The notes under the pieces are model-generated. The model ran no database searches. It was not told the DNA's origin and saw only the letters and a list, made by a program, of their open reading frames with translations. From NCBI GenBank assembly GCA_964252035.1, contig OZ176200.1: a DNA stretch of 64,000 bases; one strand, given 5' to 3'. Position 1 is the first letter of the stretch; every line of letters starts with the position of its first letter. Positions 1-64,000 of the stretch are shown piece by piece. The stretch is from Podarcis erhardii (lineage: Eukaryota). Made by a program: the position numbers and the translations under genes.

Positions 1-96
1 TGCTTAGATGGATGAGCCCTATCTGTTTGGACGCCCACACATTTCCATAGTGAAGTTAGGCTACTTCTCTTTTTGCACAAATCGGCTCCACCTCTT

Positions 97-847
97 TGTA
101 GGGATGCATTGCAGGCAAGCCATCAAGCCTCCCCCCTCAGTGTGGGGGGTGGAACTGTGTCCCGCCTTATGCTGGGGAGGCCCGGCAATGCCAGTTAGCC
201 AAGCGGCCAATCAGGTGGCTTGGGGGCGTGGCCAGGGCCGATTTAAACCACAGCGTGACGCTGGGTTGCCCCTTTTCAGCCTCACGCCATGGATCTCCCA
301 CCTTCCTGCCCTTTCTCAGGTTGCGCCTTTCGCCTTTCTATGAACTTCGGTTGGTCACTGTTGAGGGGCCTGGTAGAACTTTTGCCACTTGGCAAATTGG
401 CACTGGCCACTTGGTTTTTGCTGACTTCATAGCAATCAGCACAACTTTGTAAGGTTTGGTGGTTAGGCATTGGAATAGCAATGTGTGGGGGAAGGGAGGT
501 GCGGCCCTCACCTGCCCAAGGGTATTCCGTTAAAGGAATCCAGGGGTGTGGATCTCATCCAAAGCCCGGGGAGGGGCTAGGGCCATGCCACGACCCCAGC
601 GGGAAGCGAGGGGATGCTCAAGTCGATCCACATTGGCGGGGCTCTCCCTACTGGTGATTTACCCTTACCAGGCTCCCTGCAAGGTGGGCAGGAGTCAGAT
701 ATAGTCTGTTGATGCCAATGCCTAAGCCAATACTGCTCACATTCTGTAACCAATAAAGTTGAGGCCTAAATTTTGCCCGTTAACATTAACCTAAAATTCT
801 GTGTCCTTGTGTCTTTATTCTCATGGGGGTGGCTTGGGGCTTTGACA
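97..847 (+). mobile_element. Probable solo LTR (Gypsy-like) in a GALNT13 intron
   Basis: Begins TGTAGGG (97) and ends TTGACA (847). GC/CpG-rich against the AT-rich intron. Ordered CCAAT (207-211), GC box GGGGGCGTGGCC (222-233), TATA-like GATTTAAA (240-247) and AATAAA (752-757). Flanks TCTT and CGCA do not form a TSD, so the ends are uncertain. Confidence 0.55.
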
Positions 848-3084
848 CGCAATATTCAGGAAGCATGAAAAGCAGGTGTATGGGTCAGGTGCGCATCCAC
901 TGTTGCCTATTGATTGCACTGTCTGACACTATCCAAAGCGTCATTATTAATAGCATTTACAAGGCTAAATATTTGAATCTATATTTCTGTGTATCTGAAG
1001 AAGTGTGCATACACACGAAAGCTCATACCTAGAACTAACTCAGTTGGTCTTTAAGGTGCTACTGGAAGGAATTTTTTTATTTTGTTTTGACCATGGCAGA
1101 CAAACACGGCTACCTATCTGTATTTGAATCTAAAATCTGTAAATGTTTGTGTATACGATGACAATATTTTTTTCTTTCAAAGAGCAATATTGAAATTTAG
1201 ACAAAATCATCTGCACAGCTTAGCATAATGATTTCACTGAACCTGTGTTCACATGAGTAAGATGTGGACATTTTTGTGTGTGAGTCTCTCTCTGTGTGGG
1301 TTTTGCATTCCTCGCTGGGAGCAGATTTATTCTATTTGAAAATTCATCGAAAGATTTATATATTGTTGAGTCTTGGCTTTTTGTGGGAAAACAGTTCCAC
1401 CTGCTGGATGCTGTGTGTAAAAGTCAGCATTTCATCAAACATATTTAAGCTACCAGTTAATTTCTCTTTTAACTAGCACCGAGAAAAAACAACAACCCTA
1501 TTTAGTCTTAGCTTTGCCGCTGCTGCTGTTATTATTTAAACAAAAACAAAAAACCCTATACTTTCAGTTTGCTTTTTGGTCTCCCCTCAAAATTCGTCTG
1601 TGCCTTGTGATCATTTAACTCAGGCTTTCCAAGTAGTGACACTAGAAATCTGAAACGCTGTTCCTATTGAAACCAGAAAGGCAACTGTCGGCTGCTGAAA
1701 ACAGTTCTGCCCACCATTATTATTATTATTTTTTTTTGCAAAAAAAGCAAGTATTTCCCAAACTTTCCTCCCTGTGAACCACTTAGAAATTGCAGCAGGT
1801 CTCAACTGACCACATAATGATATTTCTGCCTGCTGTAGCAATTGTAATGTGCTGTGATAGACGCCATGTGGTTTTTTAAATTGTGCACTGCAGATGCACA
1901 AATAAATTATATATGCCCTTTTTCTGAAAATAAAGGGGAATAAGTTACATTAACTATTCCTTGCACTTTGATACCACTGAAAAGTACATTGCGAGATCGT
2001 TTTTATCAAATGCTGCTTTTTTTATATGACAGGCCTCCTCCTAATACATGGTTTAAACCAGTGCTCACAAGATAAGAAAAGGCCTGTGAAAAGCTGCCAT
2101 CTATTCTTTGATTATATATAGGGAACAGTTATAGCAGGCTTAATGAATGTGATGGCAATTACCTGGAGGCTGCCCAAATCACCCATTCATGGCCAGTATG
2201 CCACAAGGTCAACTCTAAAGGGCTCCTAGCCATACTCATGCTTCTACACTGTAGTGTGGCTAGCATCTAGCATCGGTGGTATGTAGCATGTTGCACAGGT
2301 CAAGAGCCCTTGAAATTGTACAGCTGTTGTTAAGGTGATAACAGACTTCATGCATCTGCAGCTATCTTTCAGTGATGCATGCTCCTTGCATCTTTGTTTA
2401 TTTACCTAACAGTATGAAACTAGCAACCACATGCATATATACTTTTCCAATTTGCATCACAATTTTTTCTCTCCCTTTAGCTCAGCTAGTCTACAATTGT
2501 ATCTGCCATACTTTCGTTTTTCATCAGGGTTCACAAACTGTCAGAAGACTGATCTGGTGAAACGTACATAAATGTAAAAAGAACTGATTCATTTATGCTA
2601 ACAACACCTGATGGTATAAAGGCTACAATAATTGCCTGTCTATACTGGTACCATCACTTCTGTAACACTTTTCCAGATAAGAAATTAAACAGTACTGGCA
2701 ACTGCAGTGCAAATGTGCATGTAGGCAAAGTTTTTTCTAAAGTCTTTTTTAAGATAGCAGGCTAGTTAGTAATCTCTTCTCCATTTCATGACACTTTAGT
2801 GTTGCAACAGATACAGGGAATTGTTTCCCCCACAACAAATGGGGAATTCAATCTATAATATAATATATTCATTCTATAAATAAAACATTTGTTTATGAAG
2901 CGCCTGCCTGAAAGTTATGCACGTACAATAACAAAAATAGGGAAACGGAGGTAGGTAAATTGGGAATATCATTAGTGTACTGTAAGCTTTTTAAAAAATG
3001 TAATTAACTACTCATTGTCATTGGGGATGGTTTAAATGAATATGAATATTAATTACTATTTTTCCTCTGATTTTTTTTTTACAG

Positions 3085-3224
3085 GCGTTGTCAAAGTGGA
3101 TTATGGAGACGTATCAGTCAGAAAAGCATTGAGAGAGAACTTAAAATGCAAACCGTTTTCATGGTACCTAGAAAATGTCTATCCAGACTCCCAGATTCCC
3201 CGACGATATTACTCCCTTGGAGAG
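3085..3224 (+). CDS. GALNT13: GALNT13 internal coding exon (end of catalytic domain and linker)
   Basis: T-rich tract with ACAG acceptor (AG 3083-84); 140 nt; donor GAG|GTATGA. Encodes (G)[46 protein letters not shown], which has GALNT13 rather than GALNT1 residues ([11 protein letters not shown]). Confidence 0.97.
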
Positions 3225-4944
3225 GTATGAATTATTTATTTTGCATAAGGATGGTTTTTGGTTGTTGTTGGTTTTTTTAAAAAAAAAGTTCATCTGAAAT
3301 GAGCCCAAGGCTTTTTAATTGTTCCCTGTGTAGCCCTTGACACTTTAAATGTTATACATTTAGGTAACTTTTAAGTAACATTTTCTGAAAATATGTTAAC
3401 ATTTTGTTTTTCATGTGATGACGGAGAAGGTTGAGCGTGTGAGCTCTAACTCCACTATCAATATTGCTCTTCACAAGTTGGAGGAGTAACTTCTGAAGCT
3501 GTGTGTAGGTGCTTTGTGTAATTTGGAGGCCTGGGAAATCAAGGATTTAATGTGTGAAAGGGGGCTCCACACATTGAAAATGTTCTTCAGTGTAGAATTT
3601 ATCCTTGGATGGTGTGGAGTCCACGGCAGAGCTAGTGTGCTTATCCTAACTCTCTCTCTCTCATTGCATGAGAGGATTAGAGCTAAATCTCCCAGTTCAT
3701 CCTAGAGTGTTTCATGCCTGAGGCCTCTCTACTGTCCTTCCTCCTGCCAAGCATAAAGTTTGAGAAAGGAGAACTTGAGGAGAAATTGCAGGTGACTTGA
3801 AGGATTGTATCCCCCCCCCCCAAAAAAATCTTCACTTTCTTGATTCTTCACAATACAAAAACCTAAACAAAGATGGTTGCCCAGTATCACGATTTGCATT
3901 GCATATGTGCCGTAACTAAAAAAAGAAAGAAAGGAGGGCTTTTATTTCTACTTTAGACAAATCAATTGCTTAGTCGCATCTCCAAAGATCTGTTTGCGTT
4001 GTGAGTCATGGGAAATCATTTCCATGTTCACTGACATGAGATCTCCTCCTGAATCTGGCTAAAACTTTTGAAATCTGCTTCCAAGTGTCCCGTCCCACCC
4101 CACCCCACCCCGGCACCAGAATTTAGAGATTTGGTGCAGTCCAAATTGTCAGATAATTTGCTATTGTAATATTTCCTTGTCTTTCATCTCGTTTAATTCT
4201 TAAATGCTGTACATTTTTTTGTTTGAAACATCTGGCAGTGATGTATTGAAAAAGTGGAGTAGGAGGGGTTAAATTTGCTTTACAAATGACATTCATCTCC
4301 ACTTTTAGAATTATAAATTACAATGCCAGATCAGGTTTCACTCCAAGGCTTGTCAGTCGAAACCAGGTTTAGAGAAAGAAACCTAATAATAATTCTAGGA
4401 CATTTTTTAAACGGCACACTTAATAGGCGTGAAATAATGAGAGTTTTGCCACGTAACTGACAGTTCAGGGAAACTAAGGTAAGTGAAGTTACGAAACAAT
4501 CATTAAAAACACATTATTTTCACCAATAAGTGCTAGGTTTCTATGGAAACAAGAGGAGAATTTCAAGCAGCAGCTGTGAAATAAATATTGCTTGTCAGTT
4601 TCAGCTTCTAGCTGTCCACTGAGCTTATGAGGACACCCCACCCCCTAGATTCCTGCAGATAGAGCTATGAGGTTTGTTGCAGGGATGGGAAACCAGGCGT
4701 TTTTGGATTCCAGCCAGCTCTAGCAACAGCAGGAGATTCCAGCAACACTTGGAGGTCCACAGGTTTCCCAACCCAGCTGTACAGGGAATAGCAATAGTAA
4801 CTGTTAGCACAAAACTTTCATCGACACAAGCAAGTCTTGTACATTCTTCAACAGCAGGATTTTTTTAAAAAAAAGAAAGTGGAGAGAAACAAGTTTGAGG
4901 AAAAAGCCAAGTCTAAACTTAAAATACAGCAGCAATAGAGGATA

Positions 4945-5186
4945 CAATGGTACTTCGGATTACAAACGCTTTGGGTTACAAACGCTTCAGGTTATAGACT
5001 CCGCTAACCCGGAAGTAGTACCTCGGGTTAAGAACTTTACCTCAGGATGAGAACAGAAATTGTGTGGTGGTGGTGCAGCAGCAGCAGGAGGCCCCATTAG
5101 CTAAAGTGGTACCTCAGGTTAAGAACAGTTTCAGGTTAAGAACAGACCTCTGGAACAAATTAAGTTCGTAACCAGAAGTGCCACTG
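4945..5186. mobile_element. Tc1/mariner (Tigger-like) MITE
   Basis: TA-flanked; degenerate CAGTGGTAC... TIRs; same family as 15638-15882. Confidence 0.85.
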
Positions 5187-5237
5187 TATAACAGTTATGC
5201 AGAAATATGCCGTATGCTAAGCATGTCTGGTTTTTTA

Positions 5238-5596
5238 GGTACACTGGTGGTGCTGTGGGTTAAACCACTGAGCCACTTGGGTTTGCCGATCAGGAGGTCG
5301 GCGGTTCGAATCCCTGCAACAGGGTGAGCTCCCGTTGCTCAGTCCCTGCTCCTGCCAACCTAGCAGTTCGAAAGCACATCAAAGTGCAAGTAGATAAATA
5401 GGTACCGCTCTGGTGGGGAGGTAAATGTCATTTCCGTGCGCTGCTCTGGTTCGCCAGAAGCGGCTTAGTCATGTTGGCCACATGACCCGGAAGCTGTACG
5501 CCGGCTTCCTCAGCCAATAAAGCGAGATGAGCGCCGCAACCCCAGAGTCAGTCACGACTGGACCTAATGGTCAGGGGTCCCTTTACCTTTACCTTT
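5238..5596 (+). mobile_element. Sauria SINE, full length
   Basis: tRNA-like head with GGTTCGAATCC B box, GTAGATAAATAGGTACC core and (ACCTTT)n tail. Flanking direct repeat TAAGCATGTCTG on both sides. Confidence 0.93.
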
Positions 5597-6292
5597 AAGC
5601 ATGTCTGTTTAGAAGTTAGCCTAAGCAAGTGTGTTTAGGGTTGCAGCCTTCATTGATTTAGTCTGTTTGTCATGCAAAACAAACAAACAAACAAACTCAC
5701 TGCACCAAAGGCCTCCAGGAACAGAGAAGCACGTCTGCTCACCCGCTGGGGATTATATTCCCATGGCTTCCTTGCAAGGCAGAGAACAGGAGTGAAGAAA
5801 ATCATGACATTTCTTATTTCGCAAAGCTTAAAATTAGTGGGCACACAATGTATAATGTCTGTTATTACAAACTAGAGACTTCAGTTGTTCACATCAGCAT
5901 TTATTTATTTTTCCCTTTCCTTTTTATTTGCTTACTTTTCTTTACTTGCTACTTATGAAAAAAAAAAAGAAATTTTAAGCTTTATTACGACTTTCTGTCA
6001 TAATGAGGACTGAGCATCCTTGGTAGGCAGGGAATGCTGATTGGTTGTTTGAGATAGAAGTAAAACCATGGGAGAAGGAATGGGATGAGCAGCAGGTTTG
6101 TTTGTTGTTGCTTTTTTTGTTCTTTTGCCTAGCTTATGTATCTGTGTGTTTGTTTATCAAAAGCTACTGAGGGGGTCTAGCAGAACAGTAAGTGATTCAC
6201 TTCCCCTGATGTAAATCACCCACCAAATTGAGCAAGGCTATTTCCACCTAAAATCAGATTTAAATAGATCTAGATCAGGGGTAGATCTAGAT

Positions 6293-6428
6293 CAGGGGTA
6301 GCCAATGCGTTGCCTTCTAGATCTTGTTGGACTCCAGCTCCATTAATCCCCAAGAAGCCTAGTTAATTGTCAAACCATGGGAGTTGTAGTCTAAAAACTT
6401 ATGGGGGAAACCACATTGGCTACCTCTG
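6293..6428. mobile_element. hAT-type MITE
   Basis: TIRs CAGGGGTAGCCAATG / CATTGGCTACCTCTG; 8-bp TSD ATCTAGAT / ACCTAGAT. Confidence 0.85.
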
Positions 6429-6444
6429 ACCTAGATAATTCCTG

Positions 6445-7480
6445 TCATCCAGGGAAAAAACCTGAAACTACCCTGACTTTGAGCACCTTGAGGAATATTA
6501 GAGACTGGCTAGATTCCCCCCCCCCCCAACACAATGAGACTAAGGGAACTTTCACTACTACCTCTTTCAGACTTGCTAGGGCTACAACTACCTGCAAGAA
6601 GGCATCTACCAGTCCCACTGCTCACTCGGCCAGTCTTTCCCTGGCACCTCTTATTAGCAAGGAAGTGCAAGGTCTTAGTCTCAACTTTCCAAGAAATATG
6701 TCCACGTTCTTAGGCTCCACAAGTTGAAACATTTCCAATATAGCTGCATAAGCAGCTGCCAAAGGTACATCTGCTAACACTGCTCAAATTACAGCATCCA
6801 AGTTGGAATGGATACAGTCAACTTTATCCACAAATTATCTAGCAAATTAGTCTTGGCAGGCCACTGGGTAGTCCTCCTCTCCATTCTGAAGGCCAAGATG
6901 TTTAAGCCCTCTGACTACTCTGAACTGCTCAGCTGACTGACTTTTGAGCAGTTGTAATGGAAAGTAACATTTCTATATCATCATTTGGAGTAGGCTCTAA
7001 ACTGAGTTATAGGTTGTGTCCCATTGGATTAATTGCAAGTCTTCTCCCACCAATGGTCTTAATTGTGAACCATGCTGTTTCACTGCTGTCAGTTTCTCAA
7101 ACAACTAAGGAGCTAAATTCACTCCACGATCAGGTAAAAGGATGTTCACAGGAGCAATCTTGAAAACTGCCTGGACCATTTCCCCATTTCTGAGGTCATA
7201 TGGGGCTCAGCAGGATTACTAGCCTGAGTGACAGGGAAATCTCAATAGTCATGGGCAATGTTTTGGCTCTATTAGTCTTCTGAGATGGACTGTCTTCATG
7301 GTATTCTCACTCCACAAAAGTCTAGGGTACTGGGAAGCCTAAAGCTGACCAGGTAAGCAAGCCTTAGGAAAAGACCCCACTGGAAACAGCTGTTTTAGGT
7401 AGATGATGGTGGGCTCTTTCTCCAGGCTGCTAATCTCTCCCCAAATATTTTGTCATAAAATAGTGAACAAGTGTTCAGGT
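6445..7480 (-). mobile_element. Old L2 LINE ORF2 relic (pre-RT region)
   Basis: Minus-strand translation of 6780-6541 gives ...MFQLVEPKNVDIFLGKLRLRPCTSLLIRGARERLAE*AVGLVDAFLQVVVALASLKEVVVK, matching the L2 pattern FQL.....VD..LG....DPCPSWLI.......L.E.....SLKEAVV. Contains stop codons. Confidence 0.7.
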
Positions 7481-9536
7481 TCTCTAGGTCTCTTCATCAT
7501 GCTTTATATGAAGCAAAGTCAGAGGCAGGGAGTGAGAAGTAAAAAAATAGCTGTCTTGATGCTGAAGCCACAAAATCTATGTTTAAGACAGACTTAAGAT
7601 TGATAATTATTAGAGTATTACTTTGTTTATCTAATGTATTTTTTTCTCTCCACCATAAAATATTTGCTAAGCAAAACCTAATATAAGATTAGTCTCATTC
7701 TCTCTCCTGGCAGTTTCCTTCTGATAAAAGCTGCTTGAAATGCTAACTATAGCTAACAGGCATAACAATAAAGACTAATATAGCACAGTCTTAGGCCACC
7801 CTCTGTCAAATGCTGCTTCATCAACACATTTTTTGCTATTTTGGGGGATGCTGGTCCAGCGATCTTAGATTATAAAAACAAAATTATCCTATAAGTAGAA
7901 TGCAACTTGGCATAAATTAGGGCAGTAATATTGTGCGTCTTTATCATAGTCGTTTTCCTGTCCAACAAATCGTAAGCTGGCTTTGCTTTTTCATATCCGC
8001 TTCCAATTTCCCTTTATCAAATTATAAAAAATATTCTTTTTATCTCCACCTATTTTACTCTGGAACTAAAAATCTGGCTGTATTTAGTGTCTAATTATTT
8101 TTCCTCTGGAATCCAATAATTCAGATGTCCCCTGGTTTACTTCATAATCATACCAAATGATTCCAGCTAAGAAAAAGAAATAATCAACTCCTGACAGGAT
8201 TTAAGTGAATAGGAATGGATTAGAAAAAAGTGAGGGCTTACATTGTCTAGATAAAATCAGTTTTAAATTCTGTCATTCAATCCTTCTGAATTCCAATTAG
8301 ATTTCCCCCCTATTATTGTTGAAGGTTCAATAGCTTTGCAAATAATAAGGGGAAAGGGGGTCATTACTTTCGGTATCCTCTGTAGAATCAACATGGAAAT
8401 ACTGCTGGAGGAGCCTTTTGGACCATGTATGTGTGGTGGCACAGCTTCTAAAGAAACAGCCAGAAGAGAAAGCAGCTAATAGGAGCCTTGCATGTGTATC
8501 TCTTTATTCTTCCACATCCTGGTGCACTCTCTTCAAAAGATCCTATGTCACACCTCCAAACACTCCATGGATAATACAAGACAAAGTCTAGCTAGTTATG
8601 TCTTTTGAACCCAGCTTGTGGTTTATTTATCTCCAAAAAAGCAAACACGGAGTGGTTACAATGGTTTGTTTTTGACTTTCTGCTCCTGCTTTGTTTGAGG
8701 AAAATAAACCATGAGCCCAGGTTCCAAGCATGGCAAGGGAGGAGCTCCTTAGCAGTGTGCACCTACCCTTTTTCTTGTTCCCATTAAGCCATAGTTTGAG
8801 TATACCACTGTCTGATATATGAACTGGGCTACTGGCATCTCCTGAGGATCTCAGAATTGGGAGGTGGCAATCATTATGTACATCAACTGGGTGAAAAGAG
8901 ATTTCCATGTGGCAACGTTCCTTAATGTTTAATAGATTCATTAATTAGATTCAAAACTAATTAATCAATTCATAACATTTTAATTAACTTAAAAGGTGTT
9001 CCTGATTGATTGATTAATTAATTAAGAGTGCTTTCATCTCACTCTTCATTATATGATTGCAGGGCAGGATGCAGTGGAATTAAAACACATTTAAAAAAGC
9101 ATACCAAAAGAGCAGATAAAACACAGCAAATTATTAAAAACTGCCAATTTCTACCGATATAGAACCCATAGCCTCTTTATTTGCAGTAGCACCCAACACT
9201 AATATTTAGCAAAGGCCTAGGCAAACAGAAATAACATAGGCTGTGGCACCAGTTGTGCTTTCCTAGGAAGGACATTCTGTCACTGGGGGGCCACTGTGCA
9301 GAAAACACAGTCCTGGGTCACACATCATTGGATCACTGACTTTTAATGCTGAAAAACATTTTTTTTAAAGTACTTACAAATACTGTAGCTAGATGGCAAC
9401 ATCTTCAGAGCATTCTCTCATCTTCAGAGAGGAGAGGGGATGCCTTTTCTAAGACAGTATCTGTTATAATAAACTCATGCCTTATCTAAAAACAAGGTGT
9501 CATTTTTTCTTTCTTTCATAATATTCTCCCCACTTG

Positions 9537-9907
9537 AGGGAACGCGGGTGGTGCTGTGGTCTAAACCACTGAGCCACTTGGGCTTGCCAATCGGAAGGTC
9601 AGTGGTTCGAATCCCCGTTGCTCTGTCCCAGCTCCTGCCAACCTAGCAGTTTGAAAGCACACCAGTGTAAGTAGATAAATAGGTACTGCTGCAGCGGGAA
9701 GGTAAATGGTGTTTCTGTGCACTCTGGTTTCCATCACAGTGTTCTGTTGCACCAGAAGCGGTTTAGTCACGCTGGCCACATGACCCAGAAAGCTGTCTGT
9801 GGACAAACACCAGCTCCCTCAGCCTAAAAACTAGATGAGTGCCGCACCTCATAGTCACCTTTGACTGGACTTAACCACCCAGAGTCCTTTACCTTTTACC
9901 TTTTTTA
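9537..9907 (+). mobile_element. Sauria SINE with a short internal deletion
   Basis: Same consensus as 5238; 9-bp TSD CCCCACTTG (9528-9536 / 9908-9916). Confidence 0.92.
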
Positions 9908-10247
9908 CCCCACTTGGAAATTTATGCAGCTACAATTTAATGAATTTAACAAATTAGTTGTTTAATCGACTAACATCCACACTGTTAATTGTCTAGGACT
10001 ATGGTCCTAATCTATAAGGAGTTTACTTACTAAAGAATAAATCACATTGAGCTCAGAGGTACTTACCTTCAAGTAAATATTTTTTAGTATTGTGCTGTCA
10101 GGTTTCTATAATCTGATGCTGTTCCTAATCTTAAATAATTTTCTTCTTTTTTTCAGTGACCTGTGGATTATTATTTATTTAATTATTTTAAGCAATCTTT
10201 CAACAATTTTTACCCTTCGGTTTTCTTGTTTGTGTTATTACCCCTAG

Positions 10248-10346
10248 ATCAGAAATGTTGAGACGAACCAGTGCTTAGATAACATGGGACGCAAGGAAAA
10301 TGAAAAAGTTGGCATATTCAACTGCCATGGTATGGGAGGAAACCAG
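10248..10346 (+). CDS. GALNT13: GALNT13 exon, lectin alpha repeat
   Basis: CCCCTAG| acceptor; 99 nt, phase 0/0; CAG|GTAAAA donor. Encodes [33 protein letters not shown]. Too short to appear in the ORF track. Confidence 0.97.
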
Positions 10347-10529
10347 GTAAAAATGAAGCTCACTTTATCGTCAAAACAATTTTGGGAAAGAAATTTTTTT
10401 TTAAGACTGAGTACATTGTAACAATTGTGAAATCAAGCCAGTGTTTATTACACACATTACTCTTTCCACACTTTCCAGTCTGGATGGCTTTAAAAGGGGT
10501 GGTTAGACCAGTTAAAGATAGGCACGACA

Positions 10530-10582
<53 letters not shown>

Positions 10583-10890
10583 TTTATACCCTGCCCATCT
10601 GGCTGGGTTCCCCAGCCACTCTGGGCGGCTTCCAACAGAATATTAAAATGCAATAATCTATTAAACATTAAAAGCTTCCCTAAACAGGGCTGCCTTCAGA
10701 TGTCTTCTAAAAGTCTGCTAGTTGTTTTTCCCTTTGACATCTGGTGGGAGGGTGTTCCACAGGTTGGGTGCCACTACCGAGAAGGCCCTCTGCCTGGTTC
10801 CCTGTAACTTGGCTTCTCACAGCAAGGGAACTGCCAGAAGGCCCTCAGCACTGGACCTCAGTGTCCGGGCAGAACGATGGGGGTGGAGAC
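10530..10890 (-). mobile_element. 5'-truncated L2 LINE 3' end with (TAA)n tail
   Basis: (TTA)n followed by CCCTGCCCATCTGGCTGGG...CAGGGCTGCCTTCAGATGTCTTCT...AAGGCCCTCTGCCTGGTTCCC; the antisense strand encodes the L2 C-terminal GTRQRAFSV-type motif. Confidence 0.88.
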
Positions 10891-11144
10891 CATCAATGGT
10901 TGCTAGCTGTGCTGGTATGTACTGCCTCCAGTATCAGAGGTCGTATGCCCATCCTCTTCTGCTTCACTCCACCTGCCAAAGGCAGGGGAAGGTGTACAGC
11001 CACAGCCTCCTGTTCAGTTAGGCAACACCTCTGAGCATGCCCAGCCCAGTGAGCTGCAGAAAAACTCATAGGCAGTGATTCTGCTTAAAGGCTTTATTGA
11101 GGCACCAAGAACAACACACATGGGCAAAGCAACTGCATGCATGC

Positions 11145-11147
<3 letters not shown>

Positions 11148-11192
<45 letters not shown>
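11148..11192. repeat. (AT)n microsatellite
   Basis: Pure TA dinucleotide run. Confidence 0.97.
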
Positions 11193-11194
<2 letters not shown>

Positions 11195-11321
11195 GAAGGC
11201 TTGGGCCACTCCCACTCTCAACATGATTGGCTGTCTATACCCCCAAGTGCAAATCGTAGCCCAGTGCTTAAGAGCCAATGCTGGTAGCCCAAAACCTGAC
11301 CATGTTACGTGATTGAATATA

Positions 11322-11490
11322 CCGTATTTTTTGCACCATAACACTCACTTTTTTCCTCCTAGAAAGTAAGGGGAAATGTCTGTGTGTGTTATGGAGGGAA
11401 TGCCTACGGGTGGCATGCCTACGGATTTTCCTCCTCTAAAAACTACGTGCGTGTTATGGTCGGGTGCGTGTTATAGAGCGAAAAATACGG
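11322..11490. mobile_element. Tc1/mariner (Tc2/pogo-like) MITE
   Basis: TIRs CCGTATTTTTTGCACCATAAC / GTTATAGAGCGAAAAATACGG; TA context; related to 53199-53459 in the opposite orientation. Confidence 0.8.
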
Positions 11491-12846
11491 GTAATCAAAT
11501 CAGAACACGGACTCGAAATCCAAGTCCAAACTCAAGCTCAGGTGAACACAGACCACTGCAGACGTAACACCTCATTTTGCCATTTGTTGTTTCCTTGACT
11601 GGGTAGGCTCCCAAAGATGAGAGAGGGCATGGGAGTCAGTGGGAGAGGGGCAGCAGTGCAGACTTTTGCCCTATAGAGCAAAATTTGTAAATCCAGCACA
11701 GTTTAAAGGTATAAAGGTCCTCTTATTGCTGGACCTTATAACTTGCTTAGAAATCCAAAAAAGATGAGGCTGGAATTGTAACATTCAGCACAGTGTTTGC
11801 CATTCTAAAATCAGTTGCTAGTTGCCAATGTAATGCTGCACATGTGTATTTTGGGTTTAACCATATGTAAAAATGCCTTGCAAAAAGCTCTAGGGCATTG
11901 TATCTAAATATTAGAACATGTGGAAGTAAAACATGCTTGAATCTGCTTTTAATAATCTTTTCCCCTTTTAAAGCACCCTAATTGGTAACTTAGTATGATT
12001 TGCATGCATTCCCTAATTGGTAATGCAATCAAGTTCAATTTGCATGCTTTGCCAAAGGCTTTCAACAATTAATTGGCGAAAGGTTGCTTTCAACAATTAA
12101 GAGAAACTACTTTTCCTGTAGATTTCATTAGAATACTTTAAATCAATTGGGAGGTGAATTCTAAGTAATTGGGAGTCTTGTAAATAATTAAAATAGCTGC
12201 CACATAGGTTGCTTTAATTTGTCTTCATTGTTTTTCTGACCTGGGACTACCTTAATCCCATCTGGCAGTGTGGAATTCATAACTTTTCCTCCCTTGTACG
12301 TGTATTTTTCCCCCTTCTCTCTTATCTTCCCCTCACCCTGTTTCTCTCTAAAGAACAAAGAACAGAAGGCTGTGGTGATATTGCTACCAGGATTCAGTGT
12401 AGTGCTAAGCCTAATGTTCCATCAATTCAACAGATTATTATTATTATTATCATCATCATTATTATTATAATACTTCCACATTATAATGTGTGTTTTTTAT
12501 TTTAAAAAGGGGCATGAAGCAGTCACAGTTTCAGCAGTTAAAAAACCCATGTTTCCTGAAACCAGTGACACTTCAAAAGCAGAGCAGGCTAACCTTTGGC
12601 ACTCCAGATATTGCTGAACTACAACTCCCATAATCCCTAATCAGTGGCCATACTCACGGGGGCTCAGGAGGGTGCAGAACAGAATGCAGAAGTAGCTTCA
12701 GAAACAGCATTAAGAAGATGAAAATGGGACTCTGTAATTGCACAGGGTGAAAAGGAGAAAGTGTTATTGTGGGGTGAGAGTGGGGTGGAAAGTCCCCTAG
12801 TAATACATACTTTAAAAAAAATAATGCCAATAACTATCTCTTCCAG

Positions 12847-12981
12847 GTATTTTCATACACGGCTGACAAGGAGATTCGTACAGATGATTTGTGTTTGGAT
12901 GTGTCTAGACTCAATGGTCCTGTGATCATGTTAAAGTGCCACCACATGAGAGGAAACCAACTTTGGGAGTATGATGCTGAG
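12847..12981 (+). CDS. GALNT13: GALNT13 exon, lectin beta repeat
   Basis: CTCTTCCAG| acceptor; 135 nt, phase 0/0; GAG|GTATTT donor. Encodes [45 protein letters not shown]. Confidence 0.97.
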
Positions 12982-13649
12982 GTATTTATTCAAACACAGA
13001 AGGAAACCAAACGTAGTGTTACTAATCATGTTCAACTTTTATTGCCAGGGTCTCAAGATGAACAGGCAAAACCTGTCACATGTCCTAGAATGTGTTGCTG
13101 CTTTCAATTTGGCAAAAGATCTTTTGGCCATGGCTGGACTTGGTGTTTCCTGTAATTTGTCCACAGACCTATGAGCCTTTCAACTTTATTCAGAATATCT
13201 GGGGAAAACAAACCTTGCCTGCACCCACCACCCCACCGCTGACTTTTAACTCCCGATGTCACACTAACTTGAAATCTTCCAGGATACATCTAACACAATT
13301 AAGTGTGGTGAGAAGGTATATATTGGTTGAGTATGTGCATACGAAGTCCAAGGTATGTGTGTGCATATATGTACATGTTCACGCACACATCATGGTAAAA
13401 TTAGTAAGGCTTGGTAGGCCAGTTGTGCAGGTCATGTGATCAAAGAAAGCAACGAGAAATGTTTATGCATTTGCAGGTATACATAAAATAGTAAATTAAG
13501 TGGCAATGCTGTCTTAGAAGGGAGAAGAGCTGATGCTTAGTTAGCTAAGTTTGTGGCTTTGGTCAGGAACATTTTCTTCTGGCATGAAATTTTCAGTCCT
13601 TTTCCCAACTTCAGATCCAGATCCAGAAACTGTAACTGAGGATTTCATT

Positions 13650-13652
<3 letters not shown>

Positions 13653-13692
<40 letters not shown>
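13653..13692. repeat. (AC)n microsatellite
   Basis: About 20 AC units. Confidence 0.97.
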
Positions 13693-13695
<3 letters not shown>

Positions 13696-15637
13696 AGCTC
13701 AAATTGTGTTTGGAGTCTGGGTTGTAACCAGGGGCTGGTTAAGTTGGATCCTGCCAAGGGCTGAGTAGCTAGGAGCCTGCACATGTGTGCACTATTAGAA
13801 TTGTTCACTGGCAGAGCAGGAAAGACAATGAAAAGCCAAGCTTTTGAGTTTCTGGTCCGGGGGGTGTTGATACAGCTCCTTGCCACGGATGCAAGAGACC
13901 TTAGGTCCATCTCTGTTTGGAGTGCCTTCTGTAGACCCACCCACTATCTCAGCCACCTCCTCTCCTGATCGTCAAGTGTTCATCATGAAGCTCTGCAGGG
14001 CGATTCCAACCAGGGTTCCCAGTTGCAGGGAGAATTCTAACTCTGATCAACTGCATGCAGTTTGAATCCCCCTTTCGGACCTTGGTGCAAAATACATAAA
14101 GGCTAGGAAATAAGACAACATACTAGGGAACTTGGGGTGGGATTTTACACCTCCCCATTTCTAGCCTACACACGCTGTTTTGAATGCCTAAAGAGAGATT
14201 TATCATTGTAATGTTTTCTTTGTTGGGCTCAACTGTTCAGAAACTACATCAGGAGTGGATCTTAGTGCTCCCATCTTCTAATGGCAGTGAGTCACTAGGT
14301 ATAAATTATACCAGTGCCCCAGGGTCTATTATAGTCTTCTTATAACTTTGGAGACTGTGGAAGACAGTGCTTTTGACTTACTATGAATGGCCCAAAACCT
14401 TCCTATGTACAAGACTGACATTTCTCCTACATTTCACGACAAGCTCTTAAATTGACTGAAGGCACCATTTGGGCTATATCTTTCATATACCCACATGATG
14501 AGATTGCAAATAGAAGTGTTTTCAGCAGCTGGTGCTAGAGAATGACTGAACTGCTAGTTTGAGTGCAGAAGGAATGGGGGGGACAGGAATACACTTTCTG
14601 GTTCACCTTGAAAATTGATTTATACAGTAATTTTTGAAACTTATAATTTCTGCAGTAATCTGCTTCCCAACATGCCAATAATATACAAGCCCTCGCTCGT
14701 TATTCCAAGGCTGCTTTCATTCTTGGGGAATGATATACAGGACGATAAAATATGCAGTACCGTAAATTACTGTGACTCGATCCATGATTGTACATCCATA
14801 AATACTGCTGCTGTAGAATATTTGGGATGCAAAAAGAGAAGATGATGATAGTTTCATCATTGTAAAAAGGCATATTATAAGAAGTATATGAGTACTGGAA
14901 AGCTGTAGAACTAGTCAGAGCAGTGCAAATCATTATTTTGCAAATACTTGAATGTAGCTTGTTAGGAGAATATTCAGCGATTTAATGTACTCACTGAACT
15001 AGTTCGCCCAAGTGTATTTTGCACTTGACAATGATAGCATCAGATGGTAGCGTTTGTGTGTGCGAGCACAGACCATTTGCAGATTGAATTCATATGAAAG
15101 TTCCCACAGCCATAGAGGAACATTTCATTCAACCAGCACCTGTATATGATTTTAAAAACCCACCAGTGGCATCATTCACTCTCTTAAAGCATGTAAAGGC
15201 ACAATGTGAGTGGACTTGTGTTCTAAAGTCAAGTGCTGATAAATCAAATGCTGTATCTGCGTGGAGCAGCCCAATATCCCCTCAGCAAATGGCGTTTGCA
15301 CTGACATCACCTCTCTGAAAGCACATGATAAGGCCATTACCTTGCTTAAGCTAAACACATCTGGGTCTGGTCAGTACCTAAATGAGAGACCTGCTAGGAA
15401 TTCCATGTATACTGCCACTTTCCATAATGGAAAAAGCAAGGAATAAATGATAGAAAATAAATAAATATCTGAGCTATTGTAGGGGAATTTTCCATACAAA
15501 CCATTTGTGGGTGCAAGTAACTTCTTTGGATAGGTTGGGAGTGGTTTTTGCATTTGTTTTTTTTATTTTACTTCCAGTTCAGTAATACATTTTTGGGGTT
15601 CTCCTGTTCAGATTAGTGCTTCCATTTTGACGACATA

Positions 15638-15882
15638 CAGTGGTACCTCGGGTTACATACGCTTCAGGTTACATACGCTTCAGGTTACAGACTCCGCTAA
15701 CCCAGAAATAGTACCTCGGGTTAAGAACTTTACCTCAGGATGAGAACAGAAATTGTGTGGCGGAGACGGCGCAGCAGCAGCAGGAGGTCCCATTAGCTAA
15801 AGTGGTACCTCAGGTTAAGAACAGTTTCAGGATAAGAACAGACCTCCAGAACGAATTAAGTTCTTAACCCGAGGTACCACTG
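15638..15882. mobile_element. Tigger-like MITE
   Basis: TA TSD; perfect 18-bp TIR CAGTGGTACCTCGGGTTA; internal tandem duplication of GGTTACATACGCTTCA. Confidence 0.92.
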
Positions 15883-17063
15883 TATTTGAAATGTTCAATG
15901 GATTTCTTTTTTAAATAAAAATGCTTTTTCTTCTGTAGTTATGGTTCCACAAGTGGAGAACCACTACAGAAAAGGCCCTTGTGCTGCCCCCCCCCAGACT
16001 TCTCATGGAGGAGGCACAAGAAAAAGGGCCTCCGATGATGATTGCAGGATATGAATAGATTCCTGTGGAGAAAGGCAGTCCTTGAAAGGAGGAGAACGAT
16101 TTTCCCAACTCCCCCTCCTCTTCATGGTCCCATAAAACCTGTTATAGAAGGTTCCCCCAGTGCATATTTTCAAGGGATGGCGTGGGCTCCAGGAGAAAGG
16201 GGGAGTCAGCAAAAATAGTACCATCTCCTCCTCTGTTAAAAGATGTCTCCCACTGGAACAATAGCACTAGTAAGACCAACTGGATTCTGGTCTGTGAATT
16301 CAACTTTTCCTCAGTGAATTAGAAAAATACATATTCACACCACAGAATATATATCTGTGATATATGTGTCACCCATCAACAGAGAATATTTTTCAGTTAA
16401 GAACTGCTGTTCTCTTAAGATGGAAATACATGGATATATTATCAATTAGTGAACGAAACTTCTAGTAATCTAGTAAGATTAATCTAGTAATCTAGTAAGT
16501 TTTTTAATAAGTTGGCAAAATTGCTAGTTTTACAACATTTGTAAAATTTATTTGATAATATTTTAATGTTAGGTTCAGCTGAAACTAACTCATGCTTGGG
16601 TTAGACACATTGAAATGAAATGGACATAATTAACTTATGGCCCATTGATTTCAACAGGCCTAACTCCCAAACATAATAAAATATGGATACAATCCTATGT
16701 TCAGAAATGGTCCACAAAAAATGCCTAATCAAAAACATGTTTTGCTGTAGAGGGCTTTTTTGTTTTTAATAGCTTGCAAAACGTGTAGAAGCATCTTGTA
16801 AAATCTGTGTTGGCCATTAGATGGAGCCAGCAAAAAAGAAATATTTTATGGCTCAGCTCCTATATTAAGAAACTCTGTTAAGAAGACAGCTTGTCATTAT
16901 TTTAATCTGTAACTTTTGTTATGATGTTATTAATTTACATTCATACAGAAAATAATTTTAATAAAAATTGCAGCTACTCCATGCTGAAATGTATGCTGCT
17001 TGATTGTAGAGATGCTATCAATTCTTTTTCCACTTTTGCAATATTAGTCCTGGGTTTAAGCTT

Positions 17064-17158
17064 TAGATAGATGATTGATAGATAGAGATAGAGATAGAGA
17101 GATAGATAGAGAGATAGATAGATGGATGATAGATGGATGATTGATAGATAGGAGATAG
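17064..17158. repeat. Compound (GATA)/(GAGATA)/(GGAT) microsatellite
   Basis: Direct reading of the sequence. Confidence 0.9.
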
Positions 17159-17469
17159 AGCTTTCAGTTTTACTTTTCAAAGACTGGAAATGAACACTGA
17201 ATTTTTTGCTATATAAGAGGTTTGCAGAGCTGTGGTTGTTTTGTTTTTTTCTCTTCTCCCCCCACCCTATCTGCATATTTGTGCTTCAAAATACAATAAA
17301 TAGCAAATTTCTTGTTCTTACAGTAGTGTGTTCATACATTATGTATTGTATCCAGTGATTTTTGTGCACAAATGAAATAGAAGTTATATGCAAGCATAAC
17401 TGCAGACACAGTGGACCTTGTGTTTCTTCTCTTCCTCATGTGCAGTGCATTCCCCAAATTGCTCTACAG

Positions 17470-17912
17470 CAGGGATGTCCAACAGGTCGATTGCGATCTA
17501 CTGGTAGATCCCCGGGAGGTTTGGGTAGATCGTGGTCGATCTCTGGGTGCCTTTCCTTAGCGTTGGTAAAATAGAATCTGGCTCTGCCCCCTCGCCCCAC
17601 CCTCCATTGTTGCACGATCTTCAGAACGGAAGACAGAGCTTACTCAGTTTGTTTCCCTAGTGATCTGTTGGTGAGTGGCTGGTGGCTGTTCTTTCTCCCT
17701 TGAACTTAGGCTTGAATTCTCAAAAATCGGGGCTTTGCTCCTCCCTAAAAAAGCTCAACAACTTTTACCTGAACCCCCCCAAAATGAGGCTTCCCTTCCT
17801 AAAAAAAGCTGAACAACCCTGACCTGAACCCCCCCTAAAAAAAGGGGGTAGATCACTGCCAGTTTTTAATTCTGTGAGTAGATCACAGTCTCTTGGGAGT
17901 TGGCCACCCCTG
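17470..17912. mobile_element. Non-autonomous hAT (Charlie-like) element
   Basis: TIRs CAGGGATGTCCAAC / GTTGGCCACCCCTG; 8-bp TSD CTCTACAG / CTCTAGAG; subterminal GTAGATC repeats. Confidence 0.85.
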
Positions 17913-20084
17913 CTCTAGAGGGTTGAGTGGTCTTCCAGGGCAGATTTGCAAAGTGTGGAGAAAGTAGAATAAGGAGAAGTTCTGTTGCAGAAAGAACTTG
18001 CTCCTGCAATGTTTGATTCGACTCTTATGAAAATAAGGTTTTAAAACTTTCATCCAATTTCCCCGTCAGCACAGCTGTAGGATCCCTTTTTGTTTAGTAT
18101 TTTGCGTAGTTATTTGTTTATTGAGCAACACAAATAGCTAAAATACTGGGATAATCCTGCCAAATTTAAGCACTCTTAATTCTGACTCATTTAAATGCTA
18201 CAGCTAATTTTGTGTGTAACTGAGGGTCAAAAGAGACATGACACAGAAGAGTCATCATTCTACCTGTCTCTTTAAGGGTCTGAGGGGAGTGCCAATTTTG
18301 ATCAGAGCTGCAACACGGGGTGGGTTTAACCCTTCTATGGTATTTCCCTATTCTGAATCATCTGTGTCCCCAGCTGCTATTATTCCACAGTGGAAAGACA
18401 GGAGAAGGGAACAGGGGTGTACAATTGTTTTGAAAACAAATACAAAACAAAATGAATGAGCCCAATTTGTCGTCTTTGCTGTTGAATGAAAATGAGTGGA
18501 AAAGCAGAATAAGCAGAATGTCACCCATTTCATTTTCCCATTTCAATTTCAATTGCCTTCCTCTTGAGGCACTCTTTTGTGTTATCTGGAACACAGTATA
18601 CAGTTCGTAGAAAGGTCACAATGGAGAGGGCAGTGAAACTTGCAGATTAGAAAGTTGCATTTAGTTTACATAGGTTATGTCTGTGTGCTTTATTTTTTAA
18701 ATTGCCTTTGTTTGAGAACTCTTTGTGGAATTTGGCAGTTCCATTGGCCTTAGTGGTGAAAGAATGCCATAAATATTTCATACTGTTAGTGAATAAAACT
18801 TAGAAGTTACAAGCAGGAATTTAATGTTGAATGGAAGGCTTAGAGAATGCCTGTTTTGTTTTTTTAATTAATTCCACTTTGTCCAACATAACTAATGTTC
18901 AGTCATGTAGTAGGATATTGGTTGAAAAAGTTCAAGGTTCTCACAAATAGTATCTGAGATGGTAAACCTTTCCATGGGACTAAAAGGGGGGGGGGAATCC
19001 CCCATGTAAAAAAAACTTATACAGTATGTCAACCAGAAGACTATGCTACCACCCTTCTCAATGATCTAGTAGTTTTCAGTATGCAAGAAAGTTTCTCCGT
19101 TTAGGGTTAACCTTTTTTAGTTTGTTTACTGCATCTGGATGTTTGGGGTTTTATTTTACTCTTTGCTGACAATTTAGAGCTATTCCAAGTTGAAGAATAT
19201 GCAAGTTTTAGGAGAGAGCTTTTACATTTCTTGTATCAGCAAAGCACACACTCCTCTTGTGTTATGAAAGATCATAAACTCTTTAGAAATTCACTGTGCT
19301 GGTTTAGTGCATGCAACAGCTTGACAGTCAAAACTTTGATGAAGCAATTTGTAATATATCTCTAGCATTGCTAAATATACCAATGTGAAGTCTGAGAGTA
19401 TTTCTGTTGCTTGTTGCTTCCATGAGGAAAATGTGACTATGGATTTTTAAATGGGGGGAAACCATCCCTTTTCATCTTTTATGAACTTATTACTGATGAA
19501 AGTTCAAACCTCCATAGAAATTTAGCTTTGGGTTAAAGAAGAAGCATGAAAATTGTTTTCCTCAAGCTGAACTGTGAGCATATGGAAGACAGAAGACTCA
19601 TAATAAATACTAATAGCTGATGGGTTAAGAAATTTGTAATATATGTCAACAAATCAAATAAATACAGGCTTACTCTAGGAGTACCAAAATGCACTGTCAT
19701 CCACTCACAAGAGTTAGCATCTGACTTGGGGAAACCTCAAAGTTTGCAGAAGTGTACTCTAGAATAAATACCCTAAGGGTAGGGTGAAGGACACAAAAGA
19801 GCCCAGTGATGATTGAATATTTTCATTGGCCACGCTGTCTGTTTGCAGGGGCAGTGCAATGGAATATCCTGGAGATATGACTGGCTGTAACCCTGAACAC
19901 AGTTCCACATTACAATGTTTTGTTTCAGGTCCTTCTTCCTATCACTTCCTAAATCCAAGTATTGCCCATGCCTGCCTGGTACCTCTTTCTTGCCCCAACT
20001 CAAATGCCCTAAAATGGTATCCCCTCACCTGCTAGGGCTGAGCAAGCATCCCACCTCTTCCTTCTCTCCCCAGAGTACATAGAC

Positions 20085-20220
20085 CAGGTTTCCTCAAACT
20101 TGGCCCTCCAGATGTTTTGAGACTACAGTTCCCAGCATCCCTGACTACTGGTCCTGCTAGCTAGGGATCATGGGAGTTGTAGGCCAAACACATCTGGATG
20201 GCTGAGTTTGAGGAAGCCTG
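20085..20220. mobile_element. hAT-type MITE
   Basis: TIRs CAGGTTTCCTCAAACT / AGTTTGAGGAAGCCTG; TSD ACATAGAC / ACATAGGC. Confidence 0.88.
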
Positions 20221-20530
20221 ACATAGGCAGTTCTCCTGCTACTGTACGTTTCCATCTCCTTTGTTTGCCTAGTCATGAGATCTCCCTCTGCAAATTAGGA
20301 AACTATCAAAGCATGAGACTCCACATCCTTCACAAACTCTACTCAGATTTAGTAATCCCACTCCCTGGATGTTGTGCCCTGTCTTCTGCTCTCCAACACT
20401 CCACTCCATTTCAGGGTCCCTGGCGATGGAGGTATGGGAGAAGAGAGTTCTTCAACACCTCCTCTTGTCTCTCATCCAAATAAGACGGCTAGCTTCTCAA
20501 GATCTTTGTGCCCCCATGATTGCTGAATAA

Positions 20531-22432
20531 CACTGGGCAACAATTTTTTACTTTTTGAATGTTGTCTAGATTTCTACAACTGATTTAGGGTATTTTTGCA
20601 CTGCTGAATCAGGAAATGGCATCCGTTTCTCTCCATCAGGTCAGGTTTTCTGTAAACTGAATGGTGGGCATTGATAAAGGTAAGTACACGTAAATTGCAT
20701 GTTGCTTCACCATTTTTCAAACTTCAGGGCTTGAACTTCTGTTTCTTGGAACGCCTGGAATGCTCAGCAGCATGGAGGTCTCTCTTCAGAGTCCAACAGT
20801 AGTCAGCCATCATGACTGTGTCCCAGCGACCCTGATACCTGGTCTCCATCTCTTTCATGTCCTGATGAAATCTCTCCCCCTGCTCGTCACTCATTGAACC
20901 CAGGTTCTCAGGAGACCGGTCCATATGTGAAAATAGGTAGTGCTCATGTTGCAGCACAGGTTTCTGAAAGCAGTCAGCATGTTGTTGACAAGTTCTGCGT
21001 AGTTTCTGGCCTTATTGTTGCCAAGAAAGTTCTTCACTACCAGAACAAATGCCTTCCACGCTTCCAGTTCCACTTTGTTCATTGAGTTTCCGAACTCTGG
21101 ATCTCTGATGAGCTGACGGATCTGAGGACCATCAAAGATGCCAACTTTCAACTTCTCCATGGTCAGTCCTGGAAAAGCCTGGCACAAGTAAATGAAGCGG
21201 TCACCATCCTTGTCCAGAGCCTTGGTGAACTGCTTGATTAAGCCAAGCTTGATGTGCAGCGGTGGGAAGAGTATTCTGTCTCTGTCCACCAGAGGGTCGT
21301 TGATGACGTTCCTTTCTTTGCAAGGCACCAATTCCTCCCGCACAGGCCAATTCTTCTTCGTGTAATGCTGAGCACGGTCCCTACTATCCCACATGCACAG
21401 AAAACATGGGTACTTGGTGAAGCCAGACTGTTGTCCCAACAAAAAGTTCACCATCTTCAGGTTAACACAAATAAACCACTTATGCTGATCATAACCAATT
21501 TTCTCCAGCACATACTTCACCGCTTCATAGTTCTCGTTCAGTGTACTCGAGTGAGCCGGGGTATAGAGGCAAACTGGTTGCCGTTGTGTAGCAGAACACA
21601 TTTCAGTGATCGCTTGCTGCTGTCAATGAACAGTCTCCAATCTTTGGGTTCATACTGTGGCACTCCAAGCTTGAGCAGAAGCTGCGCAATATCTGCACAG
21701 TACACCAAGTCCTTTTCTTCTGAGAAAAAACGGAGGTACTCTTGATGCCTGTTGCACAAGAAGCTGATGCGAGCACTGTCAGAGAGGAGGTTTTTTTCCT
21801 TCAATCTGGATGCCAACAGTTCGGCAGAGTCCTTTGACAAGCTGAAGTCGTGAACTAGATCATTCATCTCCTTTTGGGAAAATGGATGTGGAGCATCATC
21901 TTCAAGAACCACTTCTTCCTCATGTCCTTCAACACTGGAGGCATCTTCGTCACTAATGTCAGGAAGTTCTCCGAAGATAGGCACTGGAATTTCATCACAA
22001 TGAGCTACAGGACGATGTGCTGATTGAAGATCATGATACTTCGTGGGGCAGCTGCCCCATTAACTTAGTTTTGATCCCCCAACTTTATGCTTTGCTGGAC
22101 CAATTTATGGAAGATTTCGAGGTTTTATGACTTCAAACTGATCCCTTTTCGACATAATCACCCAGAACTATCGGACCTGAATACTTCTTGTCATTAAAAT
22201 AATCATTTCCAATCAAAACAATTATTTGACAAGGCATTTTACCCCCACCAACTTCTTCTAAAATGCTCCACACAAGCGTACATATGAACAAAAATGTAAA
22301 AAAAGACATGTGGCCATAGCTCAAAAACTTGACCTGATTGAGCAAAACCAATGTGATTTTTGGATTCAGCGCATCAGATTCATCCTAAATCAGCTGAAAA
22401 AACGCAGACAACAAATTTGTTGTTGACCAGTG
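20531..22432 (-). mobile_element. Chapaev3-type (CMC superfamily) DNA transposon, 1902 bp
   Basis: Termini CACTGGGCAACAA and revcomp CACTGGTCAACAA (12/13). TAA TSD at 20528-20530 and 22433-22435. Subterminal inverted blocks (TGATTTAGG, GCTGAATC, ATCAGGTCA). Encodes a transposase. Confidence 0.9.
20724..22041 (-). pseudogene. Frameshifted, N-terminally deleted Chapaev3 transposase
   Basis: Three consecutive frames give ...RPVAHCDEIPVPIFGELP...WRLFIDSSKRSLKCVLLHNG / GQQSGFTKYPCFLCMWDSR...PPLHIKLGL...FDGPQIR / HYLFSH...SDEQGERFHQ...MMADYCW. Two frameshifts (near 21560 and 20940). The N-terminal Cys-rich domain is absent. Confidence 0.9.
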
Positions 22433-25400
22433 TAATCAGACAAGACAGGGCAGAGAGAGAATAAAAGCCCAGCTCTATATTAGTACATGGAGGAACAGAC
22501 GCTTCATCTTCCTCCCATTGTATTCAAGTCTGAAGAGAACCTACATGTGTACAACTGGAGCAGACAGAGCACCCAATAACTTAACAAAAGCCAGTATTCC
22601 TGATAATGCATACAGACGCTATATGAGTATGCTCTGTTCAGAGCTTCAAATGAATGAATAGAAATCAGAAACATGGAGATCAGACATTGTTCCAATTTAT
22701 CTTCCCCCCATGTTCACCGAAATTATGAAAAGGACTGAAATGAATTCGTGTGCTTTATCTGAAGCAATGGTACTTACTGTGGCCGTTTGTCTATATATGG
22801 ACAAAAATTGGTTACCCTTTGTAGCAGATAATGATAATTGCGTCTATGGTGGGCAACTGCTTTTGCAATCCACTTATCCTGTGAAGGAGCAAAAATTGCC
22901 CTAACATTATTTGTGTGTATTAAAGGCTTTCAGTATGTCAGATTCAAAGAAAAGTAAGTTATCATCCGCCCTTAGTTGCTGGAAATGTGAAATGTCTGCA
23001 GGTATACATGAAAATGTAATCAGATAAGTGAGTAGTGTTTCTAATTTATATTGAGGACTAGTATCATTTTCAAAGAAGTGTTTGTGGAAAGATGTGTATT
23101 GACAGTAAGACATTTTCTGAGTCCTGGTTTAACTGCATGTGAAATTTATTTGCTTTTGTCAGTATATAGGTAAATGGGAATACAGCTTTGAGGTAAGTGT
23201 GTTGAAAACTGGCAAACCTCGTGATTGATTCTAGAATAGGACCTTGCTTGTTTTACTGCTGTGGTGGTACATATGACCTTGGCTTTCAGTAGATTGTGTT
23301 TTATTATGGCTCACTATAAATTTCCTGTAGTTGAAAATATTACATTGTAGCTTTCTAGAGACAAAGAAAGGGGGGGGGGGAGAGAAAAGAAACATATTCT
23401 GAAGATATGTAGCAGAAAGGACCAGAATGTCCTTTCTTAAATATGCTCTGTATTATTTCAGGACTTGATTTGTTTTAAACTATACAATATTAGAGTGTTC
23501 TTTTGAAACATGTTAAGGAAAACTTCATTTATGGCTTTTTCCTGCACCTGCGCAAATGAGTTGACAAAACTCCCATTGATTTTGGTGCTGCATCATAAAT
23601 CTTCTGCTAAGCACTTACAGCAGAGCATCGGGCCACGTCCCCCGAGAGATTCATTGATCATCTAACTGCACTCCTTTAGCTTCATTCATTCACGATGTTG
23701 ATACACTTGCAGGGTACACTTGTAAGCATTCTTTAACCGGTCAGAATCTCCAGGAATACAGCAGAAAACTTGGATCCCTACTACAGAGCAAAGCAATGAG
23801 AACGTTGGGTATGAATGTCTGGATCTGACAAATAGGGAAACTGTTTAAATTATAACCCAAGCTTTCATTTTAAAGCCAAATAAAATAGATTGTCACTACA
23901 GAAACACAGCCTTGTTGCTTTGAGGAACCAGCTGTTTTTAAAGTGTTGTTTTTTTGGGGGGGGTGGGTTTTTTTGTCTAATAATCCATGGTGGTCTAATA
24001 AGCCTTGGCAGGCATGCAATTATTAATGGCATTGGCTAGTGTGATAACTAGCTTCTCATTGAACACTGCAAATTATTTAGATGGCTGATAATGCTTCTGC
24101 TGCACAGGTTTTTTTTAAGGTTATGGTAACCAAGCAGCAGAGGTTTTGGAAGATCTGGCATATAATTCAGAGCCTCATCTAGATTGAAGGCTGTTTACTT
24201 TCCACAACACGCTTTTTGTCTGTAAACTGAAAGACTAATAATTTCATGAGGTTCCTTGTTTTCCTCTAAATTAGCAGGATAAATGAAAAACCAAACAGTG
24301 CGGGAGGTTGGTTCTGTGCATGAATTTGAGATGAGCTTAGCTCCTTTGAATTCAGCACAGCTCATTGGAGGCAAGACTACAGTATTTGATTATGTTCCTT
24401 TTCGATCTGAAGCCTTCTGCTAAATTGTTCTTACTTTGTTTATAATTATCTGTTGAATCTGCTGGATATATGTGTCTATAATAAATATTTAAATACGCAA
24501 GATTATTAAATCTTCCCATTGATTTATTCAGATGACATTTCCTTTCCACTAGTGAAAAAGAGAGAAAAGGAAGGACATGAACTTGCATCTCATAATGAAA
24601 CTGAAGCAAAAAAATTGATGTGCCAGCCGCTTACTCAAAGTGACATTATAAGGACATTCATTCTTGAATTTTCTTATTGTTTTCCATGCGAATACACTCT
24701 TAATCACACACGCAAATGTATGCTGCAGTGACTTACTATTATTTATTTATTTATTTATATCTGCCCTTGTTTATTTAAATCTGCCCTTCCTTGCAGATTT
24801 ATATCTGGGAGGGGTACAAAGCATAAATTAAAAGTTTCAAACTACAGCCATCCAACAGATTAAAAGAAGCAGATGAAATAACAGGGAAGCCAGCAACAAT
24901 AACAACTTTCTAAATCCAACCAAGTGAATGAACCTCCCATACAGTTTATGCTAAGAATAACTGGCTTTTCAGCTGTCAGTTAGACAGGGAACCACTAATC
25001 AATATATGTTTTGTTTTGTTTTGTTTTGTTTTTAAAAGTAAATGAAGGCTGAACTCAAGAATAGCTGTTAACATATTTGACTGCTATTCTTCATGTTGTT
25101 GGGTTTGAGGCATTCTGCTTAGTATTTTCCACTTAGCCAGTTTAGTCTATACATAGTAGGGAAGACACACAGGCTGAATTCATTAAAGTATGATTGTTGA
25201 TACCTGCACAGCTAGAGGACAAGAGAGAGAGAGAGCTCATTGCAACAGCTGGCTCCATCATTCTTCTCCCACAAAGCACTGGGAGGGCATTGCATCTTGA
25301 TGCAATGTACAGTGTGGTCCCAGTGCTTTCTGGGTGGAGAATAATAGCACAATCATCCTTTTCCCTCAAAGCAAAAATAAAATATAATTCCCACTTGCAC

Positions 25401-26326
25401 TTTCATGTAGTATAATCCCGCAAACCGTAGACTCTTCCATACAACTCTTTTGAATGTAATTTTCGTCTAGCATTTTTTATTATTAAAAAGAAGAAGGGCA
25501 ACTCACTTGAAACAGGGTGATCAAGAAAACTATCATTTGTACAATAAATACTTTACTCAGCAAAGCAGGTATGACCACAGAAGAATGGACCACATGGCTT
25601 ATAACTAGTACGACTGATAAGCCTCATTCCCGGTTTATTTTACACCTGGAGTCAATTCTGAAGCATTTTATGTTAAGCTTTCCTCCCTGTCACTCTGGGT
25701 GAGATTTGAAGCACACTTCTGCTCACATGAGGGGAAGCACTGCAATGTCTGCCATTGCCACCAAGGTGAGATCCCAGGTCATTGCAGAAGATTCCCCAAC
25801 TCCCAGAAAGAACTTGGGCAAAGGACTGCAGGAAGTGGAAGCAGGAAAGCCCCACTGCATGAGTGGAACTCCTTTTACAGCTCTTTCAATCCTACCCATT
25901 GAGTAGGATCCAGTGGAGCCCTCAGGGAATTCTCTCAGCACAAGGATTTCTCTTTGCACAACAGAATGCCTTCCCCCTGTGGGTCCCTAAATCTGTCCTA
26001 GGGCTTCCCCTTGGAACAGATTTGGGAAGGACTTGTGCAATTAGCAATCCTTGTGTTTATGGGACTCATTAGAAGACTAACTCCCATTGTTTCTGGATTA
26101 AGATTTGGAAATCTTGAGTTGATTAAATCTGTCTAGTTTTAAGGAAGTCATGTAACTGGTGGGTACTTTTTTCAAGATTAAATCTTACAACTGTACTTGA
26201 GAACATCACTTGATCTGGTTTGTTGAGCTTCCCTTTGCCAAAGGCCCAGTAGTGTTTTTCTTCTCTTTTCCATTTTTTATGTGATTTCTGTCTCTTTGTT
26301 TGTTTACCATTTTTCTTGTCATACAG

Positions 26327-26512
26327 ACGCACACATTTCTCCATATCATTACCCAGTCATGTTTGACCATAAGCAGAATAGAGGATGGCACTCGGGGTCC
26401 CACAGTGGAGACATGCAATGGCAGCCCCTTTCAAAAGTGGCTACTGAGAAACTACACGCGACTGGAGGTTTTTAGGAACATTTTTTACAGTCCCACTGAC
26501 TATTTTCTTTAG
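26327..26512 (+). CDS. GALNT13: GALNT13 alternative exon encoding a second lectin gamma repeat and C-terminus
   Basis: Long pyrimidine tract with ATACAG| acceptor; phase 0, in frame with the 12847-12981 exon; 61 codons plus TAG. Encodes THTFLHIITQSCLTISRIEDGTRGPTVETCNGSPFQKWLLRNYTRLEVFRNIFYSPTDYFL*. Keeps H, both Cys, QxW and LLRNxT of the gamma repeat and resembles the alternative human GALNT13 C-terminus as I recall it. Confidence 0.88.
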   Translation, partial: THTFLHIITQSCLTISRIEDGTRGPTVETCNGSPFQKWLLRNYTRLEVFRNIFYSPTDYFL

Positions 26513-26700
26513 CAAATGTCTCGAGGTTGGTATCAAAGGCGCAAAAAGAAAAAGCTAAGCTCCTTGCTTGCTTGCTTGTGCTCTTTCCCCATTTTCTCCC
26601 CTTGTTTAGTTTTTTACATAGTGTTAAGATGTAGAAACAACAGCTTAGAAATAGCATTAGTTTATGCTGCTTAGCTCTGGGTGTGTTTAAAACAGTCAAC

Positions 26701-26750
26701 ATTAAAAGTCGCATTTGATTGTCCTTTGTGGTGTATGTCTTTTCTCTTTT
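26701..26750 (+). promoter_or_regulatory. Candidate polyadenylation site for the alternative exon
   Basis: ATTAAA at 26701-26706, followed by a GU/U-rich tract (TTGATTGTCCTTTGTGGTGTATGTCTTTCTC), about 190 nt after the TAG. Confidence 0.5.
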
Positions 26751-27965
26751 TGCAAAAAACTGTGAATTAGAAAGCATGGCTTTTGTGTTCCCCCTAAACA
26801 TATAGTAGCAGTTGTATTGATGGCTACTCCTATTCCTTGCTTTAGCCACTGTGATGCAAAGAAAGTGTTGTTATTGTTTTCACACCTAGAAAGGGCATTC
26901 TCTGCACTGCAAAACAGATGGGGAAATCTGTTCGGCATGATCCTGTTTTTGCCAGGTCATTAATGCACTGGTGCCAGCAGGGCACGTCAGGTCGAAGGCC
27001 CTTAACACCCACATAAAAATTGCAGGATATTCAGATGTACAACCCGAACTCCTGTATGGTACACCATCAGCACTGTTACCCAGCATTGGGTCAACTATGA
27101 TATTTAAGTTTATTGTCAGTTTTATCAATTGCATTTTGGTTGCTAAAGATGCATTGTTTAGCTTGGCACAAATGCCTCCTCTCAGATATAAGAACTTCCA
27201 TGCAGTCAAACTGGGCCTTTGAGGGCTCATCCAGACTTGGCAGCAAAGTGCACATTCTCCTGGTCTGTTTACCACCTTCCTCAGGTCCGCCTAATTATTT
27301 CTTCGGTAATCCATTCTTTTTGGTGTCCTAACATGAAATGGGCATATATAATATAGTGGACTGTGCCACTCCCCCCCCCAAAAAAAATTGGCATCCATCT
27401 TCTCCTGCAGCCCCAAACTCACTGCCACCCCATCCCGGTTCCATCCATGGTATTATTTCCAGGGCACTTTTTGAGTGGTTTCATTTTTAGTGTGTGTGTG
27501 TGTGTGGTTTTGGAGCAATCTCTCTTTACCTGAATTTATTTTGGGGCTAAGCTCATTCTGAACAAAAGTGAAGTGATTCCACGAGCTGCAAGGGGGGCAG
27601 GACTCTGTGGACACAAAGAAGAAAAGCCATTTCTAGACAGGATTGCACTCTTCTTGAAAGGTTCAAGTTCATAGCTCACGGGTTCTTAGGGACCCAGCCT
27701 TGCTTCTAGGCCATAGTTGTGTCCTAGAATGTACTAGCTCCAAGCTGTTTAAGTTGTCTGTGCCCACTGTTGGAAGACTTGATTACTCACATCCAGGCAT
27801 AGGCAGCTCGTGCTTCATGTGGGGCTGCCCATGAAAAGTATTCAGAAAATCTGATCAGTGCAGAATACCACAGCTGAACTCATGGCTGGAGACTGTGAGT
27901 TGGCATATGCACAGGACACCTATATAGAAATTGCCACATTGGCCACCAGTGTGTGGCCTAAACCT

Positions 27966-28315
27966 AAAGGTAAAGGTAAAGGACCCCTGACAGTTAAGTC
28001 CAGTCGCAGACGACTCTGGGGTTGCGGCGCTCATCTCGCTTTACTGGCTGAGAGAGCCGGCATTTGTCTGCAGACAGTTTTTCTGGGTCATGCGGCCAGC
28101 ATGACTAAGCCGCTTCTGGCGAAACCAGAGCAGCGCATGGAAATGCTGTTTACCTTCCCACCAGAGTGGTACCTATTTATCTACTTGCACTTTGACGTGC
28201 TTTCAAACTGCTAGGTTGGCAGGAGCTGGGACCGAGCAACGGGAACTCACCCCGTCACGGGGATTCGAACCGCCCACCTTCCAATCGGCAAGCCCTAGGC
28301 ACCACCTGCGTCCCA
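27966..28315 (-). mobile_element. Sauria SINE (antisense)
   Basis: (AAAGGT)n tail on the left, GGATTCGAACC B box on the right; 9-bp TSD CCTAAACCT (27957-65 / 28316-24). Confidence 0.92.
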
Positions 28316-30235
28316 CCTAAACCTTAATGACCTAAGGACCAGGACATCTCAGAGAAACACATTTTCTGATACAATCTTTTCCAGAGGTGGAAATCCTGCT
28401 TCAGGTTCAGTCGTTTGGGTCTCCTCAAGAGCCATTCTGTTTTAGCTGACTATTATTTTGACTGTATCTTATATCCTTTTTAATGTGTGGTTTCATGGAA
28501 TTGCTGTTTGTGCCTCTCTGGAAACAGGAGCTGAAAGGCAGCCTATAAAATCCTGTAAGTAAATACAATTAAATAAATAATTATGTTCTTGGTAATTATC
28601 TTGTATAGTAGGTACATATAGTAGGTACATCTTGGTAGTAGGTACCCAGAAATGCGTCATAAATAAACCCTGAGTATTTCTCAATGTGGTAACGCCATTT
28701 ACAAAGCCACCTCAACCCTTTTTGCACTTTTCAAGCAGTATCATACCACTTTAAGTTGACATGCTTCCCTCGCACCCCAAGAATCCTGGGAGTTGTAGTT
28801 CGTTAAGGGTGTAAAGCATTGTTAGGAGACCCTGATTCCCCCTCACAGAACTACAGTTCCGTATGGTTTAGCTATGGAACTCTTGACTCTTTAAAATGGT
28901 ATGATGCTGTTTTTAAATGTATAGTCCAGATGAAGCCTTAACAGTGCTGTACAAAAGTTATATTAAAAAGAACAAACCCTGCCCATAGACTTACAAATTA
29001 ACGGGTGTATTAGCATGGTCATTGTTTCTAGTCTAGACATTTCCAGAGCATTTTAAGATATCTTTTATAAGGCAAATGTCAGTTTTCCTGTCGATATTTT
29101 AGGTTAAGAATTTAAAACATTTGCATCAGTAATGTTACCTGTCCAAGTTGCTGTTGAGCGTGTGCGCGCGCACACGTAAAGATTAACTTAACACTTACTC
29201 TTTGTCCTAAAATGAATGGGTGTTTTTTCTTTTCTTTTAAGCAAGCTTGCATATGCTTGAGTAAGAAAGAAAACTCTTCTTATTTTTTTAAAAAAACCTG
29301 TTTTTATGAGTGTTTAAACAGCTAGAGATTGCTGCAGTATAATCATCTTTATGGTGAAAAATGAAGTAAATTCTAGACTGTGTGGTTTTGTTGTTAATAT
29401 TTTCCCAAGGTAATTGATTGCTGACCAAACAAAGAAAGCTCTTTCTAATAGCATACATAATTATGGAACCAAAGAAGTAAGTGCTTATAGAAGACTGTTA
29501 AAAAAACCCTCAACAATATGTTTGTCTGGCATGAAATTATGTAACAAATACAAAGGAACAGCTGATGGGAGGCAGCACGGTATCAGTTTCCTTGGGTTTG
29601 TAGATTTGCAATATCACCAGTTTAATTAATGCTAAAATACGTTATTTCAGCAATCCTGAATCTTTTCTATGGACAGCACACAAGTTGCATAGGTTAACAG
29701 TGCAGTTTTTAATGTCTCTTAAAAGGATAGGAAAAGGCTCTGTTCTTACAGAGCTGCAAAATATTAAACAGCCTTAAGGTGATTTAATTTAACAGGTGTA
29801 GATGTTTCTTTGGGAATTCCATGACAGTTCGTTCAAAGTAAGAGCAAAACCTCAAGGGAGATGATGCTTCCCCAGTTGAAATTGTACAGCGCACAACATT
29901 TAGAAATGTGTAACGCATGTCAATCTAGCATGGAATAATGTGAAATCATTTTGCAAAAGTTTAGATGTTTGTGCAATCTCATCATTGCAAACCATCTCAG
30001 GGAAATGGCTTAATTTTGAAATCAGCAATGAATAAACATTTCAGTGGTGTTGCAGCATGCAGTTCTGGTTTTCCTTAATGCCATCTGTGAAGATGCTAAA
30101 CAAGAACTTCTAACTCTGAATAAAAAGATACCAGCCCCAAAGTTTACCATTCTGTTTTTCTGTTATCAGTGATTGAGCAGACCGACCTTACAAGGTCTAG
30201 ATCCATGCAGCTGATGGATATTTATGGATAGAGAA

Positions 30236-30278
<43 letters not shown>

Positions 30279-30334
30279 TTTCTATCCCTGCTCATTTATT
30301 ATTTATATCCCGCCACTCTGGGTGGCTCCCAACA

Positions 30335-30368
<34 letters not shown>

Positions 30369-30625
30369 GCAGCGATGTAACATCAGACATTAAAAACTTC
30401 CCTAAACAGGGCTGCCTTCAGATGTCTTCTAAAAGTCAGATAGTTGTTTATTTCCTTGACATCTGATGGGAGGGCATTCCACAGGGGGTGCCACTACCAA
30501 GAAGGCCCTCTGCCTGGTTCCCTGTAACTTGGCTTCTCGCAATGAGGGAACTGCCAGAAGACCCTCAGAGCTGGGCCTCAGTGTCCGGGCTGAACAATGG
30601 GGGTGGAGACGCTCCTTCAGGTATG
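30236..30625 (-). mobile_element. L2 LINE 3' end with (TAA)n tracts
   Basis: Same family as 10530; antisense peptide ...LAVPSLREAKLQGTRQRAFLVVAP. Confidence 0.88.
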
Positions 30626-30651
30626 CTTGAAACGAAGTAAATAAATACACA

Positions 30652-30757
30652 GCCTGCTGAATCAAGCCAACAGCCCACCTAGTCCAGCACCCTGTTCTCC
30701 CAGTGGTCAACCAGATGCATGTAGGAAACCTGCAAACAGGACCTGAGTGCAAAAGCA
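30652..30757 (-). mobile_element. CR1-like LINE 3' fragment
   Basis: GCCTGCTGAATCAAGCC...CTAGTCCAGCACCCTGTTCTC...; related to 35901-36170. Confidence 0.6.
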
Positions 30758-31718
30758 GACAATGCCTAATATTTTGAGAGCAGTGTTTCCCATCTCAGTT
30801 TAAAAAGAATAATTGATCTTATGATATTTGATCTATGGTGCACAGCTGAATGATACAAATATGAATGTTTAGTATAATTGTTACATTTCTAGCTAAAAGC
30901 AGCAATATAAAACATGGGTACTACATTTCAGTGATAGCGTAGCTTGGTGCTTCTTTTTTTTTAAAAAAAAAAAACCCTTCGGGGGTTTTTTATTAAAAAA
31001 TCTTGTTTCTTGTGGTTTGGCGGGTTAAAAAAATAAATTGATCGTTTTATTTGATGACATCACTGAAAACAGGCATACTGGCAATCAAAAAGCTCCCTTA
31101 AAAATTACCTCAAAGAAAGAGAAGAACAGCTATGAGACATTGTGACAAAAACAAATATTTCATTAGGCAGCTAGTGAATCAATTTAAGTCTTTGAAAACC
31201 AGGTGACGAAATGGCAGTTCATTACTAGACAGAAAAGATTATAAGGTGGGCTTTTCAAGGAGTATTTTCACATCTTTTAAGGGAAAGGTCATGAAACCAT
31301 CTAATAATCTTCTTAATCCAATATTCTAATACATTCTGTGGTAGCAAAGCTGGATATCATTTACATTTTTAACATGGCAGTACTGCAGTGAGAGCATACA
31401 CTCTCTCTAATCCCTTGATAATCAGGCACTGTTTCACAATAGATTGGGTGGTATCCAATGCTACTCACTATACATGGAGTAAAACCATTGAAATGAATGG
31501 ACATGATGGGGTAGAAAGGATCTCCCAGGGTGAGAGGCTGGGGGAAGAAACAGAAGTTTCCAGGAAGGTCTTCTTTTCTCTATATGAATAAAGGATATGA
31601 TACAATTGAGGTAGAGGGTTTTTAGATCTATTTCTCTTTCTTATTTTTTCCCCTTTTTCTTTTTTAGATCATCTTGGTTTTTATTGTAGTTTATGTTGAA
31701 AACGTTCAATAAAAATAT

Positions 31719-31758
<40 letters not shown>
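31719..31758. repeat. (AAAG)n microsatellite
   Basis: Direct reading of the sequence. Confidence 0.95.
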
Positions 31759-31764
<6 letters not shown>

Positions 31765-32435
31765 CATGAGTAGCAGGTGTATTGATTTCCATAAATCTAC
31801 TGTGAGCAGAACTCAGTTGGACTGAACCCATTGAGCTAACTGGTTTGCAACGTATCAGTACAGTTTTTGTGAATATATATTTTCTCACAATCTGTAGTAT
31901 TCAAAACGTTGCTGCAGAACATTCCTACTAGCCCCTCAGTATTTCAGGAAATTGATCCATTATCCAGACTCAGGTGCTGCTCATCCATTGCTCCACTGTC
32001 TTACCAGAATTCAGATTCAGTTTATTGGCTCCTACCACCGCAAAGTCTGGTACCAGTTGATGAGTTTCATGGCCTTTCCTGATTCAGGATACTGTATCTT
32101 CATAAATGCAGTGCTTTTCCACTGGCCAGAGCATCTTAACCAACATGAAATCAAACACAGATTTCATAATAATTCCAAATGTTCCTACCTTCAGTGTCCA
32201 GCTCCAGGCAATTGCTGGTTTTGAATCCCCTGTTCTGTAACATAGGAGGTTGCTTTAGTTTATACCAAGTCAGACCAGTGGTCAATCTACCTCAGTGCTG
32301 CTTGAGGGCTCTATATATGTAAGCTGCTCAGAGCTTCCCAAAAGCAGTGTTTATGTTTTAAACATAACATGCTGAAACTTTTAAAGGAGCATATAACATA
32401 TACATATATAACTACACAACTTTTAGAAGATATAT

Positions 32436-32560
32436 GAAGGCAGCCCTGTATCAGAAGGTTTTTAATGATTGATATGTTTTATGGTTTATCTGTGTTGGAA
32501 GATGCCCAGAATGGCTGGGGCAACCCAGCCAGATGGGCAGGGTATAAACAAACAAACAAA
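32436..32560 (+). mobile_element. L2 LINE extreme 3' end
   Basis: GAAGGCAGCCCTGTA...GGCTGGGGCAACCCAGCCAGATGGGCAGGGTATAAA plus an (AAAC) tail. Confidence 0.8.
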
Positions 32561-33253
32561 CATCATCATCATTACTAAGTACATTGTGTTAATACATAAC
32601 AGTAATACAGCTTTGTACAACAAAACATTTATAATACACTTGTAATACAAGATTTAAGAATTTTTAAAAAGAAGGCCTGAAAAGTAAAAGCTAACTTTGC
32701 CAAGTCAGTGAAAAGGCTGCCATAGGCAAAGGGGAATGGAAAAGAAGTATTGCATTGTGGCTGCAGCAGGACAAATCCCAAGCTCACTCTAGTTTCTGGA
32801 GACACTCATGAACTGCTCTAAATGGCAGCACTTCACTTGGGTTGTGAAGTGTGGGTGGGTTTAGGCATGACTCAAGACCAGATCTCAGCTCAAAGCAGTT
32901 TATTGTAGCAACAAGAACAAGACTGACAAATAGGGACACTTGGCCCAATATATATACCTTTAACTGGCCCAGGTAAAAGCACACACCTCACCTATGATAG
33001 GTCGCCTTAATGCTTGCAGTTAGCGAATCACAACACTGGCCCTATCTCAGTCAGGATTGGCTGCCTGCCAGCTACTAACAATGTCATCGGAGGTTTTTAG
33101 AACCCTCTCCATCTTTTGTTATACAGGTGAAGCTCCTGAGCTCCAGGAAGCCTTAAGGCCTAGGTCTGCTTTGCATGCATACAAGCCTGGCTTTGGCCTA
33201 CAATGCCTGCATACATAACAGGATTTTTGTTGTTGTTATTGTTTCTTTTGCAG

Positions 33254-33394
33254 CGACTTACCTTGAGGCACATCAACAGCAACCAATGTCTCGATGAACC
33301 CTCTGAAGACGACAAAATGGTTCCTACCATGAAAGACTGCAGTGAAAGCCGATCTCAGCAGTGGCTGCTCCGGAATATGACCTTGGGTGCCTAA
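33254..33394 (+). CDS. GALNT13: GALNT13 canonical last coding exon (lectin gamma repeat)
   Basis: TTTCTTTTGCAG| acceptor; 141 nt. Encodes [46 protein letters not shown], the characteristic GALNT13 C-terminus. Confidence 0.97.
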
Positions 33395-34650
33395 AAGCCG
33401 CGAAAGACTCGCTGTGTTTCCTCGCCAGGCCTCGCAAGGCTCTAGACCTCTTGCACTTCACACAGTTTGATCGAACAGAAGTCTTTTCCTCTTCCCATGT
33501 TATCGGTGAAGTGAAAGGTTTTGAATGCTCGGTGAAAAGCCCATCTGCTTTTTAATTGCTTAAAGCATGTTTGCACTTCTCCCTTCAGAATTTTTATCTT
33601 TTATTTTCTACTCATTCAGCTAAACACACAAGCGCTCTGCAATACCGTAAAACATATGCTATGATCAAGACACGGTATTCTTGAGGAAAAATCAGACTCG
33701 CGGAAAGCATTACAAAGCTGAACTCCAAGGTTTTGTGGGGAGTGGGCTTACTGTTGGTTCTGTCATGTAACGTTGCTTGAAAGTGACCATGTTAAATGCC
33801 TTATGAAACCCACCTGTATCGTGAGAGATTATATCTTTTATTTATTAAGTCGATGTGCTTGTACTGGCCCCTTCATGGCAGCAGAGGAAGAATTAGTTTT
33901 TAATCTGCTGCCGGCCGTAACCAGCAGATAGCTCAGCTGAAAGAATCTCTGAGCAGTAAATTTACTGTATATAATGGGTGTCTTTCATGTATAATACTGG
34001 GGGGGAATGTGGCATTGCTGTTCTTGAAACGCCTTTGGAATATCGGCAAAACTAAATGAAGGCTATATGCTGGCAGATGGGAGGTAAAATTGAAATCACA
34101 GCGAAAGGTAATACAATGAAACTGAATTCATATCGTCCACAGATAGCGTACACTCTTGACAAAGCATAAGCCTTTGTGAAGCATAGTAATGCCTCTGGCC
34201 AATTCTCACGAACTCCCATTAGTGGTGCAACTATAAGAGGTAGCAAAACTTGATCATCTTGAGTTGGAGTGAAACTCTTGAAACTTGTTCTTTAAAAATG
34301 TCAAGAGCAGGTTTATGCTAGGCACTTTACTGGAGTTCAAGTTAAGCTTCGTTGCATTAACTGTCCACTTTTCCATATTGATTATATTTATTATTTTGAA
34401 AGATTGATTTTGTTATTACAGCAAATTAAGCATACGTACAGCCCCACCTAAAAACGTCAAAGCTTCCACCTATTAATAAGTCTAGTTGAATGGTTTTATA
34501 TATAACCGTAATAGAAACACGACTAATTAAAAAGCATATCTAATAAGCTTATGACCTGTAACATAGCCACATTGGGAGCCGAGTTTGCTCAGGAGGTGGT
34601 TAAACTATAAATAATAATATTTTAATTAAAAAGAGGGGTAATTGTATGGC
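33395..34650 (+). other. GALNT13: GALNT13 3' UTR (approximate end)
   Basis: Repeat-free sequence after the TAA. ATTAAA at 34526-34531 and 34625-34630; the first AATAAA is at 35582, past a SINE. The true end is not determinable from sequence. Confidence 0.55.
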
Positions 34651-35243
34651 ATAACTCTATACCTATATGTAAGTGGGAACACTTTGGGCTAACATTTGAC
34701 TCTTCAGTGGTTCCAGTATTAGGTCTATAAGGAGCAATATTGAGTCTAGGGATGAGTGTGTGCTATAGTTAGATTTACAGACTCCTTGTATGTCAGGGCC
34801 ATTTGGCATGTCAAAATATTGTGCTTTATTGAATGGTATGAATTTGTCCACATTGCTTCCACAATACCCTGGAGAGCTTGGCTAGCCCTATCGCTTTCAC
34901 ATTGCCACAACACCTTGGACCTTAGGAGTCAGATAGAGCCAGTTTCTCTGGATGAGACCTGATACACTGTGTTTCCCTTTCATATATATCACCTGCCTGG
35001 AGTTTGAATATGCATATTTCTCTTATCCATCCACCCATAGTAGAAGTGTTCTAAGCTGCTATCATATCAGTATACTCGAGCTCCAAACAGGCTGTCAAGA
35101 GCCCAGCAGAGTCAGAGGTGAAAAATAGGGTGTGAATAGACCAGTGATCGGGTTCCAAAAGAAGTAGGCAATGATCCCGTCAGCCCAGAAGCAGAAGGTA
35201 TCCTCTGAGAATAGCTGGTGTTCAGATATCACACATAAACCTA

Positions 35244-35428
35244 TATAGGAAGTTGCCTTATAGTAAAGTCATTGGGCCATCTAACTCTGCACTGTCTGTA
35301 CAGACTGACAGCAGCTCTCCAGGGTTCATGGGGATATTCCCAGACCTACCTGGAGATGGGGATTGAAGCTGGAGCTGCCTTCTTCATGCAAGGCAGATGC
35401 TCTACCACTAAGCTACAGCACTTCCCCT
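35244..35428 (-). mobile_element. tRNA-derived SINE (Squam3-like)
   Basis: Antisense head GCTGTAGCTTAGTGGTAGAGCATCTGCCTTGCATG and tail GCAACTTCCTAT. Confidence 0.75.
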
Positions 35429-35900
35429 AACAAGACTAGTTAGTTAATATAGTTAATGTAAATAGGCTATATCGCCTTGGCTGATGCCAGCCAGATGCCG
35501 GATGAGGCAAGGCAGGATTCTGATTAGCACCTTATATGATGGACAAGTTGCCCAGATGTAAAGAGCCTAGGACAGTTCTTAAATAAAGGCTGTGGCATCC
35601 TTACTGGCTCCTCTGGTCACCCTCCTACAACTGCCAGTGTAGTGCTGGGGAAGAGTGAGGTTTTGGACACCTAGCCCCTCTCTCTATACAACATGTTATC
35701 TGGAACTTGGGAAACTATAAGGTCTCTGTAAGGGCCTTGGCCCATTGGAGGAATGCCCAAGTTTTTATCAGTGAGCAGAACACTGATGGGAATAAACCTT
35801 TGCTAAGAGTCCATATGAATCTTATTTTGGTATTTGAAGAAGTGCCTCTCTTTCTGTCAGAGACAAATCTCTCAGCACCACCTGATAAGTCATCTCTATG

Positions 35901-36170
35901 CATAAGAAAGTAAGAAGAGCCTGCCGGATCAGGCCAGTGACCCATCTAGTCCAGCATCCTGTTCTCCCTGTAGCCAACCACATGCCTGTGGGAAACCCTC
36001 ATTCTCCCCTCCTGATGTTTCCTGCAACTGATATTCAGAAGGATTCTGCCTTTGACCATGGAGGCAGAGAATAGCCATTGTGGCTAGTCAGCATGGATAG
36101 CCTTTACTGCCAGGAATTTGTCAAATTCTCTTTTAAAGACATCCAAGCTGGTGGCCATCACTGCCACCAG
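35901..36170 (-). mobile_element. CR1-like LINE 3' end
   Basis: Starts with the CATAAGAA..TAAGAAGAGCCTG (antisense TTCTTATG) tail; matches squamate CR1 3' sequence as I recall it. Confidence 0.7.
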
Positions 36171-36870
36171 TGAAGGGCATTATTTGGGACTTCTCGGTTT
36201 AAGCTACTTGTCAGTTTGAACCACAGTTTTTAATAGCAAGAGTAACCGTTCAGTTCACTTGCCAGCCCTGGCTGGTGTCTACTGAGGACTAAAAGTTGGT
36301 TACCTGGGTTGAGCAGGCAAGGCAAGAGTAACCATTGCTTCTCAGTGCAATGACTGAAAAGCTTGCTTTGAAGGAGCTGGTTTTTTATGCTATGGGTGCC
36401 TCCAGTGGCTTGTTAGGTCAGCTGGCCACCTTTAGCTTGTGGGATCTGCTAGCAGTATGCTGGCCGGTAAGGTAGCCTAGTCTGGTTGGCTAACTAAGGA
36501 ACCAAAGTGCCAATGATAACAAAGGAAGTAAGACACAGAAAGCTGTTTGCTGGAGATCCCAGTCTGAGACAAATACACACACCAACTTACACCAACTAGG
36601 CAGATGAAAGAGTTGTCCGGAACATTAGTGGCCTGTTCTCCTCAGAAGACAGAAGGGAATTGTGTATCACTAAACCACCTGGGAGATTAAAATCAAGCAG
36701 CCCAGAGCACAGTGATAGCAGCATGGTTCTGTTTCACTTTTGCCCAGTGGTGGAATTCTGGAGATAATGAATTGCACAATAATCTGGCAGGAACTGTCAG
36801 ATTCTTAAGCAGGCAAGCCAAGGCATTGCCAAAATCAGTCTGAAGTACAAGCCCAAGCAGAGGTGCTCTG

Positions 36871-36966
36871 TGTGGTTATATATTCAGATTTCCAGGTCCA
36901 ATTGTGGTTATATATTCAGATTTCCAGGTCCAATTGTGGTTATATATTCAGATTTCCTGGTCCAAT
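36871..36966. repeat. 32-bp tandem repeat, 3 copies
   Basis: TGTGGTTATATATTCAGATTTCCAGGTCCAAT three times, head to tail; one substitution in copy 3. Confidence 0.95.
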
Positions 36967-38451
36967 GTGTCATTTTGCACTGGGCTAGAAGATAAACGCA
37001 ATGCATCCCCAGTTTTCATGTGGTCAAAAGTCCTGTTTTGCAGTTACTGTATGTCAGTAGTCTCTGAATCTATGAGATCCTCATTGGGTGGCTAAGTATG
37101 TGGAGCTAGGTTCTAGGTTCCTCAGTTGCAGTCAGGGATGTGTGCTGGGTGGAATCAAGTCTCAGGTGATCCAGTCCTCCTAGTAAACTAGCCTACTGGA
37201 CTTTGCTGCCAGATTTTCTGGTTCAAGCTCAATGGCATTTTACAGTGGGAGGCCCTGGTCAGGCACAGTGTCCCTTGTCCTTCACTGATCCCAACGGCAT
37301 CCTTTAAGGAGGAGCTCCTCCTGCTTTTCACTACTGTGGTATCTGCAACCAAACAGTTTGATAGAAGAGCAGGAACCACCAGCAGTTCAGTGTCGCCAAC
37401 AGATCAAACTACTGCAAAACAAAGTAAAATGGGTCTGTTCAAGTTGAAGGTAGTCCAGCCAAGATAAAGAACCTACACCTTCTTTGTGAATAAGAAAGCA
37501 ACAATGAACCTAACCGACCTAGCCAGTCACTGCAATCCTGTGCACACTTGCAAGGGAGTGAATGCCACCAAACAGAGTGAACTTACATCTGAGTGAATAT
37601 GCATAGATTGCACTGTACCATGAATGAGCAGAATCTAAAGCTATCTGCTACAATTTAAAATGGCATTGTCACACAAACAATGCTATTTCAAAGAATTAAG
37701 GGCATGCCACCAGACAATAGGAAAGTAAGTTCTCCAGAGGTTCAACTTGAGTGCAGTTGCTGGCCATCTCTCTTGCTATTTCCCCTTCTCTGCTTGAGGG
37801 GGGGGAATCTCACCTCAGGGGAAGAAAAAGAGGTTGCAGTTGGTGGAATGGATGAATGATGATGGAAGAAGCTTATTGGACCTCACCTGCAATGAGAAAT
37901 GATGTCCAATGGGAAATGATGTCCAGAGAGCATCATTTCCCACCAGTCCCAATGGGCCTCCTTCATTGCATTTATATCTCACTTCCCCAACATGTGACTT
38001 CTTTCTCCATTAGGGGGAGGGGAAAGAGTAGCGGGCAATGAAGGGCAGGGTGAGGCATGAGCAGGATCAAGACAAGGTGCCTTCTTGAGGTACCAATCTT
38101 TATTCTGCTTGCTGATAATTCTAGCCAGGATGCCCACCTAGCTGAACTCCTTGCTCTCCCTATTCTTGCTGAAAAGTGAGTATAAAACTGACAACTTAAA
38201 AGTTTCCACCACAGTTCTGCTCTTATATTCCTGCGTGGCCTTGGCAAACTGTTTAAGCTGAAAGTGGAGTATGGCGTTTGTTATGTTTTATGTGTGGTGC
38301 CCTCTCTGTGTTTAGAAGACACATACAGAATTCACTGTTTGGGCATTTAAATGAAACTCAGTGCCCATGTTTTAGGTCAAGGACTTTATGGTATCAACAA
38401 GCTGTGGGTTCAATATTAAAGCTGTTTTTGAAAAATGTAGAACTCCATTTA

Positions 38452-38522
38452 TCTTCGTTTCCCCATCTGTAAAATGGGGCCAATTGTTCCTGATTTTCAC
38501 AGGGGTGTACTGAGGGCTAAAT
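38452..38522 (+). mobile_element. MIR/CORE-SINE core remnant
   Basis: GTTTCCCCATCTGTAAAATGGGG...TCACAGGGGTGTACTGAGG, the CORE signature. Confidence 0.65.
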
Positions 38523-39589
38523 AATATTTGTATATAGCTTTTGAAATGTAAAATAATAATTATTATTATCATTCAGAAATGCTCTAACAAACCTCACAGT
38601 TCTTGGTTACAGTCATAGAACGACAGAGGAACACAAAGCTTATAGAGGAATATATGGAATGTGAATATTCTGAAGGCAAGAACAGTATTATAAACAAGGC
38701 AAGAGTATTAAAGTCCCTTATTCTGGACAACCTTATGAATTACTTGAAGAAGGTGGAATGGGTGTGTAAATTATGAGCCAGTGGTAATGAACTCACTTTG
38801 TCTTCAAAGACAGCTTCTAGACTGTTGAGACCCAAGAATGGTATTTTTTATCTAATTGCAAACTAGTTAGGTAGCCTTTCAAAAAGAGATTAGTACTGTA
38901 CTCTAACGAACACAGTCCAGTATTTTCTTTTACTTGAAAGTAATGAAGATCATATCTGATCATATAAATTTTAGTTGCATCTCATTTGTAGATGCTAAAT
39001 ACAGTCTCAAATGAGGCAAAAATACTGTTGAAGGTGCTGAAGTGCAAAGCTATGAATTAGGCTATAATGGTTTAGGGAGGAAATTTAAAGTAGGATTTCA
39101 CAATGTCACTGTCTTCTAAGTCCTTCTGCATCGTAATAGTCTTTGGACACATCTGCCGTTTCCAGCAGGACATCGGAATTGTAATTAACTGTTGTGACAG
39201 CTACGGTTTGAGAATTCCAAATGTATTCTCTCTCACACACATACACACTTGTATTTCAATGTATGGAATAGATTAAACATCTGCTGCTATTACTGTACAG
39301 CATATGAACACATCTGGTGAGATTACACCACTTCTAAACTGCTACTAAATATAAGCTACTGTTTGATCTCAAGGTGTTGAATGAACACCAGCAATGTGTT
39401 TTCTTTTTTAAATTAGGTTATGTGAATTATTAGTGTTAAAAGTGTTTTCAAACATTCACACATTCTCCTGGAATCTCAGTTTCGTCATTTCAAATACAAG
39501 GGAGTCGTCTTTTGCCCGAGACAGCAGGTGGCCAGGGCAGCTGATAAGTCTGTATCTTTGCAGCGGGGATGAGACTCAATGTATCTCTC

Positions 39590-39725
39590 CAGTGATGGCC
39601 AAACTTGGCCCTCCAGCTGTTTTGGGACTACAACCCCCATAATCCCTAGCTAACAGGACCAGTGGTCAGGGATGATGGGAATTGTAGTCCCCAAACAGCT
39701 GGAGGGCCAAGTTTGGCCATCACAG
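39590..39725. mobile_element. hAT-type MITE
   Basis: 33-bp TIR with 1 mismatch (CAGTGATGGCCAAACTTGGCCCTCCAGCTGTTT); TSD not clean. Confidence 0.85.
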
Positions 39726-40974
39726 ATCTAGGCCATTCAATACATGACATGCAGGCAAATCCAAGTTTAGCTTAAGTATACCAATATGGGAAGTCCCAGC
39801 CTCCTGATGAGTATACTTCTATGGTATGCATGTTTCCAAACATTTGTCACAACTACATAGCTTTACGTGTATGTGTAATACATTTCAAGTTGTGTAACTA
39901 AAAAGCATAATTTATGAAGTGGCCCTTTAAAATGACAATGGTGGACTTTGCAGTTTTTTGTTTTTTTAAAAAAAATATTATTATTTCCCATGTTCGAAGG
40001 AACCTGCGTCTGAGGAATTGCTCATAAAGCTTCTTGAAATGTTGGAACGCAAATACATATTTCATATGTACGAGTGGGCAGTGGATTAAGAATTACACCA
40101 TTTTAAATGTTGTAACAGTTATTAAATGTTAACTCTGCTGTAAATTTTAAATATTTATACATTTTGTAGAAATAAAATATGCCAGTTTAGTTTTATTTTA
40201 GTTTGACTTTGTCTTTGTTGTAGGCATATCTTCCTGTAATCAGATATTAAGCATTTTACCAGAAGTTTCTTTACCAGTAGTGTAAGCCATTTGTATATTA
40301 TATAGGACCGTTTTTCAAAAAAGCAATTGGATACTTTATGTATGAAAAAGCAATATGTATGAAATAGGTTCATACCTATATCTTTATTGTGCTTGATGAT
40401 TGCAATAGTGTGGTGCCTTGGATGTTTGAGTATGCCACTGTAGATGTCAACACCACAGGCAGAATTTTCTTCTCTCTTCTTGCGTCATTTTCAAATACAA
40501 TCCCTTTCAGTGGAGCCAGTTCACCATTCATTTGCCCAGGCATCAATGGATACATAATGCCTATCTGGATCAAGCCCATAAGCTACAATTCTATTATGTA
40601 TCCATAAATCTAACTGACTGTGCAATGAGTTTTGAATGCATAGCTGTGTGCAAGTATACATGTGCCAGGATTTCTGCCAGCAAGGATGTGTCCTGCACAA
40701 GCTGTGAAAATGTGTGCACAGAACACATCAGAACCATAAGAGAGACTGGAGAAACACTGTGTCGCTGGTTAATAATCCTTTCCATGTTTTGGAATGAGTT
40801 CATTTCAATGCAGGCTAGTCCAAACTTTACAAATCAGAGAAAATATGGGAGGGAAAACTATGGCCTTTTTACCATGAGGCGATACTTTTCTGCCACCTGT
40901 TTGCTCTCTTATGTTTCCTTTCTAAGGCTCCTGATACAGAAGAAAACCACTGCACTTTGCTGCGCTTTGAATGA

Positions 40975-41348
40975 AAATAATAATAATAATTCATAATAAT
41001 AATAATAATAATAATAATAATTTAAACCCTGCCCATCTGGTTGGGTTTCCCCAGCCACTCTGGGCGGCTTCCAACAGAATATTAAAATACAATAGTCTAA
41101 TAACACTAAAAGCTCCCCTAAACAGGGCTGCCTTCAGATGTCTTCTAAAAGTCTGGTAGTTGTTGTTCTCTTTGACATCTGGTGGGAGGGCGTTCCACAG
41201 GGCGGGTGCCAGTACCGAGAAGGCCCTCTGCCTGGTTCCCTGTAGCTTGGCTTCTTGCAGCGAGGGAACCACTAGAAGGCCCTTGGCACTGGACCTCAGT
41301 GTCCGGGCAGAACGATGGGGGTGGAGGCACTCCTTCAGGTATACTGGA
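40975..41348 (-). mobile_element. L2 LINE 3' end with (TAA)n tail
   Basis: Antisense ORF VPSLQEAKLQGTRQRAFSVLAPALWNALPPDVKENNNYQTFRRHLKAALF. Confidence 0.9.
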
Positions 41349-42615
41349 TATAGAACCCATATCTGACATTTGGTGACTGGTGCTTAACAGCTCTGCATAG
41401 GTGCTCAGGATGTGTGTGGAGAGAAACATGTTCACGGCCAGCCCCACTCTCAGTTTACGTCTTCCTTGTCTTGTCTGCACAAACGTAATGTGCTTATTAG
41501 CTGCACGTGTGAACTGGAACACATGAACAAGCAAATACATACACAGTGGCTTGTCTCGCACATATTGCCAAGCCCTTTGTTTGTTTAACCAATTGTGAGT
41601 TGTCCCACAAGTGACCAAACAAACCATGGCTTGATTCTCCAATACTGGGATTGTTTTCCAGTTGCTATTGCCCCGTACCTCTGTAGATAGTTTTAACACC
41701 CTCCAAGTGTACCTATTTTCCAGGGACAGTCCCAGATTCACAGTAGCCGTCCCAGTTTCTGATTTGGTCCTGGAATGTCCTGCTTTTCCTTAGGACCCTA
41801 TTTTCACCAGAGTAATATTGGAGGGTAGGGTAAGACATCACTATTTTCATCGGATAAATGTTGAAGGGTATGGAGTTATGCGATCCCCAAACCAAGGAAA
41901 TAAGTAACTATGCAACCTTTGCTGTATTCAAGGAGAAGCACTGTGTTTACATGTAACACCAAGCCATAGTCAAAAGAAAGCCAACAATAAACCATGACTT
42001 CAGGTTGTGCTTGGTGGCAGTAAACTATCCATAGTTAAATTTCTGAGCAAGATTCACACATCATGCTAAACCACAGTTTAATCAACCGTAGCTAAAATGA
42101 ACATGGCTTGGCATTATGTGTGGACCAGACCAGTATAATGAACACATGTCTGTACAGGGTTCAAAGGCTATATAAATTAAGAACATGGTCTAGCTATGAT
42201 GTAGAAAACTAAAGTAAGTCCCTTTGCACATCTGTCGGATGTTCATTCCCAAATAAATGGCCACCTTCAGGCATGCAGAAGGGCTTGCATCTGTTCAAGA
42301 GGCCTTATCTATCTCACCACAAATACATTTCACTACTCCAGCAGACAACTCTTTACAGTGCCACATTGCAAACTGTTTTTACAGGTTCTCTAACACTGAA
42401 AAGCGGCTTGTGATTCAGCATACATAGGCTGTTAGGAGATAAAAAGTAAAATCCTTACTGGCACAAATGGTTGTTTGGCTTAAAGCTATGGTACTTAATT
42501 AAAATCACACTTTAAACATCTATAATGTGGATGGTGCAATTTTTTCCCCTGAGATATTTTTGAAAATAGACTTGGGTCAGAAGAAGAATACGTCTATAAT
42601 CCTTGCAGCTCAAAG

Positions 42616-42618
<3 letters not shown>

Positions 42619-42662
<44 letters not shown>
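42619..42662. repeat. (AG)n microsatellite
   Basis: Direct reading of the sequence. Confidence 0.95.
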
Positions 42663-42665
<3 letters not shown>

Positions 42666-42897
42666 ATTTTTAGAAACACAGGCAGCATTTTTTTCCTTTG
42701 CAAAGAGCCAGAGATACCAATGGGAATAGTTTTATAAAGCAATCATCATCATAATGGTTGGTTTGTGATGCTTTTCATCCATAGTTTTACAACAATAGTC
42801 TCTGATTGCATGAAATTATGAAAACAAATCTAAATCTTGACACGTCTCCATGCTTAAAATTAACCAATACTCAAGTGTCAGTTTATGTTAATAGCTA

Positions 42898-43030
42898 NNN
42901 NNNNNNNNNNNNNNNNNNNNNNNNNNNNNNNNNNNNNNNNNNNNNNNNNNNNNNNNNNNNNNNNNNNNNNNNNNNNNNNNNNNNNNNNNNNNNNNNNNNN
43001 NNNNNNNNNNNNNNNNNNNNNNNNNNNNNN
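42898..43030. other. Assembly gap (133 N)
   Basis: Run of N. Confidence 1.
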
Positions 43031-45061
43031 TCTATAAAAGGCAAATAAAAGAGATTATTGGAAATAAAAGATGAATGATGAATGTGGTGCAAATTAAATC
43101 TAAGGAGCCTGAAGGAATTGGGGCAAGAGAAGAAATGAGTCCACTTTCCTACATTTCTGAAAGGAAGGTAATTAATAAGGTGTGTTTATTATGGCAAGCT
43201 CTGATCACACTCCAATATGGATTTAAAATGTGTGGTCAGCCTAAATACAGTCGCTATTAACAGTGCATCATTTTTCAAAATGTCACCCTTTTTTGGGGGG
43301 GGCACCTATTTATTTAGAACTGGCATACAGAAAATATACATGGGTTAAATGCAACAATTTGCAAACAGCACCCTGCTCACGCAATGGGGTTTTTCTGCCT
43401 CCCCTCTACCTTACTGAAGCCCCATATATGTTCCCTGAAAAGTCAGTACTGAGGATCGGGGAATGGTGTGAGGTGTGGCATAGCGGGACTTTAGAAGGAA
43501 GAGGGAGAGAGTGGAAATTGCACAGACACACACACCCTGTGTAAATGGAAGTGCCCACATCTCACATTAGGGTCATTTTAGATCAAGGACTTGGAACCAA
43601 CGATTGTTATTCCTTCTGGGAAACTTTGATGTAATTCCCCGCCCCCCCCCCTCATCCTATAAGCTGATTTCTGCATCTAGGCCAGCAAGTGCCATGATCA
43701 GAGTTCAAGGGCAAATTCCAGCCAGGCAAAACCACCCCAGAAGGTGTGGAGCAAGGCCAGTAAGGGGTGTGGCCAAGGAAGAAGGAGGTGTGGCCTGGGC
43801 GTGGCCAAGGGCTTGACAGAGAAATAACATGGGCCACATTTGGAGCTAAGGTGAGTTTCCACACCACAGATTTAGATCTAACACAGAGTTCTTGAAATCA
43901 AACCAATTTAACAAAATGTATTCCTGGGCTGAGATCCAAAAGCACTTGCTCCATGTGCCACTGGGGCTGGACTGGGCGTGTGTTTCTTGAACAGCCAACC
44001 CTCCCTATCATGTGCCAAGTCTTTTGAAAAAGGTGGGAATTTCCAAAGTAGTTTTTATAGTTTTTAACAGGGATGAGATTCAGCTGTTCAAAAGGGGGGG
44101 GGGGTTAAAATGCATCAAAGCTCTTGGACTCACCTGAAGAATCTCTTTGATTTCTTTCCTGGGAATTTAACTGCATAATTAGCAACTATGCTGATTTCTT
44201 ATGAAACAGATCTTATCTGTTATCAAGTTATCTCCGTGACTGCCTTGAATATGCAAATATTGGGTTGGGAGTGGGGGCTTTGGTAGCTACAAAGCTTCAA
44301 TTTGTTCAACGTATAAAATCATATGTTACACGCTCTAAAGAAGTTTGCTTCTATGTTTATTTCTGATGAGCTGAGGTTTTAGCTAGAGTAATCTTCTCAT
44401 GCATGAGACTGAAGGTGATTTTGAATCGCTACGGTGATTATGATGTATATGGGAAAATGCAATTAACTGCAGATATCCGGTTAATTATAGCATGAATATC
44501 ATTTGATGACTCGGAAAGTAATCTACCTGCGGGAAATGAAGGTAGAAAACGTCACACTAAAAATGTATTAAATGGTGCTTACTGTATTAAAATTATCAAA
44601 CTTCCAATCTCTAATTTAATCTTTAGGAAATTAAGTTAAAATGCTGGTGCCTAATGGAACAAGTTAGTCACAACTAATGTAAGGGCTATTGGTTTTAATG
44701 GGATTAGTCAAAGCAAAACCCCAGGTCAGAGCTTTGGGATTTGTGTGTTTCTATGTGCCTAGAGTCTGTTTCCATACAATTTGGGACCTTAAATTTGCAG
44801 AGGTGCTCACATAATCTCTGTGCTCTCAAGACTGGTTAATGCATAGAGGTTGGAGTGGAACATCAGTTATGATTGCACCGTTTCTTCCCAATCTATACAC
44901 AGACTGTGAACACTGCAATAGCGGTTAACATGTTAGCTAGATTGCAGCCTCAGGGTTTATTTTCCAATTTCGCAAAACATTATATATATATGTAGAGAGA
45001 GAGAGAGAGAGAGAGAGAGATAGGACTGCAAGTTCATTTGTACAGAACTACTTAGAATTAT

Positions 45062-45411
45062 GGACGCGGGTGGTGCTGTGGGTTAAACCACGGAGCCTAG
45101 GACTTGCTGATCAGAAGGTCAGCGGTTCAAATCCCCGCGACGGGGTGAGCTCCCATTGCTTGGTCCCTGCTCCTGACATCCTAGCAGTTTGAAAGCACGT
45201 CAAAGTGAAAGTAGATAAATAGGTACCGCTCTGGCGGGAAGGTAAACGGCGTTTCCGTGCGCTGCTCTGGTTCGCCAGAAGCAGCTTAGTCATGCTGGCC
45301 ACATGACCCGGAAGCTGTATGCAGACAAACGCCGGCTCCCTTGGCCTATAGAGTGAGATGAGTCAGTCATGACTGGACCTAATGGTCAGGGGTCGCTTTA
45401 CCTTTTACCTT
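45062..45411 (+). mobile_element. Sauria SINE
   Basis: Full head and core with ACCTTT tail; 13-bp TSD TACTTAGAATTAT (45049-61 / 45412-24). Confidence 0.93.
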
Positions 45412-45719
45412 TACTTAGAATTATAGAGTTGGAAGGACAGTCCAACCCCTTGCAATGCAGGAGTCTTTTGCTCAATGTGTAGCTCTGTTGCTTATTGTGC
45501 CCAACGTGGAGCTCTGTTGCCAACAATCATTGGGCTTATTCCAATGAACTATGTAAACATGCAGGTGCAACAGAGCTCCAAAATCCACTCACTTTAGTGA
45601 ATGGCACAGCTGTGGCCATCCAAATAAATGTGTATGTGTGGTGCCCTTTTCATTGAAATGAATGAGACAATTCATGGGAGGATGGGCTGGGGATATGTAA
45701 GCAGAGAGGCAGAAGTGGA

Positions 45720-45868
45720 AGGGCTGTAGCTCAGTGGTGGGACATCTGGTTGGGATTCAGAAGGTCCCAGCTTCTTCAGGTAGGGCTAGAAAGGGAAGTC
45801 TAACCGAAATCTTGGAGAACCGCTGCCAGTCATGTTAGGAAACAATAAACTAGATGCCCCAATGGGCT
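45720..45868 (+). mobile_element. Degenerate Squam3-like tRNA SINE
   Basis: AGGGCTGTAGCTCAGTGG A-box head and CCGCTGCCAGTCA body. Confidence 0.65.
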
Positions 45869-46259
45869 GTGCTTTGCAACATCAAGTGGCACTTACAGAG
45901 GAGAGTAGGCACTGGAAATGTGTTTGTCATCAAGAGTATCAGTCAGAAATGGCCAACCATTCTCCCTGCAACCATCACTGCTGCTTTGCATCTTTCGCAA
46001 ATATTCCCATTTTAGTGACAGTTCTTGCATTTGTGCCTTGGACAACCGTAGAAACCGATGACATGTGGCAAGCAGCGCCTTCAGCTTTAGAGTCAAGCCT
46101 TGGCCCTGGAGCCATTTCTGTTCTCATCCTGTACTTATCCAAGGGAATGGTTCTGCAGAAGTCATTTTGAATGAGGGTCATTGCCAGTGTTTCTAGCTAA
46201 CCACATTCCAAATGTGGTCCTTGGGGAAAGCTAGTTCAGCATCCTCAGAAACTGATCTG

Positions 46260-47680
46260 CTCTGTCCTGCAGGGCTTGATATTATCCGTGATGCTCTTCA
46301 GGAACTATGACCCCTCCATGAAGCTACCAGTAAAGATCATCTGGTACTTTGGGGTCTATAACCCACTGATGACATCCAGCTCTGTGTTTTGTAATCTTAG
46401 GCATCCAGGAGTTGCATAATTCTCATGCACTTTCTCCATTAATGCCCATCCTATAAATTCCCAGTTAATATTTGCACATTATGACATTTTGCTGGTGATT
46501 TAGGAGAGGGGGGGCTCTCAGATTTTAGATGTTCTTTATCTTTAATCAAACTAAGCCATCCCCTCTTAGTGAGAGCTTTTCAAAGCTGTGCTCTTTTCAG
46601 TTTACAATGAGGTCATTTGTTGGGGAGCCATGCTAGGCTGAACCATTGGACAAAAGGGACATTTTTCCAAGGCATTCAACCCACAAAGAGTGGAGCAGCC
46701 CACAGAGTGGGGCTTCTGCTGCTACCACCCGAATAGTAGCTTGCGAGTGCAATGTGTGTTAGCTGGGGAAATGGTGTATCTAGCGGAATGGCCAATCATG
46801 CGCTGGCTTAAAGCAATGTGCATCAGGCAAGGATTCAACTGCAGCAGGGAAAGGGGAGGAGGAAGCAGATGCAGAGAAATGGGAGGACACATACACTTGT
46901 ACAGGCACAAGCTTGCTTCTGACATTCATACATCCTGATACAAAGCCACTTTCCAGTGGCAGCTGCTTTGGGACCACATGAAGGTGCTGTTGGTGGACGA
47001 TTCTCATGTCATGGAATTGGGTGTAGAGGCCTGTTCCAGGTGTGGTCACACTTCCCCCCAAAGGAGCAAGTTCAGAATACCTGGGAGGGGCTCCTGGATC
47101 CAAATGTCTTCAGTGGCAAGGAGTCTCACTTTCCAGAGCCAACCACTTTATGCTCTACTAACCTCACATAATGCCCTTTGCCAGTGCTATTTTTCTAGAA
47201 AGAGAGGTGCTGGAACTCACCACGAGTGCCTCCCTTGTTCTCTTATAATGGCAGTGGCACCCACCTCAGAGGTGCTGGCCCAGACCTTAAAAGCAACAGA
47301 GGGTGCCCTCCTCATCGTGGGGGTGGGGATTACTCATCTCACGGTCACGTGCCATAAGGCCTTCTCCATCATAATGATCTGTTTGTGGCACAGATGGTCC
47401 CTACTTAGTTTTAGCTTCTGACACCAAGCAAAAGCACATTTGTTCATTTAAAGTGTTTGGCAGAGTTTGCCAGACCATTTAAGGTCTAGGGTACTGTTCT
47501 AGTTTTGGGGTTTTTGTTTCGTTATGTTGGCCTGCTGCTGGTTTTAATTCTGGTCACGGTTGCTTTAAAATGTTTTAAACTCGGCCTCATAAGGTTAATC
47601 TTGCTTTTAAAGTCTTTTGTAAGCTACCCCGGGATCTTCTGAATGAAGGGGTGGTTTTAAAATGTCATGAATAAATGAAT
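46260..47680 (+). mobile_element. Old fragmented L2 (RT to 3' end), interrupted by a MITE near 47180-47290
   Basis: VLQGLILSVMLF...TDDIQL (RT GVPQG/YADD-like, 46264-46385); LLVDDSHVMELGV...LPPKEQV...LLDP (46980-47110); ..HKAFSI.. followed by an L2-type 3' tail. Confidence 0.65.
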
Positions 47681-49090
47681 AGTATGAGCAGGAATCCATT
47701 TGCCCTGACATACATCACTGTCTCACTTTATTTTTTGCTGTAGCATGTATTCCTTAAAAATAAGAACCTGTGAGCTTTGGAACCCTTTAAAACAGACCAG
47801 CCCCATTAAAAACTTCCTCTTCTGAGTGTCTCTTTCTGAGTGGAAGCAAAATAGTTACAAAGACCTTGGTTTCTCCTCCCCCACCCCCACCCCCAAAATA
47901 ACCCAGTGAAGTTAATTTGATGGCTGTCACCTGACTGTAGCATGCAATAAATTCACTTTTGTCCACCTAAGCCTCGCCATCTGTTCAATGTCACTAGATA
48001 TTTAATCTGAGCAATTCAGTTCATTTTTTGCCTTGGATGAAACACACATCTGTGAAGGGCCAACTTTGCTACCTGAAATTAATCTTCATCACAGTGTTTA
48101 AAGTTCACATGCTTCTGGTTCACCTTCATTGCTTAGACATACCTAGTTACTATAGTTTGTTCTACCAGGTGGTATTTGAAAGTGGGACTCCAAACACAGT
48201 TGTTTTGCTCTGGAGGAATAACCATATTGTTAGCGGAGTCAAAATAGGCAAGTCTGTTGAAATGAGGAGGTGCTAATTCCCAATTTCCCCCCTTTTTTCT
48301 TTTATTTTTGCCTGGTCAGTCTGTTCTCTGATTCATTGCCTTACTATCTCTCTTGGTTAGGAACTCACAATGACCACCTATAGACCCCTCTGGGCTCTTG
48401 CAGGAAGCTCTACATTTACTCGAGAGTTATCCTGCTCATTTGAGAGTTTGAGCCCCAGACCTTTTCTCTCTTTAAATAAAGGAAAGCTATCATGGAGCCT
48501 TTTTTCCTTTTTCAAAAAAAAAGGGTTAGGAAAATATATCAAAGATGCGCTGCTATAAACCAGTAGGACTGGTTTCATATATTTATTTATTTATTTTTAA
48601 TCTTACCAGCATGAAAACTTCCTTCACGCATGAACTCAAGTGCATTCCCATCTGTCAGTCATCTTCAACCTCTGTAGCATCTAGAATTCAAAAACGATCC
48701 CTCTGGGTTTCGTCTCTTTTCTAAGGCCACATGCAGTTCGCATAGTATCAAGTAGACTCATCACTGGGGTTTGAGGTACAACAATGTGGTTGTCCCTCTG
48801 CTATGGTGAGCTGAAATGTGTTGGTTTCAAGACCGTTCTGTTGCCATTGTTTCTTTTTATTATATTCTCAACTAGAATCCAGGAGAAACTATGATACAAT
48901 CTTGGGAAAGCCAAGCGAATCCAAATCCTGCCACTTTGTACAACTGCAACGCTGTTGCAGCTTCATTCCATTTCAGTGTAATTACCCAGTGTAGGATCAG
49001 GCCCAAACTGATTTTAAAAGAGTAGTGAAGGCAAAAGAAGAACACTTCTGTAGTAATGTGAAGAGGATTGTTATGGATCAGTCTAATTTA

Positions 49091-49436
49091 CAGTGGTGCC
49101 CCGCAAGACGAATGCCTCGCAAGACGAAAAACCCGCTAGACGAAAGGGTTTTCCGTTTTTCGAGGCGCTTCGCAAGACGAATTTCTCTATGGGCTTGCTT
49201 CGCAAGACGAAAACGTCTTGCGAGTCTTGCAAGTCTTGTGATTTTTTTCGCTCCCCCCCCTTTTTCTAAGTCGCTAAGCCGCTAATAGCCGCTTTGCCGC
49301 TAAGCCGCTAATAGCCGCTAAGCCGCTAATAGCGCTAATCCGCTAAGCCGCTAATAGGGTTGCTTCGCAAGACGAAAAAACCGCAAGACGAAGAGACTCG
49401 CGGAACGGATTCTTTTCGTCTTGTGAGGCACCACTG
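49091..49436. mobile_element. Tigger-like MITE, CpG-rich (young)
   Basis: TA TSD; 22-bp TIR CAGTGGTGCC(C/T)C(G/A)CAAGACGAA; six internal CGCAAGACGA copies and a GCCGCTAA tandem array. Confidence 0.9.
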
Positions 49437-49575
49437 TATAAAAGAATTTCACCCAACATGGGCCAATGGCTCAGCCAACATGGGCCAACGATCAGGAAGG
49501 ATGGAATCTGACAACGTCTGGAGGGTATCAGGACCTCCACCCCTACTGTACAGCAGGGAACATATACATATGTAT

Positions 49576-49614
<39 letters not shown>

Positions 49615-49789
49615 TATATTTCAAAGTATCAAGAAATGTTTTGAAATGTAAACATTTGAATAATTAAACATGGAACTATCCATATTTTGGGGGTCTATGA
49701 CAGGTCCCCAACCTGCCTACATGCTCTGTATAATGTTTTGACCAGCCCTAATGGCATTGAAGTTTGGGAATATTCTGGGCAGCTTCCAG

Positions 49790-50062
49790 CACATATAAAA
49801 ACATTAAAAAGTCAAACATTTAAAACTTCACAATGCAGGGCTGCCTTCAGGTGTCTTCCAAAAGTTCTGTAGTTTTTTATCTCCTTGACATCTGGTGGGA
49901 GGGCGTTCCACAAGGCAGGTGCTACTACAGAGAATGCCCTTTGCCTGGTTCCCCATAACTTCACTTCTTGCAGTGAGGAAGCCACCAGAAGACCCTCGGA
50001 GGTGGACCTCAGTGTCTGGACTGAACAATGGGGGTGGAGACGCTCCTTCAGGAGACGCTCCT
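49790..50062 (-). mobile_element. L2 LINE 3' fragment
   Basis: CAGGGCTGCCTTCAGGTGTCTTC...GGGGGTGGAGACGCTCCTTCAG with a terminal 15-bp duplication. Confidence 0.82.
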
Positions 50063-50851
50063 TCAGTGTTCAGGCACCAACACTTTGAATTGTGCTCGGA
50101 AACATACTGGGAGTTGGACTAGAATTCCCATCAGTCTCAATCAGCATGGCCAATGGTAGGGGCTGATAGGAGTTGTATTCCAACAACATCTGTGGAGTCA
50201 CTGGGCTGGGGATGAATAAGCAACTCTGGTCCTCTTAGAACCACTTTACCTGAATGGCTTGTGTTGTCCATTCTGTTCTCATCACAGTGGAGAAATGTCT
50301 TCCAGCCAGCTGGAAGAACATAGCTCCCTGTTCTAATAATGTTAGTTAACAAAACTCAAACCCTTTTTTTTTCCTGGAGGAGCTCTAGAACTAGAAATGT
50401 CAGGTATGGTTTTTATTCAAGGCATGAGGAAATATGCAGTTCTCTGCAAGCAGACTGTAACCCCTCCCACCACATTATAATGACTTGAGCCTTGAGTTAG
50501 CTGCAGCTTCTGACACCGCAGGACAAGGCCTGTCAGGCTGGGTCAGCATTTGGCAGAGAACTCTGAAGACAAACATTTAATATTGTCAAAAGGGATAAAG
50601 GCTTCCCCTCCCCTTTCCTTTTACACATCAACATGTGCGTGTTATTTTGGAACCATTTGGAGCTTCCCCACGCACCCCGCAATCTGCGCACACTCTATGA
50701 TCTGTGACAAAACCAGTTTTGATAGTTTCTTCCAGCCCACACAGACATCATCTGCTCATGGTATTAAAATAAAATCCTTAATGTGCTCTCTCTGTGTTTC
50801 ATTTTGTAGGTCAGTCTGCTCGAGTCCTTGGATGTAGCCTAGAAGGCACGA

Positions 50852-50914
50852 AAGAAGAAGAAGAAGAAGAAGAAGAAGAAGAAGAAGAAGAAGAAGAAGA
50901 AGAAGAAGAAGAAG
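50852..50914. repeat. (AAG)n microsatellite
   Basis: About 21 AAG units. Confidence 0.97.
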
Positions 50915-51254
50915 ATGCCAAGAGACAAAATGGGAGAAGGCAAGAGGGGAGCAGAGCATGGAATGGGGGAAGCCCGCCGTCCTTGAAATTGGGATGAGCC
51001 TTCCTTTGAAAATATAGGAAGTGTCAAGATTTAGCCAGGTTTACACATGTCCTATGTTGAAATCCTAGAATGAGCTGTAGAACAAGGTAACAGATTCCAC
51101 AGCCGGCTCAGGACACCTTCCTCCACTCAAACAGCCCGCTGTGACCTCTTCAGGGAAGGAAATTCCTGCCCCCCCACCAAATCAAGGGCTGCATTATCAT
51201 ATAGGCAGCCTTCTAAGGGCCACAGGCCAATGGTGGGCAGAGCCAGAGGTAAAA

Positions 51255-52060
51255 CAGGGAACCAGGCAGAGGGCCTTCTCAGAAGTGGCACCCTCCCTGT
51301 GGAACACCCTCCCATCAAATGGCAAGGAGATAAACAACTCTACAACTTTTAGAAGACATCTGAAGGCAGCCCTGTGTCGTGACCTGGCAGGACAATGGGG
51401 AGAAGGAAGAGGATCCCGGCGAGGGGTGTAGCCAGGACTGGGAAGCACTGGGGCAAGCAGGGGATGGAGAGATTGGTGTAGGGGTGACAGAGGAAGGCGG
51501 GGGGATGGGAGTCAGTGCACAGGACCCATCACCAGAACCAGAGAGGGCCCTGTCTCCACAAACACGTTGAGCTCTGAAGCATAGGTAGCTGCGGGCAGGA
51601 GGCTGAGGCTAGCAAGGCCCCACAGCCCAGCTCCCTAGCTGGCCAGGTGGAGCTCGCCAGCTCTGGGAGGAGGTGTGTGATTCCTCAGCTGGAGTAGGCT
51701 TACAACAGGTGAGGGTCACCTGCCTCATCAAGCCCAGGTGCTGCAATCAGCAGGCAAAGTACAAAAGGGAAGCAGAGCTGAGGTGCTAGGTCTCCTCAGT
51801 TGCCCATGTTGATAGACTTCAGCTTGGGTGTTCCAGGATCTCTGTGGGACTTGGGACTTCCAACACATGGATTGACCCTGGACTTGACATGCTCTTTGCC
51901 AGGTAGGCCAGGGATTCAGAACCCCCTGTATTGGGAGGTTTTTAATGTTTGATGTTGTATTGTGGTTTTTATATGTGTTGGGAGCTGCCCAGAGTGTATG
52001 GGGCAATCCAGCCAGATGGGTGGGTTATAAATAATATAATATATTTTTTATTATTATTAT
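51255..52060 (+). mobile_element. L2 3' end split by a 0.55-kb LTR-like insertion (about 51375-51924)
   Basis: L2 runs ...AGAAGACATCTGAAGGCAGCCCTGT, stops, then resumes CCCTGTATTGGGAGGTTTTTAATG at about 51924. The intervening sequence starts TGTCGTGACC and is purine-rich like lizard Gypsy LTRs. Confidence 0.65.
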
Positions 52061-53198
52061 TTATTACTGGGTAAAGCAAGAAATGCAAGTTTTACCATTG
52101 CACAGTAGGGTAGGTTCTGCACATGCTCTCTTTCCTCCTTCCAGACAAGCAAGAGAAAAGAGTTCAAGGATACATTTGAGCCAGGGAACAATGTGCCAGA
52201 AGGGCATGGCATAGAACTGGTGAGGGGTGTGGCTTGGGGAAAGGGGCAGAGAAGAGGGTGGGGGCTGGAAAAAGCCTCAGGTTCTCCATCCCTGCCTTAG
52301 GGTATGTCCCCAAATTCCCACCTTTAAGAAAAGAGATGGGTTACAAATTGTAACTGCTGGATCCAACTCCCGTGGAAGAGTTTCCCCAGGAATCTGTGCA
52401 TAGGAAGCAATGAGAAAATCCAAGACTGATTCCTATTTGTAGAGACAGCCCTAAAAAGGAAAAGACAACACCCATAAAACCAAGTTTGGGATGTGGGTGT
52501 ATACATGCATCTGAATTTCCCTTCTCTCATATTTTCACAGGAGGTTGGTGTTATTTAGTTTGAATAAGCTGAAGTGATGAATTTCCTCTGGGGAACACGC
52601 CAGCCTTAAGACGATTTTGGCCTCATTTTTCTTTTCCTTTTTTTATCATGTGTATTGTAATAGGAAAACATTTGCTTCTGCCCTGGAGAGCTGCAATTTA
52701 TCTTCAGACAGGGAAATGACAAGATATTTTGAGGATGGGGGGAAAGAAGGAGATGGTTAAAAAAATAGATGTCAGTTATCAGGAGCTGCCTTATACTGAG
52801 TCAGACCATCTGTCTGGGGTGGCAGGCAAACATCTCTCCCATCCCAGCCTGCTTTCAAATGGAAACTTGGGGGGGGGTCTGTACTCTGAGGATCTGCTCT
52901 GCAGCTGAACAAACTCTATGGGTCCTTCTCCATCCCCAAGGACGGCCTTTATCAAGTAGCTTTAGAGGGGACCTTCACGGCACAAATGGAGATCAATGGA
53001 AATAAGCAGAGCCAACATCTAACCAGTCATAGATCAGAGAGCCCGTGCAAACCAACACGCCATCTTTTGTCCTGTCCTTACCAGAGAAAGGACAGGCGCC
53101 CTGAATATTTTCATTTTCTTTCTTATTGCATTTGTATCCCACCTTTCACCCAAGCAGGTCAAGGCTGGTTTAAATGGTTTTCCACATATATATATACA

Positions 53199-53459
53199 CC
53201 GTATTTTTCGCTCTATAAGACGCACCAGACCACAAGACGCACCTCATTTTTGGAGGAGGAAAACAAGAAAAAAAATATTCTGAATCTCAGAAGCCAGAAC
53301 AGCAAAAGGGATCGCTTTGCAGTGAAAGCAGCAATCCCTCTTGCTGTTCTGGCTTCTGTGACAGCTGCGCAGCCTGCACTCGCTCCATAAGACTCACACA
53401 CACATTTCCCCTTACTTTTTAGGAGGGGAAAAGTGAGTCTTATAGAGCAAAAAATACAG
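53199..53459. mobile_element. Tc2/pogo-like MITE with central hairpin
   Basis: TIRs CCGTATTTTTCGCTCTATAAGAC / GTCTTATAGAGCAAAAAATACAG; right TA, left CA. Confidence 0.85.
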
Positions 53460-53469
53460 TACCTTCAAA

Positions 53470-53578
53470 ACAACCCTGTGAGTTAGCTTAGGCCGAGACC
53501 AAAGATCGCCCAGTGGGAACTTGAACCCTGGCCTCCAGGGTCCTAGTCCAACACTCTAAACACTACAACACGCTGGCT
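53470..53578 (-). mobile_element. tRNA-derived SINE head (Squam2/MIR-like)
   Basis: Antisense GCCAGCGTGTTGTAGTGTTTAGAGTGTTGGACTAGGACCCTGG...GGGTTCAAGTTCCC. Confidence 0.6.
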
Positions 53579-53844
53579 GTCCATCTTTCTCCTGCCTCAT
53601 CTTCTTGAAGGCTTCTTTCTTCTCCCTGCCCTTTAACCGCAACAGTAGCAGACTTCATCATGCTACTTGCTTCTCTAATGGGTCTTTCCCCATTCTGTTT
53701 CTTTAAAAGTAACCCATGTAGCAAGACCTCCCAAAAAGTGCACCACAAAGCAATTGGGAGCAGCTCTTGTGGAATAATCTGCCATGTGGCATGAGAGGAA
53801 GAGCCATAATTGATGTATTATCTCCCAAGTCCGTGAAATAAATA

Positions 53845-54555
53845 ACAAATAATAATATTTTTTTATTTATACCCCGCCCTTCCCGGTTCAGAAAACCGGG
53901 CTCAGGGCAGCTAACAACAAATTTAAAGCACTTAATTGATGCAACAAAAAACAGCATAAAATACAGTATAAGACATGAATAACAATAAATTCAGAATTCA
54001 AAAATCAGTTTAGGGGGGAAATCCATCCAATAAACATTAGATGATTACCAGGGCTAGCTGGCTAAATTAGTCCTATTTGGGCCAGCAAGGAGACCAGGGG
54101 AGAATTAGCTGTGGGATCCCAGAGTGGGTAATCTTCATAAAAAGGGGAGGGGGAGGGCAGGAAGGGGAATAATAGATCAGGCTAAGTTCAAATTGAAAGC
54201 CAGGCAGAATAGCTCTGTCTTACAGGCCCTGTGGAAGGAAGTTAAATTCTGCAGGGCCCTGGTCTCATGGGACAGAGCATTCCACCAGGTCGGAGCCATC
54301 ACTGAGAAGGCCTTGGCCCTGGTGGAGGATAATCTGATTTCCTTAGTGCCCAGGACCTCTAAACTATGGTTATTCATGGACATTAAGGTCCTCTGAGGGG
54401 CATACCGGGAGAGACGGTCCCATAAATATGAGGGCCCTAAGCCACAAAGGGCTTTAAAGGTCAAAACCAGCAGCTTAAACCTGACCCGATACTCCACCAG
54501 GAGCCAGTGCAACTGGTAAAGCACTTGGTGAATATGCTCCCATGGCAGGGACCCC
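53845..54555 (-). mobile_element. L2 LINE (second family): ORF2 C-terminus, long 3' UTR and terminal stem-loop
   Basis: ORF EHIHQVLYQLHWLLVEYRVRFKLLVLTFKALCGLGPSYL...RAKAFSVMAPTWWNAL; 7-bp stem CCCGGTT/AACCGGG (53882-53900) before the tail. Confidence 0.9.
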
Positions 54556-54569
54556 ATGAATAAATGGGG

Positions 54570-54770
54570 AAAGGCTCAGATGCCTCAGTGATAGAGCATC
54601 TGTTTTGCATGCAGAAGGTCCCAGGTTCAGGCCCTGGCATTTCTAGGAAAGGCTGGGGGAGACCCCCTCCTGGATAAAGGCCTGAAGAGCTGCTGCCAGT
54701 CAGTGCTGCCAGTTATGGACTAGATAAGCCAATGATCTGGCTCAGTAAACAGTAGCTTGCTTTGTTCCTG
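54570..54770 (+). mobile_element. Squam3-like tRNA SINE
   Basis: CTCAGTGATAGAGCATCTGTTTTGCATGCAGAAGGTCCCAGGTTCA head and GCTGCCAGTCAG body. Confidence 0.72.
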
Positions 54771-56628
54771 TGAATGGGGGGAGGGGCACGTTGATCACCT
54801 CTCTAGGATGCATTTTGTGATGTGAACTGCTGAAAGGATTTGACTTGAATGTGGCAAACCATATTTAAGTGTGGGGGGAAAATCTCTTGAAGGAAATGCA
54901 TTGTGTCAGGTCCTGTCTAAAAAAATACTACGTTCAGCTGGTTGTTGAAATGCATTTCTTGGTGTCATTTTTTGGCAGGTTTGTCACAAAAGGGCAACTG
55001 ATTTTTATCAAAGGCCAACCACTGACAATGTTGTTGGCTCAGCTCTGCCTTTCGAGGCGTCGAAGAGGTTCTTTCTGTTCTATTTGTGATCAATAGAGGC
55101 AGCGTTCTACATAATATCTTTAAAATATTTCTATCTCTCCCTTCCGCTTCTTTCAATGCCTCCTCTGTCACTCTTGTAACACTGTCAAATGCATGATTTA
55201 ACTAACAGAGTCATGGATGTGAGGAGAATTTAAATATCTACTAGGAAGAAAGTTAAAACAGCATTTTAAGGTACAGCTTTAATATCACATGAACTCTTCC
55301 GCAGATCAGAATTTTATGTTGCTACATCCCAAACCTGTATATTTATTCAGAGGAATGACACACATTGCCATCTCGGTAAATGGATTGTCGTTTAGAAGAC
55401 ACATGCCTTGGATGTTTTAGGTGTGTAGATTAATAAAATAATCCCTAACCTCACAGGCTCTTTCTTCAGGATATCCAAAGTATTCTCACGTGAACAGGTA
55501 GATGCGTTAGTCTTTTGCAGCAAAACCAACAAAAGGCCTCTAGTGTCTTAAAGATTCATGTAAACAATGGCATTGGTTGTTGCGGCCACAACCACTGTTT
55601 AATAGAGCTCACATTTAATTGGTGAATGTGATTGTTAACAGAAAGTTTTTTCAAGCCAATCCTCAGATCCTGAGAGTATCCTTGTGATTGAATGTAGAAA
55701 TGGTTGTCTCTGAGTGCGTTATGAATTTTGACGGCAGGGAGTCTTCTAAAGATCCCTCACTGTGAGGTAAAGCATCTTTTCCTAATGAGTTAATGGGTAA
55801 TATCAGTATGCACTTAGCTTTGTAGAACTGCAAGGGAAAGAAGTGTGTGGATCATGCGATATGTTGCTTTTTATAAATCATGTGAACCACAGACACAGCT
55901 TTCCATTGTTCCGAAGGGCACGCGTATCCCTATAAAGTATCCTATTCAATGAGGTCACATCATGCATGGCTTGCTTGTTTTGTTGTTTAAGTAAACACCT
56001 AAGTTTTTTTTTTAATAGGATGTTCGTTTTGTTTGCGTGAGACACATAAGTACATTCCCTGATCTTCTCTAACATGACCACAAATCCTCACAACATCCTG
56101 TGCAACAGCTTACAGGATGGCGATGTGGCTTTGAGAGGGATGTCTTCATTTTTTTCCCTAACAAAGGGTCTCTGAAGACTGTTGTTTTACTGTGGGTGCA
56201 TCCTGCAACGTATTCTTGAAACAATAACGGGGCCAGTGGAGGATTTGGGGCTCTCAAATTTCAGTGGCACCCTGTACAATGCTAACATTTGGCACACCCC
56301 TCCCCCTGCCTCTCTCACTCCATTCTAAGCACCCTCTGCAGACCACGCTTCCCTAAAACCACCTCTGACGGTGCTCTAGTGGTGTGCTTATTCTGCTTTC
56401 TTAGCTGTTCTGCCATGCTTCCTCAATGCTTTATTGCTGGCCAGACAGTCTTGTAGCACAGTAAAAGAGGGACGGAAAAACCACAGAACATCTTCAGTTA
56501 CTGAATTCAGCAGGAAGTTTCAGGATATGTACTGATTGGAACTAAAGCAACATGACCACTGCAACAACCTTTGAAGGCACAAATAGTATTGAAAGCAAGA
56601 TCATGCACCTTGAGAACAATGCAAAGGA

Positions 56629-57301
56629 TAACCCTCCCTCCTAAGAAAGAATCGTTGCAAATTACTGATTACAAGCAGGAGGACTAAGAACTGTGTGGAA
56701 ATTAATTACTAATCAAAGATATGGCTTGTGGAACATCGAGAAAAGAAAGAAGTTTCTTTGTGACGCAGTTAGAAAAAGAGGCTGTTATGGCAGATCCATC
56801 CGCAGAAGGATGGGGAGGAGGACTATGGCCGGAATGTTAGTTCGGCCTAGCAGGGCCCCCTGAAAAAAATTTATGAGAGCGGCAGGTCTGTGGAAAACAG
56901 AACACACTGTGGGAATTGTTTTGTACGGAGTGTTGAAATGATGTCTGTTTATTTTGATATAGCTCTTGGACGAATGTAAAAGCCACACAGGATATAACAA
57001 CGTTTGTTTTCAACCCGCTTGTGGAAACTATCAGAGATCACAAAGAAAGGAATATATGATAACAACAAGAAGATGAGGAAAATAGCAAAGAGAAGATTGA
57101 ATAGAACTGTGACTATTATTTGGACAGAACTATGTCATCAAAGCAGCAGCAAGAGAGATATTTGGATCCCGTTCGAAGCTGGAAATATGGGTACCCCCAA
57201 CAAAAAAATTAAAAATTTGGCTATGTAATTTGGAATTGATGTGATTTGGAATTAATGTGATATGATTGACCTGTTAATAAAAATTATTTTCAAAAAAAGA
57301 A
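56629..57301 (+). mobile_element. Unidentified retroposed-type insertion, 673 bp
   Basis: Exact 17-bp direct repeat GAGAACAATGCAAAGGA at 56612-56628 and 57302-57318; AATAAA at 57276-81 and an A-rich tail (57292-57301) before the right repeat. Confidence 0.7.
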
Positions 57302-58369
57302 GAGAACAATGCAAAGGACATCTCAAGGGCTCTCTGATTTCCATTAGCAAACGAGTCTGGAGAAGGGAAAAGAAAACCTTCACCAAAAATTCCCATCTTT
57401 CTCTCCCAAACATTCTCTTCAAAATCCAAATCTCAGAAAGTCCCCAATTAGGTCCTGTTCAAACATGAATCTGAATTGCCAATGTGTGCGTCACCCACAT
57501 AATCAAACAGTGAAGCTGCACATACATTATTATTCCTTTATAGATTTCTATCCGCCGCCCCCTTTTTTTGTAAAATTTCAAGGCGGCATAATAATAAAAC
57601 CCCATAACAATCGCATTACATCAAAGGTTAAAAGGGCAACATCTGCAAGTTAAATGAGTCATTTGGTACTATTTGTCATACCTATGAATTAGCTTAATGC
57701 AGTATTCTATATAATATTTCATTGAATGGATTTGCAATCCATTATTCCAAGTTGTTCAGAATGACTAGTGCAGCACCTCTGCTTTCAGTGTGACAGAAAT
57801 CTATTATGTATTTGGTACAGCGGGACTGTATGTGAACTGGGTTTTTTTAACATGAAAATGAAGTTCACGTTAATTTGAGAAAGCTGTTACAATGCACTTC
57901 AAGTACACTAAAACGTTTTACTTGGAGGTGTGAATATTATCACTGTACTTTCCAGGCAACGGAGACAATTGCCTAAAAGAAACTGAAAACAAGGCACATT
58001 TTAACACCCAAGTGCTATATCCTGCATCAAAAGGTGTTGTATAAAAATGCTTAATGTTGAGCCCAATCCATTTGCTAAAAGATAAACTGGATTTTGGTTC
58101 ATGTCCTTCAGACTATTTGCGCAACGATGTCAGCAAGAGTGTCTTTTCCATTAATCTCCAAGGGTGGTTTTAACTGGAGATTCTGGAGACTACCTGGAAA
58201 ATTCCTGAGCTATGATCCCGCTACATAAAGTAATCTATTGTAGGAATGACCCATGTGGTGCTCTTGGAACCTGTGTGATTCCTAATGTGCTTAGGCTCCA
58301 CATGACACACTACTCCCTCAAGGGGGCAAGCTTGCCATAATTGATGCACCAGTCATGTGCAATACTGGA

Positions 58370-58596
58370 TTCTTCACCATAATCCGTTCCGGAGGTCCGT
58401 TTGTAAACTAAAACAGGTTGTAACCCAAGGCGTGCTTTCACCATTGGGGCCTCCAAATTTTTTTTGTTCGTAATCCCAAAAAAATGGGTTGTAATCCAAA
58501 AAAAGGTTGCAAACCGGAACACGCACTTCTGGGTTTGACGTGTTTGTAATCCAAAATGTATGCAAACCAAGACATATGCACACCAAGGTACTGCTG
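58370..58596. mobile_element. Tigger-like MITE, eroded at the left end
   Basis: ATCCGTTCCGGAGGTCCGTT internal motif and right end CCAAGGTACTGCTG|TA. Confidence 0.6.
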
Positions 58597-59144
58597 TAAT
58601 TGAATTTGACAACTGTCATTATAGATGAGAAATGGTTTCCTAACCGTTACAAAAGGGTATGATGGCTGTTTTCATGATTGCCAAGTACTTAGTGTGGGTT
58701 ATGGTTGGGGTATTTTTCTGCTTTACACCAACATTCTAGCACAAATGAACCTGTGGAATTTTCATGGATTACAGGGCCAGCTGATAACAAAGGTCAATAA
58801 ATTATTATTTTTAAATATACTTATAGAGCTGGGGGAAAGGAAAAACTTGACATTTGATGAGAGGGTATTCCAAAGGGTGGAAACTTTGTTAGGCTGTGCG
58901 AAGGAGCCATAGAAGTCCAAGTTGCCTCATAATACTATTTTATTCTTTCGTGTCTTGAAGTACTTATTTTGTTTGAACAAGTTTTTGGTACAGGTTTATA
59001 GCATGCTAGGCCATGCAACATGTGCGTGGGTGAATGATTTTGATAAGGAAATTCACTTCAGCATGATAACCGAAAATTAGAAGCTAAACATATGCATGAT
59101 GCATTTTTTAAAGCACAATTTTAAAGCGATATAAACTAAAGTCA

Positions 59145-59345
59145 CTTCTGGGGCCCCTCCTGAAGCTTAAGGAATACCCTCCTGTCAGATGTCAAAGAAA
59201 TAAACTATTATCTGCCTTGTAGAAGACCTCTGAAGGCAACCCTGTATAGAGAAGTTTTTAATATTTGAGGCTTTACTGTGTTTAATTATTTAATTTGTTG
59301 GAAGCCGCCCAGAGTGCCTGGGGCAACCCAGTCAGGTGGGAGACA
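59145..59345 (+). mobile_element. L2 LINE 3' end
   Basis: CCTGTCAGATGTCAAAGAAATAAAC...TGAAGGCAACCCTGTATAGAGAAGTTTTT...GGAAGCCGCCCAGAG. Confidence 0.8.
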
Positions 59346-59483
59346 AACAAATGCAGGCATGCTTCAATAGTTTAACAGTAGATCTGCCCCTGCTCTGGGC
59401 CTTGAATGGTTGGGGTGGTGGAAAAACATGTGTTAAATGTAGTCACTAATTCAGTTCCTGATGTAATTTCTGTTCCTGCATCT

Positions 59484-59832
59484 AGGCTAAGGTTGAAACC
59501 TTTTCCACCCTGAAGGCCACATTCTGGGCAACGTCTAAGGACCTTGAGCCTGTGGTGGACCAGGCCAGAGGCAAAAGTGTTTTAAGCAAGAGATGTGGGT
59601 GTTACCTTTGTAGAATAGGCTAATTTCTTCACACTCACACCTCCCTCCCTGGCCTCCAGCCAAGCAGGAAGCATGGTCAGAGTTCAAGGACTCATTCCTG
59701 CCAGGTGAAAACACTCAAGGAGGGTGCAGAGCAGGTCTGGTGAGGGGGTGTGACCTGGGCAGAATCCCAGGGGCCATATAGAGGGACCTTGAGGGCCACA
59801 CTTGGCACCCAGGCTTGAAGTTTCCCATCTCT
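59484..59832. mobile_element. Degenerate hAT-like element (relatives at about 43660-43870 and 52170-52295)
   Basis: Shared CAGAGTTCAAGG...GCCAGG...GGGGTGTGGC blocks in three places; eroded TIRs. Confidence 0.45.
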
Positions 59833-60910
59833 GATTTATGCTTCCAATTATCAGAATTTCATAAGTATATCAATATGATACCTATGCAGGGTGGGAGAAT
59901 CAAAATTAGTGTACAGCTATTCATCGTCTCTTCTTCCCTTCCTGCTTCCAATCAGAAGGAAAAGATAGTTGCAGGAAAGCAATGAAAGAACGATCAGCAG
60001 GCGCAATGACTGATTACTAAGGTGTCCTGTTAATCGGCAGTGTAAAATATAATGAGGTTGTTATTAAAGCCTGCTGCTATCTTCGGGCCAGCATTATCCC
60101 AATTGGATTATGCAGTCATGTACTTACAGAGCAGCGACGGTTGCTTTGTGATTTTTAACTGCTTGAAGGATAAGTAAAATGGAAATCATAAATCACTTGC
60201 TGGGAACTTTGAGCTGGGCTCTGCTCCCTTTGGAGTCGATGAAAGTTTTTTGTGGTTTTTTTGTTGCCTTCCGTATCAATGAGAAAAGAACAGAGCCGTT
60301 AGGATGCCAGCACAAGAGATTTATTCTAGTAATAAGTTCAGGAGACAGTTTTCCAAGCAGCAGGAGTGTAAGAGATTCATCTTCTCTAAATCAGTAATTA
60401 TATGTGCACACACACACAACCCCCTCAGATTCATAAAAAGGACTAGGAAAAATGTTATTGGGAAGAGAAAGAGAAACAAATTATATTGGGCAGGGGAAGG
60501 AACATGGCAATGGCGACTGATAAGATTTAAATTGTCCCATCCTGTGGCTTCAGGGCTATTTGGACAAAATCCCTCCCAGGAACTCATTTGAAAGTGCACA
60601 TGACTTAGATATTTCTACAAGGGCAGCTGTTTACACCATCCAAAATGCAGCAAGAGTAGGTAGGAAGTAGTAGGAAAACGGATCATCTTATCTAGCCATT
60701 AACATGTCCAATATTACAACTGAGAAGTAACAACTTCAAAAAAAAAAAGTACGCTTGTACAGAAAGGAAGAGCAAGAGAAACATAGGGTGCTGTCTTAGA
60801 CCACACCCATCTAGCTCTGTATTGTTCCTATTAACCAGCCAACATTTCAGACAAGAATTCCGGTCCTACCTGAAGATGCTGAAAAGTAGTCTTAATTGAA
60901 GCTGTGATGG

Positions 60911-61184
60911 CTGACAGAGCCGGCGTACAGCTTCTGGGTCATGTGGCCAGCATGACTAAGCCGCTTCTGGTGAACCAGAGCAGCGCACGGAAACGCCATT
61001 TACCTTCCCACCAGAGCGGTACCTATTTATCTACTTGCACTTTGACATGCTTTCAAACTGCTAGGTTGGCAGGAGCAGGGACCGAGCAACCAGAGCTCAC
61101 CCCGTCGCAGGGATTCGAACCGCCGGCCTTATGATCAGCAAGTCCTAGGCTCTGTGGTTTAACTCACAGCGCCACCCGCGTCCC
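60911..61184 (-). mobile_element. Sauria SINE lacking its 3' tail
   Basis: Intact 5' head (revcomp GGGACGCGGGTGGCGCTGTG) and core; sequence stops before the GAGATGAG/ACCTTT tail. Confidence 0.88.
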
Positions 61185-64000
61185 ATTTAGCAGGGTAGGA
61201 AAATATAAATGAAGTGTGTCTCAAATGGGGGGAGGGGAATCTTCCTTACCCAGGAAGCATATTCTCAGTAATAGTGGAACCAAGTGATTTGTCCATTTGA
61301 AGAACTCATCACATGCAAAGGCTCAAAGCCTGTATTATTGCCTGCCCCAGAGAGGAGAGAAAATATTATTTTGTTCATTTGCATATGGAAAAAGTTTCTA
61401 ATGCTAGAACAGGTCTATCAATAATCTAACCAGGTGGTTGCTTAATCAAGCTCAGCACTGGAAAGGAAAACATGCTAACGGTAATTATGCTTCTAACTAG
61501 AGGTGCCAAATGCTATTTCACATGTGAACTCACACCTTCTCCTTTTCTGCAATCTGCCAGGCTGCCCGAAGGTGGATTTCAACTTACTGGCATTATGAAG
61601 CTGCTGTTTACAAAGCTAATTTCTCTAGCGTTTCATTAGCTTTAATAAGCTAAAAAAATGAGATCAGCAATTGCCCCTAAGAAGCAGAAGTTTTAGTGCA
61701 CATGTGGAGTGGCTGTATCCAGAATGAGCTGTTTTTGCAAGTCAATGCATATATGGGTTCCTTTGCAGCCACAGATCAGCTTATTCCTTAGAAATGGCTA
61801 GAAATCTCAGTATTTGTACAAGATACATTTGCGCACCACAGTGGCAAATTGATCTCTGAATTGGAGGCAAATGGGTTTAGGGAGATTTGCTATGGTGTTT
61901 TATTTCCTGCAGGGTCTGGATTTGGGTGTGTGAAGTCCTGTTGCAGTTAATACCGGCTGCCTATGTGCAGTGGCAGATCTTGGGGTCTCTAATTTCAAAG
62001 GGCCCTGTGCAATGCCAAAATTCGGCACCTCTCCGCCTCTTGTGCTCCACTGTAGATCAAAGTTATGACTCTCCTAGTGGCGGCACCCCGGGGCTCCGCG
62101 CCTGGTGCTACTGAACTGGTCACACTCTCCTAAAGCAGCCTCTGCTATGTGCTTGCATCTGCATCTCCACTGACACATTCAGCCTGTGTGGTTACACTCT
62201 CAATCAAATACAAAGGCTTCCTGACAGAGACAATTTGGTACCTTGATTTTTATCAACCTCAAAGAGAGCACTACAGATCTATTATTGGGCTGTTCCCATG
62301 GCATTGTGTACAGCTTCAAAAGACATTGTACCCACATTTTGTGTGTGTGTGTGTGTGTGTAAACATTGAGCTTTGCATTTGCTTCACCTGGGTGTTCCAG
62401 ACTAACCATAAAACACTTGTGGCTTGCAAACTTTCTGGGACCAGGAATCCACAGACTTTAGAAGCAGCTCATCATACAGCCAAATTCTGTGGCAAGTGTC
62501 CTTTCTGACAAAGCATGAAAAGCAGTAGCCTACTAGAAGCATGTGAGGAACAGAAACCATTGAACATGAGCCTCTTTCACCCAACCTTGCCCCATGTGGA
62601 AAACATGTTTACTCTAGGGTACGGTAAGTGTTCTATGTGGTTTAGTCAGTGCTATTTTTCTAGAAAAATGGTGCCCACCTGAGTTCTGGCTGAAAAAGAA
62701 GCCCATCATAAATGTATTTTGCTTTGCAACTCTGTCACTCTATGGTGGGGGGGGTGGATCTGAAACCATGTTTCTGTGGTGGAGCTATGGCATTCTGAAA
62801 TGGTTCATGAGGTGGACATCTGGTAATAATACAAATGATTAGTGAGCCATTGTTGCTTTCCTAACCCACTTGATCTCCCAGTGCTCTTCCAAAGCCATTA
62901 GTCCATGGAAATGCCAGGGCCACTTAATACGAATGCAGACCTAGCCTGAAAACTTAATTGAAATATCCATGGGAGCCCTAATAGCCGTCGTCGGTAGTCT
63001 CTGTCCCATGCTGCTTCTGCCTGAGATGCATGTGGGGAGAGGCTCCGTTTACTGCTGCAGTTCTGTGTAGATTGCTAGGCAACACAGTGCTATCAATTCT
63101 TTCTAACTGTGAAAGGGCAGCACACACTTGAAGAGAGTCACAGCAGAACAGGAAAAACTAAGTAAATAGTAACCCAGATAAACGTGAGCGGGCTAAAGAG
63201 AGAGCTGAAACCAGAGCTCTGTGTGTTCCATGATTCCAGGCAAGGGCAGGAAAAGCATGGGGTATATTGTTGGACATACAATCCAGCTTCCTCCCTATGA
63301 ATCCCAGCTTGCTCGCTCACTTGCTTGTATTAAAAAAGCAGCAAGTTTCTAGCTTTTAAGACCACGAAGGGAAGTTTCAAAAATATGTTGCCAATGCAAG
63401 ATTGCTAGTAGCCTCGTTGCGAAACCTCAATACATTGAGCACTGGAAATAAAAAATGTATATAGGTCATAGAATCCAGCTTTTTATGCCATGGAAAATTG
63501 GTTATATTAGTGCTGGATATAGCACTGTATTAAATACTGCAGACAATACTTATTTCTTTAAAACATGTATTGCATCCTCCAGTTTGAAAAACTCTTGAGT
63601 GGTACACATTTTATCTATTTAATGGGCTCAGATTCCACTTTCTGTTGCAAGAGGCCTCAAAGCGGTTTACATCAATCAGTCAATCTGCTCAATCACAGAG
63701 CACAATTAAGACAAACAGTAAAGCATCGGCAACATCGATATCAACAGGAAAGCCTCAAAAATCAGTAATGTAAAGCAAGATAGGCAAAAGCTAGATCTGA
63801 ATATTCAAGAAAGCTTTGTCGATGCCTCAACTGATAGTTTGCAATGTGCCATTGATGCAATAATAGTGGTGGGTTTATACAGGATCATTCACACATCATG
63901 CTGATTTATTAGTTGTTCTGCGATACTTCCCCAGTGTTATCACATTATTGCCATCAGAGTGGGAGGCACTCTTGTGCTAGAGCACAACAAATGGGGGACA

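What the first reader, a model, noticed from the sequence alone, without database searches (positions are those of the whole stretch)
26327..26512. Second, intact lectin gamma-repeat exon: a swappable carbohydrate-binding module in GALNT13
Seen: an uninterrupted phase-0 exon 6.7 kb before the canonical last exon. It keeps the beta-trefoil scaffold (H, C..C, QKW, LLRNxT sequon) but changes CLD to CLT, adds an NGS sequon and extends the tail by 15 aa. Established: the Asp of the CLD motif binds GalNAc in active GalNAc-T lectin repeats, and the lectin steers glycopeptide site choice. I recall a matching human isoform (THTLLHIITQSCL...), so this is probably not new, but an intact lizard copy would show it has been retained since the amniote ancestor. 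Inference: isoform switching retunes O-glycosylation site preference or enzyme trafficking in neurons.
Basis: partly seen in the sequence, partly recalled or inferred. Interest (0 to 1): 0.78.

Follow-up and report, generated by a model that had tools for sequence, protein, structure and literature searches.

The report
Known alternative GALNT13 lectin-tail exon
This is a real alternative coding exon of the neuronal O-glycosylation enzyme gene GALNT13, kept from fish to mammals, but it is already annotated in many vertebrates and it replaces a part of the lectin domain that does not bind sugar, so it is an ordinary finding.

Summary
Window 26327-26512 (+) is an uninterrupted phase-0 exon of 61 codons plus a stop. 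It lies behind a strong acceptor, between the GALNT13 lectin beta-repeat exon (12847-12981) and the canonical last coding exon (33254-33394), and it is that exon's paralogue (43% identity, E 1e-9).

It is not new. Annotated GALNT13 isoforms join ...EYDAE directly to this exon in two snakes, four birds, three amphibians, pig and two teleosts. GALNT13 is also in a published catalogue of human tandem-duplicated-exon substitutions.

In 12 genomic copies the exon always has 61 codons (62 in pig). The stop position is fixed, the cag acceptor is conserved, and pN/pS is 0.09-0.32, as low as for the canonical exon. The exon therefore dates at least to the bony-vertebrate ancestor, not only the amniote one.

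- The gamma repeat of GalNAc-T1/T13 does not bind sugar. Neither gamma version has the Asp/His/Asn triad, so this is not a swap of a carbohydrate-binding module.
- A donor-like GAG|GT lies 8-35 nt after the stop in every copy. The exon is probably a stop-carrying cassette that escapes NMD, not a separate terminal exon.

No RNA data could be had for this lizard. The scan listed this same stretch once before (s1-254803).

The parts
3085..3224 (+). GALNT13 exon encoding the linker between the catalytic and lectin domains (...[26 protein letters not shown]); starts in phase 1 and ends in phase 0
   Evidence: Sequence read (acag|GC ... GAG|gtatga). The translation is identical to the Vipera latastei GALNT13 protein P0026.
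10248..10346 (+). Lectin alpha-repeat exon ([11 protein letters not shown]...CHGMGGNQ), with a complete Asp/His/Asn triad
   Evidence: Pfam Ricin_B_lectin E 9e-7. Orthologous exons are 94% identical in the fish-like loci.
12847..12981 (+). Lectin beta-repeat exon ([18 protein letters not shown]...LWEYDAE), donor GAG|gtattt. It is common to both isoforms.
   Evidence: Pfam E 2.5e-9. Annotated isoforms join its last codon to the alternative exon.
23163..23192 (+). Conserved 30-nt phase-0 microexon (YIGKWEYSFE), ttgtcag|TAT...GAG|gtaagt. It is included between the beta exon and the alternative exon in frog and Arapaima isoforms.
   Evidence: The same microexon with both splice sites is present in loci L001, L002, L005, L007 and L011, and in proteins P0036 and P0037.
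26295..26326 (+). Polypyrimidine tract and cag acceptor of the alternative exon
   Evidence: The cag acceptor is conserved in all 12 orthologous loci. The blastn block shared with birds starts at 26295-26312.
26327..26512 (+). Alternative gamma-repeat coding exon: 61 codons plus TAG. It carries CLT, the Cys pair, QKW, the NYT sequon and a 17-residue tail ending in TDYFL.
26513..26533 (+). 13 nt after the stop, then the donor-like GAG|GTTGGTAT (GT at 26526-26527). If this site is used, the exon ends at 26525.
   Evidence: a GAG|GT or CAG|GT site lies 8-35 nt after the stop in all 12 loci; the conserved block shared with birds ends at 26534-26537; only 3-7% of random 40-nt windows hold such a site.
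33254..33394 (+). Canonical last coding exon (gamma repeat, 46 codons plus TAA)
   Evidence: phmmer against GalNAc-T1 (1xhb/8v9q) gives E 5e-18. Orthologues lie in L001 and L003 in the same order.

Best explanation
The stretch is the lizard orthologue of a long-known alternative coding exon of GALNT13. It arose by tandem duplication of the last coding exon.

When it is spliced to the beta-repeat exon (12981 to 26327), it replaces the canonical 46-residue gamma subdomain of the ricin-type lectin domain. The replacement is a diverged 61-residue gamma subdomain that keeps the structural elements: the disulfide Cys pair, the QxW motif and the N-x-T sequon. It adds a strongly conserved 17-residue C-terminal tail ending in TDYFL.

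Translation stops inside the exon. A conserved donor-like site lies 13 nt behind the stop, so I infer that the exon is a cassette spliced on to the canonical last exon, which then serves as 3'UTR. With the stop less than 50 nt from the last junction, the message would escape nonsense-mediated decay.

The gamma repeat of the T1/T13 subfamily is not a GalNAc pocket. The switch most likely changes a structural or interaction property of the enzyme (the C-terminal tail, glycosylation, or domain packing), not a sugar-binding site.

What is shown: the exon, its splice signals, its homology, its orthologues, purifying selection on it, and its use in annotated isoforms of other species.

What is inferred: expression in this lizard (about 0.9), cassette rather than terminal exon (about 0.65), and the functional consequence.
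For: - Anatomy and phase.
- Paralogy to the canonical exon: 18/42 identical, E 1e-9.
- The exon aligns with the last 46 residues of solved GalNAc-T1, E 1.4e-4, and runs 12 residues beyond that protein's C-terminus.
- 14 genomic ORFs at 69-90% identity cover the whole exon including the tail.
- Named isoforms in Vipera, Crotalus, Gallus, Ciconia, Melopsittacus, Caloenas, Rhinatrema, Lissotriton, Rhinophrynus, Sus, Salvelinus and Arapaima join ...EYDAE or its equivalent to this exon.
- The exon order alpha, beta, alternative, canonical is the same in other genomes.
- There are no indels, the stop position is fixed while the stop codon itself varies, and the acceptor is conserved.
- Pairwise dN/dS is 0.01-0.39, and 49 of 61 third codon positions vary against 22 and 16 at positions 1 and 2.
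- pN/pS is 0.09-0.32 with Fisher p from 8e-6 to 3e-15, like the canonical exon at 0.13-0.34.
- blastn conservation with fish-like loci is bounded exactly by the exon, 26323-26511.
- A donor-like site lies 8-35 nt after the stop in all 12 loci: a strong consensus in fish-like loci and GAG|GTTGGTAT in lizard and birds. It scores the same as the gene's own constitutive beta-exon donor. No conserved poly(A) hexamer was found.
- Triad comparison of the four repeats.
- The gamma Asp of T1 is dispensable, and the alpha and beta repeats bind GalNAc: PMC10901373.
- GALNT13 is listed among human tandem-duplicated-exon substitution genes: PMC9741552.
- Split-chain fold test of the alpha, beta and alternative gamma pieces: score 0.44 against a best control of 0.06, rated weak support. 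The runs agree in at least 73% of contacts and the partner pLDDT is at least 58. That mark was reached by 51 of 78 solved complexes and 2 of 108 mismatched pairs.
Against: - There is no RNA evidence for this genome. No run on record as RNA holds the stretch. The four runs that were laid gave only scattered low-depth contigs, one of which crosses the acceptor unspliced (26281-26460), as DNA or pre-mRNA would.
- The tetrapod donor-like sites (GTTGGT, and GTTTGT in pig) are weak by a simple weight matrix, so a terminal exon with its own, unconserved poly(A) site is not excluded. An ATTAAA lies 189 nt after the stop in the lizard.
- The annotated isoforms are gene models, and I could not see their UTRs.
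- The structure model of the lectin domain with the alternative gamma was too poor to use (mean pLDDT 45).
- That the human Ex10b variant has unaltered in vitro activity is my recollection of Festari et al. 2017, which the library does not hold.
Confidence: 0.8

Rival explanations
1. The exon is an alternative 3'-terminal exon with its own 3'UTR and poly(A) site, chosen in competition with the canonical last exon.
For: The stop codon lies in the exon. An ATTAAA lies 189 nt downstream and further hexamers about 2.1 kb downstream in the lizard. C-terminal substitutions are the most enriched class of tandem-duplicated-exon events (PMC9741552). The tetrapod donor-like sites score low on a simple matrix.
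Against: No poly(A) hexamer is conserved in position among the 12 loci. A GAG|GT or CAG|GT site always sits 8-35 nt after the stop, which is expected by chance in only 3-7% of such windows per lineage. Sequence conservation between lizard and birds stops about 10 nt past that site.
Confidence: 0.3
2. The exon swaps a carbohydrate-binding module. The Asp-to-Thr change removes or retunes a GalNAc pocket, and so changes glycopeptide site preference.
For: The Asp of the CLD motif contacts GalNAc in active repeats (established knowledge, restated in PMC10901373). That position is Thr or Ser in every orthologue of the alternative exon and never Asp.
Against: [quoted passage not shown] T1 and T13 are described as binding GalNAc through the alpha and beta repeats. 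The canonical gamma here has Ser and Ser where the His and Asn of the triad should be, so there is no pocket to lose. From my recollection of Festari 2017, the human variant had essentially unaltered activity.
Confidence: 0.08
3. The exon is an unexpressed relic of an exon duplication, or a chance open frame, in this lizard.
For: No transcript evidence could be obtained for this genome.
Against: The frame is intact and the length and stop position are fixed. pN/pS is 0.09 against chicken, where synonymous sites are near saturation. Snakes have annotated isoforms that use the exon. Both splice signals are intact.
Confidence: 0.03

Closest known systems
Human GALNT13 splice variant 'Ex10b' (Festari et al. 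2017, Glycobiology 27:140; cited in PMC8616257 and PMC13705257) and the RefSeq/UniProt GALNT13 isoforms that carry this C-terminus in other vertebrates
   Same: The position after the beta-repeat exon is the same. The length is 61-62 residues. The HIITQSCL, QxW, NYT and TDYFL motifs are shared.
   Different: Nothing of kind; this is the lizard orthologue. The details of the human variant (its name, and activity 'essentially unaltered') rest on my memory, because the paper is not held.
Gamma repeat and C-terminus of GalNAc-T1 (PDB 1xhb, 8v9q)
   Same: Both have the beta-trefoil gamma subdomain with a Cys pair, QxW, LLRNxT and a short hydrophobic tail (RLEVF here, LPEIF in T1). The exon aligns to the very end of the chain.
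   Different: The similarity is only about 40%, against about 75% for the canonical T13 exon (24.8 against 66.2 bits). Thr stands in place of the CLD Asp. The exon has 12 further residues beyond the T1 C-terminus.
Tandem-duplicated-exon substitution events (Martinez-Gomez et al. 2022, PMC9741552)
   Same: Two adjacent homologous exons give isoforms that differ only in one homologous region. GALNT13 is in their list. C-terminal swaps are enriched, and more than 90% of events have teleost orthologues. This matches what is seen here.
   Different: The text I could read does not say which GALNT13 exons are meant. Here the exclusivity would come from a stop codon in the upstream copy, not from mutually exclusive splicing.
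Drosophila Pgant5 and C. elegans gly-5 duplicated-exon isoforms
   Same: Orthologous GalNAc-transferase genes that also have tandem-exon-duplication isoforms (PMC9741552).
   Different: They are listed as convergent and in a different region of the protein. They were not examined here.

Membership tests
GALNT13 alternative gamma exon (Ex10b-type isoform) | Lies between the beta-repeat exon and the canonical last coding exon of GALNT13, on the same strand | tested here: met
   The window order is 12847-12981, 26327-26512, 33254-33394. The order is the same in L001 and L003.
GALNT13 alternative gamma exon (Ex10b-type isoform) | Phase-0 junction directly after ...EYDAE, as in annotated isoforms | tested here: met
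   GAG|gt at 12981 and cag|ACG at 26327. The Vipera and Crotalus proteins read ...LWEYDAE then TYTFLH.
GALNT13 alternative gamma exon (Ex10b-type isoform) | About 61 codons with the conserved HIITQSCL...QxW...NxT...TDYFL motifs and a stop at a fixed position | tested here: met
   There are 24 invariant columns among 15 sequences.
GALNT13 alternative gamma exon (Ex10b-type isoform) | Spliced into mRNA in this species | tested here: inconclusive
   No run on record as RNA holds the stretch. The runs that were laid gave only unspliced, scattered contigs.
Ricin-type beta-trefoil lectin repeat (Pfam PF00652) | Sequence match to the family profile | tested here: inconclusive
   The exon alone gives E 0.062 and 13.9 bits, below the 29-bit cut-off, and aligns to profile positions 93-126 of 126. 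Full isoforms that carry it have PF00652 on record. phmmer against the GalNAc-T1 lectin domain gives E 1.4e-4.
Ricin-type beta-trefoil lectin repeat (Pfam PF00652) | Disulfide Cys pair and QxW motif of a repeat | tested here: met
   C12, C30, Q36 and W38 are invariant.
Sugar-binding (active) GalNAc-T lectin repeat | Asp, His and Asn triad (CLD...CH..GNQ) | tested here: not met
   The alternative gamma has CLT...CNGSPFQKW. The canonical gamma has CLD...CSESRSQQW. The alpha and beta repeats have the full triad. The triad is as defined in PMC10901373.
Tandem-duplicated-exon substitution event | Two neighbouring exons that are homologous to each other | tested here: met
   BLASTP 43% identity over 42 residues, E 1e-9. 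Reciprocal tblastn hits in the window and in other loci.
Tandem-duplicated-exon substitution event | Only one of the two copies is translated in any one isoform | not testable with these tools
   This follows from the in-frame stop in the upstream copy and from the annotated isoforms. No transcript data for this genome.
NMD-escaping stop-carrying cassette exon | Stop codon less than about 50 nt upstream of a usable donor | tested here: met
   GAG|GT lies 13 nt after the stop in the lizard and 8-35 nt after it in all 12 loci. The 50-nt rule is established knowledge.
NMD-escaping stop-carrying cassette exon | The donor is actually spliced to the next exon | not testable with these tools
   Read laying was limited to one call and returned no RNA.

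The most novel reading that the evidence does not exclude
The alternative gamma exon and the conserved 30-nt microexon 3.1 kb upstream of it (23163-23192) form one splicing module more than 400 million years old. The module rebuilds the end of the lectin domain, and its invariant luminal C-terminal TDYFL tail is a binding or sorting signal that gives neuronal GalNAc-T13 a partner, a location or a stability that the canonical enzyme lacks. The stop-carrying cassette design lets both isoforms share one 3'UTR.
Probability: 0.15. Interest if true: 0.5.

Novelty: already known. Interest (0 to 1): 0.22.

Why it matters
The result adds a squamate copy to an isoform that is already annotated from teleosts to mammals. 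It also shows, with explicit pN/pS values, that the alternative C-terminus is as constrained as the canonical one.

That constraint sits awkwardly beside the reported lack of any in vitro difference for the human variant. Selection is therefore probably acting on something outside catalysis, most plausibly the invariant tail.

For annotation, the useful points are the likely cassette architecture (a stop 13 nt before a conserved donor) and the neighbouring conserved microexon. Neither changes how GalNAc-transferases are understood.

Tried and rejected
- RNA evidence. The look-up of sequencing runs found no run on record as RNA. The single read-laying run on 24400-30200 gave only short low-depth contigs scattered over intron and exon, plus a very deep interspersed repeat at 27892-28473. 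This is no junction evidence either way.
- Papers. Festari et al. 2017 is not held under its PMC id, DOI or PubMed id, and 'Ex10b' occurs in no held paper about GALNT13. What I say about that variant's activity is therefore from memory.
- Accession numbers of the contigs gave no paper. Taxa were instead assigned by identity to named proteins.
- Structure. AlphaFold2 on the lectin domain of the chicken isoform, with a 12-row alignment, gave mean pLDDT 45. The model is unusable and I did no fold search with it.
- The split-chain complex test gave only 'weak support' (0.44 against a best control of 0.06).
- My Pfam query for the linker exon was out of frame (protein 5). It says nothing, and the exon limits were corrected.
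- Rbfox motifs (TGCATG) are not conserved around the alternative exon.
- Contigs behind the mammal-like ORFs P0012 and P0014 were not fetched or compared, because they might be human or primate. These two ORFs appear only in the first protein alignment. P0011 was fetched only after its exon proved identical to the pig isoform.
- A chance ORF and a decayed relic were considered and rejected on the selection data.

Full report
**1. What is there**

The + strand of the window carries the 3' part of a GALNT13 gene. Read directly from the sequence, the exons are:
- 3085-3224: the linker between the catalytic and lectin domains.
- 10248-10346: the lectin alpha repeat.
- 12847-12981: the lectin beta repeat, ending ...LWEYDAE with donor GAG|gt in phase 0.
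- 23163-23192: a 30-nt microexon.
- 26327-26512: the reported exon.
- 33254-33394: the canonical last coding exon.

The reported exon follows a long pyrimidine tract and cag. It starts in phase 0 and runs for 61 codons to a TAG.

**2. Homology**

- The exon is a paralogue of the canonical last exon: 18 of 42 residues identical, E 1e-9.
- On its own it touches the Ricin_B_lectin profile only weakly (E 0.062), but exactly at the last third of the profile, positions 93-126 of 126.
- Against solved structures it aligns with the last 46 residues of GalNAc-T1 (1xhb, 8v9q; E 1.4e-4). Its RLEVF falls on the terminal LPEIF of T1, and 12 further residues run beyond the T1 C-terminus.
- The canonical exon is much closer to T1 (E 5e-18). 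The alternative copy is therefore the diverged one.

**3. Relatives elsewhere**

A word search with the exon peptide found 14 short ORFs at 69-90% identity that cover the whole exon including the tail. All of them carry a Gln, from the cag acceptor, just before the exon. They are therefore genomic ORFs, not cDNA. Longer cluster members were also genomic.

Using two longer proteins as carriers for a search restricted to this region brought in named, annotated GALNT13 isoforms:
- Snakes: Vipera latastei, Crotalus tigris.
- Birds: Gallus gallus, Ciconia boyciana, Melopsittacus undulatus, Caloenas nicobarica.
- Amphibians: Rhinatrema bivittatum, Lissotriton helveticus, Rhinophrynus dorsalis.
- Mammal: Sus scrofa.
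- Teleosts: Salvelinus alpinus, Arapaima gigas.

In ten of them the beta exon's ...EYDAE (or its equivalent) is joined directly to this exon. In the frog and in Arapaima a 10-residue insert lies between the two. The upstream exons of the Vipera protein are identical to those of the window.

By identity to these anchors, the three groups of anonymous ORFs are birds (L003 is identical to chicken), teleost-like fish, and mammals (P0011/L015 is identical to pig). The exon therefore dates at least to the common ancestor of ray-finned fish and tetrapods.

It is also published. GALNT13 is in the catalogue of human tandem-duplicated-exon substitution events (PMC9741552). Multiple GALNT13 isoforms were described by Festari et al. 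2017, as cited in PMC13705257 and PMC8616257. From memory, that paper's 'Ex10b' variant is this exon and had essentially unaltered in vitro activity. I could not read the paper.

**4. Selection**

I fetched 12 orthologous genomic copies.
- In all of them the exon has 61 codons (62 in pig) and no indel. The acceptor is cag. The stop is at the same place although the stop codon itself varies between TAG, TAA and TGA.
- Pairwise dN/dS is 0.01-0.39. Variable columns number 22, 16 and 49 of 61 at codon positions 1, 2 and 3.
- For five deep lineages, pN/pS is 0.09-0.32 with Fisher p between 8e-6 and 3e-15. The canonical exon gives 0.13-0.34.
- blastn conservation between the lizard and the fish-like loci begins at the acceptor (26323-26324) and ends at the stop (26506-26511).

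**5. Cassette or terminal exon**

Downstream of the stop there is no poly(A) hexamer at a conserved distance. Instead, every copy has a donor-like site 8-35 nt after the stop:
- GAG|GTTGGTAT in the lizard (GT at 26526-26527) and in three birds.
- GAG|GTGAGC or CAG|GTCAGT in the fish-like loci, often followed by a second AG|GTTGGTA.
- GAG|GTTTGT in pig.

Only 3-7% of random 40-nt windows in these loci hold an AG|GT site of at least that quality. The lizard site scores the same (1.1) as the constitutive donor of the beta exon (1.0) on the same simple matrix. The matrix frequencies are from my memory, so the scores are only relative. Conservation between lizard and birds ends about 10 nt past this site.

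I therefore think it more likely than not (about 0.65) that the exon is an internal cassette, 26327-26525, spliced on to 33254. Translation would end 13 nt before the last junction. By the established 50-nt rule, that keeps the mRNA out of nonsense-mediated decay and lets both isoforms share one 3'UTR. This is an inference, and only transcript data can settle it.

**6. What the swap does**

Aligning the four repeats of the window shows:
- Alpha and beta carry the full Asp/His/Asn GalNAc triad (CLD...CHGMGGNQ and CLD...CHHMRGNQ).
- The canonical gamma has only the Asp (CLD...CSESRSQQW).
- The alternative gamma has none of the three (CLT...CNGSPFQKW).

PMC10901373 states that T1 and T13 bind GalNAc through the alpha and beta repeats, and that D444A and D484A, but not the gamma mutant D525A, lower glycopeptide affinity. 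'Swappable carbohydrate-binding module' is therefore not supported: a non-binding structural lobe is exchanged for another.

What is conserved in the alternative lobe is the scaffold (C12, C30, Q36, W38), the N42-x-T44 sequon that the canonical exon also has, and the tail with invariant T57, D58, Y59 and L61. The extra NGS sequon is followed by Pro, which by general knowledge disfavours glycosylation. It is also absent in several fish-like copies, in pig and in some birds.

My best reading is that selection acts on the tail and on surface features, affecting interaction, stability or localisation in the Golgi lumen. That part is inference.

A split-chain fold test of the alpha, beta and alternative gamma pieces scored 0.44 against a best control of 0.06. 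The tool rated this 'weak support'. The runs agreed in at least 73% of contacts and the partner pLDDT was at least 58. That mark was reached by 51 of 78 solved complexes and 2 of 108 mismatched pairs, and the calibration differs from this use. An AlphaFold2 model with a shallow alignment failed, with mean pLDDT 45.

**7. Expression in this lizard**

This could not be tested. No run on record as RNA holds the stretch. The four small runs laid on 24400-30200 gave scattered contigs of about 150 nt at depth 2-5, both in the intron and in the exon. One of them runs unspliced across the acceptor (26281-26460). This looks like low-pass DNA or pre-mRNA. It is not evidence against expression.

**8. Verdict**

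The feature is an already known, widely annotated alternative exon. The lizard copy is one more orthologue.

The modest additions are: the explicit selection figures; the age (at least bony vertebrates, not only amniotes); the probable stop-carrying cassette architecture; the point that neither gamma version is a sugar pocket; and the neighbouring conserved microexon.

The scan had listed this same stretch once before (s1-254803). The contigs behind the two mammal-like ORFs of unknown origin (P0012, P0014) were deliberately left unfetched.

Noticed in passing
window 23163-23192 (+); also L001 about 4163-4192, and L002, L005, L007, L011: A conserved 30-nt phase-0 microexon encodes YIGKWEYSFE (YVGKWEYDFE in the fish-like loci). 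It has a good acceptor and a consensus donor (GAG|gtaagt, the best donor score in this part of the gene). It resembles the end of the beta exon (..LWEYDAE) and is included between the beta exon and the alternative gamma exon in the annotated isoforms of Rhinophrynus dorsalis and Arapaima gigas (581 aa). In the lizard a TGCATG lies 22 nt upstream of it (23136-23141). No held paper links GALNT13 to a microexon apart from the exon-duplication catalogue.
   Followed up: partly
window 29410-29577 (+), matching L003 1064-1232: A block of about 170 nt in the intron between the alternative and canonical exons is about 70% identical between the lizard and chicken. It has 2-3 nt indels, so it is not coding. 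It may be a splicing-regulatory or other conserved non-coding element.
   Followed up: partly
window 27892-28473: Contig depth is enormous (up to about 3e5) in all four runs laid, with many variant letters and internal joints. This is a high-copy interspersed repeat, probably a SINE-like element, sitting between the two gamma exons.
   Followed up: no
protein P0032 (Manacus vitellinus) and P0024 (Hirundo rustica): Two public gene models misuse this exon. One fuses it to the neighbouring potassium-channel gene (named G protein-activated inward rectifier potassium channel 1). The other splices out of the exon before its stop into the canonical gamma exon, giving a protein with both gamma copies. 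Both look like annotation artefacts.
   Followed up: no
window 42898-43030: A run of 133 N (an assembly gap or masked stretch).
   Followed up: no
window 10500-10640, 12400-12470, 30236-30367: Long trinucleotide runs (ATT/AAT-type, read as poly-Ile, poly-Tyr or poly-Asn in open frames) lie in the introns. This is simple-sequence expansion.
   Followed up: no
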